Source: an uncultured virus (IMG/VR IMGVR_UViG_3300025284_000066)
Lineage: Duplodnaviria > Heunggongvirae > Uroviricota > Caudoviricetes
Strand: one strand, 5' to 3'
DNA: 64,000 nucleotides
Virus record (IMG/VR): IMGVR_UViG_3300025284_000066
Shown: positions 1-64,000 of the stretch, one piece after another
Layout of the letters: every line of letters begins with the position of its first letter
Numbering within the stretch: position 1 is the first letter of the stretch
Made by a program: the position numbers and the translations under genes
Notes under the pieces: model-generated
What the model was told of the DNA's origin: nothing
What the model saw: only the letters and a program-made list of their open reading frames with translations
The model's database searches: none

Positions 1-1044
1 TCAAAGCGACTTCCGGCGCACCTCCCGACTGCGTTCATACACCCCGGCCGTGGTCTTTGGATCAGCGTGCAATTCGGGCAGTTCGCCAAACTTCAATTTG
101 AAATATGTCGTGTAGTGGCCGCGCAGGTCATGGAACGTGAAGCGCTCTTCGATAATTTTTTCGTCGAGCGCTTTTTTCATTAGGCGCTGCCACATGGCCT
201 TAAACCCGGGCTCTGAATAGGCGTTGTTAGTGCGCGGCGCGCGGAATACCGCGCCCATTGGCGAATAGCCTTCCATTGCCTTCATACGGTCGAGAACCTC
301 CTGCAGAGCAGCGCTCACGCCAATCAGCTCTCGCTTCGATTTCTTTCCGCGCTGCTTTGCGCGCTGCACCCGAATGATTTCCTCGTCGACCTGGGGCCAG
401 TGCAGTTTCAGGAATTCGGCGCGTCTATTCCCGGTGAGCGCCGCGAATTGCGCCATGCTGACCAGCACGACATTGCTAGGCCCCTGCTGTAGCGCCCACG
501 CGACGAAAGCGCTCAATTCTTTCGCTTCGACCAGCCGGTCGCGGGACTCCTCGGGGTTGCGGCGCACGTCCTTGCACGGGTTGCGGTCGATCTCGCCGAG
601 CTCGACCGCCAGGTTGAACAGATTCGACAGCAGCGCCACCTCGCGATTCGCGACCACGGGCGCACTGGCGCGTTCCACGCGCAGGTAGCGTGCGATGTCC
701 TTCGGCTTGGTGGCAGCCACCACACCCTTGGCGAAAACCTTCTCCAGCTCCTTCCAGTTGTCGCGGTACTGGTCCTTCGTGCTCTCCGCGAGCCGCTTGA
801 AGTCGGGCCGCTCCTGATACAGGCGCCAGAGGCGGGAGAACTGCCCCTCGTCCGTAGACTTGTTGCCCATATCCAACACCTGTTGGATTGCCTTGCCCTT
901 GTCTCGGCCGAGGTTGATTGGCTTGCCGTCGATGGGGTGGTACCGGTAGGTGAAACCACCGTTCTTCAGCGGGCGCGCCTCCATGCGCGGTAGAAGACCG
1001 AGCTGCGATTGGCGATCTCGCTGTCTCATGCTCGCTTGCTCCAA
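1..1044 (-). CDS. int: Tyrosine recombinase (phage integrase); start may be ATG at 1029
   Basis: Catalytic motifs TGNRRAE, FHDLRG, LH...Y; N-terminal arm-binding-like region. Confidence 0.93.
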   Translation of the reverse strand: MEQASMRQRDRQSQLGLLPRMEARPLKNGGFTYRYHPIDGKPINLGRDKGKAIQQVLDMGNKSTDEGQFSRLWRLYQERPDFKRLAESTKDQYRDNWKELEKVFAKGVVAATKPKDIARYLRVERASAPVVANREVALLSNLFNLAVELGEIDRNPCKDVRRNPEESRDRLVEAKELSAFVAWALQQGPSNVVLVSMAQFAALTGNRRAEFLKLHWPQVDEEIIRVQRAKQRGKKSKRELIGVSAALQEVLDRMKAMEGYSPMGAVFRAPRTNNAYSEPGFKAMWQRLMKKALDEKIIEERFTFHDLRGHYTTYFKLKFGELPELHADPKTTAGVYERSREVRRKSL

Positions 1045-1283
1045 TTCAATCCGTTGGAAGCGTCTTCCCGGCCTTCGCCGGGGCGGTCCGTGGCCTTGGC
1101 CAACGCGGTGCGCACGGCGTCGCGGCCGACGATGGCGGAGCCATCGATGGGGTGCCGGTGGTGTGGAATGCCAAGGTGCTCGAGCACGCGCGCCTGGGCG
1201 GTGTAGCGGGTTCGCTTCGTCAGGCGCTTGAGCTCGTCGGGAGTGAGTTCGAGGGGTTCATTGGCCGCGAGCGGAGCGGTCAT
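1026..1283 (-). CDS. Excisionase-like protein (DUF4224-like)
   Basis: LTPDELKRLTKRTRYTAQARVLEHLGIPH pattern; overlaps the integrase start; AAGGA RBS. Confidence 0.75.
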   Translation of the reverse strand: MTAPLAANEPLELTPDELKRLTKRTRYTAQARVLEHLGIPHHRHPIDGSAIVGRDAVRTALAKATDRPGEGREDASNGLNWSKRA

Positions 1284-1312
1284 ACTTTCTTCCTTTCACA
1301 CGGAGGTTCGGC

Positions 1313-1534
1313 ATGGCCCAACCAGAAAAGTCGTTTGAATACAAAGGGCACCACGTCGAGATCGACGTCACCTCTATCGGCAAGAAGTTCGGCTGGTGGT
1401 ATTCGATCGATGGCGAAGAGACGCACAAGCTGGACGAATCGGGCTGCCGGACTGAGGAGCTCGCCATCCAGGAAGCAGCGCATGACGCCAGAAATCGCAT
1501 TGACAGGCGATCGGCTGCGCCTGCCGTCCAATGA
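1313..1534 (+). CDS. Small hypothetical protein, inverted relative to its neighbours
   Basis: GGAGGT RBS; protein-like composition; ATGA coupling to the next ORF. Confidence 0.65.
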   Translation: MAQPEKSFEYKGHHVEIDVTSIGKKFGWWYSIDGEETHKLDESGCRTEELAIQEAAHDARNRIDRRSAAPAVQ

Positions 1535-1773
1535 GTCGGCCGACGCGGAGCGCGCGCCAGCTGCAGCAGATCCTGATCGAGCGTATTGAGGCGCTGCCGG
1601 GCATGGCCGGCCAGGTCACGGACGTGCACCTCGGGGGCGTGCGGTGGATGGATGGAGGGGAGGGCGGCGCTACCTGGACGGTGCCGATTCTTCGGAACCG
1701 CGACCTGCACACCCCCGCTGTCGCGCGGGTGATTCGGCAGACCCAGATGGAGTTCGACCTCGAAGCGGACTGA
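1531..1773 (+). CDS. Small hypothetical protein
   Basis: Translationally coupled to the previous ORF; 80 aa. Confidence 0.65.
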   Translation: MSRPTRSARQLQQILIERIEALPGMAGQVTDVHLGGVRWMDGGEGGATWTVPILRNRDLHTPAVARVIRQTQMEFDLEAD

Positions 1774-1780
1774 GCTGCGA

Positions 1781-2035
1781 TCAGTCATCGCGCGCTCCCG
1801 TGCTGACGGCGAACATGGGGTGCTGCGCCTGGGCCTGCCCACTGTCGATCTTCGCCTTCAGCGCATGTGCTGCCAACGCAAGTCGGTTGTAGGCCTCGAT
1901 GGTCCCTAGCTGGGTTTCGAGCGCTTTCACCGCGTTTTGCAGGCTCCAGTCGCACGGGCGCATGATCGTCCTCGGCAACTCTACCTCGGGGCGGCCGGCG
2001 GGCCTCGGCCATGGCACGACGTTCTGCTCATCCAT
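1781..2035 (-). CDS. Hypothetical phage protein
   Basis: GGAGGT RBS; fits the packing of the leftward operon. Confidence 0.6.
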   Translation of the reverse strand: MDEQNVVPWPRPAGRPEVELPRTIMRPCDWSLQNAVKALETQLGTIEAYNRLALAAHALKAKIDSGQAQAQHPMFAVSTGARDD

Positions 2036-2480
2036 GCGGCACCTCCGCAAACAGGTCGCCAACAGCTCGGCCAGCTCGTCGCGTCGCCTGAGCGTTGGCG
2101 AGGTGATGCTGGTGATCGTGCGCCAGGTGGTGCCGTTGGCACAACGCCCGCAAGTTTTCGTCGGTGCAGTTCTCGGGCTGGTGGTCGAGGTGCGCGATGG
2201 TCAGCACGATTACGATGATCTTGGCGCAGGCTGGGCCGTCGCCATTCAGATCGAAAGAGATCTCGGCGGCACGCTGGCGGGCCTGCTGATAGGTCGGCTG
2301 TGCCTCTTCCAGTTCGTACCAGTTGTGGCGAACCCCCTGTTCCAGCCAGCGGCCAACGGCGTACTGCCGGGCGACGCAGCCCGGATGCTCGCACTGGTGG
2401 CCAGCGCGCTCCAGGATGCGCTGCCGGATTTGCGGCCAGTCTGCCGGGTAGCGGCCCTTGTTCTCAGGCTTGATCGGCAT
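2028..2480 (-). CDS. HNH-like endonuclease-domain protein
   Basis: YPADWPQIR...CEHPGC and LTIAHLDHQPENCTDENLRALCQRHH motifs. Confidence 0.8.
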   Translation of the reverse strand: MPIKPENKGRYPADWPQIRQRILERAGHQCEHPGCVARQYAVGRWLEQGVRHNWYELEEAQPTYQQARQRAAEISFDLNGDGPACAKIIVIVLTIAHLDHQPENCTDENLRALCQRHHLAHDHQHHLANAQATRRAGRAVGDLFAEVPHG

Positions 2481-2772
2481 TTGACCCTCCTGCGGCAGTG
2501 CCCGGTTCAGTCATCGCTGCCAGGCAGCGCCGAGCAACGGCTGGCGCGTCACGCCAGCGGATTTCCACCGCGCCCGCGTCCACCGCCAGCGCGCGCTTGC
2601 TTAGAGCGATGTCGTAGTGCGGCCACGCCGTGACCGGCGGCCCCTGGTACCAGCGCCGCTGCATCCCGATGCGATCGGCCATGGCGTGGAGTTCGTCCAG
2701 GGTGTCCGCCACCATGTGACACATCACCATGCCTCGGAAAGGCGCGCGCATGTCGTCGACGTAGACGGCCAT
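2464..2772 (-). CDS. DUF4031-family protein
   Basis: MAVYVDD...CHMVADTLDELHAMA...WYQ...HYDI signature. Confidence 0.85.
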   Translation of the reverse strand: MAVYVDDMRAPFRGMVMCHMVADTLDELHAMADRIGMQRRWYQGPPVTAWPHYDIALSKRALAVDAGAVEIRWRDAPAVARRCLAAMTEPGTAAGGSNADQA

Positions 2773-2775
2773 GGT

Positions 2776-3252
2776 TCAGCCCTCTCGGACACGCTGAGGA
2801 GCGAGGCTCGGAGCCGGCTGCAACTTGGATTGAAGTTTCGCGATGTGGTCGGCTTGAGCCGTGATGAGTGCTTCAGGCGTATCCACGTTGTAGAAACGCA
2901 TCAAGTCGGCATGTGCGCTCGGTGCTGGGGCCGCGTTCTCCCGCTCCGGGTCTACCCGGGCCGCGACGATTTCGTTAACGTGCTTGCCCCACGCTGCCGC
3001 CCAGTCGGGATCGGCGAGCAGGCCAGCGATGGCATCGCGGATCAGAAAGCGCTCGTGGTCGGTCGGGTCGTAGCGGACATCGAAGCCTGCTTCGTTCTCG
3101 CCGTGCAGTTCGTAGCCGTCGACGTGTGCGTCGATGATCCGATCGAGCTCCGGCCATTGCGGCTTCGGCGAAGCAGCGCACGGTCCTTCGTGACCCGCCG
3201 CGCGGGTGCAGTGCCAGCCGGCCGGCGGGCGGGTGCAGGTGGTATCAGCCAT
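2776..3252 (-). CDS. Hypothetical phage protein with an N-terminal Cys/His motif
   Basis: CTRPPAGWHCTRAAGHEGPC; operon packing. Confidence 0.65.
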   Translation of the reverse strand: MADTTCTRPPAGWHCTRAAGHEGPCAASPKPQWPELDRIIDAHVDGYELHGENEAGFDVRYDPTDHERFLIRDAIAGLLADPDWAAAWGKHVNEIVAARVDPERENAAPAPSAHADLMRFYNVDTPEALITAQADHIAKLQSKLQPAPSLAPQRVREG

Positions 3253-3670
3253 TGGTGGACTCCGGGATGGTGACGATTCCCTCGGGCACGTCGAACAGGC
3301 CGAGCGAGCCCTTGTAGGGTGTGAAGGGAAGGGGGCGGACGTTGGCCAGTGCGAAGCCGAAGCAGCCGGGGATGTGCCATCGGCTCAGGTGCGCCAGCGC
3401 TGGCCCGCGGCAATCGGTCAGGTCGGCGATGCCGACGAAGCCCCCGCGCTCGATGGTGTTGCGCGTGACGCCAGCAGCGATGGCTTTGGGCGACGCGCCG
3501 GAGCCTTGGGCGAACGTCCATGCGTCTTCCCACTCTTCGCGAGTCATGCCCTTGGCGGCGTGGATTAGCACCGGGCCGCGGTAGCGCGTGGGCCATGTCC
3601 GGTTTTCGATGTCCTTGCCGGCGTGCACGATGAGCCAAGCCCACGGCTGGCGGATGCTGATGGCCTTCAT
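3245..3670 (-). CDS. ASCH-domain protein
   Basis: MKAISIRQPWAWLIVHAGKDIENRTW...RGPVLIHA...KGSLGLF. Confidence 0.9.
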   Translation of the reverse strand: MKAISIRQPWAWLIVHAGKDIENRTWPTRYRGPVLIHAAKGMTREEWEDAWTFAQGSGASPKAIAAGVTRNTIERGGFVGIADLTDCRGPALAHLSRWHIPGCFGFALANVRPLPFTPYKGSLGLFDVPEGIVTIPESTNG

Positions 3671-3728
3671 GTCGTCTTGTTCGTTGGAATGCCCGCGCCT
3701 GGCGGCGCGGGCGGGCTTTAGGGACCGA

Positions 3729-4550
3729 TCAGCTCGGCGCGCCGACCAGGACCGGCAGGCCGGTTTCGGTGGCGATGGTGGCGCGCAGCTCCTTCACGGC
3801 CGTCTCGATGACCTTGTGCGGGCGCACGAGCTCGTACCAGATGGTCAGCTTGCCGCCGTCGGCGATGCGATAGCGCAGTTGGGCTTCCACGCGCCACAGG
3901 TCACCGTTCTCGAAGACCGGGATCGCCAGCACGAAGACCTCCGGCACCTGCAGTTGGCCCTTCTGCGCGCTGCCTTGCACGTCTTCCTCGTAGGTGAACT
4001 GCGTCGAGCCGTCCGAGAGGCGCAAGCTCGATGCGAAGTTGACCTTCTTCTTCGCTTCGAGCGTGCGCGCCACCTCCAGCACCACGGCGCCGACCGGCTC
4101 GGCGATGTCCGGCAGGTTGGTTTCGATGAACTGCGCGAAGTCAGCCTGGTTCTGGCCCTTGCCGGAAGAGGCGATCCAGGTCTTCCACTCGGGCGACAGC
4201 GGGGCGTTGTACTTGGCCGTGTGGTCGCGCCAGCCGGGTGCCGCTGCCACGTCGTTGAAGATGGCAGTGAAGGTCGGCGGGTTGATCGTCGAGTAGAGGC
4301 GCGTGGCTTCGCCCTTCTGGTCGTTCACGACCGCGATGAAGCTGGCGGCATCGTGCAGCGTGGTGCCGCCGCGCTTCCGGATCGGCGCCGGCAGGATCTC
4401 TTCCTTGCCTTCGTAGCGATAGCCTTCGGGCAGCAGCACGTAGGGGAAGGCGTTCTTGAGGTTGTCCAGCTCGGCCGCCTTCATGGCGCTCAGGCCGGCG
4501 CCCGCGTCGAGTGCGGACTGGGTGTTGTTGAGTTGAATGTCGTCGCTCAT
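3729..4550 (-). CDS. DUF2303 (YfdQ-like) phage protein
   Basis: SPEWKTW...QADFAQFIE...LAIPVFENG...LRYR pattern. Confidence 0.85.
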   Translation of the reverse strand: MSDDIQLNNTQSALDAGAGLSAMKAAELDNLKNAFPYVLLPEGYRYEGKEEILPAPIRKRGGTTLHDAASFIAVVNDQKGEATRLYSTINPPTFTAIFNDVAAAPGWRDHTAKYNAPLSPEWKTWIASSGKGQNQADFAQFIETNLPDIAEPVGAVVLEVARTLEAKKKVNFASSLRLSDGSTQFTYEEDVQGSAQKGQLQVPEVFVLAIPVFENGDLWRVEAQLRYRIADGGKLTIWYELVRPHKVIETAVKELRATIATETGLPVLVGAPS

Positions 4551-4607
4551 GGTTTCTCTCGTTGAAGAGGTTGGAAATAGGATTGGGTGAGGGGGAGGCG
4601 CCCGCGA

Positions 4608-4985
4608 TCAGGTGACGGCGCGGACCTGGCGCGACTCCTCGGACACCGAGCGCACGCCGTCGAGGGTGCGCTGGCGCGGGTCTTCGCGCTGCAGGTTGTT
4701 GTCGGGGGTGGCGAACATCAGCGTCTTGCCGCGAACGGGCTTCGGCTTCTTCACCTTGAGATTGCTGTCGAGTTCGACCTGGCCGGCCTTGCCGACCGGC
4801 TTGATCTTGATCGCCAGCACGAGCTCGCCGCCCTTGCCGGTTTCCGTGCAGGCGTGCACCAGCTCGTTGAGCTCGTGCGTGGCCTCCTCGGAAATGGAGC
4901 CGTAGTCGAGCGTCTCGAGGAACTCCGAGAAGCTCTGCCGCCTGGCCTGCGGCGTTGGGGATTTCAATACTTCGGGCATGGTCAC
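4608..4985 (-). CDS. Conserved phage protein (YfdP-like partner of DUF2303)
   Basis: TGKGGELVLAIKIKP...TLMFATPDNNLQREDPRQ; adjacent to DUF2303. Confidence 0.75.
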   Translation of the reverse strand: MTMPEVLKSPTPQARRQSFSEFLETLDYGSISEEATHELNELVHACTETGKGGELVLAIKIKPVGKAGQVELDSNLKVKKPKPVRGKTLMFATPDNNLQREDPRQRTLDGVRSVSEESRQVRAVT

Positions 4986-5091
4986 CTTTCTGGTGGTTGA
5001 GGGAAGAAAGAGGGCGCCGCTCGCGCGGGTCGGTCGGAATGGGAGGAGGGAGGGAGGAGGTGAGCCCGACCGACGAATCGCCCGAAACTGG

Positions 5092-6180
5092 TTAGGCCGC
5101 GAGGCGTTGTGCGTGCTCGGCCTTGGCGTCGGCGACGCGACGGATGAGCGCGTCGCAGATGCTCGCGAACTGGTGCTCGTGGTACAGGGTGGCGCCGCGC
5201 TCGCGGGTCACGGGCTCAATGCCCAGGCCCCGCAGCTGCTCTGCAGTGAGGGTGAAACCCAGCCGGGCGGCGATGTCGCCGATGCGCAGCGTCGGTGTGC
5301 CTGCCGCCGTCGGTTCGTTTGCTGCGGTTGCCCCGGCCTCGAACTGGCGAACGGGAACGACTGCGGGGGCAGGGTCGGTCGCGCGCGTCACGCGGCTGGT
5401 GGAGTAGCTGACCACGCTGGGGGCGGCGCGCGCTGGCTCTGCCTGCGGCTCGGCTGCCTGGTCCTGTGATGTGGCAGCGGGTGTCGGCGCGGGCGCTTGC
5501 TTGCTCTGGAGCTCGGCCAACTGTGCCCGCAGGCGCTCGTTTTCGAGCCGCTGTGCTTCCGCTGCGGCGCGCTCGCGGGTGTCGGCGATCATCTTTTCCA
5601 GCGCCCGGATGGTTGCGTCCTTCTGCGCCGCGGCGCGCACGGCGAATTCCTCGAAGACATCCGCACCGACGTTGATGTTGCGCACGTACTCCAGGCCGGC
5701 TTCGATGCGTTCGATGGGCAGGCCTGCGGCCTTCGCCACATAGCTTTCGATCACGGCGATGGCGTCGGTGTGCTTTTGCTTGCGCTCCGCTTCGATGCGA
5801 TCGCGCTCGGCCTTCTCGTCGGCGAGCTTCTTCTCGTGGACCTTGATCTGCTCGTCCACAAACGTTTCGACGGGCTCCACGATGGCGATCAGGCGGGTGG
5901 CCTCGCCGTCGATGACCTTCTTGCAGTCGTTGAGCTGGTCTTTCGTCTTGTCGCGCAGGCGCTGGATGGCGAAGCGGCCGGACTCGCGGAGTTCGAGGCG
6001 CGCATCCTTGGCGGCCTTGAAGCCCTTCGGCGTGCTCATGTCGAAGACGACATTGCGGTGCCGCGTGGCGAGGGCCTCCATGTCGCTCTCCAGCGGAGAG
6101 AACACGGCGAGCGCCGCCTGGGCGATGCTGGTAGGTTGGGTGCTGACTTCCGCAGCGGAGGTGGTGGCGAGATCGGACAT
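5092..6180 (-). CDS. Coiled-coil recombination-module protein
   Basis: ATG at 6180 with GAGG RBS; helical, charged sequence; next to the exonuclease. Confidence 0.75.
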   Translation of the reverse strand: MSDLATTSAAEVSTQPTSIAQAALAVFSPLESDMEALATRHRNVVFDMSTPKGFKAAKDARLELRESGRFAIQRLRDKTKDQLNDCKKVIDGEATRLIAIVEPVETFVDEQIKVHEKKLADEKAERDRIEAERKQKHTDAIAVIESYVAKAAGLPIERIEAGLEYVRNINVGADVFEEFAVRAAAQKDATIRALEKMIADTRERAAAEAQRLENERLRAQLAELQSKQAPAPTPAATSQDQAAEPQAEPARAAPSVVSYSTSRVTRATDPAPAVVPVRQFEAGATAANEPTAAGTPTLRIGDIAARLGFTLTAEQLRGLGIEPVTRERGATLYHEHQFASICDALIRRVADAKAEHAQRLAA

Positions 6181-6188
6181 ATGGCCTC

Positions 6189-7115
6189 TCAGAACGGGTT
6201 TTCGACGACTGCATGGCCGCCGCGCACGGGCGTGGCGGGCTCGGGGAACAGGGGGAGCTCCGCGGCAGGCGCCGGAGCTGGGGAGGGGGCGGGTGCGCCT
6301 GCAGGAGCGGGCGCGTCGGGGGCGACCTTGGGGGCGCCGGACATTTTTTTGGGCGTCCGCAGTACTTCGAGGTGGCTGTCCACCAGCCGCATGAAGCCGA
6401 TCAGATCGGCTTCGAGAGCGGCGATGGCATCCTCGTTGCGATAGATGCGCTTGACGAACAGGTCCTTGCCGACGGGCTCCAGCCACGGGCAATACACCAC
6501 CAGGTCGCACCACTGGCGGCCGGTGATCCAGAGCCCGCCGTTGATCTGGTCGATGTATTCGAGGTGGGCGGTTTCCGGGCTGGCCCAGACCTGCCCCAGC
6601 TTGTCGCACGCGAAGGGGCACTTGATCTCGACCATGCCGTCGTCATCGATCAGGCCGTCCGACGAGTAGCCGAAGCGCTCGTCGTCGGTCATGATCAAAC
6701 TGACTTCCTCGACCAGCGCGCCAGTGCGCTTCTCGTAGACCATGCGCGCCCGGGGTTCGAGATCGCGTCCGCGGCGCATCGCATAGGTGACGAAGGTGTC
6801 ATCGAGCGGCTCGCGGCTGATGGTCTCGAATGCGATCAGCCAGGCGTACTTGATGGCCGCCGCGCCCGGCTCCTCGGTGGGCTCGCCCGCGAGCGCCTTG
6901 GCGATGGCCGTCGCCCCCGGCTTTTGCTTGTAGCCGGCCTTGGCGCGTGCGTCCGACTCGGCCATGCCGAGCTGCAGGGCGTCGACGTAGAGGCGCTGCT
7001 GGTCGGTGAGGCCGCCGACTTTCTCGCGCGCCTCACTGAAGCGGGAGGCGGTGGCCACGCCGCAACGGGCACGCAACCAGTCTTCGCTCCCCTGGGGGTA
7101 GTTCAGCAGGATCAC
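6189..7115 (-). CDS. YqaJ / lambda-exonuclease family nuclease
   Basis: QGSEDWLRARCGVATAS, MRRGRDLEP, SSDGLI...VEIKCP, YIDQINGGLW motifs; GTG start overlaps the ERF stop. Confidence 0.9.
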   Translation of the reverse strand: MILLNYPQGSEDWLRARCGVATASRFSEAREKVGGLTDQQRLYVDALQLGMAESDARAKAGYKQKPGATAIAKALAGEPTEEPGAAAIKYAWLIAFETISREPLDDTFVTYAMRRGRDLEPRARMVYEKRTGALVEEVSLIMTDDERFGYSSDGLIDDDGMVEIKCPFACDKLGQVWASPETAHLEYIDQINGGLWITGRQWCDLVVYCPWLEPVGKDLFVKRIYRNEDAIAALEADLIGFMRLVDSHLEVLRTPKKMSGAPKVAPDAPAPAGAPAPSPAPAPAAELPLFPEPATPVRGGHAVVENPF

Positions 7116-7930
7116 GGACGACCTCCTGCCCGCAGCTTCTTGCGGTGAGCGATCACCGACTCCTTGAACTCGTCGTAGAGGTCGCGGCGCTTCGTGTCCG
7201 CCAGCGCGACGCAGCCTTCCGCCCACAAGGCAGCGGCGTCGGCATCGGTCCTGGTCTTCTGCAGGCGGTCATACAGCTTGTCGGCCAGCCGGTCGGCATC
7301 GGAAACCTGCCTCAGATCGTGCGCACCAGGCGTCTGGCCAGCGCCATTGCCGTCGTCGTCGTTCTCGCCGATTGCGACGTTAAAGATCAGCTTCAGCAGA
7401 TAGCGCTGGGAGTAGGTCATCGCCGAGCCCTGGGCGTGGGTCTTCGTCATGACGTCGCCGCCCTTGGCACCCTTGCCGTCGGCGGGCATGTCGCACTTGT
7501 AGGTGCGCACGTGCCCGGCCGCGTGGGAGACGTAGCACAGCACGCGGATGTGGTCCTCTTTCGGGCTGTCGTCGGTGTCGAAGCTCAGCGCGAAGCCGTT
7601 CTTCGTGTAGATGGGGCGCAGCGCGCGGTTCAACTGCGCGTAGCTCGCGTACTTGCTGCGGGTCTGCGGGTTGACCGCATCGGCCGAGATCGGGCCCATG
7701 GCAGCCTGGGCCTTGGTCATCGCGGCGTTGAACTTCTGCTCGTTGGCGCGGGCATGCATGCGCTCGTGCATGTTCAGCAGCCGCTCCATCTTGTCGATGT
7801 CGACGTTCGGGTCGTTGGCGGCGGCCGTGATCGCGTGCAGCACGGTGGCGATCTCGTTGCGCGCCGGCAGCACCAGCGTTGCCTTGGGTGCAAAAACCTC
7901 GGGCTCGGTGGGGGCGAGTGCGGCGCTCAC
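7112..7930 (-). CDS. ERF-family ssDNA annealing protein
   Basis: SKYASYAQL...GFALSF...HAAGH...GSAMTYSQRYLLKLIFNV...DDDG. Confidence 0.88.
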   Translation of the reverse strand: MSAALAPTEPEVFAPKATLVLPARNEIATVLHAITAAANDPNVDIDKMERLLNMHERMHARANEQKFNAAMTKAQAAMGPISADAVNPQTRSKYASYAQLNRALRPIYTKNGFALSFDTDDSPKEDHIRVLCYVSHAAGHVRTYKCDMPADGKGAKGGDVMTKTHAQGSAMTYSQRYLLKLIFNVAIGENDDDGNGAGQTPGAHDLRQVSDADRLADKLYDRLQKTRTDADAAALWAEGCVALADTKRRDLYDEFKESVIAHRKKLRAGGRP

Positions 7931-8169
7931 TTCGCGATACCCCACAGAGCGAACCAGGAATCGCGCGGCTCGGTGCCGCACACGGCCAGCAGGACGGCCG
8001 CGAGAAGCAGCAGCAGGACGATGCCGCCGACGATGAGGTAGTCGTGCGCGGTCGAGGGGAACCACAGGCACGGATCGCCCATGTGGTCGTCGTTGGCAGC
8101 GGCCGGCATGCCGGCGGGGGAGGTGTCGCCGGCGCTGACGCGCGGCGGGTGCACGAGGCGAACGCTCAC
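7927..8169 (-). CDS. Small membrane protein
   Basis: One hydrophobic helix; coupled to its neighbours. Confidence 0.55.
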   Translation of the reverse strand: MSVRLVHPPRVSAGDTSPAGMPAAANDDHMGDPCLWFPSTAHDYLIVGGIVLLLLLAAVLLAVCGTEPRDSWFALWGIAK

Positions 8170-8438
8170 GATGCGATCCTTTCGTAGATGAGGAGGGCGA
8201 TGACGAAGAGGCCGGCGAGCACGGACACGGCCGTAGCCACCGTCTCGCTGATGGGCTGGCGGCGCGGGACTTCGATGTAGAGCCGCGTGGTGCTCGAGCG
8301 CTGGCCGGGGCCGAAGGCGTCTTCGAGCGAGCGGGGCATGCGGCCGGGGCGGTGGTCGTCCGCGTTCACCGAGCCCACCAGCGTGGGCTGGTCAGCGGGC
8401 GCCGGCACCAGCGGGAAGGAGTAGCCGGGGCGCTTCAT
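8166..8438 (-). CDS. Small membrane protein
   Basis: RMPRSLEDAFGP motif plus a C-terminal transmembrane helix. Confidence 0.6.
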   Translation of the reverse strand: MKRPGYSFPLVPAPADQPTLVGSVNADDHRPGRMPRSLEDAFGPGQRSSTTRLYIEVPRRQPISETVATAVSVLAGLFVIALLIYERIAS

Positions 8439-8578
8439 CGCGTGGCTCCCGGCGAAGCAGCGGGGCGGGTCTCGCGGCGCCGGGCGCGCAAATCGCGCGC
8501 ATCGCTGTTGAAGCGCGCAGCGAGCGTGATCGCCAGGATCAGCGCATGGAGCGTGGCGGATTGGCGTCCGGTGCTCAT
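8435..8578 (-). CDS. Small hypothetical protein (47 aa)
   Basis: ATGA coupling at both ends. Confidence 0.45.
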   Translation of the reverse strand: MSTGRQSATLHALILAITLAARFNSDARDLRARRRETRPAASPGATR

Positions 8579-9084
8579 GATTCCCGCACCTTCAGCAGCT
8601 CGTCGGCGACCTCGTAGGCGAGCTCCGCGACCCATTCGACGAAGGGGCGCCCGCGCTCGTCTTGCGTGAACCGGCGGGCGAGCAGCGCCTGCATTGCAGC
8701 CTTCGCGAACTCGTCGCGCGAGTCCGCGCCTCGGCGCAGCACGAGCAAGAAGCTCAGGTTGCTCGCGATCCGTTCGTCCGCGCCGCATTCCTTCTCGGCA
8801 CGGCGGAGATCGCTGTAGCTGGTGATGACGCGCAAAACCTTGGCCGCTTCGGATGCGGCTGCCTGGCTCTCGTGCACGGGCACGAAATCCACCAGCATCG
8901 TCTCGAACTCCTCACGGCTCTCTGCGGCCGAATACAGACCCTGGAAGGCCTTCGGCGTTTCGCTGACCATGGCATCGGCGACCAGACCGGGGCCGCCGCG
9001 GTCCAGCAGCACGTACGTGCGGTCCGGGTTGTCCACGTAGCGGAAGCGCGAGCCGAGTGGCAGGTTGAACAGGCGCGTGCTCAT
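8575..9084 (-). CDS. Hypothetical phage protein
   Basis: C-terminal RDEFAKAAMQALL...AYEVADELLK motif common in phage proteins. Confidence 0.7.
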   Translation of the reverse strand: MSTRLFNLPLGSRFRYVDNPDRTYVLLDRGGPGLVADAMVSETPKAFQGLYSAAESREEFETMLVDFVPVHESQAAASEAAKVLRVITSYSDLRRAEKECGADERIASNLSFLLVLRRGADSRDEFAKAAMQALLARRFTQDERGRPFVEWVAELAYEVADELLKVRES

Positions 9085-9203
9085 GCTGGGCACCACCCGT
9101 AGGAAGCCATGGCACGCACACGGCGGGCCTCGGCGTAGCGCTGGCGCAGCGTGGCGATCTGGTGCTGGATCTCCAGCAGCTGGGCGTGCAGGGCGGCCTT
9201 CAT
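9081..9203 (-). CDS. Small hypothetical protein (40 aa, MKAALHAQLLEIQ...)
   Basis: Read directly from the sequence; ATGA overlaps at both ends; below the ORF-track cutoff. Confidence 0.45.
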   Translation of the reverse strand: MKAALHAQLLEIQHQIATLRQRYAEARRVRAMASYGWCPA

Positions 9204-9400
9204 GCCAGCCTCGCCGAGCGGTTGTGAGCCTGATCGAGACGCATGGCCGCTGCGACCTGCAGCTGCTCTAGCGCGCCGGAGGTCTTCGCCGCGGAGTAGG
9301 CGCGGTCGAAAGCGATCAGCTGCTCTTCGGTGAACTCGGGAACGGCGGTGGCGTTTTCGCTCTGCCGGGTTGGGGGTTGTGCCCCCGGGTTGTTGTGCAT
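9200..9400 (-). CDS. First gene of the leftward early operon, hypothetical
   Basis: GAGGAG RBS; immediately downstream of the PL-like promoter. Confidence 0.6.
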   Translation of the reverse strand: MHNNPGAQPPTRQSENATAVPEFTEEQLIAFDRAYSAAKTSGALEQLQVAAAMRLDQAHNRSARLA

Positions 9401-9439
9401 TTGCGCTCCTCGTCGGCCTGTTTGTTGGCCTTGAAGCGC

Positions 9440-9503
9440 AATGTAGCAGTGCTACATAAATATCGTCAAGCGTTGCTCAATAAAATATGTAGCTTTGCTC
9501 CAT
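9440..9503 (-). promoter_or_regulatory. PL-like promoter with three operators (9441-9457, 9465-9481, 9487-9503)
   Basis: ATGTAGC-N3-GCTACAT palindrome and variants; TTGACG-N18-TACATT on the minus strand. Confidence 0.8.
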
Positions 9504-9510
9504 GTGGGCG

Positions 9511-9536
9511 AAAAAAATCCCGCTCTGAAGCGGGAT
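9511..9536 (-). terminator. Rho-independent terminator downstream of cI
   Basis: ATCCCGCT-tcag-AGCGGGAT followed by a T run on the minus strand. Confidence 0.8.
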
Positions 9537-9556
9537 CGGTGTTGGCGTCGGGCTGC

Positions 9557-10273
9557 CTACTGCAGGCGACTTTTGATCTTCTTTCGTGGAACCTCGAACG
9601 CGATGTAGTAGATCCAAGTCACTTCTTCTGGCGAGTAGTGCAGCAGCTTTGGATCGTTGAAGCTGCCGAAGGTGTAGCCATCGCGCCGCGCTAGCAACCG
9701 CTTCATCAGAGTCGTGCCGTCCGCGAGTCGAACAAGCACTTTGTCTTCAAGATCGACGGCTGTGCTCGGTTCCACCAGCACATAGTTCTTGGGATTGAAC
9801 ACGGGGATCATGCTGTCCTCGGCAACCTCCGCGAGAAACGCTAGCGGGTCTGCGCTCAGCACCTCGCCATACAGGTCAGTCATTCCCACTGGGTGATCTC
9901 CATCCGTCCAAATGCGCTTCGGAAGCCCGCCTGCGCCCTTTCCCACCACCCATATCCGACGAAAGCTAGAAGGGTCGACCGGCAGGGCGCCAGCCGGTAT
10001 CTCCGGAGCGGCGTTCGGATCATTTGCACTCGTGCTCTTCGCAGCGGCCACGGCGGCTGCATGGCGCGGGCTTATGTCTTCGAGCGGAACTCCAAAACCA
10101 TTCGCGTAGGCAGTCGCGGCCTCCAGGCTCATTGGCCGTCGTGCCTTGAGGTGCTGGCTGACCATCGATGCCCCACCAGGCACTCGATGCTTCCGCGCGA
10201 AGGCGGCTTGGTTCACGCCTTCAAAGCGCTTGGCCAACCGCTCGGCTTCTTCTTCGGGTGTCCACATTTCCAT
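9557..10273 (-). CDS. cI: CI-like repressor (HTH plus S24 peptidase)
   Basis: HTH NQAAFAR...SMVSQHLKARRP; S24 motifs EDSMIP and MKRL; divergent from cro. Confidence 0.9.
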   Translation of the reverse strand: MEMWTPEEEAERLAKRFEGVNQAAFARKHRVPGGASMVSQHLKARRPMSLEAATAYANGFGVPLEDISPRHAAAVAAAKSTSANDPNAAPEIPAGALPVDPSSFRRIWVVGKGAGGLPKRIWTDGDHPVGMTDLYGEVLSADPLAFLAEVAEDSMIPVFNPKNYVLVEPSTAVDLEDKVLVRLADGTTLMKRLLARRDGYTFGSFNDPKLLHYSPEEVTWIYYIAFEVPRKKIKSRLQ

Positions 10274-10359
10274 TAAGCAATGCTAATAGAGCAGCCATGT
10301 AGCATGGCTTGATGTTGAAATGTAGCGGTGCTACATTAAAGGCATGAGCACTGCTACAC
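10272..10359 (+). promoter_or_regulatory. PR/PRM region with four operators (10272-10288, 10297-10313, 10320-10336, 10343-10359)
   Basis: Same 17-bp dyad; TTGATG-N17-TACATT promoter ending 6 nt before the cro ATG (leaderless). Confidence 0.8.
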
Positions 10360-10634
10360 AAACCGCCGTTGCCGAGGCTTGCGCCATCGTCGGCAGCCAA
10401 TCTGCCCTTGCTGTCGCGATCGACGTGTCGCCCCCGATGGTCAACCAGTGGATCAAGGGAGAGCGCCCGGTGCCGCCAAAAAGCTGCGCGGAAATCGAGC
10501 GCGTCACGAGAGGAGCCGTCACGGTCGATCGCCTCCTTGCCGGTCCTTGGGCTCGCATCAAGGACCGGCGGTGGCCCCATCCCAAGGGGCGCCCGGTTCT
10601 GGATGTTGCGTCGACCGCCAGGGAGGCCGCGTGA
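10344..10634 (+). CDS. cro: Cro-like / YdaS-family HTH regulator
   Basis: GSQSALAVAIDVSPPMVNQWIKGERPVP...IERVTRGAVT. Confidence 0.88.
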   Translation: MSTATQTAVAEACAIVGSQSALAVAIDVSPPMVNQWIKGERPVPPKSCAEIERVTRGAVTVDRLLAGPWARIKDRRWPHPKGRPVLDVASTAREAA

Positions 10635-10822
10635 TGCACATCAAGCCTCTCGCTTCACTGAGCCACGCCGAGGTTGCCGACCTCGCTGCGCACGCCGCCG
10701 AGCGCGGTGAAGAGCTCCCCCTGGCCAACCCATTCCCGGCCGACGGCCCCGACTGCTGGCGACACCGCGTCTTCCGCGATGTCTTCGCCGCTCGCGCCGC
10801 CGACCTCCAGCCGGTCGGCTGA
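10634..10822 (+). CDS. Small hypothetical protein
   Basis: GGAGG RBS; TGATG coupling with cro. Confidence 0.55.
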   Translation: MHIKPLASLSHAEVADLAAHAAERGEELPLANPFPADGPDCWRHRVFRDVFAARAADLQPVG

Positions 10823-10849
10823 CCACTTCACCCCAACCACCAATTCGAG

Positions 10850-11164
10850 ATGTCCACCATCGACCATGACCAAGAGCCGGCGTTCGCCCGCGGCATCGCC
10901 GGGCCGCTCGGGAAGCTCACCGAAGACCTCAAGACCAAGGTTGACGAGGCGACTGACAAGGTATTCCGGCAGCACTGCGCCCTGAGCGGTACCGACGCGA
11001 GCACGCTGCTGCGCGACTTCGTGTACCTGACCTGCTACGGCAAGACGTGGCGTGCGATGGCGGCTGAGAAGCTGTTGCATGAGGAGGAGCGTATCGGCGC
11101 TCTGCGCAAACTGGCAGGGCCTTTTGAGGGCCCCGAATTCGCGCAGCGGGGAGGGCACCACTGA
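10850..11164 (+). CDS. Small regulator in the CII position (possibly ribbon-helix-helix)
   Basis: Position after cro; LKTKVDE...STLLRDFVY pattern. Confidence 0.6.
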   Translation: MSTIDHDQEPAFARGIAGPLGKLTEDLKTKVDEATDKVFRQHCALSGTDASTLLRDFVYLTCYGKTWRAMAAEKLLHEEERIGALRKLAGPFEGPEFAQRGGHH

Positions 11165-12426
11165 TGGAGCGCTTCGTTCTCCATCACGGCGACTGTATGG
11201 CAGCGCTGGGACGCATGGCGGAAGCCAGCGTCGACGCCGTCGTCACCGATCCTCCGTACCACCTCACCAACAACGGAGGCGGCCCCGGCGGCAAGGGCGC
11301 TGACAACCCTTACAGCCGATCGCGTGCTGGCGCATCGTCGTCAGGCTTCATGGGCATGGCCTGGGACGGTGGCGATATCGCTTTCCGCGTCGAGCTTTGG
11401 GCCGAGGTGCTGCGCGTGCTCAAGCCGGGCGGGCATCTGCTCGCATTCTCGGGCTCGCGCACCTATCACCGCATGGCATGCGCAATCGAGGACGCCGGCT
11501 TTGAATTGCGCGACCAGATCATGTGGGTGTACGGCTCTGGCTTCCCGAAGTCGCACAACGGCGAATGGGGCGGCACGGCCCTCAAGCCCGCGCACGAACC
11601 GATCGCGATGGCGCGCAAGCCGCTAATCGGCACCGTCGCGGAGAACTTCGCCGCGCACGGCACCGGCGCGCTGAACATCGACGGTTGCCGCATCGCAGGC
11701 GAACCGATGCGTCCAAACACCGGCAAAGGCGCGCTACCGCGTCGCCATGAGAGCGAGATCCGAGACGGCTCTCCCTGCGGGCAGCCGCACGAGCTCGGCC
11801 GCTGGCCTGCCAATCTGATCCACGACGGCAGCGACGAAGTGCTGGAGGCGTTCCCTAACGCACCAGGGCAAATTGCCGACGCCAGTGCCAGTGCCAGTGC
11901 CAGGAAGACCCAGAACGTCTACGGCGCGATGCGTCGTGGCCGCGGTGACGAAGCGTCGGCCGAAAACGAGAACGGTGGCACGGTCGGTTTCAGGATGCGT
12001 CCCGGTGCGCGGCGGCTGGACGAAGGCAGCGCCGCGCGGTTCTTCTACTGCGCCAAGGCCAGTCGTGACGACCGCAACGAAGGTACTGAAGAGCTTCCCC
12101 AGAAGCTCGGCGGGATGGTGAGCAACACCAGCGGCCAGCACATGACCCGTCGCGACGAAGGCTACGAGCGAAAGCCGCAGGGCAATGCCCACCCGACGGT
12201 CAAACCCACAGACCTGATGCGGTACCTGTGCCGCCTCGTGACCCCTCCCGGCGGCCTCGTGCTCGACCCCTTCATGGGCAGCGGCAGCACGGGCAAGGCC
12301 GCAGTACTCGAAGGCTTTCGATTCGTGGGCTGCGAGCTCGACGAAAGCTACCTCGCCATCGCCCGTGCGCGGATCGGCTTCGCCGCTCGCGTCGGACACC
12401 AACCATCGCTTCTGGAGGCAGCTTGA
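11164..12426 (+). CDS. N4/N6 DNA methyltransferase, beta class
   Basis: VTDPPY near the N-terminus; HPTVKP...VLDPFMGSGST near the C-terminus. Confidence 0.92.
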   Translation: MERFVLHHGDCMAALGRMAEASVDAVVTDPPYHLTNNGGGPGGKGADNPYSRSRAGASSSGFMGMAWDGGDIAFRVELWAEVLRVLKPGGHLLAFSGSRTYHRMACAIEDAGFELRDQIMWVYGSGFPKSHNGEWGGTALKPAHEPIAMARKPLIGTVAENFAAHGTGALNIDGCRIAGEPMRPNTGKGALPRRHESEIRDGSPCGQPHELGRWPANLIHDGSDEVLEAFPNAPGQIADASASASARKTQNVYGAMRRGRGDEASAENENGGTVGFRMRPGARRLDEGSAARFFYCAKASRDDRNEGTEELPQKLGGMVSNTSGQHMTRRDEGYERKPQGNAHPTVKPTDLMRYLCRLVTPPGGLVLDPFMGSGSTGKAAVLEGFRFVGCELDESYLAIARARIGFAARVGHQPSLLEAA

Positions 12427-12809
12427 ATCCCGCCCCCTTTACCCATAGCCCGCTGCAAGTCGCCCAGCAGCACGCCGACCAGTTCACGCCGCGATTCCTC
12501 GCGTACCTGCCCGAGAACCTGCACGTCTACGAAGCCTTCGAGCGCGAGGCCATGCGCATCGTGCGCCGTGGCTTCCAGCACTACAGCGCCCGCACCATCA
12601 TCGAGGTGCTGCGCCACAACTCGGCGCTGGCCGAGCACGGCGGGCCGTGGAAGCTCAACGACTGGCATACCCCGTACCTGGCGCGCCTGTTCGCGCTGCT
12701 GAATCCTGCCTTCGCGGGCCTGTTCGAGTTCCGCATCACCAAGGCTGTCGGCCGTGGCCGCGCTGCGGCGGCGAACGACCCTTCGATGGAAGGGGGCGCC
12801 GCATGCTGA
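12423..12809 (+). CDS. Conserved hypothetical phage protein
   Basis: TTG start overlapping the MTase stop; GGAGG RBS; YSARTIIEVLRH...YLARLF. Confidence 0.7.
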   Translation: MNPAPFTHSPLQVAQQHADQFTPRFLAYLPENLHVYEAFEREAMRIVRRGFQHYSARTIIEVLRHNSALAEHGGPWKLNDWHTPYLARLFALLNPAFAGLFEFRITKAVGRGRAAAANDPSMEGGAAC

Positions 12810-14740
12810 CCCCTCAATTCGTTCTCGCGCTCTCCGCGAAGCTGGTGATCGATCTCTTTGCCGGTGGCGGTGGCGCCAGCACGGGCATAGAGCAGGCAAT
12901 CGGCCGGCACGTGGACATCGCCGTCAACCACGATGCCGACGCCATCGGCATGCACGAGATCAACCACCCGCAGACGCGGCACTATCGCGCTGACGTGTGG
13001 GAGGTCGATCCGCTGGCGGTGGTGCGCGGCCAGCAGGTTGGCCTGCTGCATGCCTCGCCCGACTGCACCGACCACAGCCAAGCGAAGGGCGGGCAACCGC
13101 GCTCAAAGAAGATTCGCGCGTTGGCGTGGGTAGTGCATCGTTGGGCTGGCAAGGTGCGACCGGATGTCATCACGCTCGAGAACGTCGAGCAGATGCTGCA
13201 GTGGTCGCCGCTCATCGCGAAACGAGATCCCGAAACGGGCCGCGTGGTGACGCTCGACGAAGTGGTCGACCCGGTGACGAAGCGGAAGACCTTTCGCGTC
13301 GCGAACCCAGGTGAGTACGTGCCGCGGCACCGTCAGTTCCTGGTGCCGGACAAGACGAAGCTCGGCCGCAACTGGAAGCACTTCGTCGAAGGCCTGCGCG
13401 CGATGGGCTACGTCGTGCAATGGCGCGTCATCTGCAACGCCGACTACGGCGCGCACAGCACGCGCACACGCCTCTACATGATCGCGCGTTGCGACGGGCT
13501 GCCCATCGTGTGGCCGGAGAAAACGCACGCGAAGAAGCCGAAGGGCAAGCTGAAGGCCCACCGCCCGGCGGCCGACTGCATCAACTGGAGCATCGAGGGG
13601 CAGAGCATCTTCAACCGGAAGAAGCCGCTCGCCGACGCCACGATGCGCCGCATCGCCCATGGCATGCGCAAGTTCGTGCTGGATTGCCCAGAGCCGTTCA
13701 TCGTCAACAACATGGCGAACAACGTGCCGCGGCCAGTGTCGGAGCCCATCGGGCCGGTGCTGACTGGGGGGCACAAGATGCTGCTGGCGCCCACGCTGAT
13801 TCCTGTGACCCATTCGCGTGACACCGCTTACGACGTGCAGCAGCCGCAGCGCACCATCACTACCGCCAAGGGCGGCGAGACGGCACTAGCTGCGGCTGTG
13901 CTGGTGCAAATGGGCTACGGAGAACGCGAGGGCCAGGCGCCCCGCGTGCTCGACCTGCAGCAGGCGCTCGGCACCGTCACCGCAGGCGGGAAGAAGCATG
14001 GCCTGACAACGGCATACCTCGTGCAGGCCGGTCACGGCGAGGGAAAGGACGGCGGGAAGCGCTGGAGCCATGGCGCGAACGACATCGAGGGCTCGCTGGG
14101 CACGATCACTGCCAGCGGTGGTGGGCAGAGCCTCGCCACAGCGTTCATGGTTCAGGCGAATGGGGGTTTCAACAAGACGCACGCGCGCGATGTGCGCGAA
14201 TCGGTTTCGGCTGTCACAGCCAGCGGGAGCCAGCAGCAGCTCATCACCGCGCACCTCACCGCGCTGGGCCAGAACGCTATCGGCAGCGACCTCCGCGAGC
14301 CGACCCAGACGGTGCTCGCCGGCGCCACTCGCTTCGGCCTGGTGGAGTACCAATTGAGCAAGGAGCACGAGGAAGGCGCGCTGCGCTGCGCGGCGTTCCT
14401 GATGCGCTACCACGCCTCGGGCGGCCAGTGGGCCGACCTGCGCGACCCAGCCACCACCATCACCACGCACGACCGGCTGGCGCTGGTCACAGTGTGGCTC
14501 AAGGGCGAACCGTGGGTAATCGTGGACATCTGCCTGCGCATGCTCACGCCGCGGGAGCTCTACAACGCTCAGGACTTCCCGGGCAACTACACCATCGACC
14601 GCACTGCGAGCGGGAAGGTGCTCACGAAGACAGCGCAAGTGCGCATGTGCGGCAACTCCGTCAGCCCGCTGCCGATGCGCTTGCTGGTGGCAGCGAACTA
14701 CAGCGACTTCGGCCACGCGCAGGAAAGGCTGGCTGCGTGA
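12803..14740 (+). CDS. C5 cytosine DNA methyltransferase
   Basis: DLFAGGGG, SPDC, ENV, RTRLY and GNSV motifs; long repetitive target-recognition region. Confidence 0.92.
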   Translation: MLTPQFVLALSAKLVIDLFAGGGGASTGIEQAIGRHVDIAVNHDADAIGMHEINHPQTRHYRADVWEVDPLAVVRGQQVGLLHASPDCTDHSQAKGGQPRSKKIRALAWVVHRWAGKVRPDVITLENVEQMLQWSPLIAKRDPETGRVVTLDEVVDPVTKRKTFRVANPGEYVPRHRQFLVPDKTKLGRNWKHFVEGLRAMGYVVQWRVICNADYGAHSTRTRLYMIARCDGLPIVWPEKTHAKKPKGKLKAHRPAADCINWSIEGQSIFNRKKPLADATMRRIAHGMRKFVLDCPEPFIVNNMANNVPRPVSEPIGPVLTGGHKMLLAPTLIPVTHSRDTAYDVQQPQRTITTAKGGETALAAAVLVQMGYGEREGQAPRVLDLQQALGTVTAGGKKHGLTTAYLVQAGHGEGKDGGKRWSHGANDIEGSLGTITASGGGQSLATAFMVQANGGFNKTHARDVRESVSAVTASGSQQQLITAHLTALGQNAIGSDLREPTQTVLAGATRFGLVEYQLSKEHEEGALRCAAFLMRYHASGGQWADLRDPATTITTHDRLALVTVWLKGEPWVIVDICLRMLTPRELYNAQDFPGNYTIDRTASGKVLTKTAQVRMCGNSVSPLPMRLLVAANYSDFGHAQERLAA

Positions 14741-15711
14741 CGCGACCTGTTCCCTATCCTGCAGACACCCGTGCGAAGGGCTGGCGCTTCGAGCTGGACC
14801 ACGAGCGCATCGAGCAGTCGGACACCTGGGCGCTGGCGCCTGCTGATGTGAAGCCGTGGCTGCTGATGCTTTGGGTCACGGCCTGGCGCCAGGAACCGTG
14901 CGGCTCGCTGCCCAACGAAGACGAGCTCATCGCCGTGCGCATCGGCATGCCCATGAAGACGTTCGCCAAGGTGCGCTCCAAGCTGATGCGCGGGTGGTGG
15001 GCGGCCGAGGACGGCCGCCTGTACCACGACACCGTGACGAAGCGCGTCCTGGAAATGCTGGCCGCCCGCGAGGCGGAGCGTCGCCGGAAGGCGGAGTACC
15101 GCCAGCGGAAGGAGGCGGAACGCAGATCGGACGCCAGTGGTGATCCGGATTTGTCCCACGGGACAACCGGCGGACACCAGCAGGACGACACCCGGAATGA
15201 CACCGGGAGAGACGACACCGGAACCAGAACCGGAACCAGTACCAGTAAAGAAGAAACCACCACCACTTCCCGAACTACGTCCGGATCGGTGGGGGGTGAT
15301 CGGCAAAGCCCGACGAGAGCCGGGGAGGCGTGCCGGGCCATGCGCAACAAAGGCATCGCAGACGTGAATCCGTCGAGTCCCGAGCTGCTGGCGCTCATCG
15401 ACAAGGGCGTGCCCGTCGAAACCTTCGAGGCCGCTGCCGACATCGCTGCGAAGTCCAAGCCGCCCAAGGGCTTCGCCTACCTGCTGGGCATCGTCAAGCG
15501 GCAGCTCGGCGAGGCCGCGGCCATCGCGTCCGGCGCCGGCATGCCCGAGAAGCCCTGGGACGAGAACCGCTCGACCATCGAAGCGAAGGGAGAGGAACTC
15601 GGCCTGGGCCGATGGAACGAGCACGACCTGAGCGTCAACCGCGAAACGTTCCCGCAATACACGGCCCGCGTCCGCCGGGCGGTGGAGCAACGACAAGGAG
15701 TACCCGCATGA
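14737..15711 (+). CDS. Phage replication initiator (YdaU/DUF1376-like)
   Basis: LLMLWVTAWRQEPCGSLPNEDELIA...GRLYH; low-complexity middle; position. Confidence 0.75.
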   Translation: MTRPVPYPADTRAKGWRFELDHERIEQSDTWALAPADVKPWLLMLWVTAWRQEPCGSLPNEDELIAVRIGMPMKTFAKVRSKLMRGWWAAEDGRLYHDTVTKRVLEMLAAREAERRRKAEYRQRKEAERRSDASGDPDLSHGTTGGHQQDDTRNDTGRDDTGTRTGTSTSKEETTTTSRTTSGSVGGDRQSPTRAGEACRAMRNKGIADVNPSSPELLALIDKGVPVETFEAAADIAAKSKPPKGFAYLLGIVKRQLGEAAAIASGAGMPEKPWDENRSTIEAKGEELGLGRWNEHDLSVNRETFPQYTARVRRAVEQRQGVPA

Positions 15712-15938
15712 GTACCGCACTCGCCATCGCCCAGGTGGCTGTCTCCGCGCAGCGCAACCTCCATCAGATCGCCACGTACGACCGCGAATTGCGGCAGCGC
15801 GGCGCGCTGGTCGCGGCGGTGGCACTGAGCCCCTACCGCGCGGTGGAGCGCGCCCGTCTCGATGTGTGCGCCAAGCACTTCGCCGCGCTGCAGCCCGCCA
15901 ACGACCTCGCTTTCGAGCAGAACCCGGAGCACGCATGA
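15708..15938 (+). CDS. Hypothetical protein
   Basis: AAGGAG RBS; ATGA coupling. Confidence 0.6.
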   Translation: MSTALAIAQVAVSAQRNLHQIATYDRELRQRGALVAAVALSPYRAVERARLDVCAKHFAALQPANDLAFEQNPEHA

Positions 15939-16462
15939 TCCCGTCGATTAATCCCTGGGATGCCGAGATCGAGTTGTTCGAGCAGCTGACGCTCGCGCGC
16001 CTGCTGAAGCACACCGAGCCAGAAGGCGAATGCCTCGCCTGGACGGGCCACGCCAACCTCGGCCGCAGCCCGCAGATCCGCCTCGGCGGCGCCAAGGGCC
16101 GGGCCTACAACGTCCGCCGCGTGCTGTGGGTGCTGACGCGCGGCAGCATCCGCGCCGACCGCGTGGTCACGGTGGACTGCGACTGCGAGTTGTGCGTTCA
16201 CCCCGATTGCCTCATTGCGGTCCATCAGTCGAAGCTGCAGAAGGGCCAACCGAAATCGCTCCTGGCATCGCGCCGCATCGCGTCCGCCCAGCGCAGGCTG
16301 TCACCGATCACCGAGGACATGGTTCGGGAGATCCGGGGCAGCACGATCCCGGCGGTGGAATTCGACCGGCGCTGGGGACTCGGCATCGGAACCTCTGCGC
16401 ACATCCGGTCCGGAGCGCGCCGCGCCCCGCTGGGCCTGGGCATGTTGGGAGGTGCCGCCTGA
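15935..16462 (+). CDS. His-Me finger (HNH-like, possibly degenerate) protein
   Basis: ECLAWTG...CDCELCVHPDCL resembles the CxxxxCVNPxHL motif. Confidence 0.65.
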   Translation: MIPSINPWDAEIELFEQLTLARLLKHTEPEGECLAWTGHANLGRSPQIRLGGAKGRAYNVRRVLWVLTRGSIRADRVVTVDCDCELCVHPDCLIAVHQSKLQKGQPKSLLASRRIASAQRRLSPITEDMVREIRGSTIPAVEFDRRWGLGIGTSAHIRSGARRAPLGLGMLGGAA

Positions 16463-16896
16463 TGGCCCGCCGCCGCACCGCCGCGCTCGGGCTGATCGCC
16501 CGAGCCCTCATCGAAAAGCAGTGGCACGCGACCGCCGTGCGCGCGCAGATCCACGCCATCCTGGGCGACGACAGCGACCAGTTCGTAGCCGCCGCCGGCC
16601 GGGTGTTGTTCGTGGTGCTGGGCGCCCTCATGGCCGAAGACATCGACCACGATCTGCCGGACGTGCGCATCGTGCGCGGCGCCTGCAACGCCCTGTACGA
16701 GCAGGCCGGAGTGCCAGTCATCGACCCGACGCGCCGTGCATCGCTTCGCTCGGGGCTGGAGGCCTGCGAGCGCCTCGTCGATGGGTTGCAGCGCAAGTCG
16801 CTGATCGATGCCGCTTGCGACCTGGAGCTGAAGCTGAAGACCGGACACTTGGACTGGGCTTCCTTCGAGACTCTGCTGGAGGGCATCGCAGCATGA
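16462..16896 (+). CDS. Hypothetical protein
   Basis: GGAGGT RBS; coupled. Confidence 0.65.
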   Translation: MARRRTAALGLIARALIEKQWHATAVRAQIHAILGDDSDQFVAAAGRVLFVVLGALMAEDIDHDLPDVRIVRGACNALYEQAGVPVIDPTRRASLRSGLEACERLVDGLQRKSLIDAACDLELKLKTGHLDWASFETLLEGIAA

Positions 16897-17156
16897 CGTG
16901 CCCGAACTGCGACAAGGCAGCCACCCGCGCCGACTGGCCGGGCTACACCGCGAACTGCCGGGAATGCCTGGCGCGCGGCATCGCCAACGGGCCCGAGTAC
17001 TGGCGCTCGCGCCAGGACGGCACGCTTCGCGAGGAGTACAAGGCCGCGCTCCGGAACATCTGGGGCGCCGACTGGAAGAAGGGGCACGACGCCGTGAAGC
17101 TGGCCGCGCAGCGGCTCGACCAGCAGCGGACCTCGCCGCAGGGAGCATTGCTGTGA
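16893..17156 (+). CDS. Small Zn-finger protein
   Basis: CPNC...CREC; GGAGG RBS. Confidence 0.6.
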   Translation: MTCPNCDKAATRADWPGYTANCRECLARGIANGPEYWRSRQDGTLREEYKAALRNIWGADWKKGHDAVKLAAQRLDQQRTSPQGALL

Positions 17157-17584
17157 CGGTCCACATCCTCGGAATCGACCCCGGCGCGAGCACGGGCCTG
17201 GCCGCCTTTACCAGCGGCGCCCTCGGCTTTCTGAAGACCATCGAGCCGCACTCCATCGAGCACACCCTGCGCCACTACAAGCCGGCGCGCGTGGTCTTCG
17301 AGGACAGCCGGCTGGAGTCCAAGGTGTGGACGGCGGCGGGCAGCCGCGCGGCGGCGCTGAAGATCGCCCGCAACGTCGGGCAGATCGACGCCTGGTGCAG
17401 CCTCATCACCGCCATCTGCGGTGACCTGGGCATCCCTGCCCACGGCATCAGCCCAACCACCAAGGGCGCGAAGCTGGACGCCGAGGCCTTCGCGCTCGTG
17501 ACCGGCTGGGCCGCGCGCAGCAACCAACACGAACGCGACGCCGCAATGGTCGCGTGGCCCTACCGGAGGGCCGTGAAGTCATGA
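17153..17584 (+). CDS. RuvC-like Holliday junction resolvase
   Basis: ILGIDPG...VVFED...HERDAA acidic residues. Confidence 0.75.
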   Translation: MTVHILGIDPGASTGLAAFTSGALGFLKTIEPHSIEHTLRHYKPARVVFEDSRLESKVWTAAGSRAAALKIARNVGQIDAWCSLITAICGDLGIPAHGISPTTKGAKLDAEAFALVTGWAARSNQHERDAAMVAWPYRRAVKS

Positions 17585-18165
17585 CGGTCACCCCCACCGA
17601 GCAATCCCGCCGCATGTCCTTTGGGCGCGGCGTCATGGAAGGCCTGCGCATGGCAGGCATCCAAAACCCTGGAGACGTGATGAACGCAGCGAAGTTGGCC
17701 CGCATCGAGAGCGGCCTGAACAGCATGGCCAAGAAGGTGCTCGGCGCCGTGCCCATCCAAGCGCCCTGGTCGAAGGAACAGATTGTCAGCGAGCTGCGCC
17801 GCGCCGGGGCCACGGTAGACCGCGCCGTGGTCGACGGCTGCCTCATCACTCTCTGCGAGCGCGGCCTGGTGAAGGAACCCAGTCGGGGCAGCTTCATCCG
17901 GGTCATCGCTCGCCTCATCACCCAAGCAACCGAGGAGTTCCACGACATGTCCGCCACCGCCAGACCCGCTGCAGCGCAGCAGCCCCAGCCTTCCGCTCCA
18001 GAACGGGACGATTCCCTTTCCCGCCTGGCGAACCTGGGCGCGCTGCTGCGGCGCGCCGCCGACGAGTGCGACGCCATCGCTCTCGACGTGGAAGCGCGGG
18101 TGCAGGCAGCCGGCAAGGAGGGCGAGACACTCCGGCAGCTCAAGGCTCTTCTCACTGGCGCCTGA
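17581..18165 (+). CDS. Hypothetical protein with a wHTH-like segment
   Basis: GCLITLCERGLVKE; coupled. Confidence 0.65.
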   Translation: MTVTPTEQSRRMSFGRGVMEGLRMAGIQNPGDVMNAAKLARIESGLNSMAKKVLGAVPIQAPWSKEQIVSELRRAGATVDRAVVDGCLITLCERGLVKEPSRGSFIRVIARLITQATEEFHDMSATARPAAAQQPQPSAPERDDSLSRLANLGALLRRAADECDAIALDVEARVQAAGKEGETLRQLKALLTGA

Positions 18166-18177
18166 GGCGAGGAACAC

Positions 18178-18678
18178 ATGGCAGACATCGCCCTGCAAGT
18201 CATCTGGCCCGACCAGGAGCGCGCGCGCACCAGCCTGCTCGAGCGCGTTGCACCCTGGTGTAAAGAGCAGTGGGCCGCCGGCCGGCGCCTGGAGCTGGAG
18301 ATTCGGCTGCACGAGGATGCGAAGACCGATCGCCAGCGGAAGTACTACCACGGGGTGGTGCTCAAGACCATCGCGCTGCAGGCGCGCCCGAACGACCAGC
18401 AGTTCCCCCTGAAGGTCTGGAAGGAGCACTTCCGCGCTGAGTACTTGGGCTGGAAGACCGTCACCAGCCGCAACCCGCTCACGGGCAAGAAGGTGCGTAG
18501 GCGCGAGCGCGTCAGCACCGAGCAGCTTGGCGTCAAGGGCTACAGTCAGCTCATCGACCGCGTGAGCGCTTTCGCCGCCGGCGAGCTCGGCGTGACGTTC
18601 CCCGCCAGCTTCGAGCAGTGGGAGCGCATGCAGGTGGACCCGGACACGGGCGAGATCATCGGAGCGATCGCGCCATGA
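18178..18678 (+). CDS. NinB-like recombination protein
   Basis: KTDRQRKYYHG...WKEHF...STEQLGVKGYSQLID. Confidence 0.75.
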   Translation: MADIALQVIWPDQERARTSLLERVAPWCKEQWAAGRRLELEIRLHEDAKTDRQRKYYHGVVLKTIALQARPNDQQFPLKVWKEHFRAEYLGWKTVTSRNPLTGKKVRRRERVSTEQLGVKGYSQLIDRVSAFAAGELGVTFPASFEQWERMQVDPDTGEIIGAIAP

Positions 18679-19208
18679 AGCGCAGCGCGCCGTTGATGCG
18701 CACAGAGTTCAAGCGCCGCCGGCCGCAGGTCATCGGCGCGGATCTCGCGTCGGGCCCCGACCGCACGGTGATCGTGAAGGTGCTGCCGGTGCCCGGCCGC
18801 ATCGTGAGCATGGGCGCGATCAACGATGCCGATTTCCGCGGGGGCGTGCCAAAGACCGTGAAGCAGGAGAACCGCGCGCTATTGAACATGGCCAAGGGCC
18901 AGCGCTGCTTGCTGCAGGTGCCCGGTACGTGCTCGGGCGACACCGCCACCACGGTCGCGTGTCACAGCAACTGGTCGGTGCACGGCAAGGCCGGCGCGCG
19001 CAAGGCTGACGACCAGTGGTCCGTGTGGGGTTGCGTGCGCTGCCACACCTGGCTCGACCAAGGCCCGGCCCCGGCGGCCGAGAAGATCGAGCGGTTCAGC
19101 GCCGCTCACCGCTGGATGGTTTCCATCTGGCAAGACATCGTGGCGGGCGTGCTGCCCGCCACACCGAAGGAGCGCCGGGCCGCCGCGTGGGCCCTGGCCA
19201 GGATTTAA
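18675..19208 (+). CDS. DUF1364-like Zn-binding nuclease
   Basis: CLLQVPGTC...TVACH...KADD...GCVRCHTWLD. Confidence 0.75.
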   Translation: MKRSAPLMRTEFKRRRPQVIGADLASGPDRTVIVKVLPVPGRIVSMGAINDADFRGGVPKTVKQENRALLNMAKGQRCLLQVPGTCSGDTATTVACHSNWSVHGKAGARKADDQWSVWGCVRCHTWLDQGPAPAAEKIERFSAAHRWMVSIWQDIVAGVLPATPKERRAAAWALARI

Positions 19209-19222
19209 AACGAGGAGAACGA

Positions 19223-19789
19223 ATGGCTGAAGCCCAGAAATCAACCCTGCTGGTGGTGCTGGAGGCGGTGCAGGATCTGCACGCCCAGGAGCAGGTGGTA
19301 ACCCGCGAGACGCTGGCCGAGCTCACCGGCCTGAAGCTCACCACCATCGACGACCGCCTCGGCGTCCTGGTGGACGAGGGCGACATCGTGCGCGTGCAAC
19401 GCGGCGTGTTCGTGCCGGCGGTGCGGCATGCGCCCGCGCGGCCCATGTCCAAGACCGTGATGCCCGACGGCACCGTGAAGATCGAGATCGGCGACGAGGT
19501 GCTCACGCTCACGCCGCGCGAGGACCGGGCGCTGGCGAACCTGATGGCCGGTGCCGCCGCTCAGGCTGCGGCCATCGAAGCGGGGAGGAACACTGCGCTG
19601 CTCGCGGCCGAGCTAGGTGAGGAGGTCAAGCGCCTGCGTCGTCAGGTGCAGGCGCTCACGGAACGAGTGGACCCTGGCCAAGGGCAGCTTTTCGCGGAGC
19701 TGGGGCGCGTCGTGAAGCCGGCCGCCAACGGCGCGGCATTCGGCTTCGATAGGAGCAAACCTGTTTCGGGCGGAAAATCAGTTTCATGA
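19223..19789 (+). CDS. wHTH DNA-binding protein (candidate late activator)
   Basis: TRETLAELTGLKLTTIDDRLGVLVDEGDIVRVQRGVF; GAGGAG RBS; near the end of the early operon. Confidence 0.7.
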   Translation: MAEAQKSTLLVVLEAVQDLHAQEQVVTRETLAELTGLKLTTIDDRLGVLVDEGDIVRVQRGVFVPAVRHAPARPMSKTVMPDGTVKIEIGDEVLTLTPREDRALANLMAGAAAQAAAIEAGRNTALLAAELGEEVKRLRRQVQALTERVDPGQGQLFAELGRVVKPAANGAAFGFDRSKPVSGGKSVS

Positions 19790-20268
19790 ACACCTCCGAC
19801 TACATCGCGCTTGCCGCACTCGCGGTCAGTGGATATGCCGTTTACCAGTCTCACCGTACAAATGCGCGCACAGAAGCGGCACGTCGGGAGTCGGAAGCCA
19901 CACAGGCCGCTGCCAAGCGCCGGGGGCTGGTCGACGAGGTGATCCTAGAGGCGCACGGCTTGGCCGACGACGTGCGCTTGCACGGCGGCGAGGTAGAGAA
20001 GACGAAGCGGCGCGCGAACGACATGGAGATCAAGAGCGGATCGCGCGAGAATTCGAGCTTCACCCTCATCCGGCAGAGTTGCGAGGGAAAGCGGATCGAG
20101 GCGGAAGATGCGCACACGGCCTATGCGCAGCCCGTCCTTTCTGCAACAACGGAGGCGCTCGGCCAGCGATCGGTCGAGGAGCTCGAATCGACGCTGCGAG
20201 ACATAAAAAAGGCGCGCGGTCGCGTGCACCTGCTCATTGAGGAAACCAAAAAGCTGCTATCGGAGTAG
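19786..20268 (+). CDS. Membrane-anchored coiled-coil accessory protein
   Basis: N-terminal YIALAALAVSGYAVY helix followed by charged helices. Confidence 0.6.
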   Translation: MNTSDYIALAALAVSGYAVYQSHRTNARTEAARRESEATQAAAKRRGLVDEVILEAHGLADDVRLHGGEVEKTKRRANDMEIKSGSRENSSFTLIRQSCEGKRIEAEDAHTAYAQPVLSATTEALGQRSVEELESTLRDIKKARGRVHLLIEETKKLLSE

Positions 20269-20296
20269 CCGAACTCCCACCGGCGAGAATAGCCGT

Positions 20297-20590
20297 GTGA
20301 ACACGCGCACCTCTCAATTGGCAGGCCAGGAGCTCGAAGCCTGGGTAGCCAAGGCCCTGGGCGAGCAGGCCTACAAGACCCTCTGGTCGGACTTCGAGAA
20401 GTTGGTAGACCGTTTCGCGATCAGCATCTCGCCCCTCCCGGGCAAGGGCCTGCAGTGGGTCGCGATCGTGATCGGTCGGCCAGGCACTGGACTATCCGAT
20501 GGCCCATACCAAGAGGGCCCGACGCCCCGAATCGCCGTAGGGCGCGCGATCGTTGCAGCCCGATTCGGCAAAGACCTTCAGATCGGCTGA
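20297..20590 (+). CDS. NinX/DUF2591-like phage protein
   Basis: TSQLAGQELEAWVAKALG...GPTPRIAVGRAIVAARFG. Confidence 0.7.
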   Translation: MNTRTSQLAGQELEAWVAKALGEQAYKTLWSDFEKLVDRFAISISPLPGKGLQWVAIVIGRPGTGLSDGPYQEGPTPRIAVGRAIVAARFGKDLQIG

Positions 20591-21714
20591 GCGAAGACCG
20601 CAGACCAATGCATATGGCTGCTCTTGTGGTGCCGCATTTCCCGTAGCTGGAACGTGATGCGCACGCGGCCGACGCGCGCCACGTCGACCTCGGCCTCCAT
20701 CGTCTCCGGCAGTCCTTTCGCAGGCTCGGGAAGCTGCTTCGAGGCAGCCGACAGCTCCTCGACCGACACGCTCGCCAACACGCCGTTCGGGTGGAATGGA
20801 TCTTTCAAGTCCGGCATCCGGCCGTCGCCGTACTGCACCAGCATCTTCAGCGCCGTCATGCCGTTGCGCACGCCCTTGTCCTCGTCGCAGTTGTTGAAGA
20901 TCATGTGGGCGTTCCGCGCCTTGTAGGCCAGTCGCACCGTCTCGGCGATGATGCCTTTGAGCTCGGCGTCCGAATACTCGTAGGAGAACCTTTCCGCCGG
21001 CGAGGACACCGCCGCGTTGTACGTCTCGGTGTTCCGCCCATGCAGGCGCACCAGCGTGTAGTTCGGATTCGTGACCTCCCAGACCGGCGGCACGCTGTTG
21101 TCGAAGCCGCGCGGGCCGTCGACCACGGTGTGCACGGCGTTCAGGGCGCGCAGCATGGCCAATGTCTCGACGGTCCGCTTCGTGCCGTCCCACCAGCTGC
21201 TGTGTCGAAACTCGATGCTGATGGTGTCCCGCGGCAGCTTCTGGCGGATGGACTCCAGGTGCGCGACCACCCGAGGGCTCGGCACCACCGACGGCGGGAA
21301 CTGGAAGTGGATCAGCCCGAGCTTGCCGTTCAGGCGCAGCGGCTCGAGCGATTGGTGGAAGGCCTCCCACAGCGCATCCTTCACCTCGTCGGCGGTGTCC
21401 CGGTAGAGCAGCCGCTTCCGGCCGGGCAGCAGCTCCTTCACGCCGCGCGGCAGCACCTGCACGTCGGTTTGGTGCCCGGTGAAGAAGCGGAACGCCTTCA
21501 CATTGAAGACGAACCCTTCGGGCGTGCGCGCCGCCCAGTTGTGCGTGTTCGTCTGGGAGGGGATGGCGTAGTAGCTGCTGTCCACCTCGACCAGCGGGAA
21601 GATGCTGGCGTAGTAGCGCAGGCGCGCCTCCGGTGTCTTGCAGTCCGGAGGGTAGAAGCGGCCGCAGTCGATCAGCGTCTTCTCGGCCCAGGAAGCATGC
21701 CCCACGAGAGTCAT
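20578..21714 (-). CDS. DUF72-family protein with a C-terminal extension
   Basis: VEVDSSYY, FVFNVKA, HFQFPP, IEFRH, VRLHGRN, YEYS..EL and IFNN motifs. Confidence 0.9.
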   Translation of the reverse strand: MTLVGHASWAEKTLIDCGRFYPPDCKTPEARLRYYASIFPLVEVDSSYYAIPSQTNTHNWAARTPEGFVFNVKAFRFFTGHQTDVQVLPRGVKELLPGRKRLLYRDTADEVKDALWEAFHQSLEPLRLNGKLGLIHFQFPPSVVPSPRVVAHLESIRQKLPRDTISIEFRHSSWWDGTKRTVETLAMLRALNAVHTVVDGPRGFDNSVPPVWEVTNPNYTLVRLHGRNTETYNAAVSSPAERFSYEYSDAELKGIIAETVRLAYKARNAHMIFNNCDEDKGVRNGMTALKMLVQYGDGRMPDLKDPFHPNGVLASVSVEELSAASKQLPEPAKGLPETMEAEVDVARVGRVRITFQLREMRHHKSSHMHWSAVFAQPI

Positions 21715-21742
21715 GTCCCATTATGGGCACCAGCAGCCGCCC

Positions 21743-21782
21743 CCCTGTAGGGATTCGCCGCGTCGGCGGGCAGCGAGAACAT
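21743..21782 (+). promoter_or_regulatory. Putative late promoter, copy 1
   Basis: CCCTGTAGGG...GAACAT at the conserved spacing. Confidence 0.7.
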
Positions 21783-21788
21783 TCCCGC

Positions 21789-22024
21789 ACCGATCACGGT
21801 CCCCGAACTTGGCGTCAGCCCTGGCGCTGGAGTGGGGGGCAAACCACTCCACATGACCCCTTGCGCATCCCAGGGGATTCAGGGCGGGATGAGAACCGCA
21901 CGGCCCAGCGCACCCAGCGTGCGTAGTCGGATGGACCGGACCCCGGCGCTTTCGCCGGCCAGTTGTCTCCTCGCGCGGCCTCGGCCGCACGTTCGCCCGC
22001 CAGGCCCACCCTGGCGGGTTTTTT
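21789..22024 (+). ncRNA. Putative structured ncRNA (~235 nt)
   Basis: Lies between a late promoter and an intrinsic terminator; at least five hairpins; no credible ORF. Confidence 0.55.
21996..22024 (+). terminator. Rho-independent terminator
   Basis: CCCGCCAGG-cccac-CCTGGCGGG-TTTTTT. Confidence 0.85.
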
Positions 22025-22078
22025 CTGCCGGACGCCCAGTCGCATCACAATGCACCAACTCCATCCTTGAGGGCTGTC

Positions 22079-22477
22079 ATGAGCAATTACGACTTCGAGT
22101 TCGACCTGATCCGCTCGCGAGACGACGCACCGCCATTCAGCCGCGAGTATCAGCAGGAGCTGGCAGGCTACGCGACGCAGTTCGGCCCTCACTCTCAGAC
22201 CGCCTTCACGATGGATTCTGTTGACGGCGGAGGAGGGCCGCTGGGCGAGTTCGCGTTTGGGAGCTATTCCGAGCTGATCAAGGCGGTGGGAGCGGTCGCT
22301 GTCGGCTACATCGCCGCGAGGGCGGGGCGGAAGGTGAAGGTCAAGAGCAAGGATCTTGAGGTTGAAGCCCGCAATCCCGAGGAGGTTAAGGCGCTGTTGC
22401 TGGTTCTCCGCGAGCATGAGGCTGAAGCAGCCGCGAAAGCGCCAGCGGCAAACGAGCAGAAGCCTCCTGCCGCATAG
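22079..22477 (+). CDS. Accessory protein with one hydrophobic helix (EACC1-like resemblance)
   Basis: GAGG RBS; LIKAVGAVAVGYIAARAGRKVKVK...EVEA. Confidence 0.65.
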   Translation: MSNYDFEFDLIRSRDDAPPFSREYQQELAGYATQFGPHSQTAFTMDSVDGGGGPLGEFAFGSYSELIKAVGAVAVGYIAARAGRKVKVKSKDLEVEARNPEEVKALLLVLREHEAEAAAKAPAANEQKPPAA

Positions 22478-22488
22478 CGCTGACATCA

Positions 22489-22528
22489 CCCTGTAGGGTT
22501 CGACCAGCTCGGGAGCGCGCGGAACACT
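22489..22528 (+). promoter_or_regulatory. Putative late promoter, copy 2 (leaderless terS mRNA)
   Basis: CCCTGTAGGGTTCGAC-N18-AACACT; ATG 7 nt later. Confidence 0.75.
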
Positions 22529-22535
22529 CGCGCGC

Positions 22536-23501
22536 ATGGCAACACGCAAGCCGGCCAAGAAGCAGGCACCCGCACAGAAGAAGACCACCCCCAAGCCCGC
22601 AGCCGCCAAGAAGGCCGCGGGCGCACCTGCGCGCAAGAAGGCCGCACCGCCGGCGAAGCCGAAGAAGCCAGCCCGACCGGCCCGAGCAGCAACACTAGCA
22701 CCAGCCGCTGAACCCGCACAGCTCGGCCTGACCGACCTCCAGCAGCGCTTCGTCGACGAATACCTGGTGGACCTGAACGGCACGCAGGCTGCCATCCGAG
22801 CCGGCTACAGCCCGGACACCGCCCGGCAGATGGCATCGGAGAACCTGTCAAAACCGTACATCCAGATCGCCATCGCTGAAGCTCGAAAGGCCCAGCAGGC
22901 GCGCACGCACATCGAGGCCGATCGCGTGGTGGTGGAGGCTTGGAACATCGTGTTCGCCGACCCGCGTGAGCTGGTGCAGATCAAGGTCGGCTGCTGCCGG
23001 CACTGCTGGGGCGAAGGTTTCAAGTTCCAGCGCACCGTGGGCGAGTTCAACCACGACCGCGAGCAGCACGCCCTCAAGGCTGGCAACCTGGCCGACTTCG
23101 ACGAGAAGGGCGGCATCGGCTTCGACCCGCTCAAGCCGCCGCATCCGGCCTGCCCGGACTGTGGTGGCGATGGCTACCCGCGCACCGTGCTGACCGACAC
23201 GCGCCAACTGTCGCCCGCAGCGCGCGCCCTGTATGCCGGCGCCAAGATGACGAAGTACGGTATCGAGGTGCAGATGCACGACAAGGCCGCCTTCGCCGAG
23301 AAGCTCTTCAAGCACCTGGGCCTCTACGAGAAGGACAACCAGCAGAAGACCGACCCGCTGGCGTCGCTGCTGAGCCGGATCACGACCGGCAACGCCAACG
23401 GCTTCCGGCCCGTGGCCGACGACCCCGAGGTTCCCGATGCTGGCGCTCCGACGCCGCCGAGCGCGCTCCAGCCGCGCCAGGACGTGGACGGCGAGGACTG
23501 A
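22536..23501 (+). CDS. terS: Terminase small subunit with a Zn-ribbon insertion
   Basis: LTDLQQRFVDEYLVDLNGTQAAIRAGYS...ASENLSKP; directly upstream of terL. Confidence 0.9.
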   Translation: MATRKPAKKQAPAQKKTTPKPAAAKKAAGAPARKKAAPPAKPKKPARPARAATLAPAAEPAQLGLTDLQQRFVDEYLVDLNGTQAAIRAGYSPDTARQMASENLSKPYIQIAIAEARKAQQARTHIEADRVVVEAWNIVFADPRELVQIKVGCCRHCWGEGFKFQRTVGEFNHDREQHALKAGNLADFDEKGGIGFDPLKPPHPACPDCGGDGYPRTVLTDTRQLSPAARALYAGAKMTKYGIEVQMHDKAAFAEKLFKHLGLYEKDNQQKTDPLASLLSRITTGNANGFRPVADDPEVPDAGAPTPPSALQPRQDVDGED

Positions 23502-23503
23502 GC

Positions 23504-25186
23504 ATGGCGAAGAAGGTGCAGGACGAAGAGCGCGACGACTGGCTGCCCGAGCTGGCCGGCGGATCGGCGCTCGATGGGCAGCTCTGGCCGGACAAGCCGC
23601 GCGACCTGAAGCGCATCAAGGTCATCCCGCCCACGCACGTGCCTCAGGACGCGGCGGAGCTCGAGCGCTGCCTTGCCGACCCGGAATGGCGTCTCTTCAG
23701 TGGGTGCCTGTACCAGATCATCGTGAAGGGGGAGAACGATGGCGACGACGACCTGGTGCAGCCCTTCATCCCCAACCGGGCGCAGAAGCGCTTCATTCGT
23801 CGGCTCTGGCATCGCAACATCATCCTGAAGGCGCGGCAGCTCGGCTTCACGACCCTGATCGCCATCCTGTGGCTCGACCACGCTCTGTTCAACGGGAACC
23901 AGCGCTGCGGCATGATCGCCCAGGACCGCGAGACGGCCGAGGCCATCTTCCGCGACAAGGTGGTCTTCGCCTACGACCACCTGCCCGAGGAGCTGCGCGA
24001 GCGCTTCCCGCTGGCCAGGGCCAGCACGAAGGAGCTGCTGTTCGGCCACAACAACAGCAGCATCCGCGTGGCCACCAGCGTGCGGGGCGGCACGATCCAT
24101 CGCCTGCACGTCTCCGAGTTCGGGAAGATCTGCGCCAAGTTCCCCGCGAAGGCGAACGAAGTCGTCACCGGCTCGATACAGGCGGTGCCGCTGTCCGGCA
24201 TCCTGGTCATCGAGAGCACGGCAGAGGGCAGGGAGGGCGAGTTCTACGACATGTGCCAGCGCGCCCAGGCGCTGGTCGCCGGCAAGGTCAAGCTCACCGC
24301 CAGCCAGTACCGCTTCCACTTCTACGCCTGGTGGCAAGACCCGGCGTACTCGATGGACCCGGCCGGCGTCGCCATCAGCAACGAGCAGCACGACTACTTC
24401 AACGAGATCGAGCAGACGTGCGAGTGCAAGATCGACCTCGGGCAGCGCGCCTGGTACGTTGAAAAGCTGCGCAACGACTTCTCCGGCAAAGAGGAGAAGA
24501 TGTGGCAGGAGTACCCCTCGACGCCTGAGGAGGCCTTCCAGCAGTCCACGGCCGGCCACTACTACGCCAAGGACTTGGTGCTGCTGCGCAAGCGCGGCGG
24601 CATCTGCCAGGTGCCCGTGCTCGACCTGCCGGTCTACACCTTCTGGGACATCGGCAACAGCGACGGCACGGCCATCTGGTTCATGCAGCTGCTGCGCGGC
24701 GAGGACCGCTTCATCGGCTACTACGAGGAGCACGAGGAAGACCTCCGCCACTACGCGCGCCACCTCCAGGAGCGAGGCTACCTCTACGGTGGGCACTTCC
24801 TGCCGCACGACGCCGACCACAAGCGCCTCGGCGACTACAACCGCAGCACGAAGGAGCAGCTGCAGCTTCTGCTGCCCGGCCAGGCCTTCTTCATCGTGCC
24901 GCGCGTCACCGAGCTGATGACCGGCATCTATGCCGTGCGCAAGCACATCAAGGGCGCCTACTTCGATCTGAATGGGACGGAGGAGGGCATGAAGCGCATC
25001 CAGGGCTACCGCAAGAAGTTCAGCCAGTCGGAGAGCCGCTTCCTAGACCAGCCCGACAAGAGCAACGGGTGCAGCGAAGGCGCTGACGCGCTGCGCCAGT
25101 GGGCACAAGCCAAGGAGCTCGGGCTGCTCGACAGCCTGACCGAGAACAGCAGCTACGTGGAGGCCCCGGAGGCTGCCTGCGTGTGA
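23504..25186 (+). CDS. terL: Terminase large subunit
   Basis: LKARQLGFTT Walker A, LHVSEFG, ESTAEG, WDIG and LPHD nuclease motifs. Confidence 0.93.
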   Translation: MAKKVQDEERDDWLPELAGGSALDGQLWPDKPRDLKRIKVIPPTHVPQDAAELERCLADPEWRLFSGCLYQIIVKGENDGDDDLVQPFIPNRAQKRFIRRLWHRNIILKARQLGFTTLIAILWLDHALFNGNQRCGMIAQDRETAEAIFRDKVVFAYDHLPEELRERFPLARASTKELLFGHNNSSIRVATSVRGGTIHRLHVSEFGKICAKFPAKANEVVTGSIQAVPLSGILVIESTAEGREGEFYDMCQRAQALVAGKVKLTASQYRFHFYAWWQDPAYSMDPAGVAISNEQHDYFNEIEQTCECKIDLGQRAWYVEKLRNDFSGKEEKMWQEYPSTPEEAFQQSTAGHYYAKDLVLLRKRGGICQVPVLDLPVYTFWDIGNSDGTAIWFMQLLRGEDRFIGYYEEHEEDLRHYARHLQERGYLYGGHFLPHDADHKRLGDYNRSTKEQLQLLLPGQAFFIVPRVTELMTGIYAVRKHIKGAYFDLNGTEEGMKRIQGYRKKFSQSESRFLDQPDKSNGCSEGADALRQWAQAKELGLLDSLTENSSYVEAPEAACV

Positions 25187-25197
25187 GGACCACCACC

Positions 25198-27519
25198 ATG
25201 ACGAACCAGACCAACGACCTCGACCCCGTGGACACGCCCGATGGCGATGTGCCGCTCTCGCTCGCCGAGTACCACCAGATCCTCGAAGAGATCGACAGCC
25301 AGCCGCGCGCGTGGCGCCGCATTGCCGACCGGGAAATGGACTACGCCGACGGCAACCAGCTCGACACCGAGCTGATCCGTCACATGAAGGCGCAGGGCAT
25401 CCCGACCACGATGGAGAACCTGATCGGCGCATCGCTGGAGGGCATCCGTGGCTACGAGGAGGCGAACCGCACGGACTGGCGCGTGACCTCCAACGGGCAG
25501 CCCGGGGGACAGGACGTGGCGGACGCGATCAGCTTCAAGCTCAACGAGGCCGAGCGGAAGAGCAAGGCCGACGACGCCTGCAGCGGCGCCTTCTATCCTC
25601 AGATCGCGGTGGGCATCGGCTGGGCCGAGGTGTGCCGCAACTCCGATCCCTTCGACTACCCCTACCAGTGCAACGTAATCCACCGCAACGAGATCCACTG
25701 GGACTGGGCCAGCACCAAGCTGGACCTGAGCGACGCGCGGTGGTTGCGCCGCCAGCGGTGGATGCACCCGTCGCGCCTGGCGCGCGTCTTTCCTGACCAG
25801 AAGGAGCTGATCCGCCGCTACGGCCGCGCCGGCATCAACTGGTGGGCGGAGTTCGACGAGACGCAGCACGGCGGCGGCAGCACGGGCCTGAACCGGGCGT
25901 GGGATGTGGCGCGCGAGTGGACCCGCCTCGAAGACCGGTGGTTCAACCCGATGAACAAGGAGGTGTGCGCCTCCGAGCTGTGGTACCGCCGGTGGTCCGA
26001 TGTGATCGTGCTCAAGAGTCCGGACGGCCGCGTGGTGGAGTACGACGAGAACAACCCGGCGCACGTCTTCGCCCTGGCCAAGGGGCGCGTGCAGTTCATG
26101 CGCGCCACCGTGGCGAAGGTCCGCCGCAGCTATTGGCTCGGCCCGCACGTCCTCTTCGACGGCCCCAGCCCATATGCGCACCGCTACTTCCCGTACGTGC
26201 CGTTCTGGGGTTTCCGCGAGGACGGCACCGGCGTGCCCTTCGGCTATGTGCGTAACCTGATGGACCAGCAGGACACGCTGAACAACGGCAATGCGCGCCT
26301 GCGCTGGGGTATGAGCTCCTACCGCACCGAGCGCACGAAGGGCGCCGTCGACATGCCCGACGACGTGTTCCGCCGCACCATCAACCGCCCGGATGCAGAC
26401 ATCGTGCTGAACGCGGCGCACATGGCACAGCAGGGCGCCCGGTTCGAGGTGAAGCGCGACTTCCAGGCCAACGCCCAGCAGCTCGAGCAGCTCCAGAACG
26501 CCCGCAATGCGATCGAGCGCATCAACCCCGCCGCCGCGGGTGCGTTCTCTGGCCGGCGCGGCACTGCCAACAGCGGCATCCAGGAACAGACACAGGTGGA
26601 GCAGGCCAACCAGTCGCTCGCGCACATGATGGGCAACCAGAAGCGGGCGCGTACGCTGGTGGGAGAAATGCTGGTGGCGATGATCGTGCAGGACATCGGC
26701 TCAAGCCCGCACGCGGTCGTCATCGAGGGCGACGACGTGACGCCAGAGCGCACCGTGGTGCTCAACAAGCCTGAGGCGGACCCGCTCACCGGCGTTCCCT
26801 ACCTCTCCAACGATCTGCAGCGCACCCTGCTGCAGGTCGGTTTGGAAGATGTGCCCAGCTCGCCAACCTACCGCGGGCAGCAGCTCAACGCACTGTCCGA
26901 AGCGATCAAGAGCCTGCCGGCGCAGTACCAGGCCGCGGCCATGCCCTTCCTCGCCAGCCTCATGGACGTGCCGTTCAAGCGGGCGCTCGTGGAGGCTCTG
27001 CGCGCCGCCTCGGCGCAGGAGACGCCCGAGCAGGTGGAGAAGCGCATCCAGGAGGCGGTGCAGGACGCGCTGGCAAAGGCCGGCAACGACCTCAAGGCCC
27101 GCGAGCTCGACATGAAGGAGCGGCTGACCGAGGCCCAGATCAAGCAGATCATGGCCCAGGCGGTGCAGACCGGCGTGCAGGCGGCCTTCGCGGCGATGCA
27201 GGGCGGCGCGCAGGTGGCGCAGATGCCGATGATCGCGCCGATTGCCGACGCCATCATGCAGGGCGCAGGCTACCAGCGGCCCACGCCGGGCGGCGACGAC
27301 CCGAATTTCCCGACGCCTGCGCAGACGGCCGCCATGAACATCAAAGACCCCTACATCCAGGGGCAGGGGCCGGCCGCGCTGGCGGCTCAGGAGGAAGCTG
27401 CTGCTGCACCGCTGGTGCGCGAGAACACCAGCCCGACATTCCCGGCGCGCGCGGGGGCGGGGGCCAGCGGCATGGACGGCATCGAGACGGCGCGCACCAC
27501 CGACAACGTGCCAGCATAG
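25198..27519 (+). CDS. Portal protein (P22-like)
   Basis: Follows terL; DYADGNQL, FPYVPFWG...GVPFGYVRNLMDQQD; ~770 aa. Confidence 0.88.
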   Translation: MTNQTNDLDPVDTPDGDVPLSLAEYHQILEEIDSQPRAWRRIADREMDYADGNQLDTELIRHMKAQGIPTTMENLIGASLEGIRGYEEANRTDWRVTSNGQPGGQDVADAISFKLNEAERKSKADDACSGAFYPQIAVGIGWAEVCRNSDPFDYPYQCNVIHRNEIHWDWASTKLDLSDARWLRRQRWMHPSRLARVFPDQKELIRRYGRAGINWWAEFDETQHGGGSTGLNRAWDVAREWTRLEDRWFNPMNKEVCASELWYRRWSDVIVLKSPDGRVVEYDENNPAHVFALAKGRVQFMRATVAKVRRSYWLGPHVLFDGPSPYAHRYFPYVPFWGFREDGTGVPFGYVRNLMDQQDTLNNGNARLRWGMSSYRTERTKGAVDMPDDVFRRTINRPDADIVLNAAHMAQQGARFEVKRDFQANAQQLEQLQNARNAIERINPAAAGAFSGRRGTANSGIQEQTQVEQANQSLAHMMGNQKRARTLVGEMLVAMIVQDIGSSPHAVVIEGDDVTPERTVVLNKPEADPLTGVPYLSNDLQRTLLQVGLEDVPSSPTYRGQQLNALSEAIKSLPAQYQAAAMPFLASLMDVPFKRALVEALRAASAQETPEQVEKRIQEAVQDALAKAGNDLKARELDMKERLTEAQIKQIMAQAVQTGVQAAFAAMQGGAQVAQMPMIAPIADAIMQGAGYQRPTPGGDDPNFPTPAQTAAMNIKDPYIQGQGPAALAAQEEAAAAPLVRENTSPTFPARAGAGASGMDGIETARTTDNVPA

Positions 27520-27566
27520 GCAGTGGCGGCGCGTAAAGTACGGGCTTCCCAAATCCTGGTGAGCCT

Positions 27567-28517
27567 ATGACAGACCTCACGGCAGCCGCATCAGATCCCA
27601 ATGGCCGGCGCGCTCCCCCTCGGAGTCTTTTCAAATACTTCTCCCCTGCGGGAACCAGATTTTTAGCGAACTGGCATCTTCGATTCAGCCAGCCCGGGGC
27701 CATGAATGACCCGTTTGAATTCAGCCCACATGTTGAAAGTTGGGGCACCGCTGAAGAAGAGCTTGCGAAGGTCGACCAGATGTGGGAGGAAAGCACAATC
27801 AGGGAGTATGAGAGGCAGTCGGAGGGGTTTCGCGCGCGTGTCAGCCAGGAAGAGTTTCTGACGAAGCTTCGGTTGAAGTACAAGGCGACTGATGTTGCAC
27901 GGGCGCACGACAGCATCCGGCAGAAGGCCTACCAATTGATGGCACAGGGAGTTACAGACATGGCGAACTCCGCTATCGGCGTGTTGTGTTTGACCGAGGA
28001 GCCGGCCAACCTGCTGATGTGGGCTCACTACAGCGAAAGCCATACCGGCTTCGTTGTGGAGTTCGATACCGAGCACGAGTTCTTTCAGAGCAAGGTGCCT
28101 CCGGCGCACGTGAAGGCCGAGGCGCAAGAGATCGCGGACTTTCCGACGGAGTACGGCTTCATGCGGCCTGTGAGTTACTCGGAAGCACGCCCGGCTGTCG
28201 TGCTTACACAGATGAGCTTCGGTGCGTTCTTGGTGAAGGGTTCCCCATGGGCCTATGAGCGCGAATGGCGCATGCTGATGCCGCTGAACTACAGCCAAAC
28301 ACCGTACAAAGGGCCCTACCGATTTCCCGTGCACCTGTGGCCCATTCCGAAGGCGGCGGTCCGCAGAGTCATTGCCGGCGCCAACGCCACTATGGCCGTC
28401 ATCGAGAGCATCCGCCGGCTCTCGGCCGACCCTGAGGCACGACACATTCAACTGCAATATGCGCAAGTTGATCGCGAACACTTCAGCATGTCGTTCGCAG
28501 ACCTGCCTCCTGCCTAG
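27567..28517 (+). CDS. DUF2971-domain moron protein
   Basis: LFKY...MNDPFE...CLTE...LMWAHYSESHTGFVVEFD...V.Y...K...WAYEREWR; less GC-rich than the flanks. Confidence 0.85.
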   Translation: MTDLTAAASDPNGRRAPPRSLFKYFSPAGTRFLANWHLRFSQPGAMNDPFEFSPHVESWGTAEEELAKVDQMWEESTIREYERQSEGFRARVSQEEFLTKLRLKYKATDVARAHDSIRQKAYQLMAQGVTDMANSAIGVLCLTEEPANLLMWAHYSESHTGFVVEFDTEHEFFQSKVPPAHVKAEAQEIADFPTEYGFMRPVSYSEARPAVVLTQMSFGAFLVKGSPWAYEREWRMLMPLNYSQTPYKGPYRFPVHLWPIPKAAVRRVIAGANATMAVIESIRRLSADPEARHIQLQYAQVDREHFSMSFADLPPA

Positions 28518-28519
28518 CC

Positions 28520-28559
28520 CCCTGTAGGGTTCGCTCGAACCCAAGCCGCTGAAGACGAT
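28520..28559 (+). promoter_or_regulatory. Putative late promoter, copy 3
   Basis: CCCTGTAGGGTTCGCT-N18-GACGAT. Confidence 0.7.
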
Positions 28560-28565
28560 TGCTCC

Positions 28566-28680
28566 GTCAACGGGTAGCGGCCAAGACAACCAACCCAGAG
28601 CCCTGTGCTCTGGCATCCCAGCCCCGCAAGGGGACCGGCCGCTACCGGGGATGCCAGACCACAGGGCTTTCGTCTTCCCA
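28566..28680 (+). ncRNA. Structured leader / c4-like RNA element
   Basis: Long stem enclosing two hairpins; a loop complementary to an upstream 10-mer. Confidence 0.5.
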
Positions 28681-28688
28681 GGAGCCCT

Positions 28689-29858
28689 ATGAGCAACTTC
28701 AGCCACATCATCATCCCGACCGTCGGCCGCGTCGTCTGGTTCTATCCAGCGTCGAAGACCGGCGAGGCGGGTTTCGCCTGCAACGAGAGCGGTGGCCCCT
28801 ACGCGGCCATCGTTGCCCGTGTCTGGAACGACAGCATGGTCAACCTCGCCGTCTTCGATGCGAACGGCACCGTGCACAGCAGGACCAGCGTGCACCTGGT
28901 GCAGGGAGACGAGCCCGCGCCCGACAGCGCGTTCTGTGGGTGGATGCCCTTCCAGAAGGGTCAGGCCGCCAAGCAGGACGCGCAGCAGGCCAAGGACACG
29001 AACGGCGGGCCGCGCTTCCGCACCCATCGCGATGAGCTCGAGCAATCTGCCGCGCACGCAATCGCCACGCGCGTCGCCGAGCTGGGCGCCAACGGCGCGC
29101 GAATCGGCCACGAGGTTCGGCAGGCACTGGATGCGCTGGTGAACTACGGCGCCAAAGCGGCGGAGCCGGCTGCCAAGGATCACGCCTCGCGCGTGCTCTA
29201 CCCGGCGATCCGCAACGCCATGGAGGAGCTCGGGACGTTGCACCACGGCTTCAATGATCGCGTCAACCGGGCGTGGAACTACCTGCACAGCGCGTTCTAC
29301 AGCGAATCGCCGGCACCCGCTTCCGCGCCCGGCTTGCGCTGCACCCTCGCGAAGGACGAGACGTTGGTGCGGCTGCAGGTGCGAGACGATCATCGCGAGG
29401 AGCCTGTGGTTGCCGCCGCCCTGGACTCCCTCCGCGGGTGCGTCCACAACACTTTGGACGACGGGCTGATGCACCACATGACCGGCACGGCCGGAGTGCC
29501 GCGCGCCGTCACCGAAACAGAGTTGGCCGCCAAGGCGGTGGGGCCGCGCGTCACCGAGGCCGACATCGAGGCAGCCATCGCCAGCGAGCACTACTTCACC
29601 GCGGGCGAAGGGATTGCGGGGCGTTGCTACCGGGAAGTATCGACGCTTCACTCTCCGCGGGAACTGGAGCACGTCACCGTCTGCGTGCTGATCCTGCACA
29701 ACGGCACGAAACTGGTAGGCGTGAACGAGGGGCCAGTGTCGCCGGAGAACTTCGATCCCGAGATCGGCCGGCGGTATGCGCGCGAGAAGGCCATCGATCA
29801 GGTGTGGCCGCTACTCGGCTACGAGCTGCGCACCCGGCTCGCTGGCTCGGGCACCTGA
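28689..29858 (+). CDS. Multidomain protein with a C-terminal N4 gp49 / Sf6 gp66-family domain
   Basis: PRVTEADIEAAIASEHYF...TVCVLILHNG...VSPENFDPEIGRRYAREKAIDQVWPLLGYEL. Confidence 0.8.
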   Translation: MSNFSHIIIPTVGRVVWFYPASKTGEAGFACNESGGPYAAIVARVWNDSMVNLAVFDANGTVHSRTSVHLVQGDEPAPDSAFCGWMPFQKGQAAKQDAQQAKDTNGGPRFRTHRDELEQSAAHAIATRVAELGANGARIGHEVRQALDALVNYGAKAAEPAAKDHASRVLYPAIRNAMEELGTLHHGFNDRVNRAWNYLHSAFYSESPAPASAPGLRCTLAKDETLVRLQVRDDHREEPVVAAALDSLRGCVHNTLDDGLMHHMTGTAGVPRAVTETELAAKAVGPRVTEADIEAAIASEHYFTAGEGIAGRCYREVSTLHSPRELEHVTVCVLILHNGTKLVGVNEGPVSPENFDPEIGRRYAREKAIDQVWPLLGYELRTRLAGSGT

Positions 29859-29868
29859 GGGGCACGCG

Positions 29869-30201
29869 ATGGCGACGGCGATATCTCGCTCAGCCTGGCC
29901 GCACTTCCGGTCAGCGTCTCTCAGCTTCCGCCTGCTGGACGGCTCTATCCGGGAGCCGGTGGCAGGGGCGGTGGAGTTCGTCCTGAGCCAGGAGGAATTC
30001 GGCATGGTGCTGCGCGGCTGCGCCGTCTATCGAGTGGAAGGCGCAATGGTGTTTCGAGCCGATCAACAGGTCGACACCTCGCGCCTGCTCGCCACCGAGG
30101 CGCGCCGCGCGGACTTCGACCTCTGCAGGGCGTGTCTCCTCGATATCGTTGCCCAGGTACGCGAGTACAACGCCGTGGTTCTCCCCGTGCCCAACGACTG
30201 A
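29869..30201 (+). CDS. Hypothetical protein
   Basis: GAGGGG RBS; fills the gap between genes. Confidence 0.55.
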   Translation: MATAISRSAWPHFRSASLSFRLLDGSIREPVAGAVEFVLSQEEFGMVLRGCAVYRVEGAMVFRADQQVDTSRLLATEARRADFDLCRACLLDIVAQVREYNAVVLPVPND

Positions 30202-30209
30202 TCCGACCT

Positions 30210-30494
30210 ATGGAAGCGATCACCACAACCACGGCCACCAACAGGGGCGAGCCGTCTCCGTCGATCGATCAGATCCTCGCCTCGATGGAGCTTCTGCTGC
30301 GCGACCCGCTGCCGCCGGAGCCGCTCGGCGAGTACATGCGGTCGAAGGGCATGCCGCCCGAGCTGGGCTACATCTTCGTCCTGCCGGAGAGCATGCGCGG
30401 CGAGCTGCTGTTCCCACCGCGCTACGTGCGCTTCAGCCCGAGCACCTCGGCACCGTTCATCTTTCTGCGGCCCGAACTCGTCGCCCCCCTGTAG
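30210..30494 (+). CDS. Hypothetical protein
   Basis: ORF ending at the next late promoter. Confidence 0.5.
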   Translation: MEAITTTTATNRGEPSPSIDQILASMELLLRDPLPPEPLGEYMRSKGMPPELGYIFVLPESMRGELLFPPRYVRFSPSTSAPFIFLRPELVAPL

Positions 30495-30526
30495 GGTTTC
30501 ACGAGAGCGCGAGCACTCGGCAAAGT
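30487..30526 (+). promoter_or_regulatory. Putative late promoter, copy 4
   Basis: CCCTGTAGGGTTTCAC-N18-CAAAGT. Confidence 0.7.
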
Positions 30527-30530
30527 CGTG

Positions 30531-30707
30531 CTCAAGCGTGATGCGAAAGCAAAGCGTGAAGTAGCCCGCTCGTGAGAGCCGGCACCTCCCTCGAAAGAGC
30601 GCGAGGTAACTCCCCCAGCTGGAGGTGTACGGGGTGGGGCTTCGGCCCCGCCCGGTGCTCCGAATGCGGATGTCCCTAGCGGCCACGGCGACATGTGGCG
30701 GACGAGC
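30531..30707 (+). ncRNA. Structured RNA / long leader of the head operon
   Basis: Four GNRA-capped hairpins, one UUCG hairpin and an enclosing helix. Confidence 0.55.
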
Positions 30708-31739
30708 ATGACGGCAACAACCGACAACTTCTTTGACAGCATCAACGGCGCACTGACGCCGGAGCAGGCTCTCCAGGCATTGAGCTTGGAAGAGAAGGGC
30801 GATACCGGCGCCAAGCCGGAAGACGGTGGCGCGCCCACGACCACCACTGCAACCGACGATCAGCCCGGTGCGGCTGAGCCCACGAAGGGCAACGAGCAAA
30901 CCGACGAGACGAAGGGCAAGGCCGATGGCGCCCAACCCATCCCGGAAGACCAGCAGACCGCGGACAACACCGTGGTCCTGGCCAGGGACGGCAAGCACAC
31001 CATCGACTTCAGCCACCTGGACAAGGCACGCCAGCAACGCGACACGTACCGGGCCGAGGCAGAGGACGCGAAGCGCCAACTGGCGGACCTGCAAGCGCAG
31101 GCGAAGGCCCGCGAGAACGAGGGGCAGGCCCCGACCAAGACCGACAACATGGTTGCCACAGCAGAGGCGGCGATGTCGAAGGGCGTGGACCCGGGCCTGT
31201 TCGGCGACTTCTCGGAAGAGGCGCTGGCAGCTGGCATCGCCAAGCTGGTGCAGCAGCAGGTAGAGGAGCGCGTCGGCAAGGCCGTCGCACCGCTGCAGGC
31301 CAAGCAACAGCAGGACGCCGCCACCGCGCACTACGAGGCCATCTACAAGGCGCACCCCAACGCTGACTCCATCGTGGAGAGCGCCGAGTTCAAGGCCTGG
31401 GTGGATGCCCACCCGAGCGCGGTCCGCGCTGCGTACTGGCAGTTGTTCGACCCGAAGACGGGCGGGACGGCTGAGCAGATCGTCGAAGTGTTCGATGCCT
31501 TCACGAAGGGCAACAAGGAAGCTCCTACGCCCGCAGCCTCTGACAAGGCTGCGGCCACGGCCGCCGCGGCGTCCGCGCGGAAGGAACCCCCTGCAAGCCT
31601 GTCCGGTATCCCCGGCGGGCGCGCGGACGGGCTCTCTCCGCACGAGCACATGGCAGGCATGGGTGGCGTCGACATGTACGCGGCCATGGAAGGCATGAGC
31701 CCCGCACAGATCGAAGCCTTTCTGAACAAGCAACTCTGA
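30708..31739 (+). CDS. Capsid scaffolding protein
   Basis: Acidic, helical, coiled-coil protein directly before the capsid gene; C-terminal MSPAQIEAFL helix. Confidence 0.8.
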   Translation: MTATTDNFFDSINGALTPEQALQALSLEEKGDTGAKPEDGGAPTTTTATDDQPGAAEPTKGNEQTDETKGKADGAQPIPEDQQTADNTVVLARDGKHTIDFSHLDKARQQRDTYRAEAEDAKRQLADLQAQAKARENEGQAPTKTDNMVATAEAAMSKGVDPGLFGDFSEEALAAGIAKLVQQQVEERVGKAVAPLQAKQQQDAATAHYEAIYKAHPNADSIVESAEFKAWVDAHPSAVRAAYWQLFDPKTGGTAEQIVEVFDAFTKGNKEAPTPAASDKAAATAAAASARKEPPASLSGIPGGRADGLSPHEHMAGMGGVDMYAAMEGMSPAQIEAFLNKQL

Positions 31740-31791
31740 TTGCACCAGGCATCGCCGGGAGGCGAGGCCCATCCCATCGAAGGAGGACTCC

Positions 31792-33084
31792 ATGTCCGAA
31801 AGCAAAACGAACGTCCCATCGGGTGCGACCGGCGCCATGATCCAGCAGGCGGTAGGGGTCTTCCACACCTGCATGCAGCGCAACACGACGCTGAACCGCC
31901 TCACGGGCAAGATGCCCACCATCGAGAACGCCATCGCGGGCGCGAAGCGTCAGTCGAAGCCCACGATGCCCATCGTGCGCGCCGACGACCTGGGCAAGAA
32001 CAAGGGTGACGAGATCACCTTTCACCTCGACAACCCGATCAGCGGCTACCCGATCATGGGCAGCGAGTACGCCGAGGGCAAGGGCGTGGGGATGTCCTTC
32101 TCCGAGGACCGCCTGCGTGTGAACCAGGCGCGCTTCCCGGTGGACATGGGCAACACCATGACCCAGATCCGCAGCCCCTACGACCTGCGCCGCCTGGGCC
32201 GCCCGAAGGCGCAGCAGCTGATGAACGACTACATCGACCAGTCGATCCTCGTTCACATGGCCGGCGCGCGCGGCTTCCACGACAACAAGATCGAGTGGCG
32301 CGTGCCGCTCGCCTCGCACCCGAAGTTCAAGGAAATCATGGTGAACCGGGTGAAGGCGCCGACGCGCAACCGGCACCTGGTGGTCGGCGGCGGCGCGGTG
32401 GGCGAGGTGAAGGCGAACGCTGGCGAGCTGACCATCGCCACGACGGACATGTTCACCATGGATGCGGTGGACTCGCTGCGCTCGTGGATGGACCAGATCC
32501 CGCTGCCGCCGCCCCCGGTGGAGTTCGAGGGCGACCTGGCCGCCACCGACAGCCCGATCCGCGTTGCGCTGGTGTCGCCCGCGCAGTACAGCGGCTTCGC
32601 CACGAACCCGGACTTCCGTAGCTTCCAGGCCAACGCCTATGCGCGCGCCCGGCTGGCGAAGGACCACCCGCTGTTCCTCGGCGACGTGGGCCTCTGGAAC
32701 GGCATCCTCATCGTGAAGATGCCCAAGGCGATCCGCTTCTACGCTGGCGACCAGCTCAACTACTGCGCTGCGTACGACAGCGAGGTCGAGTCCAGCGTCG
32801 TCGTGCCGGCGTCGTTCGGCACCACCTTCGCCGTGGATCGCGCGCTGCTGCTGGGCGGCCAGGCGCTGGCGCAGGCCTTCGGCAGCTCGGAGCACAGCGG
32901 CATCCCGTTCTTCTGGTCGGAAGAGAAGGGTGACCACGGCGACAAGCTCGAAATCCTGATCGGCGCCATCCTGGGCATGTCGAAGATCCGCTTCGCAGTG
33001 GACCACGGCGACAGCACCCAGTTCACCGACCACGGCGTGACGGTGCTGGACACGGCCGTTCGCATCATCAAGCCGCGCGGCTGA
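31792..33084 (+). CDS. Major capsid protein (N4-gp56 / DUF4043-like)
   Basis: PIVRADDLGKNKGDEITF, HPLFLGDVGLWNGILI, RALLLGGQAL; AGGAGG RBS. Confidence 0.88.
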   Translation: MSESKTNVPSGATGAMIQQAVGVFHTCMQRNTTLNRLTGKMPTIENAIAGAKRQSKPTMPIVRADDLGKNKGDEITFHLDNPISGYPIMGSEYAEGKGVGMSFSEDRLRVNQARFPVDMGNTMTQIRSPYDLRRLGRPKAQQLMNDYIDQSILVHMAGARGFHDNKIEWRVPLASHPKFKEIMVNRVKAPTRNRHLVVGGGAVGEVKANAGELTIATTDMFTMDAVDSLRSWMDQIPLPPPPVEFEGDLAATDSPIRVALVSPAQYSGFATNPDFRSFQANAYARARLAKDHPLFLGDVGLWNGILIVKMPKAIRFYAGDQLNYCAAYDSEVESSVVVPASFGTTFAVDRALLLGGQALAQAFGSSEHSGIPFFWSEEKGDHGDKLEILIGAILGMSKIRFAVDHGDSTQFTDHGVTVLDTAVRIIKPRG

Positions 33085-33150
33085 TGACCTCGGGGGCCGG
33101 CTGCGGTTGGCCTCCGCCTTCACCTTTCTCGAATCACACAGGAGGCCAAC

Positions 33151-33630
33151 ATGGCAACCATTAAGAAACTGGGGCTGGGCCTGCAGCAGTTCGGCGGCTT
33201 CACCCCTTACGGCAACCTCACCACGCTGCGCGCCGCGCTGCTGACCGCGGCCGATGGCGGCGCGCTCAACGCGGACAGCGCCACGCCCCTCGGCATCGGC
33301 GATGTCGTGGTGCTCGACAAGCTGCCCGAGGGCATGGTGCTGGAAGACGCGCAACTGATCGTGTCGACGGCGATGACCGCCGCAGTAACCGGCTCGCTGG
33401 GCTTCATCTACGCCGACGGTGTGGACAGCGCCGACGTGCCGCAGGACGCCGCGTATTTCGGTGCCGGCCTGGCGCTCAACGCGACCGGCCGCCTGCGCGC
33501 CGCCACCGCCAAGGTGCCGGTGAAGCTGCCCAAGCCCGCGCTGCTGGTGCTGACCATCGCAGGCGCGGCCAACGCGAAGGCTTCGCGCGTGGACGTGATC
33601 GTGCACGGCGAGCGCGGCGGCCCGAAGTAA
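33151..33630 (+). CDS. Putative capsid decoration/cement protein
   Basis: Small beta-rich protein after the capsid gene; AGGAGG RBS. Confidence 0.65.
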   Translation: MATIKKLGLGLQQFGGFTPYGNLTTLRAALLTAADGGALNADSATPLGIGDVVVLDKLPEGMVLEDAQLIVSTAMTAAVTGSLGFIYADGVDSADVPQDAAYFGAGLALNATGRLRAATAKVPVKLPKPALLVLTIAGAANAKASRVDVIVHGERGGPK

Positions 33631-33699
33631 TCGACACCTGAGCCGAGCGGGGCGGGGCCATGTGCTTCGCCCCTTCGTCACATCCAAGAGGAGCAACCC

Positions 33700-34143
33700 A
33701 TGTCCGCCAGCCAACTCGTCGCCATCACCTACATCGGCACGGAAACGCCGTTCCAGGACCGCATCTACCGATCGCGCCTGACCTTCGACCCCGACCAGAC
33801 CCGCGAGGTGCCGGCCGAGCTCGCTGCCAAGTTCCTGCTGCACGCAGACGTGTTCAAGGCGGCCGACGAAAAGGCTGCCGAGGCGACCGCGAAGAGCAAG
33901 AAGGCCGCCGCGCCGAAGGACGACACGGCGGAGACGCTCGAAGCCGCCCAGAAGGCCGAGGAGGAGCGGCGCCAGAAGGAGGGCCAGCGCTTCGAACTGC
34001 ACCAGCAGATCGACAAGATGGACAAGCAAGCGCTGCGCGACTGGACGAAGACGAAGTTCCAGCAGGAGCTGCCCGGCAACCTCGGCATCGAGAAGATGCG
34101 CGATCGCGTCAAGGGCTTCGTGGATCAGTTCGGAGCCCCATGA
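33700..34143 (+). CDS. Virion-module protein with a C-terminal HeH/Rho-N-like segment
   Basis: GAGGAG RBS; IDKMDKQALRDW motif. Confidence 0.7.
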   Translation: MSASQLVAITYIGTETPFQDRIYRSRLTFDPDQTREVPAELAAKFLLHADVFKAADEKAAEATAKSKKAAAPKDDTAETLEAAQKAEEERRQKEGQRFELHQQIDKMDKQALRDWTKTKFQQELPGNLGIEKMRDRVKGFVDQFGAP

Positions 34144-34835
34144 CCCTGCAGGACTTGATCCGGCGCTTCCGCGTCCTGGCCAACGACAAGCGGCAGCCCT
34201 ATTTCTGGGCAGATGCCGATGTCGTGGACTGGCTGAACGATGCCGAGCGGCAGGCTGCGGTGCGCGGCCGGCTGCTGCGCGAGGACGCGGACCCTGAGGT
34301 GTGCCGCATCGCGCTCGCATCGGGGCAGGCGGTGTACCCGCTGCACGCGGCGGTGTTCGAGATCATCAGCCTGCGCCTGCTGCCAGTCAACGGCGACCGC
34401 GCGCGCTCGATCAGGCTCGTTTCGCGCGAGTGGCTGGATGCCGAGGTGCCCGGCTGGCGTGAGCGTGTAGACCCGGCGTGCTTCGCGATCCAGGATGACA
34501 CTTCCTTGCGCCTGGTCGGCACGTTCGAGGCCGGCGATGTGCTCGTGCTCGAGTGCTATCGGACGCCCCTGGAGTCAATGGCGCTGCCCCCGGGCGGCTC
34601 GCCGCCGCCGGTGGTCCGCAGCACGCCCGATATCCATGCGACGCACCACGAGCACCTGCTGCTGTGGGCGTTGCATAAGGCTTTCAGCATCCCCGACACC
34701 GAGACGTTCGACCCGGCACGCTCGGACAGGGCTGAAGCGGGCTTCACCGCCTACTTCGGGCCGATGCCCGATAGCGACCTCCGCCGTATCACGCGCGAGG
34801 ATGTTCCACATCACAACGTGCTGATCCTGCCATGA
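34140..34835 (+). CDS. Head-tail adaptor protein
   Basis: MTLQDLI...WADADVVDWLNDAER...HHEHLLLWALHKAF. Confidence 0.75.
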   Translation: MTLQDLIRRFRVLANDKRQPYFWADADVVDWLNDAERQAAVRGRLLREDADPEVCRIALASGQAVYPLHAAVFEIISLRLLPVNGDRARSIRLVSREWLDAEVPGWRERVDPACFAIQDDTSLRLVGTFEAGDVLVLECYRTPLESMALPPGGSPPPVVRSTPDIHATHHEHLLLWALHKAFSIPDTETFDPARSDRAEAGFTAYFGPMPDSDLRRITREDVPHHNVLILP

Positions 34836-35053
34836 GCACGACCCTTGTTCACGTAGAGCTCCGCGTCGGCGAGACGGTGCGCATCGGCAACACGCTGGTG
34901 ACGCTCTCTCAGAAGTCGGGACAGCGCGCGCGTCTCGCCATCTGCGCCGACGCGAACACCCCCATCCAGCGCCCAGCCGGGCGCGCAACCACTGGCGCGC
35001 AGGAGTGCGCTTCTTCCGCTGAAGAGGCCGCAAATGGCAAACACCCTGTATGA
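34832..35053 (+). CDS. csrA: CsrA/RsmA-like RNA-binding translational regulator
   Basis: LVHVELRVGETVRIGNTLVTLSQKSGQRARLAICADANTPIQR aligns with CsrA [43 protein letters not shown]. Confidence 0.7.
   Translation: MSTTLVHVELRVGETVRIGNTLVTLSQKSGQRARLAICADANTPIQRPAGRATTGAQECASSAEEAANGKHPV
34995..35010 (+). promoter_or_regulatory. Putative CsrA-type site 1
   Basis: GCGCGC-AGGA-GTGCGC hairpin ~25 nt before ATG 35034. Confidence 0.6.
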
Positions 35054-35441
35054 CGCTGCGCGGCAGCGCTTCCTGGAAGCTCAGCTCAACTGGGCGACCG
35101 ACACCATCAAAGTTCTGTTGGTGGACACTGGCGCCTACACGCCGCAGACGGCCATCCACCAGTACCTCGCGGACATCCCGATCTCGGCGCGCATCGCGGG
35201 CCCCGTGACGCTGACCGCGAAGACCACCACCGGCGGCGCGGCCGACGGCGCGGACGTGACGTTCACGGCTGTCTCGGGCGCGAGCATCGAGGCCATCGTG
35301 ATCTACCGCGACACGGGCACCGAGGCGACCTCGCCGCTGATCGCTTTCATCGACACGGCCACGGGCCTGCCAATCACGCCCAACGGCGGCGACATCATCG
35401 TCACCTGGGACAACGGCACCAACAAGATCTTCAAGGTCTGA
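35034..35441 (+). CDS. Virion structural (tail/fibre-associated) protein
   Basis: DTIKVLLV...PLIAFID...TPNGGDIIVTW; Thr/Ala-rich beta protein. Confidence 0.75.
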   Translation: MANTLYDAARQRFLEAQLNWATDTIKVLLVDTGAYTPQTAIHQYLADIPISARIAGPVTLTAKTTTGGAADGADVTFTAVSGASIEAIVIYRDTGTEATSPLIAFIDTATGLPITPNGGDIIVTWDNGTNKIFKV

Positions 35442-35443
35442 TC

Positions 35444-35794
35444 GTGGGGGGCGCAGGAGTGCAGGACACGCAATCTCTCGCGGCGCCGCCGCAGAAGCCG
35501 CCGCCGATCATCATCGGCGTGGAGGGCATCGCCCCGAAGCCCATCGAGCTGACGCCGGCCATCGTGCCGGGCATCAACTGGCGCATGGTGGGCGCGCTGC
35601 CGCCGTTCCAGATGTTCGTCCACGAGCTGGCGCCGTGCCCGCCGGGGCGCGACAGCCAGGAGTGGGCCATCGACTACGCGCTGCGCTTCGCTGGTCAGCG
35701 TGGCGACGACGTGCTCATGGGCGAGTACAGCGCCTGGCACGCGGCAAAGGGGTACTGGCCGAACGAAACGCCGCTGGGCGTGCTGAAGGACTGA
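35444..35794 (+). CDS. Hypothetical tail-module protein (start at 35444 or 35459)
   Basis: PPFQMF...WHAAKGYWPNETP; fills the gap between genes. Confidence 0.65.
   Translation: MGGAGVQDTQSLAAPPQKPPPIIIGVEGIAPKPIELTPAIVPGINWRMVGALPPFQMFVHELAPCPPGRDSQEWAIDYALRFAGQRGDDVLMGEYSAWHAAKGYWPNETPLGVLKD
35451..35462 (+). promoter_or_regulatory. Putative CsrA-type site 2
   Basis: GCGCAGGAGTGC followed by a second AGGA, at the gene start. Confidence 0.55.
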
Positions 35795-35806
35795 GGGAGC
35801 GCGAGT

Positions 35807-37069
35807 ATGGGCCACCGAATCGCCGGCGTCCTCTACGGGGAGAACATCGTTGGCCGCATTCTTGAAGTGCGGCAAGGCCTTGATCCGTTGCTGGTGTCTT
35901 CAGATCTGATTTCCTACCCCGGCTCCGTCGGGAGCAGCGGCGCGTTTGCCGCGCTTGCACCGGACTTGAAGGCCGGTGTGGTCACGTTCAACAGCGGCAT
36001 CTCGGGGTCGAATTTTCGCTACTACCCTGACATGAACACGATGGCCAACCCAGTGACGCCGGCCGCCGGCTTTGCTGCAACCACCACGGTGTGCGCGATT
36101 TCGAACGATCACTACGCGGTCGGCGGCACCAGCTCTCCCTACCTCTACGTCTTCAAGCGGAGCGACCACTCGCTGGTCACGGTGGCCACGACCAACCTCG
36201 GCACCATCTATGCGTTGGACTTCTCGCCGGACGGTACAAAGCTGGCGGTGACGCACGGCAGTTCGCCCTATATCCGCGTCTATAACACCTCGACGTGGGC
36301 TTATACCGATGCGGTGACGGTGCCCGGCGGCGGTGGCAATTACGGACTCGTGTTCACCTCGGATAGCACGCGCTTTGTCGTGATGTGTGCTTCTTCGCCC
36401 TTCATTTCGATCTACAACGCTACGACCATGGTGCGAAGCTACGGCTACACCGCGAGCAGCAAGTACACCCCGACGACCAACTACATCCGCCCCCTCGCGC
36501 GGCATCCCACTACGGCAAACTCGATCTTGATGGCGTTCGGCACCTCGCCGTTCATCGCGGAGTTCAATGCGGACACCCAGGTCTTCACGGATTTCACTGC
36601 CCTGACGACCGGTGGCGTGATCGGGCCGGGCTACAGCCTGACGGTCGATCCAGATCCAACGGAGGACGCGGTCTACCTCCGCCACAACACTGGTTCGACA
36701 TCGCCAACCCGGACGATGTCGAAGTTCAGGATCTCCACGCGCGCACCGTTCCCGGCGCAGTCGCCACTGTTCCGCAACGCCATGTGGGGCAGCACTGGCG
36801 CGCTGACGCCATTTGTCATCACTTACGACACCCCCTACAAGATCACGGGCACGGTGCGGGACATCAGCAACAACCCCGTGGCGCGCGTGGTGCGCGCGCA
36901 TCGACGAGATACCGGTGAGCTCGCCGCCCAAACCACCTCGAGCGCGAGCACCGGCAACTACGACCTGCGCGTGCCGGACATCGGGCCTTACGACGTGCAG
37001 TTCATGACGGCCGCCGGCGAGCTGCTGAACGACCTGTTCTACGCGCAGACGGAGCCGCAACCGGTCTAG
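35807..37069 (+). CDS. Beta-propeller putative receptor-binding protein
   Basis: Repeated SPY(I/L)xVY blades, DFSPDGTKLAV; C-terminal ITGTVRD...TGNY module. Confidence 0.7.
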   Translation: MGHRIAGVLYGENIVGRILEVRQGLDPLLVSSDLISYPGSVGSSGAFAALAPDLKAGVVTFNSGISGSNFRYYPDMNTMANPVTPAAGFAATTTVCAISNDHYAVGGTSSPYLYVFKRSDHSLVTVATTNLGTIYALDFSPDGTKLAVTHGSSPYIRVYNTSTWAYTDAVTVPGGGGNYGLVFTSDSTRFVVMCASSPFISIYNATTMVRSYGYTASSKYTPTTNYIRPLARHPTTANSILMAFGTSPFIAEFNADTQVFTDFTALTTGGVIGPGYSLTVDPDPTEDAVYLRHNTGSTSPTRTMSKFRISTRAPFPAQSPLFRNAMWGSTGALTPFVITYDTPYKITGTVRDISNNPVARVVRAHRRDTGELAAQTTSSASTGNYDLRVPDIGPYDVQFMTAAGELLNDLFYAQTEPQPV

Positions 37070-37071
37070 CG

Positions 37072-40000
37072 ATGCCGTACACGCCCCCGACCAGCCCGCT
37101 GAACGCTTCGTGGGTCGGGGCACCGACCTACCGAGGGCCCGCGCGCGTCATCCTCGGCACCTGGGTCACGCCGAATCAGTGGATCTACCAGCCGGCCAGC
37201 GCCGAGGGCGGCATGGGCACGCCAACGGTCATCGGGCAGCAGCTCGTGGCGGCTGCAGGTGCCGGTGACCAGACCCAATGGGGTACGACCTTCGCGCTGA
37301 CGAAGGTTCTCTACTACCGGCCGCCGCAGTACACCATCACCGCTTCGTGGGTCGGCAAGCCGGTCTACATCCGCACCATCGGCGCATCCCTGTCGGTCAC
37401 CTGGGACCAGCAGCGCGCCTACGTCAATCCGCCGGGCTTTCTGTCCGAGGCGACGGGCACGCCCTTCGTCACGCAGCAGCAGTTCGTGCGGCCGGTGGGC
37501 TTCACGCCGCTGGCCTTCGGTTCCACGTACGCGATCTTCCCCTACCAGTACGCGCCGCCGCGCTGGACGATCAATGCGAGCTGGGTGGGCAAGCCGGCCT
37601 ACACACCCGCGGTGGGCGTGCGCGATGGGCTCTGGACGCTGCCGTCAGAGGACAAGTACATCCCGCTGACGGGCTGGGACTCGTGCAGCTTCGGCGCCGC
37701 CACGATCCAGAACTACCTCACCTACGTTGCGCCGGGTGGGTTCGACAGCCTGGCCGTCGGCGCGCACCAGGTGCGCAATGCGGCGGGCGCGCTGCGGCCA
37801 ACGGGCATCGCCAGCCAGCTCTCGTTCGGTGCCGCCCTCGTGGCGTTCGGACAGCGCAAGGTCACGCCCACGGGCGTGGATCTGTCGGGCTTCGGCGCGG
37901 CCGCCGTGGTACTGAAGAACAGGCGTCTCTTCCCAGGTGGCTTCGATGCGATGGCCGGTGGCAACCCGACCATCATCAACCGGAACCGGTACATCGCAGC
38001 CGGCAACATCGTGCCGCCGGCGCTCGGCACGAGTTCGACGGTCTGGCTCTACACCCGATACCTGCTGCCGAGCGGGCTGGTGGCCACCGGTTTCGCGAGC
38101 ACCAACCGGGTGAGCCACGACCGGCAGTATGTGCAGCTGAACGCGGGCATCCCCACGCCAGGCTTCGGCACAGCCTGGATCAGCCAGGGCACGCGGCTGG
38201 TGGCTCCGGCGGGCGCGTTCCTCGATGCCGTCGGCAGGCCGAACGTGGGCGGCACGCGCTACATCACGCCAACGGGCTGGGACTCGTCGGCCTTCGGCAC
38301 ACGGGTCATCCCTGAATCGCAGACCGTGGCGCCGCAGGGCTTCCGGGAGGTCTGGGGCGACACGAACATCAAGAACCAGCTGTCGTTCGTGCGGCCGCCC
38401 GGGTTCGAGACGAACGTGCAGGAGCAATACCGCTGGGGGCGGGCGCAGGTCTACAACCTGCGGCAGTACGTGGTGCAGAACTACGACCCTACCGACGGGC
38501 TCAGCCCGCCGCCGTGGCCGCAGTGGACGGCTATCGAGAACCGCAACCGCGTGGTGGGCGCGATCGGCATCGCGCCGCCGCGTGTGGGCGAGCCGCTGGT
38601 GTTCAACAACGCCCGCGTGATCGCGCCGGCTGGCATGACGCCTCCTGGCTATCCGGGCACGACGCCGGCAGGCCTGGTCGCCTATGGCGTGCGGCTGCTG
38701 CCGCTGGAGGGCATCGAGCCGCCGCCGCTGCTGAACTGGAACGCGGTCTACAACGCGGCGCGCGTGGTGGCGCCGGCCGGGGCCGATACGCAGCTCTTCG
38801 GCGTGCCCGCGCTGGAGAACACGCGGCGCTACTACCCGCGGATCGGGAACATCGACTCGGCGGCCTACGGCACCGCCTTCATCGACTTCGCGATTCGGAC
38901 GCTGGACATCGAGTCCCGCTACGCGATCCAACCGCCCGACGTGCCGCTTCCCGAGGTCAAGTTGCACACGCGCTACGTCGATCCGAGGGGCGATGACATG
39001 TCGCGCATCGGGCTGGCCGCGCTGTCCATTCACTTCAACATCCTCCTGCCCAGGTGGACGCACCGGGACTTCTTCGGCGAGCCGCGTGTGCACAACGTGA
39101 CCCCCGAAATGCGGGGCTACGGATGGAACTCGGAGGAGTTCGGTGACGCCTTCGTGCGGCTGCAGTACCGGCCCGTGGCGCCGGATGGCGCCGCCACTCA
39201 GCTCTTCGGGCAGGTCAAGATCGCCGACCGCAAGCAGACCATCGCGGTGCCGGGCAACAACTTCATGCGCGTGGGCGACAAGCTGGTGGTGACACGGGCT
39301 GGTGCACCGCCGTACGCCACGCAGTGGATCATCCAGGACCAGGAGATTGCCTCTGAGAGCGAGTTCGGCAAGCCAGGGCTGAACCAGTATGTCCTCTACG
39401 TGCCCGGCATCACCGCACCGCCGCTGGGCGACGCGACGGTGCGCAGCAATGGCGTCATGGTCGACGCCGGCATCAAGGTGGACGGCTACGGCGAGCCCAC
39501 CGTTTCGCTGAAGAGACGCTATCTCACGGTGGCCGAGTGGCCCGACGTGCAGGTCTTCGAGCCGACGCCCGCGCGAATCACGCCGCACACCATCTACGCG
39601 GTGGTCGAGGCGCCGGCACAGGCCATCCGCAACCACCCGCCCGCCAACCTGCACTATGTCGGCCAGACGCTGGAATACGGGCCGGGCGCCCGGTTTGGGC
39701 AGCACTCGGTGCGCACCTACCGCGGCATCCTGTCGCCCTCGACCGTGGGGAACACCGCGCAGCTCGGTGCGCCCTCTGTCCAGCTGCACCGGCGCTACCT
39801 GGAGCCGGCGGGTATGCAGGCCTACCGCATGGGCTGGGTGGTGCTGGGTGACGGCACGCAGTTCGTGAAGCAGTTCGGCGGCGCCGACATGCAGCTCTTC
39901 GGGCAGCCGGCGGTGGCGCGCGGGCCGTACCTGGGGCCGCAGACCGTTCGTCCTGTGGGCCTCGCGCCGCCGGACTTCGGTGTGACCTGGGTGTCGCTGT

Positions 40001-40398
40001 TGCACCGGACCTTCCAGTTCACCGGCTTCAACGCGCTGGCGATGGGCGGGTCGCGCGGGGAGCCGCCGTATCAGTGGCAGTCGCTCCACGTTGGCCCCCT
40101 GATGCCGACCATTCCGCCTGGCATCGACGCGGCTGCTTTCGGGACCGCGTGGATCTCGCTACGCATCCGGGGCCTGGAGCCGCAGGGCTTCGAGGCGTTC
40201 GCAAGCGAGTACGACCCGGAGAATTTCGCCGCGCGCATGCACGTGCGCAATGCCTATGTTCCGTCGGGCCCGGCGGCGCGCACGCTCGTGCCTGTGGGGA
40301 TCGACGCAGCGCAGGCCGGCGTGCCCAATGCCAAGCTGGCCGTGCACTACATCCGGCCCGACGGCAACGCCGATCAGTACCGAAAAGGAGCCTTCTAA
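37072..40398 (+). CDS. Large repetitive tail protein (1108 aa)
   Basis: Three ASWVG(A/K)PxY repeats and many PxGxxxxxFG repeats. Confidence 0.75.
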   Translation: MPYTPPTSPLNASWVGAPTYRGPARVILGTWVTPNQWIYQPASAEGGMGTPTVIGQQLVAAAGAGDQTQWGTTFALTKVLYYRPPQYTITASWVGKPVYIRTIGASLSVTWDQQRAYVNPPGFLSEATGTPFVTQQQFVRPVGFTPLAFGSTYAIFPYQYAPPRWTINASWVGKPAYTPAVGVRDGLWTLPSEDKYIPLTGWDSCSFGAATIQNYLTYVAPGGFDSLAVGAHQVRNAAGALRPTGIASQLSFGAALVAFGQRKVTPTGVDLSGFGAAAVVLKNRRLFPGGFDAMAGGNPTIINRNRYIAAGNIVPPALGTSSTVWLYTRYLLPSGLVATGFASTNRVSHDRQYVQLNAGIPTPGFGTAWISQGTRLVAPAGAFLDAVGRPNVGGTRYITPTGWDSSAFGTRVIPESQTVAPQGFREVWGDTNIKNQLSFVRPPGFETNVQEQYRWGRAQVYNLRQYVVQNYDPTDGLSPPPWPQWTAIENRNRVVGAIGIAPPRVGEPLVFNNARVIAPAGMTPPGYPGTTPAGLVAYGVRLLPLEGIEPPPLLNWNAVYNAARVVAPAGADTQLFGVPALENTRRYYPRIGNIDSAAYGTAFIDFAIRTLDIESRYAIQPPDVPLPEVKLHTRYVDPRGDDMSRIGLAALSIHFNILLPRWTHRDFFGEPRVHNVTPEMRGYGWNSEEFGDAFVRLQYRPVAPDGAATQLFGQVKIADRKQTIAVPGNNFMRVGDKLVVTRAGAPPYATQWIIQDQEIASESEFGKPGLNQYVLYVPGITAPPLGDATVRSNGVMVDAGIKVDGYGEPTVSLKRRYLTVAEWPDVQVFEPTPARITPHTIYAVVEAPAQAIRNHPPANLHYVGQTLEYGPGARFGQHSVRTYRGILSPSTVGNTAQLGAPSVQLHRRYLEPAGMQAYRMGWVVLGDGTQFVKQFGGADMQLFGQPAVARGPYLGPQTVRPVGLAPPDFGVTWVSLLHRTFQFTGFNALAMGGSRGEPPYQWQSLHVGPLMPTIPPGIDAAAFGTAWISLRIRGLEPQGFEAFASEYDPENFAARMHVRNAYVPSGPAARTLVPVGIDAAQAGVPNAKLAVHYIRPDGNADQYRKGAF

Positions 40399-41585
40399 TG
40401 ACCGACACCTCCCTCATGCCGGTGGCCGGCATCAACAACGTCTCGGAGGATGCTGCCATGCAGCGCGGCGGCGATGCCGCGCGGTTGTTCGTGCGCGATG
40501 CGGTGAACGTGGACATCACCCCGGCGGGGAAGGCATCGGTTCGCATGGGCGAGCGCCTGGTGAGCGCGGCACGGTTCCGCGACGTGTGGCAAAGCCCACT
40601 GCACCGCGACACCTTCGGCACTCTCGCTGGCAAGTGGGTCAAGATCAACCCGGCCGACTGGTCGCACGAAGAGCTTGCTACGGTGGGGGAGGGTGCAGAA
40701 CACGCAGTGTTGAACAGCCTCGTCTGCGTAGCCGGGCCTGCAGGTCTGTTCACATTCGACGGCAGCGCGGCGCAGCGCCTGACGCTTGACACGCCGCCCG
40801 CACCGCTGCTGACTGCCGGCACAGGCTCACTGGAGCCGGGCACCTACGGCGCGGCCGTGGCTTGGCTGCGCGGCGCGCAGGAATCCGCCCCGTCCGAGCT
40901 CGCAACCGTCGAAGTGGGCCCAAGCGGAGCGCTCGAGGTGACTCTGCCCATCTGGCTCGACCCTACGCTCACTGGCGTTCGGCTGTACCTGACGCGGCGT
41001 GATGGCGGCGAGCTGCTGCGCGCCGGAGACTGGCCGGCCGGTACCGCGTCGATCCACCTACCACTGCTGCCCCAGCTCGGCGCGGCGGCCCAGTTCCGCC
41101 ACCTGTCGCCGATGCCCACAGGGCGTTTTCTCTCGTACTGGCGCGGCCGGCTGCTGGTCGCCCGCGGCAACGTGCTGCGCTGGTCTGAAGCACTGGCCTA
41201 TCACCTGCACGACGAGCGGCACGGGTTCGTTCAGATGCCGCAGCGCATCACCTTCGTGCAGCCTGTCGACGGCGGTGTGTGGGTCGGGCAGGTCGATCAC
41301 GTCGTCTTCCTTCGCGGCAGCGCGCCCGCCGAGTTCTCGGCGGAGCGCAAAGGAGGCCGCGCACCGGTGCCTGGCAGCGCCATCCTCGCGTCGCCGGATG
41401 CTCTCGGCGGTGACCTCACCGCAGGCGGCAGTGACGCGGCGGTCTGGCTGGCGGAAAACGGCTACGTCGCCGGTACCGCCTCCGGCGCGCTGGTGGAGCT
41501 GCATGCGGGCGTGCTGAAGGGCATCACGGGCCGTGCCGGAACCTCTGTAGTGTTTGGCCGGCGCCTGCTGACCGCTGTAGTCTGA
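40398..41585 (+). CDS. Putative tail nozzle/stabilisation protein
   Basis: GINNV...VRDAVNVD N-terminus typical of podovirus tail proteins; AAAGGAG RBS. Confidence 0.65.
   Translation: MTDTSLMPVAGINNVSEDAAMQRGGDAARLFVRDAVNVDITPAGKASVRMGERLVSAARFRDVWQSPLHRDTFGTLAGKWVKINPADWSHEELATVGEGAEHAVLNSLVCVAGPAGLFTFDGSAAQRLTLDTPPAPLLTAGTGSLEPGTYGAAVAWLRGAQESAPSELATVEVGPSGALEVTLPIWLDPTLTGVRLYLTRRDGGELLRAGDWPAGTASIHLPLLPQLGAAAQFRHLSPMPTGRFLSYWRGRLLVARGNVLRWSEALAYHLHDERHGFVQMPQRITFVQPVDGGVWVGQVDHVVFLRGSAPAEFSAERKGGRAPVPGSAILASPDALGGDLTAGGSDAAVWLAENGYVAGTASGALVELHAGVLKGITGRAGTSVVFGRRLLTAVV
41543..41583 (+). promoter_or_regulatory. Degenerate late promoter copy
   Basis: CTCTGTAGTGTTTGGC-N19-TAGTCT. Confidence 0.45.
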
Positions 41586-41617
41586 GGTCTTCCGTCCCGG
41601 GCATCCGGGAATCATTC

Positions 41618-41635
41618 GCTGCGCAGGAGTGCGGC
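41618..41635 (+). promoter_or_regulatory. Putative CsrA-type site 3
   Basis: GCTGCGC-AGGA-GTGCGGC hairpin ~24 nt before ATG 41657. Confidence 0.6.
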
Positions 41636-41656
41636 ATAGGACTACTGGAGCTTCCT

Positions 41657-42235
41657 ATGACGACGCTGCGCAAAGAACTGGCTGCGGACCTGAACCGCGA
41701 AACCTACGATGTCACCGAGCGGGGCATCTACTTCCCCCGTCAAGGCGTGCTTGCACAGGGCGAGTACTTCGACCGTATCAACGGCGGCGAGTGGACCCGC
41801 ACCAAGAACAAGATCGTCATCGAAGGGCTGGCGCACATCCTGAACGTGGCGCTGGGCAGCACGGCCAAGCCGGCGGGCTACTTCCTGGCCCTGTTCAGCG
41901 GCGCGGCGGCGCCGGCCGACAACTGGACGGCCGCCAGCTTCGCGGCCACCGCGTCCGAAATCGTCAGCCTCACTGAGGGCTACACCAGCCCGACCCGACC
42001 GGCCTGGACCTCGGCAAACACCAACACCGGTTCGATCGACAACATGGCGGCCGTCGCCACGGTCACCATCGCCACCGCCGGCCAGCTCAACGTGACTGGC
42101 GCGGCAATGCTGACGAACAACGCGCGAGGGGGCACGACCGGTGCGCTCGTGTCGGCGACGAAGTACGCTGCCGCCCGCGTGTTCCAGAACGGCGACACCT
42201 ACGACATCGGCTACCGACTCAGCCTGACCGTCTGA
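41657..42235 (+). CDS. Virion structural (tail/fibre-associated) protein
   Basis: NKIVIEGLAHILNVAL...YFLALF...YTSPTRPAW...GDTYDIGY. Confidence 0.75.
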   Translation: MTTLRKELAADLNRETYDVTERGIYFPRQGVLAQGEYFDRINGGEWTRTKNKIVIEGLAHILNVALGSTAKPAGYFLALFSGAAAPADNWTAASFAATASEIVSLTEGYTSPTRPAWTSANTNTGSIDNMAAVATVTIATAGQLNVTGAAMLTNNARGGTTGALVSATKYAAARVFQNGDTYDIGYRLSLTV

Positions 42236-42238
42236 TCC

Positions 42239-44836
42239 ATGCACGCACCGCGCCCCTACGGGCGCTTTGCCGAGCAGGCGGAGCTGTCCCCGGAAGATGC
42301 CGCTGCCGTCGAGCGGCTGGCCAGGACCGCGACCAACTTCAAGCAGCTGTCCGCTTTGGACAGCCTGAAGCGCGTCGCGGCGCTGCCCAGCGGCCGCCAG
42401 GCGGTGGCGATCGACATGGGCGGCGTGTTCCGCATCCTGGTGCTGGAGCGCCACGAGAACCCGGAGCACGAGGTCACCGGCCTCGCCGAGACGAACGTGC
42501 CCATGCTGTTCTCCGGCGCCATCACTCGCGCCCAGGTGCTGGAAGGCGAGGGGGTGGGCATCAAGCTGACCGAGCAGACGCGCCGCCGGCTCGCGGGCTA
42601 CCGTGACGACGAGGAGCTGCCGCCGAAGGATGTGGCGCTGCAGCGTTTCCGCATCGACTACCACGACCGGTTCGCCTACTTCCGACCCGAGTACAGCGGC
42701 ATCTACACGTTCACGCAGTACGTGAAGCAGCGCCCGACCTGGTACAGCGGTGCCATGGCCGAGGTGGCGCAGGTGGTCGGCGGCTACGGCCGGCAGGTGC
42801 TGGCGGACCTGCCCGACGATCCCGTCGAGCGGGCCCGCATGCGCGTGCCCGAGCGCTTCATGCGCGAGATCCGGCGCGAGGTCGCGGGCCTGCGACTGCC
42901 CGGCTACACCGGCTTCCCGGACCGCGAGGGCCAGTTCCAGTACCGCTACCAGCACGGGGAAGGCAACGCCGTGTCGTTCGGCACCGACGGAAGGCCCTGG
43001 CTGCTGCGCATCAGCACGCGGGGCGTCTTCGCCATGCCCTTGCCGTTGGTGCCGGCGACAACCGCCGCCGCCTTCCGCGCCTACGTCGAGGAGGTCGGCG
43101 ATGCCGAGCTGCTGAAGGTGCTGGATCGCTTCGGCGGACTGCCTTCGGGTGAGACGTTCCCCGATGACGAACAGGACTTCGAGGCTTGGCGGCGCGCGGG
43201 CGTATTCATCAAGGTGTGCGACTGCGCCGACTTCTACACGCGGCAGGCCTTCTATGCCGCCGGAGGTTGGTCCCTGAACAGCCGCGGCAGCGAGGGCTTC
43301 AACACCTGTTGGGACCGCGACGACGCGGGCCTTCTGCACGCGCACGCCTACAAGATGAAGCTGCGGCTGGGCGCGGCCGCCAACGGCGGGCGGTTGAAGG
43401 CCTCGTGGCAGTTCGACGGCGAGGACGAGGCCGCCCGCGCACACGGCTATCTGGATCGGGTCTTCGAGCAGCTGCGCGATGGCTCCCACCGCTCGCGCGC
43501 GGCGGCCTACAAGATTCGCCGCGCCACGGCCGCGCAGATCCTGGCGCGCGCTTCGGTGTCGAACGGGCCCGACAACGACTACTGGGACGCGCTCGAGCTG
43601 GAGCCGATCGCTGTGCACCAGGGGAATGTGGCGCGGGTGGGCACGGGCCCCATGTACTGGCCGGGCAAGAACCCGAAGTCGATGGGGCGCTTGAAGTTTC
43701 CGGAACTGCGCGGGCTGGGCTGCGAGTCGTTCGTGATGGTGTCGGAGGACTACGCCGGCCCCGCCGTGCGATGCGACACCATCGTCTTCGGCTGCTACGT
43801 CGACGACGAGCTACAGGTGGTCAAGTATTTCTACGACGAGCGCAAGGTGCAGGAGAAGGTGCAGAGCACCTTCGAGAAATTCATGATCGTCGGCCAGTGG
43901 GAGAAGACCGAAACCACCGGGCTGTCTGGCCTGATGGGCTACTTCTACACCTCGGCATTCGACGACCGGCAGGTGGCGCCGCCGGTCAGCACCACGACGC
44001 ACATCACCGGCATCGACATGGGCTACGGCCAGCCAGCCTTCGCCACGCCGCCGCTCCTGTACTGCGTCGGCTCGCTTTCGCGGGCCCGCTACTACTACCA
44101 CCGCACGACGGTGAAGAGCACCTCGGGCTTCGGCATCGACGTGGCCGCGTGCGTGCCGGTGTTCGAGCGCGACTGCATCCTCTACCCCTACACCGAGAGC
44201 ACCTCCGGCCGCGCCGAGTCGGAGAAGACCGAGCAGTTCGCGATGGCGGACCCGACCTCCTACCAGCTCTGGTGCTACGACAACATCTTTCACTACATGG
44301 GGCAGACGGACAACCACAACAAGGGTGATCCGCCCTCGAAAGACGGTGTGCCTGTCTACGTCGACACGCTGGTCTACTCGCCCACCGAAGTGAGCGACTA
44401 TGCCGACAGCGGCAACTGGTTCAACCTGCCGCCCGGCGGGTTCCTCGACGTGACCGCTGTTTGCGGGCCCTACACCTCGCGCACGTCGAGCACTCACCAT
44501 GCGAACGGCGTTGTCATCGGCGGCGAGGCGCCGGGCTTCGAGCCGTTCTCCAGCGAGAAGCTGTTCCCGGCCGAGCAGTCGGGCCGGCTCAGCGTGTCGT
44601 TGAAGGGCGCCGGCTCTGTCGTCGCCCACAAGGACATTCCGCATTCCTGGTACTTCGGCTTCTCGCCGGAAGAGCAGACCTACTTCTACCGCGACGCGGT
44701 GCATGTAGCGATCGGCGACAGCAGCTACGCCAGCATCTACGAACAGGACCAGAACGGCCTGCGCCGCCGCTGGGGCTACACGGCGCTGGCCGACAACCGC
44801 AGCGCGCACCACTTCATCGGAGTTATCAATGAGTAG
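42239..44836 (+). CDS. Large virion-module protein (865 aa)
   Basis: Long ORF with typical codon usage inside the tail operon. Confidence 0.75.
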   Translation: MHAPRPYGRFAEQAELSPEDAAAVERLARTATNFKQLSALDSLKRVAALPSGRQAVAIDMGGVFRILVLERHENPEHEVTGLAETNVPMLFSGAITRAQVLEGEGVGIKLTEQTRRRLAGYRDDEELPPKDVALQRFRIDYHDRFAYFRPEYSGIYTFTQYVKQRPTWYSGAMAEVAQVVGGYGRQVLADLPDDPVERARMRVPERFMREIRREVAGLRLPGYTGFPDREGQFQYRYQHGEGNAVSFGTDGRPWLLRISTRGVFAMPLPLVPATTAAAFRAYVEEVGDAELLKVLDRFGGLPSGETFPDDEQDFEAWRRAGVFIKVCDCADFYTRQAFYAAGGWSLNSRGSEGFNTCWDRDDAGLLHAHAYKMKLRLGAAANGGRLKASWQFDGEDEAARAHGYLDRVFEQLRDGSHRSRAAAYKIRRATAAQILARASVSNGPDNDYWDALELEPIAVHQGNVARVGTGPMYWPGKNPKSMGRLKFPELRGLGCESFVMVSEDYAGPAVRCDTIVFGCYVDDELQVVKYFYDERKVQEKVQSTFEKFMIVGQWEKTETTGLSGLMGYFYTSAFDDRQVAPPVSTTTHITGIDMGYGQPAFATPPLLYCVGSLSRARYYYHRTTVKSTSGFGIDVAACVPVFERDCILYPYTESTSGRAESEKTEQFAMADPTSYQLWCYDNIFHYMGQTDNHNKGDPPSKDGVPVYVDTLVYSPTEVSDYADSGNWFNLPPGGFLDVTAVCGPYTSRTSSTHHANGVVIGGEAPGFEPFSSEKLFPAEQSGRLSVSLKGAGSVVAHKDIPHSWYFGFSPEEQTYFYRDAVHVAIGDSSYASIYEQDQNGLRRRWGYTALADNRSAHHFIGVINE

Positions 44837-45977
44837 CTACCGCGACGACGTTCAAGAAACCGCTGTTGCCAGCAGCTCCGTATGGCTCGGGCTGACCAGC
44901 GTGACCGAGGAAATCGCGCGCGCGTCGAGCGCGCTACTGTTCGGGCTCATGGTGCTGCACGCCGACGCGGCCGTGGTCAGCGATGCCGTATTCGACCGGC
45001 CCGGCGGCGTCGTCATCGAGCAGGCGCTGGCCAGCGATCAGGTCATCGACGCTCGAACCAGCCACGAGCTTGTTGCCGAGCATGCCGCCGCTTCCGATCA
45101 TGCGCTGGGCCGCCTGCGCGTGCTCCATGCCGATGGCGCGCAGGCCAGCGACCAGGTGATCGACCGTGTGCGTTCGGTAGTGGTCGAGTCGGCGATCGCG
45201 AGCGACCTGGTGCTGGCACAGCGCAAAGCCCGCAGCATGGTGGTGGAGTCGGCCCGCGTCAGCGATTCGGCCCCCAGCTTTGCTTCGTCGGTGGTGCAGG
45301 AGGCCGCGCAGGCCTTGGACTTCACCACGGGCAACCTGCATGCAGCGGACATGCCGGCGGCGGTGGCGACAGCCTCGGATGAGGTGATCGACACGCGGCA
45401 GGCTGCCGCTCCGGTGGTCGAGGTGGCTCATGCCAGCGACGAGGCGTTCGGCCGGCTCCATGCCGTTGACCTGGTGCGCGACAGCGCGATGGCCGAAGAC
45501 CAGATGGTCGGCGAGCCCGTGCGCGCGCAGGCTTGGACGGCGAACACCGAGTCGTGGGCCATGTCGCGCCACGACCCGGTGCCGTTCACATCGCTGGTGG
45601 TGATCGACGGCGCCTTGTACGGCCTGGCCGAGGACGGCGTATACGCGCTGGACACACGAACCACCCAGGCAGCCGCCATTCGCACGGCGCCGGTGGATCT
45701 CGGGCAGGGAATGCTGGTGCACCCGCTGCAGGCCTTCCTGGAGTACGAGCTGGATGGCACCGCAACGATGGACGTGACCACCACGCAGCAGGGCGTGGCC
45801 GAAACCTACAGCTATCCGCTTGAACCGGAGCCAGCTGGCGAGCTCACGAACGGCCGATTCATCTTCGGCCGCGGGCTGCGCGGCAGGCACTTCAGCTTCA
45901 CTCTTCGCCTGGACGCGAAGCGTGGCGAGATCAACGACTTGAGCGTCAATGCGGCGCCGACGAAAAGGAGAGTGTGA
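44829..45977 (+). CDS. Tail-module protein with repeated xASD motifs
   Basis: Periodic ASD repeats; C-terminal GRGLRGRHFSF domain. Confidence 0.7.
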   Translation: MSSYRDDVQETAVASSSVWLGLTSVTEEIARASSALLFGLMVLHADAAVVSDAVFDRPGGVVIEQALASDQVIDARTSHELVAEHAAASDHALGRLRVLHADGAQASDQVIDRVRSVVVESAIASDLVLAQRKARSMVVESARVSDSAPSFASSVVQEAAQALDFTTGNLHAADMPAAVATASDEVIDTRQAAAPVVEVAHASDEAFGRLHAVDLVRDSAMAEDQMVGEPVRAQAWTANTESWAMSRHDPVPFTSLVVIDGALYGLAEDGVYALDTRTTQAAAIRTAPVDLGQGMLVHPLQAFLEYELDGTATMDVTTTQQGVAETYSYPLEPEPAGELTNGRFIFGRGLRGRHFSFTLRLDAKRGEINDLSVNAAPTKRRV

Positions 45978-47869
45978 TGGGCATTCAACCCGACAGCATC
46001 CTCGGTGTGGCGGTAGAAACCGTCACGGACAAGATGGCGCACTTGGAGGTGCTCGCCGATCGCTACAACGCGCTGCTGAGCAGCGCGCTCGCGCAGATTG
46101 GCTCTGTGCAGGTGGCCGACGTGCCCGCGCCCACACGACCGGTGGCGCCGGTTGCCAACCCGCCCGCGATCAACCTGGGCGACGCGCCAGGCTACTCGCC
46201 GCCCAATCTGACCATGCCGTCGTCACCGGCGGACATTGACATCGACGCGCTGCTGACCGGCCTGGACCTGGGCGACCTCGGCGACTTGCCCGACCCGCCG
46301 ACCGCGATCCCGATCAACATCCCCGACGCGCCGGGCATGGCGGACATCCCAGCGCCCCAGCGCCCGCAGGTCGACACCACGGTGGACTTGCCGGCCGCGC
46401 CGAGCATCGTGATGCCGGAAATGGAGGCGCTCGAGCGCATCACCCTGCCGGTGTTCGAGTTTCCGCAGCTGCCGACTTTCGACGCCACGCCGCCCAACGC
46501 CGACGGCATCACGGTGCCGAACGTCTTCATCAACTGGGCCGAGCCGGTCTACGAGTCTGAGGTGCTCGATGAGCTGCAGGCCAAGGTGAAGGGCATGATG
46601 GCCGGCGGTACTGGGCTGCCGCCAGCCATCGAAGATGCTCTGTTCGCCAGAGCGCGCGAGCGCGACAGCGCGGAAACCGAGCGCGCGGTTCAGGAGGCCG
46701 TGGACACCTGGGCGGCGCGCGGCTTCTCCATGCCGCCGGGCATGCTGGCGAAGCAGACAGCCGTGGTCCGCGAGCAGGGGCGGCTGAAGGCGGCCGAGCT
46801 GAATCGCGACATCCTGATCCAGGCCGCGCAGTGGGAGATCGAGAACATCCGCTTTGCTGTGCAGCAGGGGATGGCACTCGAGCAGCTGACCACCAATCTC
46901 TACGAGAACATGGCGAAGCGCCTCTTCGAGGTGGCGCGCTTCCAGGCGGAGAGCCAGATCAACGTCTTCAACGCGCGCATCGCGCTGTTCAACTCGCAAA
47001 ACGCGGCCTTCGAGACGCTGGCGCAGGTGTACCGCACGCGGCTGGACGCGGCGCTGTCGAAGCTGACCGCCTACAAAACGGCCGTGGAAGGGCAGGTCGC
47101 GCTGGGCCAGATCAACCAGCAGCGCGTCGAGGTGTTCAAGGCCAAGATCGAGGCCGTGCAGTCGAACGTCGAGGTCTACAAGGCCCTCATGCAGGGCGCA
47201 TCAGTGCGCGCTGACACGATCAAGGCGCAGTTCGACGCCTACCGGGCCGACGTGCAGGCTTTCGCCGAGCAGGTCGGCGCGGAGAAGGTGAAGTTCGATG
47301 CCTATGAGTCCCGCGTGAAGGGCGAGGCGGCCAAGGCTGGCGTGCTGGAGTCGCAATCCCGCGCCTACGCCGCTACGGTGCAGGCGGTGACCAACAAGGC
47401 GGAAATCAAGGTCAAGGGCGCGCAGATCAAGATGGAGGCTGCGCGCACGAAGGTGTCAAAGTTCCTGGCCGATGTGGACGCCTTCAAGGCGCGCATCGAC
47501 GCGAGCCTGCGCGAAGTGCAGTACAGCACGCAGGTCTACCAGGCGCAGGTCGAGGGCTGGCGCGCGAAATCGAATGCAGTGGTGGCTGACGCCGAGATGC
47601 AGTCGCGCTTCGCCGACATGAATACCCGGACCAACATCGCCTACGCGCAGATGCAGATTAGCGAGTACACCGCTCGCATGCAGAACGCGGTGCAGCAAGC
47701 TCAGATCGCGCTGGAAGCCGCCAAGGCGCTGGGCCAGTACACCGCGCAGCTCGCGGCGGGTGCGATGTCGGCGATGCACGTCTCTGCAGGCATCAGCGGC
47801 TCTGGCAGTGCCAGCAGCTCGGAATCCACGAGCCAAAGCACCAGCACGAGCTATAACTACAGCTACTGA
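45974..47869 (+). CDS. Putative ejection/internal virion protein
   Basis: Pro-rich N-terminal half, long Ala/Gln coiled coil; AAAGGAG RBS. Confidence 0.75.
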   Translation: MMGIQPDSILGVAVETVTDKMAHLEVLADRYNALLSSALAQIGSVQVADVPAPTRPVAPVANPPAINLGDAPGYSPPNLTMPSSPADIDIDALLTGLDLGDLGDLPDPPTAIPINIPDAPGMADIPAPQRPQVDTTVDLPAAPSIVMPEMEALERITLPVFEFPQLPTFDATPPNADGITVPNVFINWAEPVYESEVLDELQAKVKGMMAGGTGLPPAIEDALFARARERDSAETERAVQEAVDTWAARGFSMPPGMLAKQTAVVREQGRLKAAELNRDILIQAAQWEIENIRFAVQQGMALEQLTTNLYENMAKRLFEVARFQAESQINVFNARIALFNSQNAAFETLAQVYRTRLDAALSKLTAYKTAVEGQVALGQINQQRVEVFKAKIEAVQSNVEVYKALMQGASVRADTIKAQFDAYRADVQAFAEQVGAEKVKFDAYESRVKGEAAKAGVLESQSRAYAATVQAVTNKAEIKVKGAQIKMEAARTKVSKFLADVDAFKARIDASLREVQYSTQVYQAQVEGWRAKSNAVVADAEMQSRFADMNTRTNIAYAQMQISEYTARMQNAVQQAQIALEAAKALGQYTAQLAAGAMSAMHVSAGISGSGSASSSESTSQSTSTSYNYSY

Positions 47870-47878
47870 ATAGGTGCC

Positions 47879-48529
47879 TCAGTTGCAGATCGCATTGGTC
47901 GGACCAGCGCGCGTGCAGAAAGCGCCGTCCGATCGTGTGAAGTTGCCGCCCGCAGCGTTGTTGTAGCGCCGGCCTGCGGTGTCCCAACATCCAGCGGGAT
48001 CGCAGTTGACAATCTGCGCCGGCGCCTCGGGCACGGGCGGTGCCGCCGCCGCGCGCGTTCCAGACGACTGTGCGCGGGAGGCCGCCATGTTCGTTCCGCA
48101 TGCGGCATCAACCTTCAGCTCGGCCGACCGCACTGGCGCCGAGGCCGGCCCGGGGTGGTTCCCCCGAGCGACTTCCAGCTTCATCTTGCTCGTGACGATT
48201 TCGAGGTCACGTTGCGCCGCGCGGCACTTCGCCTCGTCGACGATGGCACCTGAGCCACCAGCTGTGCGGCCGCCGCTGCCTCCGATGATTGTTGCTCCCG
48301 GTGTTGGTTGATCGCGTCGCTGATCGTCGTCGCGCATCCGCGCGGCGGTATTGCGCTCTGTTGATGCGTCGAGCACGTTGGCCGTGGTGTTCACGCGCGA
48401 ATCGGCGGCGCCGGCCGGACAGGGGCCGTCACCGTACGTGACCTTCCCGTTCGGCAGGGTGCACTTCGTGACCTGCGCTGAAGCACAGCATGAGGCCAGG
48501 ACCAGGGCCAAAAAGACGAACTGTTTCAT
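47879..48529 (-). CDS. Secreted DUF4124-like, Cys-rich moron protein
   Basis: Signal peptide MKQFVFLALVLASCCASA; KCTLPNGKVTYGDGPCP; GGAGGT RBS; antisense to the late genes. Confidence 0.8.
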   Translation of the reverse strand: MKQFVFLALVLASCCASAQVTKCTLPNGKVTYGDGPCPAGAADSRVNTTANVLDASTERNTAARMRDDDQRRDQPTPGATIIGGSGGRTAGGSGAIVDEAKCRAAQRDLEIVTSKMKLEVARGNHPGPASAPVRSAELKVDAACGTNMAASRAQSSGTRAAAAPPVPEAPAQIVNCDPAGCWDTAGRRYNNAAGGNFTRSDGAFCTRAGPTNAICN

Positions 48530-48567
48530 GTCGCCCACCTCCAATTTTTGCGAAATGTTACTCGCAC

Positions 48568-48607
48568 CCCCGTGGGGTTCGACTGGCGCGCCGGCTCTCC
48601 GAAAAAT
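48568..48607 (+). promoter_or_regulatory. Putative late promoter, copy 5
   Basis: CCCCGTGGGGTTCGAC-N18-AAAAAT; dyad retained by compensatory changes. Confidence 0.7.
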
Positions 48608-48636
48608 GGCGCGCATCGAGATCGAGAGGTAGACCC

Positions 48637-50655
48637 ATGCACGGCTTCAAACCCGCCACCAAGCGCGCCCAGGCGCAACACCTTGCCGAGGGAGGCCTTG
48701 TGCGCGGCTTGGTGCGCAAGGTGATGGGCATTCCCGAGCCCACAGACACGGGCGCCGCGGCGCCGGCGGCCACACCAGCTGCGCCGCCTCCCGCGCCAGC
48801 GCCGGCCCCCGAGAAGGCGATCACCCAGTACGCGGGCATGGGCGCGACCGAGCGTCGCATGAAGGCCATGGGCCTGAAAGACGGTGGGCCGGTGCGTGGG
48901 CCGGGCACCGGCACCTCCGACAGCATCGAAACCGAGGTTCGACCGGGCAGCTACATCATGCCGGCGGACTCCACCGAGCAGCTTGGCGAGGACGGCGTGG
49001 CTGCATTGGGCTTCAGCCCGGAGAAGGTGCCGGTGAACCTGAGCAACGGCGAATACCAGCTCCCGCCCGAGCACGTACATGCTGTCGGCGTGGAGGCGCT
49101 CGACGCGATCAAGGACGCTACCCATGCATCGGCCCCAGGCCCGCGCGGTTTCGCGCCGAGCGCGGCCGAACCGCCGGTATTCTTCGCCGACGGTGGGCTG
49201 GTTGATGAAGATCCCCGTAAGGCGCGCACCCCGCCACCCGCTGCTTCACTGGATGTCAGCGCCAGCATCCCTGCGCCCTTGCCGATGCTGACGGCCTCGC
49301 TGCCGCCCAGCCCGCAGGCGCTGCAGCTGGCCGCCAACGAGAGGGCCGCTGCCGCGCCCGCACCGGCGCCCTCGTCGCAGACGAGCCCACTGGCCCAGAC
49401 CCAAGGGGCCGCATTCGGCGTATTCAGGCGTGAGCCGACGGCGGGGACGCGAGGCGGCATGATGCAGCCCTACGTTGCAACCGGCCCCGCGTCGTTCGAG
49501 CCAGCAAAGGTGCAGGAGGGCACAGGACGGCTCGATGCATTCAACGATCCGCGCTCGACGTTGTTCAAGGGCGAGGCTGATGCGGCACCTGCGCCGACCA
49601 GCCGAGGATTCGCCGGTGTGGGCGAAGGCTGGGGCAGTGGCGCGAAGCCTGTGGCAACGACCGTCGCCCCGGCAGCGCCACCCGCGGTCCGCCCGGCTGC
49701 CGCCCCTGTAGTCGCGCCGACCGCACCTGCTGTCTCGAACGATGCACCGGCGAGCTCGGCGGCACCGGCTGCGAGCCAGGTCATGCCGGGCGTGTTCAGG
49801 CAGGGCAACAGCTACGGCGACTCGCCGGCCGCCGCCGCGGCGGGCTTCGCGCCACGCTCGGCGCCGAGCGCGCAGAACATGGCTGCGGCCGACGCGCTCG
49901 AGGCGCGTGGCATCGCAGAGCGAGCCGGTGAGCGAGCTGCTGCAGCTGGAGGCTCGGCAGCCGGGTTCGCACCTGGTAACGGCCTGACGGTGATCGGAGA
50001 CGACACCCACGCGGATCGTGTGCGCCGGAGCGCGTTCGGCGCGGCGAGCACGCCGTACCGAGGATCGCCAAACGGACAGCTCACAGCCAACCAGGTGCGT
50101 GTGCTGGCCGGCATGGACGAGGCAAACGGTCGAAACGCGCTCCAGCGCGACACCACCGCCGCTAACAATGCCGCTTCGCTGGAGCGCGAAGCGATCCAGC
50201 AGGCTGGCGCCTCCGGCCGGACAGCGGTGCAGGAGGCGGGCGCCAATGTTCGTGCGGGCGCTACCAACGATGTGCAGCGTGGCGAATTGGCCCTGCGGCA
50301 GGAGGCACAGGGGTTCCAAACTCGCGGCGCCCAGCGCGTGGAGAAGCTGTACGAGCAGTACGAGAAGGCCAAGCCCGAGGAGCGGGCGGCCATCGCAGAG
50401 CAGATCCGCACGATGACGGGCAAAGAGCACCCGAGCCGCTTCACCGTGGTGCCCGGCGGGCAGGAAATCGACCCGACCACCCAGCAATCCGTCACCAGGC
50501 CGGCGCGCGTCTTCAACAACCAGACCGGCCAGTTCGTCGAACAGGGTCAGGCGCCGCGAGCCGGCCTCCCTCCGGGGATGACCCGGCAGATTGGCACTTC
50601 CAACGGGAAGCCCGTCTACGAGGATGCACAGGGCAAACGGTTCATCGGCAGCTGA
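48637..50655 (+). CDS. Putative ejection (DNA transfer) protein
   Basis: GPGTGTSDSI and LSNGEY motifs; Ala/Pro-rich; directly upstream of the DarB-like gene. Confidence 0.75.
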   Translation: MHGFKPATKRAQAQHLAEGGLVRGLVRKVMGIPEPTDTGAAAPAATPAAPPPAPAPAPEKAITQYAGMGATERRMKAMGLKDGGPVRGPGTGTSDSIETEVRPGSYIMPADSTEQLGEDGVAALGFSPEKVPVNLSNGEYQLPPEHVHAVGVEALDAIKDATHASAPGPRGFAPSAAEPPVFFADGGLVDEDPRKARTPPPAASLDVSASIPAPLPMLTASLPPSPQALQLAANERAAAAPAPAPSSQTSPLAQTQGAAFGVFRREPTAGTRGGMMQPYVATGPASFEPAKVQEGTGRLDAFNDPRSTLFKGEADAAPAPTSRGFAGVGEGWGSGAKPVATTVAPAAPPAVRPAAAPVVAPTAPAVSNDAPASSAAPAASQVMPGVFRQGNSYGDSPAAAAAGFAPRSAPSAQNMAAADALEARGIAERAGERAAAAGGSAAGFAPGNGLTVIGDDTHADRVRRSAFGAASTPYRGSPNGQLTANQVRVLAGMDEANGRNALQRDTTAANNAASLEREAIQQAGASGRTAVQEAGANVRAGATNDVQRGELALRQEAQGFQTRGAQRVEKLYEQYEKAKPEERAAIAEQIRTMTGKEHPSRFTVVPGGQEIDPTTQQSVTRPARVFNNQTGQFVEQGQAPRAGLPPGMTRQIGTSNGKPVYEDAQGKRFIGS

Positions 50656-50678
50656 TGACGGGGCGCCGCAGAGCGCTC

Positions 50679-50718
50679 CCCTGTAGGGTTCGACGCACAG
50701 AGCGCCCGTCGGAAGACT
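50679..50718 (+). promoter_or_regulatory. Putative late promoter, copy 6 (leaderless giant-gene mRNA)
   Basis: CCCTGTAGGGTTCGAC-N18-AAGACT; ATG 6 nt later. Confidence 0.75.
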
Positions 50719-50724
50719 GGCGCA

Positions 50725-53700
50725 ATGGCTGGCGAAACTCTCAAGCCCTTCGACGGGCAACTCGATACCACACCGCACAACCTCACCCCGTTTTCGGGTG
50801 AGCTCGATCCGCCCGATGCAAAGCGCACCGTGCTCGGCACCGTAAAGGATGTCGGGGTCACGGCGCTGAAGGGCGCGGTCGGCCTTCCGCAGAGCGTCGT
50901 CGGCCTGGCTGACATCGTGACGGGCGGCCGCGCTGGCAAAGCTCTGGAGCAGGCCGGCGTCGGCTTCGAGGAGACACAGAAGTTCCTCGACGACCAATAT
51001 TCCGACGCGCAGAAGGCCGCCAACCGCAAGGTGCAGGCGGCCGATGGCTTCGTCGATACGGCCAAGACCATGCTGGAGAACCCCAGCACCATCGCTACCA
51101 GCGTGGGCGAGTCGATTCCACAGATGCTCGGCGGCGCGGGCGTCGCGCGCGGCTTGCTCAAGGTGGCGCCCAAGATTGCGCCGGCCATCGCTGGCGCCAT
51201 CGGTGAGGGCGTGCTGGGAGCGGGCTCGCAGGCCGAGCAGATCCGCCAAGAGACGCAGGACGGGTTGCTCACCCCGAAGCAGGCGGCTCTGTCCGCCGCG
51301 ACCGGTGCCGCTACTGCTGGCTTCGGTGCACTCGGCGGACGCCTGGCGCAGCGCCTTGGCATCGGCGATGCCGACACGATGCTGGCGCAGGGAGCCATCC
51401 ACGGCGCCGGGCCCGCCTCGCAGCGTTCGCTCGCGCGCCAGGTTGGCGCTGGCATGCTGTCCGAGGGCGTGCTCGAAGAGCTGCCGCAGTCGATGTCCGA
51501 GCAGGCGCTGCAGAACCTCGCGCTGGACAAGCCCGTCGGAGAAGGTGTCGGCAAGGCCGCCGCCGCCGGGTTGCTCGCGGGCGGCGCCATGGGCGGCGGG
51601 GCCGCGCTGTTGCACGGCGCGACTGGTCAGCATGCCCCGAATCAGGCGGAGCCCGGTAGCGCGGAGCGCGTGCCCGGCGAGCAGCTCTCGCTGTTGCCGG
51701 TGGACGAAGCTCCGGCAGCCGCGGCGGCGAGCGAGCTGCCCGCCGTTGCGGGTGGCCTGGCCAGCGTGCAGCGCACCTTCGATCCGCGCGACCCGGGCAG
51801 CCGGCCGCCGCTGGACGTGATGCCCACGGCCCCCACCGATGGAGTGGAGTTCGAGGCGGCGCCGCAGGTCGCGCGCGAGTTCAGCACGGGCAATCTTTCG
51901 CTCGCTGATGAAGCACAGCCCGTGCGCCCCTCCGAAAAGATGGGGCTGGACCCTGCAGCAGGCCCGCTGTCCACTGCCGCCGCGATGGCGGTGGATGGTG
52001 GCGCGCACGACGTGATGAACGCGGCCGCTCAACTCGCCGCTCAGGCCGAAGCCGCCGACGGCAAGGGCACGAAGCCGGCAGCAGCTTCTCCGGCACCCGC
52101 CAGTGTGCCGATGGCGAACGTCAACGCCGAAACCGGCGAGATCTCCGGACAACCGCAAGACCGAGAGGCCGAACTGCGGGCACGCCTGGAGTTCGTGCGC
52201 CAACAGGCCGCGTCGAACGGCTGGGACCAGCGCCTGATCGCCGAGCGCGACAGCGCGCGAGCTGAACTGGCCGCACTTGCGCCCGCTGCCGCAGCGCCGA
52301 CCAGCGTGCAGGAGGGCATCGCTCAAGCGCGCGCCCGCCGCGCAGCGCCCGAATCCGCACCGCAACCCAAAGGAGAAGCCCTTGGCACTCAAGCCGACCA
52401 AGCCCAGCAAGCAGGCACGCAACAAGCGCCGGCAGGAACAGAAGCGCCAGCAGCTGAGCCAATCGCGTCCGCCACAACGCTGACGCCCGCGCCGGCAGCA
52501 CCGGCTGTACCGAACGCGAAGCGCGAGAAGGCGGTGCGCCGCGTGGAAGAAGGGCGCGCATGGTTCTTGTCCCGCGACAAGGCGCAGTCCTTCGTGGACA
52601 CGTCGGGCCTCGCGGACACGCACGAAGTGGTGCCGGACAACCGCCGTTTCGTTGTGCAGGCCAAGGCCGAGCAGCCGGCACAGGATGCGCAGCCGCAAAC
52701 CGCTGCGCCGGCCGATCAGCTGGCGGACCTGCGCCGCCGACGCGCCGAGGCCGAGCCGGGCACGCCCCTGCGCCGCGACATCGATAACGACATCGCGGCG
52801 TTGGAGCGCGAACAGCAGCAAGCAGTTCGCCGGCCTGAAGCGGTAGCGCCGGTGGATGCTGCGGCGAACGAAGCCGCCACCAGCCCGCAGAACGACCTGC
52901 CCGAGCCTAGTCAGGCCCAGAAAGAGGCGGGCAACTACAAGATGGGCCACCTGTCCGGTGACGAGGTACAGGGCCTGCGCATCAGCGTGGAGAACCCGCA
53001 CGGCAGCACGCGCAGCGGCACCTCGCCGGACGGGACCGAGTGGAGCAACACGATGGCCGCGCACTACGGCTACGTGAAGGGCTCCGAGGCAGCAGACGGC
53101 GACCACGTGGATGTGTTCGTCGGGCCGGCAGCCGCGACAGCACCGACGGTCTACGTGGTGGACCAGATCAACGCGGATGGCTCCTACGACGAGGCCAAGG
53201 CGCTGATGGGGTTCAACAGCGAAGCCGAGGCCTTGGCCGCCTACAAGGGGAGTTACAACAAGGGCTGGAAGGTCGGTCCGGTCACCGCGATGTCGATGGA
53301 CGACTTCAAGGCTGCGCTCGCGGACGGGCGCCTGAAGAAGCCGCTCTCGTCCACATTGAGCGAGTCCGTGCGCGAATCCTCGCCCGCTCCAGCAGCGCAG
53401 CGCGCTACGACGATGGAGACGGCGCGCACCGCGCTGGCTTCGTACTTCGATTGGTATCTCAGCCGCAATCCGAAGGCATCCCGTCCGATGGGCGGGATCT
53501 ATCAGGGCAACAGCTTCACGCTCGACTCCGGCGGCGCGCCATTCACGAAGGCGGGCCAGGTGCAGGTGAACGGCTTTAAGGAACTGACCTTCAACTACAC
53601 GGCCGCGTGGAAAGAGGCTCAGTCGCGCGCCGCCGCAGCAGCGCCGGCCGCCGCCCCGATTGCTGCTACCAACGCAGGAGACGAAAATGGACGAAATGCA

Positions 53701-56700
53701 GGAACTGTACCGACCGAACGACTACCCGCCGCCGATCAAGGAAGCGATGCGCGCGATGCCGGCGCTGGCGACCGAGATCGCCAACCGGTGGATGCTCGGG
53801 TGGCCGAAGCGGGTGAAGGCGCTGATCGAGGCGAGCGAGTTCCTGCGGGCGCTGAAGGAGCAGGAGGAGGCCGAGCGGAGGGCGTACAGCGACTCCGGGA
53901 ATCGGCACCTGGCGAGGCACGAGATAGCCGAGTTGTACGGCCTGAGCGACAGTCCGCCGACGCTGTAGCCGACCCGGCGACCGCCGAGGCCTCGCCAAAG
54001 CCCGAGCTCGACCAGTCGGGCGACCACACGCTGGATGCCGACGATATCGGCAAGGGTGGGCTCACCAAGAAGTACCGCGACAACATCGCTGCCATCCGCA
54101 TCCTGAAGGCGCTCGCCAGCGAGAGCCGCAAGGCCACCCCGGAGGAGCGCAAGCAGATCGCGCGCTACGTCGGCTGGGGTGCGCTGAAGGGCGTGTTCGA
54201 CCCGCAGAACAAGCAGTGGGCCAAGGAATTCGCCGAGCTGCGCGAGTTGTTGACCGATGCCGAGTACAAGGCCGCTCGCGCGTCGATGCTGAACGCGCAC
54301 TACACGGCGCCGGTGGTGGTCAACGGCATCTACGATGCGCTCGAGCGCATGGGGTTCACCGCTGGCCGCGTTCTCGAACCGGCGGTGGGAACCGGCAACT
54401 TCTTCGGCCTGATGCCCGCGAGCATGCGCAAGCGCTCGCAGCTGCATGGCGTGGAGCTGGACCCGCTCACCAGCCAGATCGCGGCGGCGCTGTATCCGAG
54501 CGCCAAGGTGGCGCGGGCCACCGCGTTCCAGGACTTCCAGGCCCCGTCCGAGTACTTCGACCTGGCGGTGGGCAATCCGCCATTCGGCTCGGAGCCCATC
54601 GTCGATGACGACCGCTCGCCGTATTCGGGTTTCTCGATCCACAACTACTTCTTCGCCAAGAGCATCGACAAGCTGCGCCCCGGTGGCCTGCTGACTATGG
54701 TGGTGTCGCACAACTTCCTTGACGCCAAGAACGAAGCAGCACGGCAGTGGATCGCCGATCGGGCCAACCTGGTGGCAGCGGTCCGGCTGCCGCGAACCGC
54801 GTTCAAGGAGAACGCCGGCACCGACGTGGTGACCGACATCGTGGTGCTCCAGAAGAAAACGGAATCCGAGCGCGCGAACGGATTGGGCGATGCGGCGTGG
54901 GTGAAGGTCGGCCAGCAGACCCTCACCAACCCGAAGACCGGCGAGGCGACGCAGCACAACGTCAGCAGCTACTTCCTGACCAATCCCGATGCGGTGCTGG
55001 GCACGCCGGTGGCGGCCGGAGCGATGTATCGCCTGGGCGAGTACACGGTGGAGCCCTCTGGCGATCTGGCGCAACAGCTGAAGGCATGGGCCACCGCGCT
55101 CCCGGAAGACCTCTATCAGCCTGTGGAGCGCACGCACGAGCAGGAAGCCGCCGACGTGGTGGTGCCTGACGGTGTGAAGGTCGGTTCGTTCTACGTGGAC
55201 GACAGCGGCCGCGTGCAGATGCGCGGCCCGGATTCGCTGGGCAACCGAACGGCAGAGCCGTGGACGCCGCCCAACGTGAAGGCTGCCGAGCGCATGAAGG
55301 GGATGGTGGGCCTGCGCGACGCGCTGCGAGCACAGATGCGCCTGGAGCGCTCCCCGGACTCGACCGACGGACAGATCGAGCAGCACCGCCGCGAGTTGAA
55401 TCGCCTCTATGACGGGTTCCAGAGCAAGTACGGCTACCTGAACGACCCGACCAACCGCCGCATCTTCCTGGACGACACCGAGTCGGCCCTGGTGCTGGCG
55501 CTGGAGTTCGACTACGACCGTGGCGTGAGCAAGGCGGTGGCCGAGCGCGAGGACATCGAACCGCGTGCGCCCAAGGCGATCAAGGCCGACATCTTCGCGC
55601 GGCGCGTGATGTTCCCGCCCGCGGACAACATCAAGGTGAGCAACGCCAAGGACGCGCTGCTGGCCAGCCTGAACTACAAGGGCCGGCTGGATGCCGCCTA
55701 CATGGCGACGCTGTACGACAAGTCTCCGGCCCAGATCGTGTCGGAGCTTGGTGACGTGGTGTATGCCGACCCGGTGAATGGGCTCGTGATGGCCGACGAA
55801 TATCTGTCGGGCGACGTGAAGACGAAGCTGGCCGAAGCAGAAGCCGCCGCGCGTGACGACCCGGCGCTGCGCCGCAACGTGGAGGCCCTGCGCAAGGTCA
55901 TTCCGGCCGACAAGCGGCCGAGCGAGATCCACGCGGCCATGGGCGCGGCTTTCATTCCACCGGAGCTGTTCCAGCAGTTCGCCAAGGAAGTGACCGGCGC
56001 CGAAGCGCGCGTCACCTACCTGCGCGCTACCGGCCAATGGCTGGTGGACTACACGTCCCAGCCCAACCCGGCGCTCAACACGGCGAAGTGGGGCATTGGC
56101 AGGATGACCGCGCAGAACATCTTCATGCGCACGATGGCCGGCCAGGGCGTGGTGGTCACGGACACCATCCGCGACCCGAACGGTGGTACCCGCACCGTGG
56201 TGCTGGAGAAGGAAACGGAGGCCGCGCGCGAGAAGCAGGCCGCGATGAAGGCCGAATGGCAGCGCTGGCTGTGGAGCGACCCTGAGCGCGCCGACCGTGT
56301 GGCGGGCATCTACAACGACAAGATGAACCGCATCGTGGTGCGGCGCTTCGATGGCTCGCACATGACCTTCCCGGGCATGTCGCCCGCGATGGAGTTGCTG
56401 CCGCACCAGAAAGATGCCGTATGGCGCGCGCTTCAGCAGCGCCAGATCCTGCTGGATCACGTCGTCGGTGCTGGCAAGACCTTCGAGGTTGTGGCTGCCA
56501 TCATGGAAATGCGCCGGCTGGGCATCGCGCGAAAGCCAATCGTCACGGTGCCCAACCACCTCACCCTGCAGTGGCGCAGCGAGTTTTCGCGCCTGTACCC
56601 GGCGGCCAACGTGCTGGCGGCCACGCCCGATGACTTCACCAAGGGCAACCGGGAGAAGTTCTTCTCCAAGATCGTCACCGGCGACTGGGATGCCGTCATC

Positions 56701-59700
56701 ATCGGCCACTCCAGCCTGAAGAGGATCGCGCTGCCGGCCGAAACGGAAAAGGCCGTGCTGGAAGAGCAGATTACCGAGCTGGCCGACAGCATCGGCGAAA
56801 TGAAGCGCGCCCGCGGCGACCGGAATGTCGTGCGCGACATGGAGAGCATCAAGGCCCGCCTGGAAGCCCGCATGAAGCAGCGCGTGCAAGCCCTTGGCGA
56901 GCGCGACAAGGTGGTGACCTTCGACGAGCTCGGCGTCGATGCTTTCGCCATCGACGAGCTGCACGAGTTCAAGAACCTCTTCTACAACTCCACCATGGAG
57001 CGCGTGCCCGGCATGGGCAACCCCGGCGGCTCGGACAAGGCGTTCGACCTGTTCGTGAAGGCGCAGTACCTCTTCGACGCGCTGGGGGACAAGGCGCCGC
57101 TGATGGGCGCGACCGGCACGCCGGTTTCCAACAGCCTGGTGGAAATGTTCAATATGCAGCGGTTCCTGCAGTACCCGACGCTGAAGGCGCAGGGCCTGCA
57201 CGTCTTCGACGCCTGGGCCAAGCAGTTCGGCAGCGTGGAATCGCTGTACGAGGTGTCGCCGTCTGGGACCGGCTACCGCCAGGCCTCGCGCTTCGCCAAG
57301 TTCAAGAACCTGCCGGCGCTGATGGGCATGTACCAGACCTTCGCCGACACGGTGACGCTGGACGATCTGAAGGCGCAAGAGGAAGCCCGAGGCCGCACAT
57401 TCCCGGTGCCGCAGGTGGCCGGCGGCCGCCCGGTGAACGTGGTGGCGAAGCGCTCGCCGGAGGTGGCCAACTTCATGGGCGTGCCGCAACTGGACATCCA
57501 GGGCGGGCGAGTGCAGTTCGGGTTCAACCCGGCCGCTGGGGAGCGCGCAGTTATCGAGAAGGCCGAGGACGGCAACAGCTGGCGCGCCGAAACCCGCGTG
57601 CCGCAGCCCGACGAGAAGGAGATTCGGCAGCTGATCGGCTCGGCCAAGACCGAAGAGGATGCCAAGCTGCTGGTGGTCGAAGCCGCCCTGTCGCCCAAGA
57701 TCAAGGTGGACCCGAAGTCGATCCTCGGCCAGTTCGCCGACCTGAAGCGGCTGACGAAGGAAACGAAGGGGAAGGTCAACGCGCTGTCGCTGACCGGCCA
57801 AGCCAACAAGGCGGGCTTGGACTTCCGCCTGATCGACCCGTCGGCGCCCGACTTCGAGGGCTCGAAGATCAATCTCGCCGTCGACCGCATGCTGGGCACC
57901 TACCAGAAGTGGACCAGCGACCGAGGAACGCAACTGGTCTTCTGCGACCTGTCCGTGCCCCTCTCGGCACGCAGCGGCTTCGGCAGCAAGGAGCGGCGCG
58001 TGTACGTGCGAGACGACGGCGCCCTGGTGCACAAGAAGGGCACCATGCACACGGTTCGCGGCCACGAAGACTTGCCGTTCTTCGTGGTGAAGGAGGGCGG
58101 CAAGGACGCCAAGGCCTTCGCCATCTACGACGCCGCCACGGGCTTGCGCGTGCACGCCGGCCTGCCGGCCAAGGGCATTGCGACCGACTGGGCGGCGCAG
58201 GCCCTGAACGACGACGGCCGCCGCCAGCGCTGGATCGACGCCCGCGACCGCATCGGCGACCTCCAGCAGGACGAGATCGACGACTACAACAACGCCAACG
58301 AGATCGACACCGAGGAAACCGAATCGATCTCGCTGGCCGACATCGCAGGCATGTCGGGAGCCACCGCGTTCTCGGTGTACGACGACATCAAGGGCAAGTT
58401 GATGGCGCGCGGCGTGCCGGAGCGCGAAATCGCCTTCATCCACGACTACAACACGCCCGCAGCGAAGGACAAGCTGTTCAAGGCGGTGAATCGGGGCGAC
58501 ATCCGCTTCCTGCTGGGCTCCACGCCGAAGATGGGCGCCGGCACCAACGTGCAGGAGCGCCTGGTCGGGCTGCATCACATTGACGCGCCCTGGCGCCCGA
58601 GCGACCTGGAGCAACGCGAGGGCCGCATCATCCGCCGCGGCAATGCGCTCTATGCTCGTGACCCGGATGGTTTCGAGGTGGAAATCTACCGCTACGCCAC
58701 CGAGCAGACCTACGACACCCGCCGGTGGCAGATCCTGGAGCACAAGGCTCGCGGCATCGAGCAGCTGCGTAAGTACGACGGCACCCTCAACGAGATCGAC
58801 GACATCGAGGGGGAGGCCGCCAACGCGGCCGACATGAAGGCCGCCGCCTCGGGCGACCCGCTCATCCTGGAAGAAACACGGCTCCGCAACGATGTGCGCC
58901 GCCTCGAATCACTGCAAGCCTCCCACGCGGACGAAACGGCTTCGATGGTGCGCCAGGCGCGCGACCAACAACGCTTCGCGCAAGACTGGGGCCCGAAGGA
59001 GCTGGAAACGTTCCGAGGTCTGCAGGCTGCCGCCGAGGCCAACCCGGTGCCCAAGGATGGCTTCGCTGGCCTGACCGTTGCCGGGAAGACGATCACCGAC
59101 CGCGAAGCGGCTATCAAGGCCGTCAAGCGGGGCATCGATCGTGTGTTCGTAAGCGGCGGGCAGGAGGAGTTCCAGTACCGAGGCGTGACCTTCATGCTGG
59201 AAGGCACGCCCGACCACGTGGAGCTCAATTCGCCCACCGGTGGGCTGGATTCCTATCGGCCGGCCAGGGACGTGCTGCCGTCGGCGGCGGGCATCCTGAC
59301 CCGCTTCGGCAACTACATCAACCGTCTCCCGGCGCACATCGTCGACCTCGATGCGAAGATCACGGAAGCGAAGCAGGCGGCAGTGCAATTGCGCGAGCAG
59401 GCCGGCAAGCCATTCGCCCAGGCGAAGGAGCTGGAGTCAGCACGCGAGGCACATCGCCGGGTGCAGCGCCGGCTCGTGGCGAAGGGGCCGGACATCCCGC
59501 TGAACCAGCGACCCGCCCTGCAGAAGGCCATGGCCGAGCAGCGCCAGCAGCTCATCGAGCAGGGGTTCGGGGATACGCTCGAGGAGTTCGGCGGTGGCGC
59601 CGACGATGCGCAGTTCCGCCGGGACGGGACCGAAATGCTGTCGCCCGAGGCAGCCAGAGCCATGCGGGCGCTCCTGCCCAACTACTCGCCGCAGGCTCGC

Positions 59701-62700
59701 GCACAGGCTGTAGCGTCTGTGACCAAGACGGTGGAGGCGATTCGCGCCGGTTGGGGCAACGGGCCCGAGGTGATCGTGGCGTTCGACATGGGCGACCCGG
59801 TTGTGCCCGGGGCGGCCCGCCGCGCGGACCTGAAGCAGCGCAGCGGCGGCGCACGGGGCGCTCCCGAGGGCTTCTACTACCGTGGCAAGGCCTACTTGAT
59901 GGCCTCGCGGCTGCCCACGGCCAACGATGCGGCGCGCGTGCTCTTTCACGAAGTACTCGGCCACCACGGGCTGCGCGGCCAGTTCGGCAAGGGGCTGGAT
60001 GACGTGCTGAACCAGATCGGCACCATGCGCCGCGCCGACGTGGACGCGAAGATCAATGAATACGGGCTGCGCGGCGTCAACAAGCTCGACCGGCGCGCCG
60101 CGGCGGAGGAAGTCCTGGCCGAAATGGCGCAGACCCATCCCGAACTGCACTTCGTGCGTCGCGCCATCGCCGCGATCCGCACCTGGCTGCGCGAGCACGT
60201 GCCGGGCTTCAGCAACCTGCGGATGACGGACGACGAGATCGTGCGCAACTTCATCCTGCCGGCTCGGCGCTTCGTTGAGCAGGGCGGCCCGGACGGCGGG
60301 CCCAGCGACGGGCTGCGCTTCAGCCGTGGTGACGCGGGCCCCGCCTCGACCAACAGCCTCGATGCCCCCATCGCCGCCGACGACGACGGTGTAGCGAACT
60401 TCTGGCACTGGTACAGTGGGCAGGATGGAAGCCTCAAAGACACCCGAAGCGGCACGCAAGGATCTGGAGGAACTGCTGGCGGAGCTGCCGCCGGTGGGCC
60501 CGGCCGAGATGGCGGCGCATCTGGGCGACTCGGACCCGTTGATGCGCAAGGCCGCCCGCTCGTATTTTTCCACGGCACGCGAGACGACTTCACCGCGTTC
60601 GATACCGAGCACCCAAACCGAAAAGACGTAGGCTGGCTTGGCCGCGGCGTCTACGGTGCGAGCGACCCGGCGGACGCCAACTACTATGCCGGCGCAAAGC
60701 GCGGCGGCGGTGGGCAGCGCGTCATGCCGCTGTACTTCGCGGTCACGAACCCCTACGTTGCCACGCCGGAAATCAAGGCCCGTCTGAAGCGGGCCACGCA
60801 GGCGCAGGTCGATCGCTTCACGGCAAACCTGCGCGCGATGGGGCACGACGGCGTGACGCTCACTGCCGAAGATGGCTCGGTGGAGATCGTCGCGTTCGAT
60901 CCCAGCCAGGTGAAATCGGCCATCGGCAACAGTGGGGCATTCGACGCTGGCACCTCGGACATCCGGTTCAGCCGATCCACGGTGCAGGACTTCGCCAAGA
61001 AGGCCACCGCCGAGCTCAATAAGACTTTCAATGCGCCCGGCAAGTTGTCCTGGTGGCACAAGACCGTGGGCACCATGTACAACCTCGCGGAGCGTTCGCC
61101 AGCCTTCAAGGCGGTGTTCGACTCAGCGCAAGGGTTCGTCGACGACGTGAGCTTCTACGCCAACGACGCGGCCGAACTGGCGCCCAAGCTGCTGCCGAAG
61201 CTGGAGACGTGGCGCGACATCAAGAAAGCGCCGGTGGCCGCGGCCGACAACGCCGCAGTGGCGAAGCCAGTCTTCGAAGGCACGCTGACCTGGGCGCGAG
61301 ACGAACAGGGCAAGCCGGTACCGGTGCAGTCGCTCATCGACGCGGCGGCCGAGCTGTCGGCCGACCAGAAGGCGCAGCGCCTGCTGCGAAACGGGCAGAT
61401 CGACGAGCGCATGCTGAAGGCATGGCAGGGCATGCCCCTGGAGTCCTACGAGAAGGCTATCAATACGCGCTTCGAGTCGCGCATGCTGCAGCCGGGCGTC
61501 GTCTGGACCGATGCGGAGCTGCGCTCCATGTTCAAGCTCTCGGACGATCAGATCGCGCTCTACCACGAGTTCCGCGAGACGACCGACCGGAGCCTGGACA
61601 CGATGGCGCGCGCCGACATGCTGCGTTTCGTGGGCGACGATGCCAAGGGCATGCGTGGCATGGTGATGGATGCGCCGGATGCCCAGGCGGCGGCCGTGCT
61701 GCTGCGCGATCACCTGGTGCAGCTGGCCAACGAGCAGCCTGACCGCGCGACCCAGATCCTGAATACCGCCAACGGCATCATCGACCGGGCCGACAAGGTG
61801 CGCGACCTGCAGGCCCGTGGGTATGCGCCGCTGTCACGCTTCGGCCGCTACTCGGTCGACGTGGTGGACGCTGCCGGCGAGCGGCAGTACTTCGGCCTGT
61901 TCGAGACGGCACGCGAGGCCAACAATATGGCCGCCCAGATGCGGGAGGAGTTCGGCGATGCCACCGTCACCCAGGGCACACTGTCGGAGGAGGCCTTCAA
62001 GCTCTTCGCTGGCGTGACGCCCGAGACGCTGGAACTCTTCGGCAATGCCCTCGGCCTCGATTCGACCGGTGACAGCGCGCAGGACCAGGCTTTCCAGGAA
62101 TACCTGCGGCTGACGAAGACCAACCGCAGCGCAATGCGGCGGCTGATCCATCGCAAGGGCATCGCCGGTTTCAGCGAAGACGTGGGCCGCGTGCTGGCTT
62201 CCTTCATCTACTCGAACGCGCGCCAGACGGCCGCCGGCCTGCACATGGGCGACCTCGGCGAGGCGGTGCAGGCCATCCCGAAGGAACAGGGCGAGCTGAA
62301 AGATGCCGCCGTGCGCCTGGCCGACTATGTGAAGAACCCGCAGGAGGAGGCGCAGGCGGTGCGCGGGCTGCTGTTCGCGCAGTACCTGGGTGGCTCGGTG
62401 GCGTCGGCGTTCGTGAACATGACCCAGCCTATCGCGGTGACGATGCCGTGGCTGAGCCAGTACGGCGGCGCGCGCGCGGCGGCCGCGCAGATCGGCCGGG
62501 CCGCGAAGAACATCGCCACGCGCGGCTTCGAATACGAACCGGATCTCGCTGCGGCGCTCAAGCGCGCCGAGGACGAGGGGACCGTGAGCCCGCAGGAGGT
62601 GCACCAGCTGATGGCGCAGGCGCGCGGCGCGAGCTCGCTGCGCTCCGGCGATGGCACGCGCGGCGGCGAGCTGCGCGCGATGGGCCAGAACGCGCTGTCG

Positions 62701-63852
62701 CGCTTGTCGCTGGCATGGGGGAAGCTCTTCGGCGCCGCCGAGCAGGTGAATCGCCGCATCACCTTCATCGCGGCCTACCGAACGGCGAAGGCGCAGGGCA
62801 TCGAAGACCCGGCAGGATTTGCTCGCAAGGCGATCACCGAGACGCAGTTCCTCTACTCGAAGGCGAACAAGATGGAGTGGGGCAGGGGGGCGATCGGCGG
62901 CACGCTGATGACCTTCAAGACCTACTCGGTGGCTTACCTCGAGCTGCTGCACCGCATGTACACGCAGGGTGGGCCAGAGGGCAAGCGCGCCGCGCTGCTG
63001 GCGCTGGGCATGCTGATGCTGATGGGCGGCGCCGGCGGGCTGCCGTTCGAGGAAGACCTGGAGGATGCGGTCGACGCGCTGGCGCAGATGCTCGGCTACA
63101 ACTTCTCGACGAAGAAGGCCCGCCAGGAATTTCTGGAGAGCCTGCTGCCGAAGCCGATCGCGCAGTTCATCGACAAGGGCGTGAGCGGTCTGCCCGGCGC
63201 GCCGCTGGATGTGTCGGGCCGCCTCGGCATGGGCAACCTGATTCCGGGCACGGGCCTGCTGCTGGAGAAGACCAGCCACGCGCGCGACCTGCTGGAGATC
63301 GCGGGCCCGGCCGGCGACTTCGCCAGCCGCATCCTCTCCGGCGGCCGCAGCATGCTCACTGGCGACGTGGGCGCCGGGCTGCTGGAAATGTCGCCCGCAG
63401 CGGTGCGCAACGCGGCCAAGGGCGTGGACATGGCCGCGACCGGCATGTATCGGGATGCCAAGGGCTACAAGGTGCTGGACACGAACACGCTGGAGGCGGC
63501 CCTCAAGGGCATCGGCTTCCAGCCGAACAGCGTGGCCACCATCCAGGAGGCGAACGGCATCAACCAGGGCGCGAAGGCGTTCTACAACCTGCGTGCGCAG
63601 GAGATCCGGGCGCTGTGGGCACAGGGCGTGTTCGAGGGCGACCAGCAGAAGGTGCAGGAAGCCCGCGACCAGGTTGCCGCGTGGAACCGGAAGAACCCTG
63701 AGCAGCCGATGCTCGTACGCATCCCCGACGTGATGCGCCGGGTGCGGGAAATGCGCAAGTCCAAAGATGAGCGGATCGCTGATACCGCGCCGCGGGCGAT
63801 GCGTGCTCAGATGCGCGAAGAGGCGGCTCGGGCACGTGCCGACACCATGTAG
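50725..63852 (+). CDS. Giant DarB-like polyvalent virion protein (InPase-like, N6 MTase, SNF2 helicase, zincin, ART-like, PLxRFG)
   Basis: ENP...HYGY...DGDHVDVF; EPAVGTG...GNPPF; VGAGKT...DELH...ATGTP...QREGRIIR; HEVLGH; FHGT...GVY...GHDGV...EIVAF; PLSRFG. Confidence 0.92.
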   Translation: MAGETLKPFDGQLDTTPHNLTPFSGELDPPDAKRTVLGTVKDVGVTALKGAVGLPQSVVGLADIVTGGRAGKALEQAGVGFEETQKFLDDQYSDAQKAANRKVQAADGFVDTAKTMLENPSTIATSVGESIPQMLGGAGVARGLLKVAPKIAPAIAGAIGEGVLGAGSQAEQIRQETQDGLLTPKQAALSAATGAATAGFGALGGRLAQRLGIGDADTMLAQGAIHGAGPASQRSLARQVGAGMLSEGVLEELPQSMSEQALQNLALDKPVGEGVGKAAAAGLLAGGAMGGGAALLHGATGQHAPNQAEPGSAERVPGEQLSLLPVDEAPAAAAASELPAVAGGLASVQRTFDPRDPGSRPPLDVMPTAPTDGVEFEAAPQVAREFSTGNLSLADEAQPVRPSEKMGLDPAAGPLSTAAAMAVDGGAHDVMNAAAQLAAQAEAADGKGTKPAAASPAPASVPMANVNAETGEISGQPQDREAELRARLEFVRQQAASNGWDQRLIAERDSARAELAALAPAAAAPTSVQEGIAQARARRAAPESAPQPKGEALGTQADQAQQAGTQQAPAGTEAPAAEPIASATTLTPAPAAPAVPNAKREKAVRRVEEGRAWFLSRDKAQSFVDTSGLADTHEVVPDNRRFVVQAKAEQPAQDAQPQTAAPADQLADLRRRRAEAEPGTPLRRDIDNDIAALEREQQQAVRRPEAVAPVDAAANEAATSPQNDLPEPSQAQKEAGNYKMGHLSGDEVQGLRISVENPHGSTRSGTSPDGTEWSNTMAAHYGYVKGSEAADGDHVDVFVGPAAATAPTVYVVDQINADGSYDEAKALMGFNSEAEALAAYKGSYNKGWKVGPVTAMSMDDFKAALADGRLKKPLSSTLSESVRESSPAPAAQRATTMETARTALASYFDWYLSRNPKASRPMGGIYQGNSFTLDSGGAPFTKAGQVQVNGFKELTFNYTAAWKEAQSRAAAAAPAAAPIAATNAGDENGRNAGTVPTERLPAADQGSDARDAGAGDRDRQPVDARVAEAGEGADRGERVPAGAEGAGGGRAEGVQRLRESAPGEARDSRVVRPERQSADAVADPATAEASPKPELDQSGDHTLDADDIGKGGLTKKYRDNIAAIRILKALASESRKATPEERKQIARYVGWGALKGVFDPQNKQWAKEFAELRELLTDAEYKAARASMLNAHYTAPVVVNGIYDALERMGFTAGRVLEPAVGTGNFFGLMPASMRKRSQLHGVELDPLTSQIAAALYPSAKVARATAFQDFQAPSEYFDLAVGNPPFGSEPIVDDDRSPYSGFSIHNYFFAKSIDKLRPGGLLTMVVSHNFLDAKNEAARQWIADRANLVAAVRLPRTAFKENAGTDVVTDIVVLQKKTESERANGLGDAAWVKVGQQTLTNPKTGEATQHNVSSYFLTNPDAVLGTPVAAGAMYRLGEYTVEPSGDLAQQLKAWATALPEDLYQPVERTHEQEAADVVVPDGVKVGSFYVDDSGRVQMRGPDSLGNRTAEPWTPPNVKAAERMKGMVGLRDALRAQMRLERSPDSTDGQIEQHRRELNRLYDGFQSKYGYLNDPTNRRIFLDDTESALVLALEFDYDRGVSKAVAEREDIEPRAPKAIKADIFARRVMFPPADNIKVSNAKDALLASLNYKGRLDAAYMATLYDKSPAQIVSELGDVVYADPVNGLVMADEYLSGDVKTKLAEAEAAARDDPALRRNVEALRKVIPADKRPSEIHAAMGAAFIPPELFQQFAKEVTGAEARVTYLRATGQWLVDYTSQPNPALNTAKWGIGRMTAQNIFMRTMAGQGVVVTDTIRDPNGGTRTVVLEKETEAAREKQAAMKAEWQRWLWSDPERADRVAGIYNDKMNRIVVRRFDGSHMTFPGMSPAMELLPHQKDAVWRALQQRQILLDHVVGAGKTFEVVAAIMEMRRLGIARKPIVTVPNHLTLQWRSEFSRLYPAANVLAATPDDFTKGNREKFFSKIVTGDWDAVIIGHSSLKRIALPAETEKAVLEEQITELADSIGEMKRARGDRNVVRDMESIKARLEARMKQRVQALGERDKVVTFDELGVDAFAIDELHEFKNLFYNSTMERVPGMGNPGGSDKAFDLFVKAQYLFDALGDKAPLMGATGTPVSNSLVEMFNMQRFLQYPTLKAQGLHVFDAWAKQFGSVESLYEVSPSGTGYRQASRFAKFKNLPALMGMYQTFADTVTLDDLKAQEEARGRTFPVPQVAGGRPVNVVAKRSPEVANFMGVPQLDIQGGRVQFGFNPAAGERAVIEKAEDGNSWRAETRVPQPDEKEIRQLIGSAKTEEDAKLLVVEAALSPKIKVDPKSILGQFADLKRLTKETKGKVNALSLTGQANKAGLDFRLIDPSAPDFEGSKINLAVDRMLGTYQKWTSDRGTQLVFCDLSVPLSARSGFGSKERRVYVRDDGALVHKKGTMHTVRGHEDLPFFVVKEGGKDAKAFAIYDAATGLRVHAGLPAKGIATDWAAQALNDDGRRQRWIDARDRIGDLQQDEIDDYNNANEIDTEETESISLADIAGMSGATAFSVYDDIKGKLMARGVPEREIAFIHDYNTPAAKDKLFKAVNRGDIRFLLGSTPKMGAGTNVQERLVGLHHIDAPWRPSDLEQREGRIIRRGNALYARDPDGFEVEIYRYATEQTYDTRRWQILEHKARGIEQLRKYDGTLNEIDDIEGEAANAADMKAAASGDPLILEETRLRNDVRRLESLQASHADETASMVRQARDQQRFAQDWGPKELETFRGLQAAAEANPVPKDGFAGLTVAGKTITDREAAIKAVKRGIDRVFVSGGQEEFQYRGVTFMLEGTPDHVELNSPTGGLDSYRPARDVLPSAAGILTRFGNYINRLPAHIVDLDAKITEAKQAAVQLREQAGKPFAQAKELESAREAHRRVQRRLVAKGPDIPLNQRPALQKAMAEQRQQLIEQGFGDTLEEFGGGADDAQFRRDGTEMLSPEAARAMRALLPNYSPQARAQAVASVTKTVEAIRAGWGNGPEVIVAFDMGDPVVPGAARRADLKQRSGGARGAPEGFYYRGKAYLMASRLPTANDAARVLFHEVLGHHGLRGQFGKGLDDVLNQIGTMRRADVDAKINEYGLRGVNKLDRRAAAEEVLAEMAQTHPELHFVRRAIAAIRTWLREHVPGFSNLRMTDDEIVRNFILPARRFVEQGGPDGGPSDGLRFSRGDAGPASTNSLDAPIAADDDGVANFWHWYSGQDGSLKDTRSGTQGSGGTAGGAAAGGPGRDGGASGRLGPVDAQGRPLVFFHGTRDDFTAFDTEHPNRKDVGWLGRGVYGASDPADANYYAGAKRGGGGQRVMPLYFAVTNPYVATPEIKARLKRATQAQVDRFTANLRAMGHDGVTLTAEDGSVEIVAFDPSQVKSAIGNSGAFDAGTSDIRFSRSTVQDFAKKATAELNKTFNAPGKLSWWHKTVGTMYNLAERSPAFKAVFDSAQGFVDDVSFYANDAAELAPKLLPKLETWRDIKKAPVAAADNAAVAKPVFEGTLTWARDEQGKPVPVQSLIDAAAELSADQKAQRLLRNGQIDERMLKAWQGMPLESYEKAINTRFESRMLQPGVVWTDAELRSMFKLSDDQIALYHEFRETTDRSLDTMARADMLRFVGDDAKGMRGMVMDAPDAQAAAVLLRDHLVQLANEQPDRATQILNTANGIIDRADKVRDLQARGYAPLSRFGRYSVDVVDAAGERQYFGLFETAREANNMAAQMREEFGDATVTQGTLSEEAFKLFAGVTPETLELFGNALGLDSTGDSAQDQAFQEYLRLTKTNRSAMRRLIHRKGIAGFSEDVGRVLASFIYSNARQTAAGLHMGDLGEAVQAIPKEQGELKDAAVRLADYVKNPQEEAQAVRGLLFAQYLGGSVASAFVNMTQPIAVTMPWLSQYGGARAAAAQIGRAAKNIATRGFEYEPDLAAALKRAEDEGTVSPQEVHQLMAQARGASSLRSGDGTRGGELRAMGQNALSRLSLAWGKLFGAAEQVNRRITFIAAYRTAKAQGIEDPAGFARKAITETQFLYSKANKMEWGRGAIGGTLMTFKTYSVAYLELLHRMYTQGGPEGKRAALLALGMLMLMGGAGGLPFEEDLEDAVDALAQMLGYNFSTKKARQEFLESLLPKPIAQFIDKGVSGLPGAPLDVSGRLGMGNLIPGTGLLLEKTSHARDLLEIAGPAGDFASRILSGGRSMLTGDVGAGLLEMSPAAVRNAAKGVDMAATGMYRDAKGYKVLDTNTLEAALKGIGFQPNSVATIQEANGINQGAKAFYNLRAQEIRALWAQGVFEGDQQKVQEARDQVAAWNRKNPEQPMLVRIPDVMRRVREMRKSKDERIADTAPRAMRAQMREEAARARADTM
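52382..52483 (+). CDS. Candidate nested +1-frame basic peptide (33 aa)
   Basis: AAAGGAG RBS 6 nt before TTG; MALKPTKPSKQARNKRRQEQKRQQLSQSRPPQR. Confidence 0.35.
   Translation: MALKPTKPSKQARNKRRQEQKRQQLSQSRPPQR
53687..53968 (+). CDS. Nested +1-frame gene (93 aa) inside the giant ORF
   Basis: AGGAG RBS 6 nt before ATG; globular-looking helical protein, while the host frame is a low-complexity linker. Confidence 0.7.
   Translation: MDEMQELYRPNDYPPPIKEAMRAMPALATEIANRWMLGWPKRVKALIEASEFLRALKEQEEAERRAYSDSGNRHLARHEIAELYGLSDSPPTL
60425..60631 (+). CDS. Nested +1-frame gene (68 aa) at the start of the ART-like domain
   Basis: Extended -10 TGgTACAGT 7 nt before ATG; host frame is a Gly-rich insertion here. 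Confidence 0.5.
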   Translation: MEASKTPEAARKDLEELLAELPPVGPAEMAAHLGDSDPLMRKAARSYFSTARETTSPRSIPSTQTEKT

Positions 63853-63958
63853 TGGTTTGCGCTCTTCGCGCTGCGGTGCCTACTTTGGGGCGTTGCGGAG
63901 CATGAGCCCTCTCCGTAGCCGAATTTGCCCCGCTTGAGCGCGCTATGCTCCTGGAGCC

Positions 63959-64000
63959 ATGAAGCACTACCTTGCCCTACTTGTCACTCTCGCCAGTTCG
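63959..64000 (+). CDS. 5' end of a probable secreted protein (truncated by the window)
   Basis: GGAG RBS; MKHYLALLVTLASS signal-peptide-like start. Confidence 0.4.
   Translation, partial: MKHYLALLVTLASS

Follow-up and report, generated by a model that had tools for sequence, protein, structure and literature searches.

The locus described here raises the question of what an Acb4-family domain is doing among the head genes of a temperate phage, and what kind of domain it has been fused to. Whether a phage overcomes CBASS and Thoeris is decided by sponges, of which new families have been found through fusion to known ones, in a search that used Pfam labels (Tal et al., 10.1101/2025.07.12.664507, cited throughout from the accessible part of the text). 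An earlier note on the window (the whole stretch of 64,000 nucleotides analyzed here, from an uncultured virus of the Caudoviricetes) had described one of its genes as a concatenated anti-defense protein. Our analysis supports a fusion of the anti-defense type and confirms as a real feature an ORF in which an Acb4-family domain is joined to a separate small barrel domain.

The fusion gene and its slot in the head operon

The head operon of this prophage runs in the order small terminase, large terminase, P22-like portal, DUF2971, fusion gene, two small genes, probable scaffold, and major capsid protein. The features of the slot between portal and scaffold are as follows, with nucleotide positions referring to the window and amino acid positions to the fusion protein.

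25198..27519, plus strand: P22-like portal gene, which bounds the slot on the left
27567..28517, plus strand: DUF2971 gene, first in the slot, with a lower GC3 (0.70)
28573..28582, plus strand: 10-nt element complementary to the leader loop, a possible pseudoknot or switch, with one compensatory change in L008
28597..28670, plus strand: conserved leader RNA with a 22-bp stem, a GNRA-capped side hairpin, and a 10-nt loop at 28637-28646 (z -4.7)
28680..28684, plus strand: AGGAG, Shine-Dalgarno-like, of the fusion gene
28689..29858, plus strand: fusion gene, 389 aa, in the order N-domain, M1, M2, disordered linker, Acb4-family domain (open frame, PF13876, phrog_2293, model)
28707..28982, plus strand: N-terminal domain (N-domain), aa 7-98, an SH3/Tudor/KOW-like five-strand barrel with a C-terminal helix; the N part of PHROG 2293
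29025..29156, plus strand: helical module M1, aa 113-156, in some relatives only
29178..29342, plus strand: conserved helical hairpin M2, aa 164-218, with no occurrence apart from the N-domain or a sponge domain
29355..29489, plus strand: disordered linker, aa 223-267; in sister prophages directly followed by a Tad2 domain, then a stop and a second start
29514..29849, plus strand: Acb4-family domain (PF13876, N4 gp49/Sf6 gp66), aa 276-387, with Thr-Lys replacing SPO1 F48-E49 (Pfam, PDB, fold)
29869..30201, plus strand: small gene A, 110 aa, with one non-identical relative (L006, 80%)
30210..30494, plus strand: small gene B, 94 aa, which follows Acb4 in L006 and L009-L013
30693..31739, plus strand: probable scaffold gene (phrog_479, with no assigned function), a role suggested by its position ahead of the capsid gene; bounds the slot on the right

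AGGAG lies 5 nt upstream of the ATG at 28689, which is the same start as in close homologues, and an alternative longer GTG start at 28605 falls within an RNA hairpin. GC3 is 0.83-0.90 across all five segments of the gene, similar to that of the scaffold gene (0.84). A contig of run X2, which may be the source of the window DNA, matches positions 27000-31500 with zero differences, and a full-length homologue (P0002) shares 69% identity over 99% of the protein. The nearest named homologues are Variovorax proteins; a search of the whole fusion protein against genome contigs confirmed none of 51 candidate stretches.

A model of the fusion protein built on a 105-row alignment places the barrel at 15-85, a helix up to 106, helices at 113-156, a hairpin at 164-206, disorder at 223-267 (pLDDT below 50 at aa 223-259 and 261-267), and an Acb4 fold at 276-387. 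The parts do not pack together, and the pTM of 0.39 for the full-length model suggests that they are independent of each other. The earlier note had described one helical middle domain; the helices are present, and they form two modules (113-156 and 164-206) followed by the disordered linker rather than a single domain. M2 is strongly conserved (72-78% identity), and both modules come and go among relatives. A short-protein search with the middle part gave two matches, both with the N-domain, while three stored proteins have M modules and Acb4 with no N-domain match and may be truncated. For the middle region the best Atlas score was 0.77, below the bar, and the structure search gave generic helical matches only. 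The partner domains had been put forward as candidate inhibitors, and this can be upheld for the N-domain through its sponge partners; the middle part as an independent inhibitor is rejected for now, as it is never found alone.

Ten viral loci illustrate how the gene may have taken its present shape. One is identical to the window (L004), two are fused likewise (L005, L008), and L013 holds the Acb4 end only; the other six (L006, L007, L009-L012) encode the N-domain, with or without M modules, and Tad2, followed by a stop codon and, overlapping, Acb4 as a gene of its own. In a contig of run X7, 475 letters replace 29422-29527 (placed at 85% likeness). The comparison shows that the fusion and the two-gene form differ by a Tad2 module that was either lost or gained. 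Of the two, loss is favored because fused relatives join at differing points and because one of them (P0007) keeps the old start Met; repeated in-frame loss of Tad2 would be the simplest reading. Linkers also vary widely in length and content among N-domain relatives.

The slot itself appears to be exchangeable. A 97-99% identical prophage (G001), with 97-98% DNA identity on both sides of the slot, has neither the fusion gene nor small genes A and B. The earlier suggestion that the two downstream genes belong to the same cassette is borne out insofar as all three are absent together; as to function, genes A and B have no Pfam or NCBIfam match and one weak PHROG match (E 0.054), and among viral contigs each occurs at two loci, of which one has the same sequence as the window. 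In G001, window positions 27454-30484 are replaced by G001:C1:37091-39866 (L016 714-3313), with a reverse-strand AAA_21/AAA_15 ATPase of 556 aa and a D12-class adenine methylase of 291 aa, a pair that is likely a defense system. Runs X7 and X8 contain a 2,809-letter replacement with such ends. The slot thus seems to take defense and anti-defense cargo in turn. In sister prophages, unrelated genes, several of them on the minus strand, occupy the place of DUF2971. Upstream of the small terminase lies a DUF72 gene (20578-21714, minus strand), and the small terminase itself (22536-23501, PF03592, 321 aa) has a Cys-rich insertion (CCRHC...CPDC).

The leader RNA may control expression of the slot; no sigma-70 promoter-like site was found in 27400-30800. 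Across seven sequences, which are few and related, 98% of cells are paired, and in 2 of 36 pairs both partners have changed, once in the pseudoknot helix; the GNRA loop varies as GCAA, GCGA, GAGA, GGAA, and GUGA. The leader is kept in those sister prophages whose sequence extends to it, and its exact pattern occurs at 12 loci, all in this prophage group; the leader profile had no match in distant N-domain loci and, at E<=1, none in Rfam. Its arrangement resembles that of P4 CI RNA and seqA (CI/seqA/seqC in the accessible part of PMC4825925). Antisense leaders of the P4 CI/IsrK type pair with both upstream and downstream elements; for the leader loop in the window there is the upstream 10-nt complement, and no downstream one was found nearby.

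The Acb4-family domain and its altered pocket

Membership of the C-terminal domain in the Acb4 family is shown at the level of sequence. PF13876 matches aa 288-384 with 94.5 bits against a cut-off of 27 (E 5.8e-27, profile positions 1-82 of 82), in agreement with the N4 gp49/Sf6 gp66 signature claimed before, and this Pfam family is the Acb4 family in the accessible part of Chang et al. (10.1101/2024.12.30.630793, cited below to the same extent), as the earlier note had stated. The sole PDB sequence match of the fusion protein is SPO1 Acb4 (9E4W, E 0.0066). The same structure fills ranks 1-10 of a Foldseek search with the domain (probability 1.0, TM by target 0.59-0.68, E 0.0035) and rank 1 in VIA (Z 7.9, rmsd 2.4, 75 aligned). 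The modeled domain conforms to the SPO1 Acb4 fold, a three-strand sheet with flanking helices. SPO1 Acb4 is thus of the same Pfam family and fold, but is a single domain of 96 aa, compared with the 389 aa of the fusion protein.

At the pocket positions of SPO1 Acb4 as named by Chang et al. (chain numbering minus one), 2 of 10 residues are identical here (F62, I66), N63 is changed to D, and the other changes are K36 to H, F48 to T, E49 to K, V56 to P, Y57 to V, T70 to Y, and K81 to P. The equivalents of N61, F62, I66, and G67 are kept in the fusion's Acb4 domain, with N61, F62, and I66 forming the adenine side. F48 is the guanine-stacking Phe, and among 120 stored domains it is retained in 91 of the 102 that fall outside a Thr-Lys subclade and in none of the 18 inside; both F48 to T and E49 to K occur in 18/18 members of this subclade, which is defined by that motif, together with a one-residue loop insertion. 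As F48 and E49 are replaced, the base preference of the domain would probably be shifted.

It could be argued from these replacements that the Thr-Lys subclade has lost or changed its ligand binding and that the domain is not an anti-CBASS sponge. We regard this as unlikely. The retained residues speak against it, and most other proteobacterial members deviate from SPO1 as well, K36, E49, Y57, T70, and K81 being mostly different in the 102 other domains too. Moreover, 8/8 Acb4 homologues tested bound 3'3'-cGAMP (Chang et al., 10.1101/2024.12.30.630793), and in L006, L007, and L009 the Acb4 of this subclade persists as an intact gene of its own. Binding of a cyclic dinucleotide by the domain is likely, with a specificity that may differ, and binding of 3'3'-cGAMP by the subclade is not assured. 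One may speculate that the altered pocket sets apart a subclade whose specificity has changed, perhaps so as to escape Panoptes decoys.

The N-terminal domain and its sponge partners

The N-terminal 90 or so residues had been claimed to form a separate small beta domain, and both sequence and model agree with this. A PHROG family of no assigned function, phrog_2293, matches aa 7-132, and the model gives a five-strand barrel with a helix at a mean pLDDT of 89. The domain falls in no Pfam or NCBIfam family; the fusion protein has no Tad2, Sequestin, or RyR Pfam match, and its second domain lies outside the characterized sponge families. Without a Pfam model, the N-domain would not be listed by a Pfam-based fusion search. 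It is nevertheless widespread: a search with aa 1-99 gave 2,959 clusters at E<=0.001 (clustered at 50% identity), in which the domain is often standalone. Among the best 150 of the 2,959 representatives, 31 are relatives of at most 115 aa, and phage Sopo carries a standalone 95-aa gene between terminase and portal. Small size and occurrence on its own agree with the traits by which Tal et al. picked sponge candidates.

Structural comparison gives an SH3/Tudor/KOW-like fold at background level. By sequence, solved structures gave one chance-level match (E 0.22) and no sponge in the PDB; Foldseek against solved structures gave none at E<=0.001, and the best VIA match had Z 6.1, rmsd 3.5, and 59 aligned residues, with none at Z of 8 or more and nothing above the common background. 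NusG/RfaH KOW, Tudor, and PWWP domains are included among these background-level neighbors. BFVD returned only uncharacterized proteins and the Atlas only unnamed clusters, and such an absence of a structural match does not show a new fold. Neither sequence nor fold searches matched a solved virion protein. Motifs of the N-domain are absent from the Lockin table, and Lockin is not among the fold matches in libraries that may lack a Lockin structure. A literature search that covered few subscription papers found no description of this domain.

The model also points to self-association. Four copies modeled head to tail scored 0.57, compared with 0.36 for the best control, with contacts agreeing to at least 92% and pLDDT of at least 77; this mark was reached by 20/30 solved pairs of one chain and by 1/23 single chains, in a calibration that applies to two copies, not four. 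The result supports, and does not show, self-association of the predicted barrel. Interface columns are conserved at 68% compared with 58% elsewhere (p 0.06), which is marginal. The conserved residues R14, R65, K90, K95, W85, Y/F88, Q89, and Q92 are suggestive only as to charged pockets; the invariant residues include W85, M86, Q89, and R14.

The partners give an indication of function. Of the best 150 of 2,959 relatives, 28 have a Pfam partner over the cut-off, and all of these are sponges (14 Acb4, 9 Tad2, 4 Sequestin, and 1 RyR); 121 have no Pfam partner and one has DUF6381 below the cut-off. Among 41 forms of at least 344 aa, the window's own included, 29 carry Acb4, 7 Tad2, 2 Tad1, 1 an FGE-sulfatase, and 2 nothing recognized, so that a sponge domain is present in 38/41 and a non-sponge accounts for 1 of 39 recognizable partners, in a count that may be biased because four fusions with Acb4 or Sequestin were among the sequences of the query alignment A1. 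The FGE-sulfatase-like domain, in P0268, is the sole non-sponge partner found. The partners span five families (Acb4, Tad2, Sequestin, RyR, and Tad1), and relatives of the fusion protein carry Tad2 and Sequestin, which are the partners of published Acb4 fusions. N-domain-Sequestin fusions are present in 17 table rows of Tal et al. (10.1101/2025.07.12.664507), and further N-domain fusions in 4 table rows of Chang et al. (10.1101/2024.12.30.630793), in both cases without comment in the accessible text.

The neighborhoods provide evidence on both sides. The 136 N-domain loci reduce to 114 at 90% identity; 34 of these are fused to a sponge, with the N-domain N-terminal in 33/34, in another 11 a sponge gene lies apart from the N-domain gene but within 1.5 kb, and 69 have no sponge within 1.5 kb as judged with four profiles (without Tad1/Acb2, Lockin, and TadIV-1), which weighs against a new sponge. 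Separate sponge genes number 17 in 331 kb within 1.5 kb of the N-domain and 8 in 511 kb beyond. In a hand count, without a chance control, of the longest flanking ORFs at 68 sponge-free loci, 38 loci lay beside genes for head or packaging, 12 beside genes for replication or nucleotides, 2 beside other genes, and 16 beside nothing annotated; the frequent place in head modules likewise weighs against a new sponge. A quick tree of 150 rows and 93 columns has 23 switches of partner label, where the minimum is 4 and the mean after shuffling 28; Tad2/Acb4 sister pairs are supported at 96-97%, and most forks are unresolved. Judged from this tree, the sponge partners appear to swap repeatedly.

Several variants deserve mention in their own right. 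Phage PA8 (L002, 2995-3801) has in the same slot a 268-aa N-domain protein that resembles P0099 and lacks Acb4, a natural Acb4-less variant. Other unnamed small domains recur as partners, one like the N-domain of RyR Tad (P0090) and one with a GMPWSF motif (P0049, P0145, P0258, P0005); by eye, we take the small partner domain of P0049 to be PGDYG-like. These recurring small domains are further sponge candidates. RyR-Tad-like N-termini of larger proteins also lie about 3 kb from the N-domain gene in L065, L091, L132, L139 (about 1060-1995), L122, L138, and L147.

Distant relatives of the N-domain have already been screened. Rows 20, 40, and 105 of Table S2 in Tal et al. (10.1101/2025.07.12.664507) are three candidates of 74-77 aa modeled as hexamers, which belong to the same superfamily as the N-domain and are never named or discussed in the accessible text. 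With Thoeris I, Thoeris II, cGAMP CBASS, and cUMP Pycsar, none of the three led to culture collapse, and in cCMP Pycsar one was negative and two were untransformed. The subfamily (80 loci, 40 aligned) matches the N-domain profile at 98% (E 2e-13, 75 columns), and one of the three proteins is identical by eye to L210. This negative screen lowers the odds that the N-domain binds those signals. It may not carry over, because the subfamily is without the invariant C-terminal helix motif WMPYQKGQA and without sponge fusion (it has 1 sponge neighbor in 80 loci). A motif search of the accessible part of the table found no member of the window's own N-domain clade.

Possible functions and comparison with known systems

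When these results are combined, we lean toward an anti-signaling fusion whose expression accompanies that of the head genes: its Acb4 domain would sequester cyclic dinucleotides, and a ring of N-domains would work to the same end, most probably through capture of another signal. The protein would belong to a temperate phage that carries it in a swappable head-operon slot with its own structured leader RNA. The Acb4 domain would quite probably tetramerize and sequester CBASS cyclic dinucleotides. With much less confidence, it can be hypothesized that the N-domain self-associates head to tail into a ring with the same anti-signaling task, the likeliest way being that a further signal is bound between its subunits. 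As spacers, M1, M2, and the linker could make room for two oligomers that differ in symmetry, and expression together with the head genes would coincide with the time when capsid-triggered defenses fire. Activity is known for fusions of Acb4 with Tad2 and with Sequestin (Tal et al., 10.1101/2025.07.12.664507; Fedorova et al., 10.64898/2026.06.04.730250, the latter also cited from its accessible part), and Sequestin was found by the same guilt-by-fusion logic (Tal et al.). A counter-precedent is the unrelated N-domain of RyR Tad, which had no activity alone (Fedorova et al.).

Other roles of the N-domain overlap with this one, and the probabilities that we attach to them are not meant to sum to one. 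It is conceivable, though we consider it rather doubtful, that the domain is a tether or scaffold, head-associated or ring-forming, that carries sponges to the procapsid or virion or raises their local concentration. The 38 of 68 sponge-free loci that flank terminase, portal, capsid, or other head genes, of several head types, would fit such a role, as would the standalone copy in phage Sopo, the N-terminal place of the domain in nearly all fusions, and the negative screen of distant relatives; in phage phiKZ, gp184 is an inner-capsid minor protein (PMC11297242, accessible part) whose residues 117-227 match a Tad1 domain. The 12 loci that flank replication or nucleotide genes and the missing match to a solved virion protein weigh against it, as does the nearly identical prophage G001, whose lack of the fusion gene implies that the gene is not needed for this head. 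Somewhat less probable still is that the N-domain has an unrelated role and often heads a moron slot in which sponges collect and fuse by in-frame deletion or stop loss, the fusion lending a strong start and M1, M2, and the linker being absorbed debris. The variable linkers, the differing junctions among close relatives with one internal start Met kept, the higher density of separate sponge genes near the domain, and the short relatives (31 of 150) would all follow from this. However, chance fusion would yield head, replication, and small-gene partners, and non-sponges make up 0/28 of the Pfam partners and a single one of the recognizable partners in long forms; the strong conservation of M2 also argues against debris.

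Aca proteins regulate anti-CRISPR operons, and by analogy the N-domain could be an RNA-binding regulator of sponge cassettes, a KOW/Tudor/Sm-like ring that binds the leader RNA and limits sponge expression. Sponges are costly because Acb4 triggers Panoptes (Fedorova et al., 10.64898/2026.06.04.730250); this cost, the KOW, Tudor, and PWWP neighbors (at background level), and the conserved leader with its complementary element ahead of the gene are in line with such a regulator. We nevertheless hold this to be very improbable, as the leader is confined to one prophage group while the N-domain is widespread, and two other genes separate the leader from the N-domain gene in L009-type loci.

Taken together, fusion to five sponge families and the failure of distant relatives against common signals point to an as yet untested signal or to a delivery function, and an untested signal would imply a defense system not yet matched to an inhibitor. 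The N-domain is therefore a testable candidate for a new counter-defense module. We also put forward, as a tentative and bolder proposal, that its barrel founds a large family (about 3,000 clusters at 50% identity) that is either a ring-forming sponge for a signal without a known sponge or a hub that carries five sponge families to the assembling capsid, where defenses trigger.

Comparison with known systems places the find. A small five-strand N-domain also precedes the sponge in RyR Tad of Pectobacterium phage CB1 (gp68), often as a single ORF (Fedorova et al., 10.64898/2026.06.04.730250); identity of the two N-domains (CB1 gp68_N) was rejected, with no match by N-domain profile or tblastn. 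The phiKZ protein gp184 (PDB 8Y6V, chain I) was found inside the capsid of a jumbo lytic phage and has a Tad1-like domain (residues 117-227, E 1.7e-12 to Tad1-like domains), on which the accessible part of the capsid paper (PMC11297242) is silent; no similarity was found between the N part of gp184 and the N-domain of the window. Close parallels are Acb4-Tad2 of Pasteurella phage Pm86 and Acb4-Sequestin of Pseudomonas phage Ab09 (gp59), which likewise join Acb4 to a second small domain in an anti-defense hotspot (Tal et al.; Fedorova et al.). Compared with these fusions, the partner in the window is no characterized sponge, and the gene belongs to a temperate phage, within its head operon. The literature already contains Acb4, fusions of sponges, and the use of fusions for discovery, and the value of the find is carried not by Acb4 but by the N-terminal domain.

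Follow-up and report, generated by a model that had tools for sequence, protein, structure and literature searches.

Can a small reading frame that lies wholly inside a giant phage gene be a gene in its own right, and what would its product do there? The question is raised by a window of 64,000 nucleotides (the whole stretch of DNA analysed) from an uncultured virus of the Caudoviricetes, IMG/VR record IMGVR_UViG_3300025284_000066. The giant gene has a phage context, with a capsid gene at 31792 and an SU10 adaptor gene at 33660, and the small frame lies just ahead of its methylase-helicase part. Few nested genes of bacteria and phages are well supported.

Layout of the host gene and the embedded frame

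The features of the host gene, with the evidence for each, are as follows.

50725..63852, plus strand: host gene, 4,375-aa DarB-like polyvalent protein of a phage (ORF and Pfam domains)
52382..52483, plus strand: candidate nested ORF 1, 33-aa basic peptide, TTG start, strong Shine-Dalgarno sequence, +1 frame (motif count, codon flip)
52912..53319, plus strand: InPase domain of the host protein, aa 730-865 (Pfam PF18823, E 2.6e-47)
53676..53680, plus strand: Shine-Dalgarno sequence AGGAG of the nested gene, 6 bases ahead of the ATG at 53687
53686..53967, plus strand: host-frame linker over the nested gene, poor in hydrophobic residues, which must remain stop-free (open in 58/58)
53687..53968, plus strand: nested gene, 93 aa, with a TAG ending at 53968, in the +1 frame of the host gene
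54022..54990, plus strand: LPD36 (GXGU near 54172) and N6-adenine methyltransferase (NPPF near 54574) (Pfam Eco57I, motifs)
56434..58641, plus strand: SWI2/SNF2 ATPase lobes (Pfam SNF2-rel_dom, aa 1904-2016; Helicase_C, aa 2566-2639, a match slightly below its Pfam cut-off)
60425..60631, plus strand: candidate nested ORF 3, 68 aa, +1 frame, reaching into the start of the ART domain (conservation in relatives)
60541..60942, plus strand: ART-PolyVal domain (Pfam PF18760, E 8.9e-25)

The host protein unites LPD36 with GXGU, an NPP(Y/F) adenine methylase and a SWI2/SNF2 ATPase in one chain, and is classed here as DarB-like on that basis (motif definitions as given in section 14 of PMC5512222). Its homologue in phage 8P is annotated as a “structural protein”, and that of JC1 is among the virion proteins listed in PMC9144972.

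The layout agrees with the preliminary description, which had reported AGGAG-N6-ATG opening a +1-frame ORF of 93 aa, a G/A/D/R-rich linker in the host frame over this span, and a methyltransferase region soon after the stop. G, A, D and R make up 61% of the host frame across the nested span vs 38% of the whole protein, while large hydrophobic residues make up 11% vs 26%, and the conserved LPD36-methylase block begins approximately 55-80 bases past the nested stop. The small frame thus has its own ribosome-binding site, start and stop, and lies wholly within an ORF of shifted frame, as an embedded same-strand gene does. In 68 of 78 copies the start follows a Shine-Dalgarno word of at least 4 bases, a count that includes near-identical copies, with the start chosen for the best such word and without a shuffle control. 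No sigma-70-like promoter was found between positions 50300 and 54300. The 93-aa product is predicted to form five helices with a net charge of -3 (model pLDDT 84, pTM 0.74), and no invariant set of catalytic-looking residues survives in distant members of its family.

Selection on two overlapping reading frames

Compared with four close relatives (372 codon pairs), the nested span shows 75, 26 and 13 differences at host codon positions 1, 2 and 3, respectively, and the rest of the host gene shows the mirror pattern, in which position 3 dominates. None of seven other out-of-frame ORFs of the host gene that are led by a Shine-Dalgarno sequence showed this flip (the inner start of the nested gene itself is left out of these controls). 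The dN/dS ratio is approximately 0.25 in the nested frame vs 1.6 in the host frame, the methylase control giving 0.20, a value inflated by two mis-anchored pairs. We rejected positive selection as the reading of the host-frame value, which is taken to mirror the selection acting on the nested frame. Searches yielded 115 related proteins at E<=0.001, the nested protein itself included, and its frame is open and nested in 30/30 viral relatives (37-100% identity). The host frame over the same span is open in all 58 distinct relatives with a methylase downstream, where simulation gives approximately 9. As judged by sequence comparison, the same DNA specifies two products that are both under selection: a predicted small acidic helical protein and, in the giant protein, a spacer kept free of stops. 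The earlier proposals that selection acts on the nested frame and that the ORF is a real gene, which stop codons in close relatives would have contradicted, thus hold, and the comparisons indicate that the 93-aa gene is almost certainly real.

Two further readings can be weighed here. That a programmed frameshift joins the small protein to the methylase-helicase, or that the host frame has left the ORF open by accident, recalls the PBC5 record, in which the corresponding ORF of a sister family (see below) forms the C-terminus of a large upstream ORF, and simulations in which one frame of GC-rich loci leaves another open by chance in up to approximately 55% of cases. However, Atu_ph08, a relative of PBC5, is continuous, and the host frame stays open in 58/58, loci of 39-43% GC included, for which simulation put the chance below 1 in 400. 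Frameshift fusion was rejected, the ORF in the window having no slippery heptamer and only 15 of 73 copies having one, at varied places and in varied frames; together these data largely refute this explanation, which we consider highly improbable. Translation of the nested frame could instead matter more than its product, by tuning ribosome traffic into the methylase-helicase part or by coupling to an inner start, and the strong Shine-Dalgarno sequence directly ahead of the enzymatic part would suit such a role. This is very unlikely given residue-level purifying selection, the confident predicted fold and the continued conservation of stand-alone copies; moreover, the window has no host-frame start codon right past the nested stop.

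The preliminary description had also proposed a system of “genes within a polyvalent gene”, in which each enzyme has a nested partner, putatively an inhibitor, chaperone or antitoxin. In its favour, the ORF 1 motif occurs in 11 of 39 giant hosts, in six distinct versions (three of them ATG-started), and a local codon-position flip was found at 52339-52490. Against it, ORF 1 encodes only a short basic peptide, and ORF 3 is kept in the closest relatives only (loci L003, L007, L008 and L031); L009 has a different ORF with a stretch similar to ORF 3, which was absent ahead of the ART matches in L011, L013, L029 and L073. The proposal therefore stands in part.

Distribution and relatives of the small gene

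At 75 of 80 loci chosen by their methylase alone, a nested +1-frame match of at least 20 bits lies upstream (one locus is cut by the contig end and four are without a match); the search profiles were partly built from the same loci. The nested gene is present in 8 of 12 named phages at >100 bits, with candidates led by a Shine-Dalgarno sequence in three more, and in 6 of 10 plasmid records, with a weak candidate also in pTet. None of the named phages carrying it has it annotated as a gene of its own, their records giving the giant gene alone. In three plasmid records the small gene was called and the methylase was started downstream, though the methylase frame is open across the small gene. 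A cultured example is the nested protein of phage 8P (76% identical), and a full TnpV (62.5 bits) is nested within an SNF2 gene of a Bacillus plasmid. No nested gene was found within approximately 1.9 kb upstream of the methylase in pTi, an IncC plasmid and pVAPA1340; since TnpV-like matches of gut ICE-type loci lie further upstream, these negatives may reflect the short flank. No nested ORF precedes LPD36 in P1 darB. A search of titles and abstract beginnings found no description of the nested gene and no paper on phage 8P.

Homologues next to methylase-helicase genes had been expected, and the anchored loci agree with this. The pairing is not obligatory, however: P1 darB is without the nested gene, and a DarB-type methylase is missing from the neighbourhood of 31 of the 89 distinct copies that could be classified. 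In 21 of these 31 the open host frame is lost and the small gene is still intact, and their neighbours include relaxase-LPD7, exonuclease, phosphoesterase and defence genes. On a quick tree of only 91 alignment columns, stand-alone and nested copies are separated by 18 label changes, 10 of them forced by strongly supported branches, and a single stand-alone clade is rejected (p-AU 5e-11).

Such copies, arising many times and persisting among relaxase, nuclease and defence genes, could point to a mobile-element factor that acts on its own against defence or in host control, for instance an acidic blocker of a host enzyme, which sits inside the methylase-helicase gene only through interlocking and co-timed expression. 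The proteins are small and acidic, and DUF1896 is reported beside AcrIIA9 homologues, as was ArdA (PMC6739104). Against this reading, very different elements share the spot directly ahead of the methylase, even where the gene is a separate one, and the phage copies lie within the virion-gene block, which would be a poor place for an entry factor unless it were packaged. We consider it unlikely, though the least so of the alternatives.

No Pfam or PHROGs family was found for the nested protein; Pfam TnpV (PF14198, cut-off 27 bits) matched neither it nor any of 71 family members at E<=1. The family is probably related to the sister family, as suggested by a weak hhalign match (E 1.2e-4, probability 55%, above 59/59 block shuffles), by cross-profile scores (63 of 116 over 10 bits; reversed sequences 0) and by the same helix spacing in models of both. 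Both nested families are acidic (mean net charge -2.7 and -7.3). The sister family matches a TnpV-like set with 89-95% probability, while the direct comparison of the nested family with this set is not significant (E 0.061). A TnpV-like ancestry of the nested protein, based on a weak profile match through the sister family, is thus fairly likely.

The model of the sister family matches PG0816 (2apl_A), which we take to be a DUF1896 member, over 69 aligned residues (Z 8.6, rmsd 2.0; next Z 6.2), a modest score for an all-helical model. By sequence, DUF1896 (PF08989) has no Pfam match to the nested protein or its family, and hhalign gave E values of 0.31 and 0.41. The nested protein's own model gave no clear fold match (best VIA, Z 4.8; Foldseek none at E<=0.001), and 2apl was absent among the 50 best matches listed for it. 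Only hypothetical clusters were returned from the ESM Atlas, and PDB sequence searches gave nothing credible. P1 Ulx was rejected as a relative, scoring below 0 against both nested families. In 8/8 methylase loci of the Bacteroidetes type, only 7-13 bases lie between the end of a separate gene and the methylase match, and the gene directly ahead is DUF1896 in 7/7 tested; DUF1896 was found in neither of two proteobacterial genomes searched.

Because the sister model matches PG0816, and DUF1896 is a separate gene directly ahead of Bacteroidetes-type methylase-helicases, the small gene probably came first, with the host linker overprinted on it. The small gene had been described as overprinted inside the giant one; the direction is probably the reverse, the low-complexity linker being the newer reading and the small protein coming from an old folded group with stand-alone members.

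A putative accessory of the methylase-helicase module

Our best guess, to which we give a probability of roughly 45%, is that the small protein is a putative dedicated accessory of the LPD36-methylase-SNF2 module. The small gene would once have stood by itself just upstream of the methylase-helicase gene, an arrangement that DUF1896 retains in elements of the Bacteroidetes type. Later the methylase gene may have extended 5′ through the small gene in the -1 frame, adding first a short leader (plasmids) and later virion-type domains (phages). The two proteins would be read from the same mRNA, and would therefore appear side by side in whichever cell assembles the virions or passes the element on. 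There the small protein may bind the methylase-SNF2 module and keep it soluble or switched off until packaging or export; it would be left behind while the giant protein enters the next cell and methylates incoming DNA.

This partner reading is supported by the position ahead of the methylase, held across large distances among the loci, phages and plasmids examined. It is weakened by the methylase-less copies, many intact without an open host frame, by P1 darB, which is functional though it has no nested gene (PMC5512222), and by the excision role postulated for TnpV. Once two frames are interlocked, gene order can also persist by linkage alone.

An action on element DNA, as an excision or transfer accessory, would be in keeping with the integrase carried by phage 8P and with the relaxase genes that precede several stand-alone copies. 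We regard it as quite unlikely, as the nested gene keeps company with the methylase rather than with the integrase, and the models are all-helical and acidic, unlike lambda Xis, a basic winged-helix protein. Such a role has been proposed for TnpV of Tn4451, found in mobilisable transposons, by its likeness to Xis (PMC3158075).

More speculatively, and rather doubtfully, TnpV, DUF1896/PG0816 and the two unnamed nested families might form one ancient group of small accessories that serve only methylase-SNF2 enzymes of the DarB type. Growth of the enzyme gene through its neighbour would have locked both, and an unannotated regulator of enzyme activity or loading would be concealed in a large fraction of the DarB-like genes of phages, plasmids and ICEs. 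If so, it would be routine for the linkers of polyvalent genes to contain several hidden genes.

The nested gene recurs in named, cultured phages, and similar small genes, mostly unannotated, occupy the same spot in many phages and plasmids. Experiments with darB-like genes are thereby complicated, since a deletion or truncation would remove the hidden gene too; phage 8P offers a cultured test case. Reading through a neighbouring gene in another frame would be a route by which polyvalent proteins grow, and TnpV and DUF1896 gain a concrete shared functional hypothesis.

Among known systems, P1 DarB of the Dar system shares the LPD36-methylase-SNF2 dyad in a large phage protein, but differs in the absence of a nested ORF and in Ulx, which is unrelated to the nested families. 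The available part of PMC5512222 does not mention a nested gene in DarB-like genes. Rz1, which lies within the spanin gene Rz, is likewise a complete gene that starts independently within a same-strand gene, and it too comes from a phage of this kind (PMC9144972). The Rz-Rz1 pair is known to cooperate in lysis, whereas here the host is a polyvalent protein of 4,375 aa, the partnership is putative and the nested gene has stand-alone relatives. TnpV (Tn4451, Firmicute mobile elements) is also a small helical mobile-element protein; it is described as a stand-alone gene, and the nested family has no Pfam TnpV match. Nevertheless, the PF14198 cut-off is passed by some of the ORFs that relatives carry nested at this site (3/29, besides the Bacillus plasmid copy), and a helix-Pro-helix-Gly-long-helix pattern probably links these to the nested family by way of the sister family. 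DUF1896/PG0816 of Bacteroidetes-type conjugative elements is a separate and longer gene (142 profile positions) without a significant sequence link, but the gene it immediately precedes is a methylase-helicase of the same kind, and its N-terminal part matches the model of the sister family with the modest score given above.

The 93-aa gene and its two reading frames

The DarB-like host gene lies downstream of genes for a capsid protein and an SU10 adaptor, which identify the window as phage DNA. The distinguished features of this region are as follows.

50725-63852, plus strand: host ORF, 4,375 aa, with InPase, adenine methylase, SNF2 and ART-PolyVal domains
53676-53680, plus strand: Shine-Dalgarno (SD) sequence AGGAG of the nested gene, six bases 5′ of the ATG at 53687
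53687 (ATG) to 53968 (TAG), plus strand: nested gene, 93 aa, in the +1 frame of the host ORF
52382-52483, plus strand: ORF 1, nested, 33-aa basic peptide, strong SD
60425-60631, plus strand: ORF 3, nested, before the ART core, retained in the closest relatives only

The AGGAG-N6-ATG opening of the 93-aa ORF is present exactly as given in the preliminary description, and the linker reported there for the host frame is also evident: across the nested ORF, G, A, D and R constitute 61% of residues (38% in the whole host protein) and large hydrophobic residues 11% (26% in the whole protein). The AlphaFold model of the 93-aa protein comprises five helices (pLDDT 84). Its relatives, 115 and 138 among the matches listed in protein searches, are all unnamed or described as “hypothetical”.

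Selection on the nested frame, suggested earlier, is borne out by the distribution of substitutions. In 372 codon pairs from four close relatives, differences across the nested ORF fall at host codon positions 1, 2 and 3 in 75, 26 and 13 cases, respectively; elsewhere in the host gene they fall mostly at position 3. Pooled dN/dS was 0.25 for the nested frame and 1.6 for the host frame, calculated on a 59-codon core of 12 hand-picked pairs, of which four have the window's sequence in common. Stop codons in relatives had been named as an argument against the gene; all 30 viral relatives, the most distant having 37% identity, keep the ORF uninterrupted and nested at the same frame offset. Judged by these comparisons, the 93-aa ORF is a real gene.

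The host frame over the nested gene is constrained as well. Among 158 loci examined, 153 gave a full-length match and 94 remained after 90%-identity reduction, with five too short to class. All 58 distinct loci followed by a methylase have a host frame without stops over the nested ORF, while random synonymous coding predicts about 9; these relatives are non-independent, but for several AT-rich loci an open host frame had a probability below 1 in 400 in simulation. The host frame continues into the methylase in 57 of the 58. For 8 of 11 well-anchored pairs, the nested frame showed less synonymous change than the methylase. Taken together, the alignments show one DNA stretch with two frames, both under selection.

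In plasmid-like loci only ~15-60 codons of the host ORF precede the small gene, and these often include a QxxLF-like stretch, which we take to resemble a sliding-clamp-binding motif. Stretches of QxxLF-like or QLSLL type border the nested gene in the host reading frame, both in the window (aa ~322) and in the host N-termini of L045, L047, L056, L066 and L248. In loci L011/L032 (~10750) and L056 (~10520) the host genes are broken, the ORF ending soon 3′ of an intact nested gene while methylase homology goes on.

Distribution in phages and plasmids

From the 154 loci that a methylase-only search yielded, we analysed the best 80. The family of the window protein was found in all 25 loci with at least 60% identity; 24 have it nested, and in one a contig end cuts it off. 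A nested +1-frame match of at least 20 bits was found in 51 of the 55 more distant loci, to the profile of a second small-protein family at the same site, here called the sister family (37), or of a TnpV-like set (14), both profiles being partly built from the same loci; four gave no such match. As anticipated, homologs lie beside methylase-helicase genes. A Pfam scan of 29 distant nested ORFs placed 3 above the TnpV cut-off and detected TnpV at E ≤ 0.1 in 16. Two tandem diverged copies share one host ORF in L022, L023, L026 and L027 (~9700 and 10000) and in L044 (2136 and 2505).

Twelve named phage records were examined, P1 and others selected from the match list. Scores exceeded 100 bits in eight (8P, PBC5, PEp14, VvAW1, SopranoGao, Itty13, Atu_ph08 and Mwe-JY07); CSP3, Gervaise and Y7 carry SD-led candidate ORFs with little or no profile score, and P1 has no nested small gene at its methylase locus. 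In none of the 12 records is it annotated as a gene of its own. The PBC5 record (L240, 1-3452) joins the small protein to upstream domains, since orf33 has its end in the nested frame; either a frameshift or an old error in the sequence would account for this.

The small gene was present in six of ten plasmid records and was not found within the flank examined in three; in the common Campylobacter plasmid pTet (L264, 1992-2468) an SD-led 159-aa ORF inside the SNF2 gene is a weak candidate by profile score. In one of these records, a Bacillus plasmid, the SNF2 gene contains a full nested TnpV (62.5 bits). Our verdict is that the nested gene is real, widespread and overlooked.

The idea of a dedicated nested partner for every enzyme was not supported by ORF 1, whose related peptides (23-33 aa) are encoded by 11 of the 39 giant hosts and lie at differing distances 5′ of the main nested gene, or by the narrowly retained ORF 3. 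L009 (~15700-16000) has another ORF at the ORF 3 site, longer than ORF 3 but resembling it over a short stretch. Other giant genes contain further +1-frame ORFs that are preceded by an SD, encode 55-80 aa and look protein-like in composition; they lie ~950-770 bases (L104, L108, L242) or ~980-815 bases (L143, L149) before LPD36. Two antisense ORFs overlie the giant gene on the minus strand, 49246-53106 (1,286 aa) and 53722-58743 (1,673 aa); their length is very variable in relatives, as expected for GC-rich shadow frames.

Comparison with TnpV and DUF1896

Neither the 93-aa protein nor its family matched TnpV directly, so membership of PF14198 was rejected. Broad profiles built from 215 sequences of the window family and 116 of the sister family matched with an E-value of 1.2e-4 and 55% probability, scoring above 59/59 block shuffles and above the reversed profile. 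The window-family profile gave more than 10 bits with 63 of the 116 sister sequences, versus 0 when reversed, and three bridging plasmid ORFs score 31-36 and 12-13 bits to the two families. In the models of both, a proline-ended helix is followed by a helix of 9 residues, a turn of 3, one long helix and then a short one. Profile comparison of the sister family with the TnpV-like set gave a match of 89-95% probability, and a TnpV-like ancestry of the window family is likely.

The top solved-structure match of the sister model was PG0816 (2apl_A; Z 8.6, modest for helices, with the runner-up at Z 6.2; rmsd 2.0, 69 aligned residues, 20% identity), presumably a DUF1896 member. A scan with a methylase motif found ten loci, eight of them with the methylase (Bacteroidetes-type). 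A separate gene ends 7-13 bases 5′ of the methylase match in all eight, and it is DUF1896 in 7/7 tested. Profile comparison gave no significant sequence link between DUF1896 and the nested families (E 0.31-0.41); the fold of the sister model and the identical position make kinship a good lead, short of proof.

Proposed origin and function

The small gene would be the older tenant, through which the methylase-helicase gene may have grown in the -1 frame; in simulation, GC-rich coding left this frame open in up to ~55%. The extended gene would later have fused to N-terminal virion-type domains. A single mRNA would yield both proteins.

We tentatively propose, with a probability of about 0.45, that the small acidic protein serves the methylase-helicase as a putative chaperone or brake in the producing cell. 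Such service is the simplest reason for a position kept before the module across phyla, nested or not. The LPD36-methylase and SNF2 dyad has been proposed to travel with DNA, methylating during translocation (PMC5512222), and packaging of P1 DarB depends on an N-terminal signal (PMC9024508).

There are 31 distinct copies of the small gene without a DarB-type methylase nearby. Ten retain an open host frame, versus 2.1 expected, and some keep a few residues like the LPD36 start directly at the stop of the small gene. On a quick tree built from 91 columns, in which many forks stayed open, strongly supported branches alone require 10 or more switches between the nested and stand-alone states, which we read as probable repeated release from the nested state; a single stand-alone clade was rejected on that tree. 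Neighbours of the scanned copies include relaxase-LPD7, Rv2179c-like exonucleases, phosphoesterases, and restriction or Hachiman genes. The host of the small gene in L054 (9271-10407) is a KfrB-domain ORF and not a methylase-helicase; it lies just 5′ of a C5 methylase-KfrB gene.

The existence of stand-alone copies favours the main rival, an independent anti-defence factor, as do AcrIIA9 homologs adjoining DUF1896 (PMC6739104); given the position kept before the module, we consider this rather unlikely. A role in excision, as postulated for TnpV (PMC3158075), seems improbable. TnpV-carrying mobilisable elements of Streptococcus suis prefer the snf2 gene of ICEs as insertion site (PMC9815147), possibly reflecting a functional tie between TnpV and the SNF2 helicase. 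Service to the methylase-helicase is the reading we prefer.

No description of a small gene nested in this arrangement was found in the literature covered (mainly open-access papers). Embedded genes are already known, e.g. Rz1 in Rz (PMC9144972), as are TnpV and DarB. DUF1896 is a separate gene directly before the methylase, whereas the nested gene occupies the same position inside the host ORF.

Follow-up and report, generated by a model that had tools for sequence, protein, structure and literature searches.

Is the open reading frame that runs out of register through the ADP-ribosyltransferase (ART) domain of a giant phage protein a gene in its own right, and if so, what would its product do to the enzyme around it? 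The window, by which we mean the whole 64,000-nucleotide stretch of viral DNA analysed here, covers most of a 68.5-kb provirus, in which terminase genes are present alongside a CI-like repressor and cro. Its giant protein, whose nearest named relatives come from Variovorax, contains InPase (residues 730-865), N6-methyltransferase (~1212-1352), SNF2 helicase (~1889-2639) and ART-PolyVal (3273-3406) domains. The features on which the argument turns are as follows:

9557-10273, minus strand: CI-like repressor, forming a temperate switch with cro
From 10344 (switch region 9557..10634), plus strand: cro, with an extended -10 and a leaderless start, as at ORF3
50725..63852, plus strand: giant polyvalent (DarB-like) gene, 4375 aa, the last large gene of the window
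60397..60414, plus strand: NFWHWY, the host-frame N-terminal ART helix motif, whose Trp-Tyr codons, with the next Ser codon, carry the predicted promoter
60409..60417, plus strand: extended -10 TGGTACAGT, with a 7-nt spacer to the ATG and no Shine-Dalgarno (SD) sequence; predicted leaderless sigma-70 promoter
60421..60537, plus strand: host-frame insert rich in Gly, Ala and Arg, modelled by AlphaFold as disordered
60425..60631, plus strand: nested ORF3, 68 aa, in the +1 frame of the giant gene, with an ATG start
60541..60942, plus strand: putative ART-PolyVal catalytic core, with His3283 (60571), Tyr3310 (60652) and Glu3387 (60883)

The gap between cI and cro (10274-10343) contains repeated palindromic boxes, which are probable operators, and cI itself also seemingly starts without an SD.

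The initial annotation of this locus had placed an extended -10 at 60409-60417, followed by 7 nt and an ATG at 60425, and these positions were confirmed on the sequence. It had further described ORF3 as coinciding with an insert of about 35 residues that splits NFWHWY from the ART core, with the two motifs given as nearly contiguous elsewhere, and both points were borne out by measurement: the Trp-to-His distance is 54 residues in the window's ART, while the commonest distance outside the subfamily is 18 (22 of 55 ART-PolyVal domains, the W motif being not found in 21), which sets the insert at 36 residues. In the AlphaFold model of the ART (mean pLDDT 77), residues 15-45, corresponding to the insert, fall under a pLDDT of 50, and the GC3 of the host frame drops from about 0.9 to 0.47 across ORF3. 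Residues 1-48 of the 68 had been quoted originally; the last 20 are a non-conserved shadow of the ART core, because the stops of homologous ORFs vary in place, lying 5-34 codons past the His codon and, in two cases, before it.

The start signal was also examined against other genes of the window. The claim that its geometry is common to cro, terS and the giant gene held for cro, whereas terS and the giant gene, which have an A..T hexamer 6-7 nt before the ATG plus a separate upstream motif, show a loose likeness only. Since ORF3 is without that upstream motif, its predicted promoter is cro-like and unlike those of terS and the giant gene. The pattern TG-N-TA-NNN-T with an ATG 6-8 nt further on has only two occurrences when both strands of the 64 kb are scanned (cro at 10344, and ORF3; 0.55 expected), and to judge from the motif, the predicted promoter may be constitutively active. 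A standard promoter scan gave no match at ORF3, because the scan requires a -35. A small share of one run, examined for expression, gave three short contigs, none overlying ORF3, which bears on its expression neither way. A repressor-operator half-site match near the ORF3 promoter was rejected, as it is not kept in the Variovorax paradoxus locus (L092).

The coding status of ORF3 was investigated by comparison across loci. A search with a 16-row ART alignment returned 164 ART-like matches, 112 of them non-redundant, and 57 were placed in the subfamily on the strength of a motif that does not involve the insert. Aligning ART homologs with and without the insert, a check that had been suggested earlier, revealed that the insert-bearing loci carry an open +1 frame: an ATG-started open +1 ORF lies in the insert in 48 of the 57 non-redundant subfamily loci, two more keep the +1 frame open in the insert with the start not found, and seven contain neither insert nor ORF. 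One locus (L156) was excluded as a carrier, having no insert and an ATG that is there by chance. When stops were counted independently of start choice over 43 long spacers (2142 codons), 7 were found in the +1 frame versus 126 in the +2 frame; 30 ARTs without the insert had 61 +1 stops in 1350 codons. Between the window and L092, host codon positions 1, 2 and 3 carry 11, 1 and 2 substitutions, so that 11 of the 14 changes are +1 wobble positions, and residue changes affect 12 of 37 positions in the host frame versus 3 of 36 in the peptide. Across ten close pairs, the +1 frame was less changed in eight, equally changed in one and more changed in one.

Start signals were likewise conserved. An SD core precedes the nested start in 30 of 53 loci (background, 131 of 1406 other +1 ATGs), and an identical extended -10 with the 7-nt spacer and a leaderless start was found in 6 of 53 (background, 3 of 1406), the two signals being mutually exclusive among the 53 loci. 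The host Ser codon in the -10 is AGT in all six leaderless loci, and this codon accounts for 5 of the 209 Ser codons of the window's giant gene. Conservation of the leaderless promoter was upheld comparatively, yet is restricted to one subclade; it appears to be that subclade's solution, with a Shine-Dalgarno sequence serving in most relatives. In most loci, drawn from several phyla, no more than a few codons separate the nested start from the ART Trp motif, and the insert-carrying giant proteins differ in domain make-up. Stop depletion, the substitution pattern and the conserved start signals uphold the coding status of ORF3, and on these sequence comparisons we regard it as almost certainly a real gene. 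The nested gene is also carried by a cultured phage of temperate type, Dartukuta (L240, MW749009.1), where it lies unannotated inside DARTUKUTA_57 as a 60-codon, SD-led frame; the record gives the host as Bacillus, yet CsrA-like and PrtN-like proteins are encoded.

The conserved part of the ORF3 product, about residues 1-48, is an acidic amphipathic helix ending in Leu-Pro, and Cys and a signal sequence are absent from the 68-aa product. Nested products are net negative in 46 of 52 cases, with a mean identity among the peptides of 17%, and a sister peptide subtype was modelled, at low confidence, as a two-helix hairpin. A peptide profile search identified 54 representatives listed by gene callers, in single, doubled, tripled and fused forms, some of the fused forms joining unrelated domains. 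Pfam and PHROG scans assigned no family to the ORF3 peptide, to the sister nested gene ORF2 or to the orphan fusion described below, and in the Atlas the ORF3 peptide drew only weak HEAT-like leads (2233 against 2300).

The surrounding domain matches PF18760 (ART-PolyVal) over residues 3273-3406 with 88.5 bits (curated cut-off 31.2). His3283, Tyr3310 and Glu3387 (H62, Y89 and E166) are the same in all 34 aligned clade members, D154 being nearly invariant, and the model's strands place the His in strand 1, the Tyr in strand 2 and the acid in a later strand; Glu3387 is the putative catalytic acid, assigned from sequence rather than from superposition. The model's fold matches comprise PARP/tankyrase, ParT and MbcT. 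A pre-ejectosome protein of cyanophage A4 (PDB 9k3a chain B) also matches the model (E 1.7e-3), and a term search of the accessible text of its paper gave no occurrence of "ADP-ribosyl." The available part of PMC5512222 (Iyer et al. 2017) ranks ART-PolyVal as the commonest protein-modifying domain of polyvalent proteins and predicts that polyvalent ARTs, like T4 Alt, enter the virion and are injected, and the available part of PMC9144972 reports that the DarB-like gp69 of phage JC1 was found in virions by mass spectrometry. The ART-PolyVal domain of the window likewise lies inside a giant multidomain phage protein (a 4375-aa ORF in a provirus), and NAD+-dependent activity and virion packaging are predicted for it by analogy.

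All 21 insert ARTs compared have the putative catalytic Glu, versus 17 of 79 short (no-insert) ARTs; the peptide therefore seems to accompany the ART form most likely to be active, provided that the Glu has the role proposed. F116, which we take to be temperate, has a Glu-bearing ART without the peptide. A temperate sign (provirus, integrase or S24 repressor) was observed in 12 of 14 carrier records and in 0 of 7 same-subfamily no-insert records, a link that is suggestive only, because these seven records (four complete 39-40-kb GenBank podophages and three partial marine records) represent about two lineages. In a quick version of the ART tree, in which support is weak, the clade with all 36 insert rows also takes in 9 no-insert rows. 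The subfamily further includes small ARTs that stand alone (L148, L149, L151 and L153); these have a hydrophobic segment at the N-terminus and lack a nested ORF.

What becomes of the peptide when the enzyme around it is lost can be followed in bacterial chromosomes. In 10 non-redundant loci of the 27 examined (L108, L109, L112, L114, L150, L158, L161, L164, L168 and L169), a 300-700-bp islet centred on the ORF is kept and the rest of the 13-kb gene is gone; these islets span the start signal and the ORF and lie amid chromosomal or mobile-element genes. Within the genus Nitrosospira, to which G002 belongs, the peptide profile identified 11 copies in 6 of 43 genomes; in 10 of the 11 the peptide frame is open and its ATG is kept, and among these 10, six are interrupted in the host frame by stops within the first 45 codons. 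Orphans with a broken ART frame retain the peptide and its ribosome site, one genome (G013) contains a tandem pair, and two orphans of this set are fused to a new domain. In the same 43 genomes, 12 of 14 matches to an ART profile stop short of the Glu; the other two run through to the end and belong to ARTs without the insert. Among the 11 orphans, with the L179 row left out of the comparison, the peptide frame gave pN 0.32 and pS 0.62, and the old host frame pN 0.43 and pS 0.27. The peptide profile found no copy in 401 genomes of the order of G003, where it also missed the known copy of G003, so that this absence carries no weight. L108 is the only orphan of the window's subtype, most of the well-characterised orphans being of the sister peptide subtype, and three remnants contain decayed peptides (L182, L227 and L229).

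The peptide thus outlives the ART and seems to benefit cells in which the enzyme is no longer made, and because its gene survives in chromosomes after the surrounding enzyme has decayed, it is likely to be an antidote against the ART. Orphan immunity genes of polymorphic toxin systems are partners that are kept without an intact toxin, sometimes in tandem; the same was found here, with the partner gene kept in the absence of an intact toxin and sometimes in tandem. The fused orphans (L181 and L188; P0128-P0140) join the peptide to a 120-aa domain resembling unnamed viral proteins, within a conserved family of 169 aa whose sole named member is from Nitrosospira; the fusion model is of low confidence (pLDDT 54) with unnamed fold matches, and the Atlas placed the fusion partner among unnamed viral clusters. 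A few compact remnants keep the whole ART and its nested peptide and no other part of the giant gene (L094:2908-3825, L103:2176-3468, L105 and L128), and resemble stand-alone toxin-antitoxin cassettes.

A second nested gene of the window bears on how specific this behaviour is:

53696..53968, plus strand: ORF2, the sister nested +1 gene, 90 aa, preceded by an SD and lying directly before the methyltransferase

ORF2 is nested in all distinct viral loci examined and is conserved in 27 viral loci, and it was found free-standing with its own SD in 24 of the 43 genomes of the genus of G002 (L230-L239). ORF2 has also been captured by hosts, and host capture is therefore not specific to the ART partner; the pattern fits one antidote per effector and, equally, useful lysogen genes hidden in linkers. 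In G001, about 1.2 kb separates one ORF2 copy from an ORF3 orphan that has decayed, and two further copies (L231 and L232) adjoin the same kind of gene, which from its appearance we take to be an ADP-ribosylglycohydrolase.

The reading that we favour, with a probability of roughly 0.6, is that the acidic helical peptide encoded by ORF3 binds and inhibits the surrounding ART, and three indirect supports are new to this antitoxin reading, namely the survival of orphan copies, the association with the putative catalytic Glu and that with a temperate lifestyle. As predicted, virions would carry the ART and inject it together with their DNA, and a leaderless promoter read by the host polymerase would supply the peptide both in the lysogen and shortly after the DNA has entered. 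CI would silence incoming DNA and a pre-made injected enzyme would escape it, and we propose that, CI being unable to stop the injected enzyme, a lysogen would depend on an antidote to withstand sibling virions. In a new lysogen, the peptide would switch off the ART received at infection; lytic phages would have no need of an antidote; and bacteria could capture the 300-700-bp cassette, to their gain, as orphan immunity. Nesting may also tie the antidote to the ART domain during the domain shuffling of polyvalent proteins, and since nesting forces co-inheritance, the position of ORF3 in the ART is not independent evidence. Counted against the antidote are the observations that nested +1 genes are a common habit of these giant genes, that ARTs occur without the peptide in 7 of 57 subfamily loci and in four GenBank podophages, and that the Glu is kept in 17 of 79 short ARTs, F116 included.

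Other explanations were weighed against this reading. That ORF3 is merely an untranslated by-product of the Gly-rich linker, as the blank Pfam and PHROG scans and the weak Atlas recognition (2233 against 2300) might suggest, is largely refuted and strikes us as exceedingly improbable in view of the stop depletion, the wobble-biased substitutions, the conserved SD or promoter, the survival of the peptide after host-frame death and the 54 family representatives listed by gene callers. The peptide could instead be a lysogen-expressed accessory gene (for superinfection exclusion, anti-defence or another benefit) that sits in a tolerant loop and has a non-ART target, and much of what we observed would suit such a gene: ORF2 is nested elsewhere and likewise retained by hosts, the peptide module is also found on its own, in double or triple form and joined to domains unrelated to it, same-subfamily ARTs exist without it, and the temperate link would agree with any gene of benefit to a lysogen. 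We nonetheless consider this unlikely, given a start near the ART Trp motif in most loci across several phyla and varied giant proteins, and a Glu that is found in all 21 insert ARTs and is missing from most short ones.

Less probable again, although tied to the same enzyme, is a peptide that partners the ART in another way, either as a virion-assembly chaperone or as an activator or targeting adaptor produced shortly after infection. The tight linkage of the peptide to the Glu-bearing clade and the 30 of 53 loci with an SD only, which could be translated from the late giant-gene mRNA, are consistent with such a role, which leaves unexplained the purifying selection on the chromosomal peptide after ART death as well as the cro-like promoter of the window's subclade. 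Extending the antidote reading, we hold tentatively, at somewhat short of even odds, that temperate phages nest an out-of-frame antidote with its own promoter in each injected effector domain as superinfection immunity against injected proteins, and that bacteria steal the ORF3 peptide and ORF2 as unannotated anti-phage defence.

Rz1 lies in the +1 frame of Rz and encodes a product that partners Rz. Its likeness to ORF3 is that of a gene embedded in a phage gene (spanins of phage JC1, available part of PMC9144972); Rz1 is a lysis lipoprotein, whereas the ORF3 peptide, without Cys or signal, sits in an enzyme domain, and no nested lipoprotein gene in a lysis cassette is present at ORF3. In its manner of working, ORF3 would resemble the Rpn gene-within-gene (RpnL/RpnS), for which the accessible part of PMC10400941 describes a promoter and start inside the toxin gene that give rise to a small, variable inhibitor. 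The conserved motifs at ORF3 are candidates for an internal promoter and start; however, RpnS comes from a host defence gene and is the C-terminal tail of the toxin itself, translated separately, while ORF3 encodes an unrelated out-of-frame protein over the ART N-terminus in a phage virion gene, is not a C-terminal domain of the toxin, and has a predicted inhibitory role. In T4-like phages, according to the accessible part of PMC11825919, an orphan antitoxin against DarTG1 neutralises an ADP-ribosyltransferase, the antidote there being an enzyme of the phage directed at an ART of the host; the ORF3 case is reversed, with hosts holding a predicted binding peptide against a phage ART.

Type II systems such as ParST, MbcTA and RES-Xre (PDB 6d0h, 6fkg and 9r35) also combine an ART-fold toxin with a protein antitoxin, their TM-scores to the ART model being low (about 0.4). 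They consist of two adjacent genes in a small operon, whereas ORF3 is nested in a 13-kb ORF, and Pfam and PHROG scans gave no similarity of the ORF3 peptide to their antitoxins; ORF3/ART would not be filed as a type II system, and the analogy would extend to working alike only. The available text of PMC5512222 describes the same domain in a giant InPase-methyltransferase-SNF2 protein, with an H-Y-D site, whereas the ORF3-bearing subfamily has an invariant Glu and, unlike that description, a 25-80-residue insert encoding a second protein; a term search of this text gave neither "overlap" nor "low complexity."

In open-access main texts we found no report of this nested gene, or of nested genes or inhibitors for polyvalent ARTs, nor were nested genes or inhibitors of polyvalent ARTs reported in the accessible part of PMC9503650; a tested activity, target or regulator of ART-PolyVal was also not found in the open-access literature. 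If the antidote reading is true, a cognate inhibitor would make the ART-PolyVal domain clonable and testable, out-of-frame toxin-antidote nesting would be demonstrated, a class of immunity against injected virion proteins would come to light, and a function would be given to small genes, so far unannotated, on the chromosomes of nitrifiers and other bacteria. Tests are within reach because Dartukuta carries the gene and Variovorax paradoxus a near-identical copy (L092).

Two further features of the window were noted. A 15-bp motif occurs six times (22490, 28521, 30488, 40291, 48569 and 50680; 0.07 expected), with two exact copies preceding terS and the giant gene, and is a probable phage-activated late promoter element. 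Within the giant gene, a short basic +1-frame ORF of 33 aa lies at about 52371-52472 under a dip in GC3, with a TTG start and the SD AAGGAG. A Pfam scan of this ORF from a slightly shifted start gave no match, and its Arg-rich helix recalls what we take to be the RNA-binding arm of lambda N.
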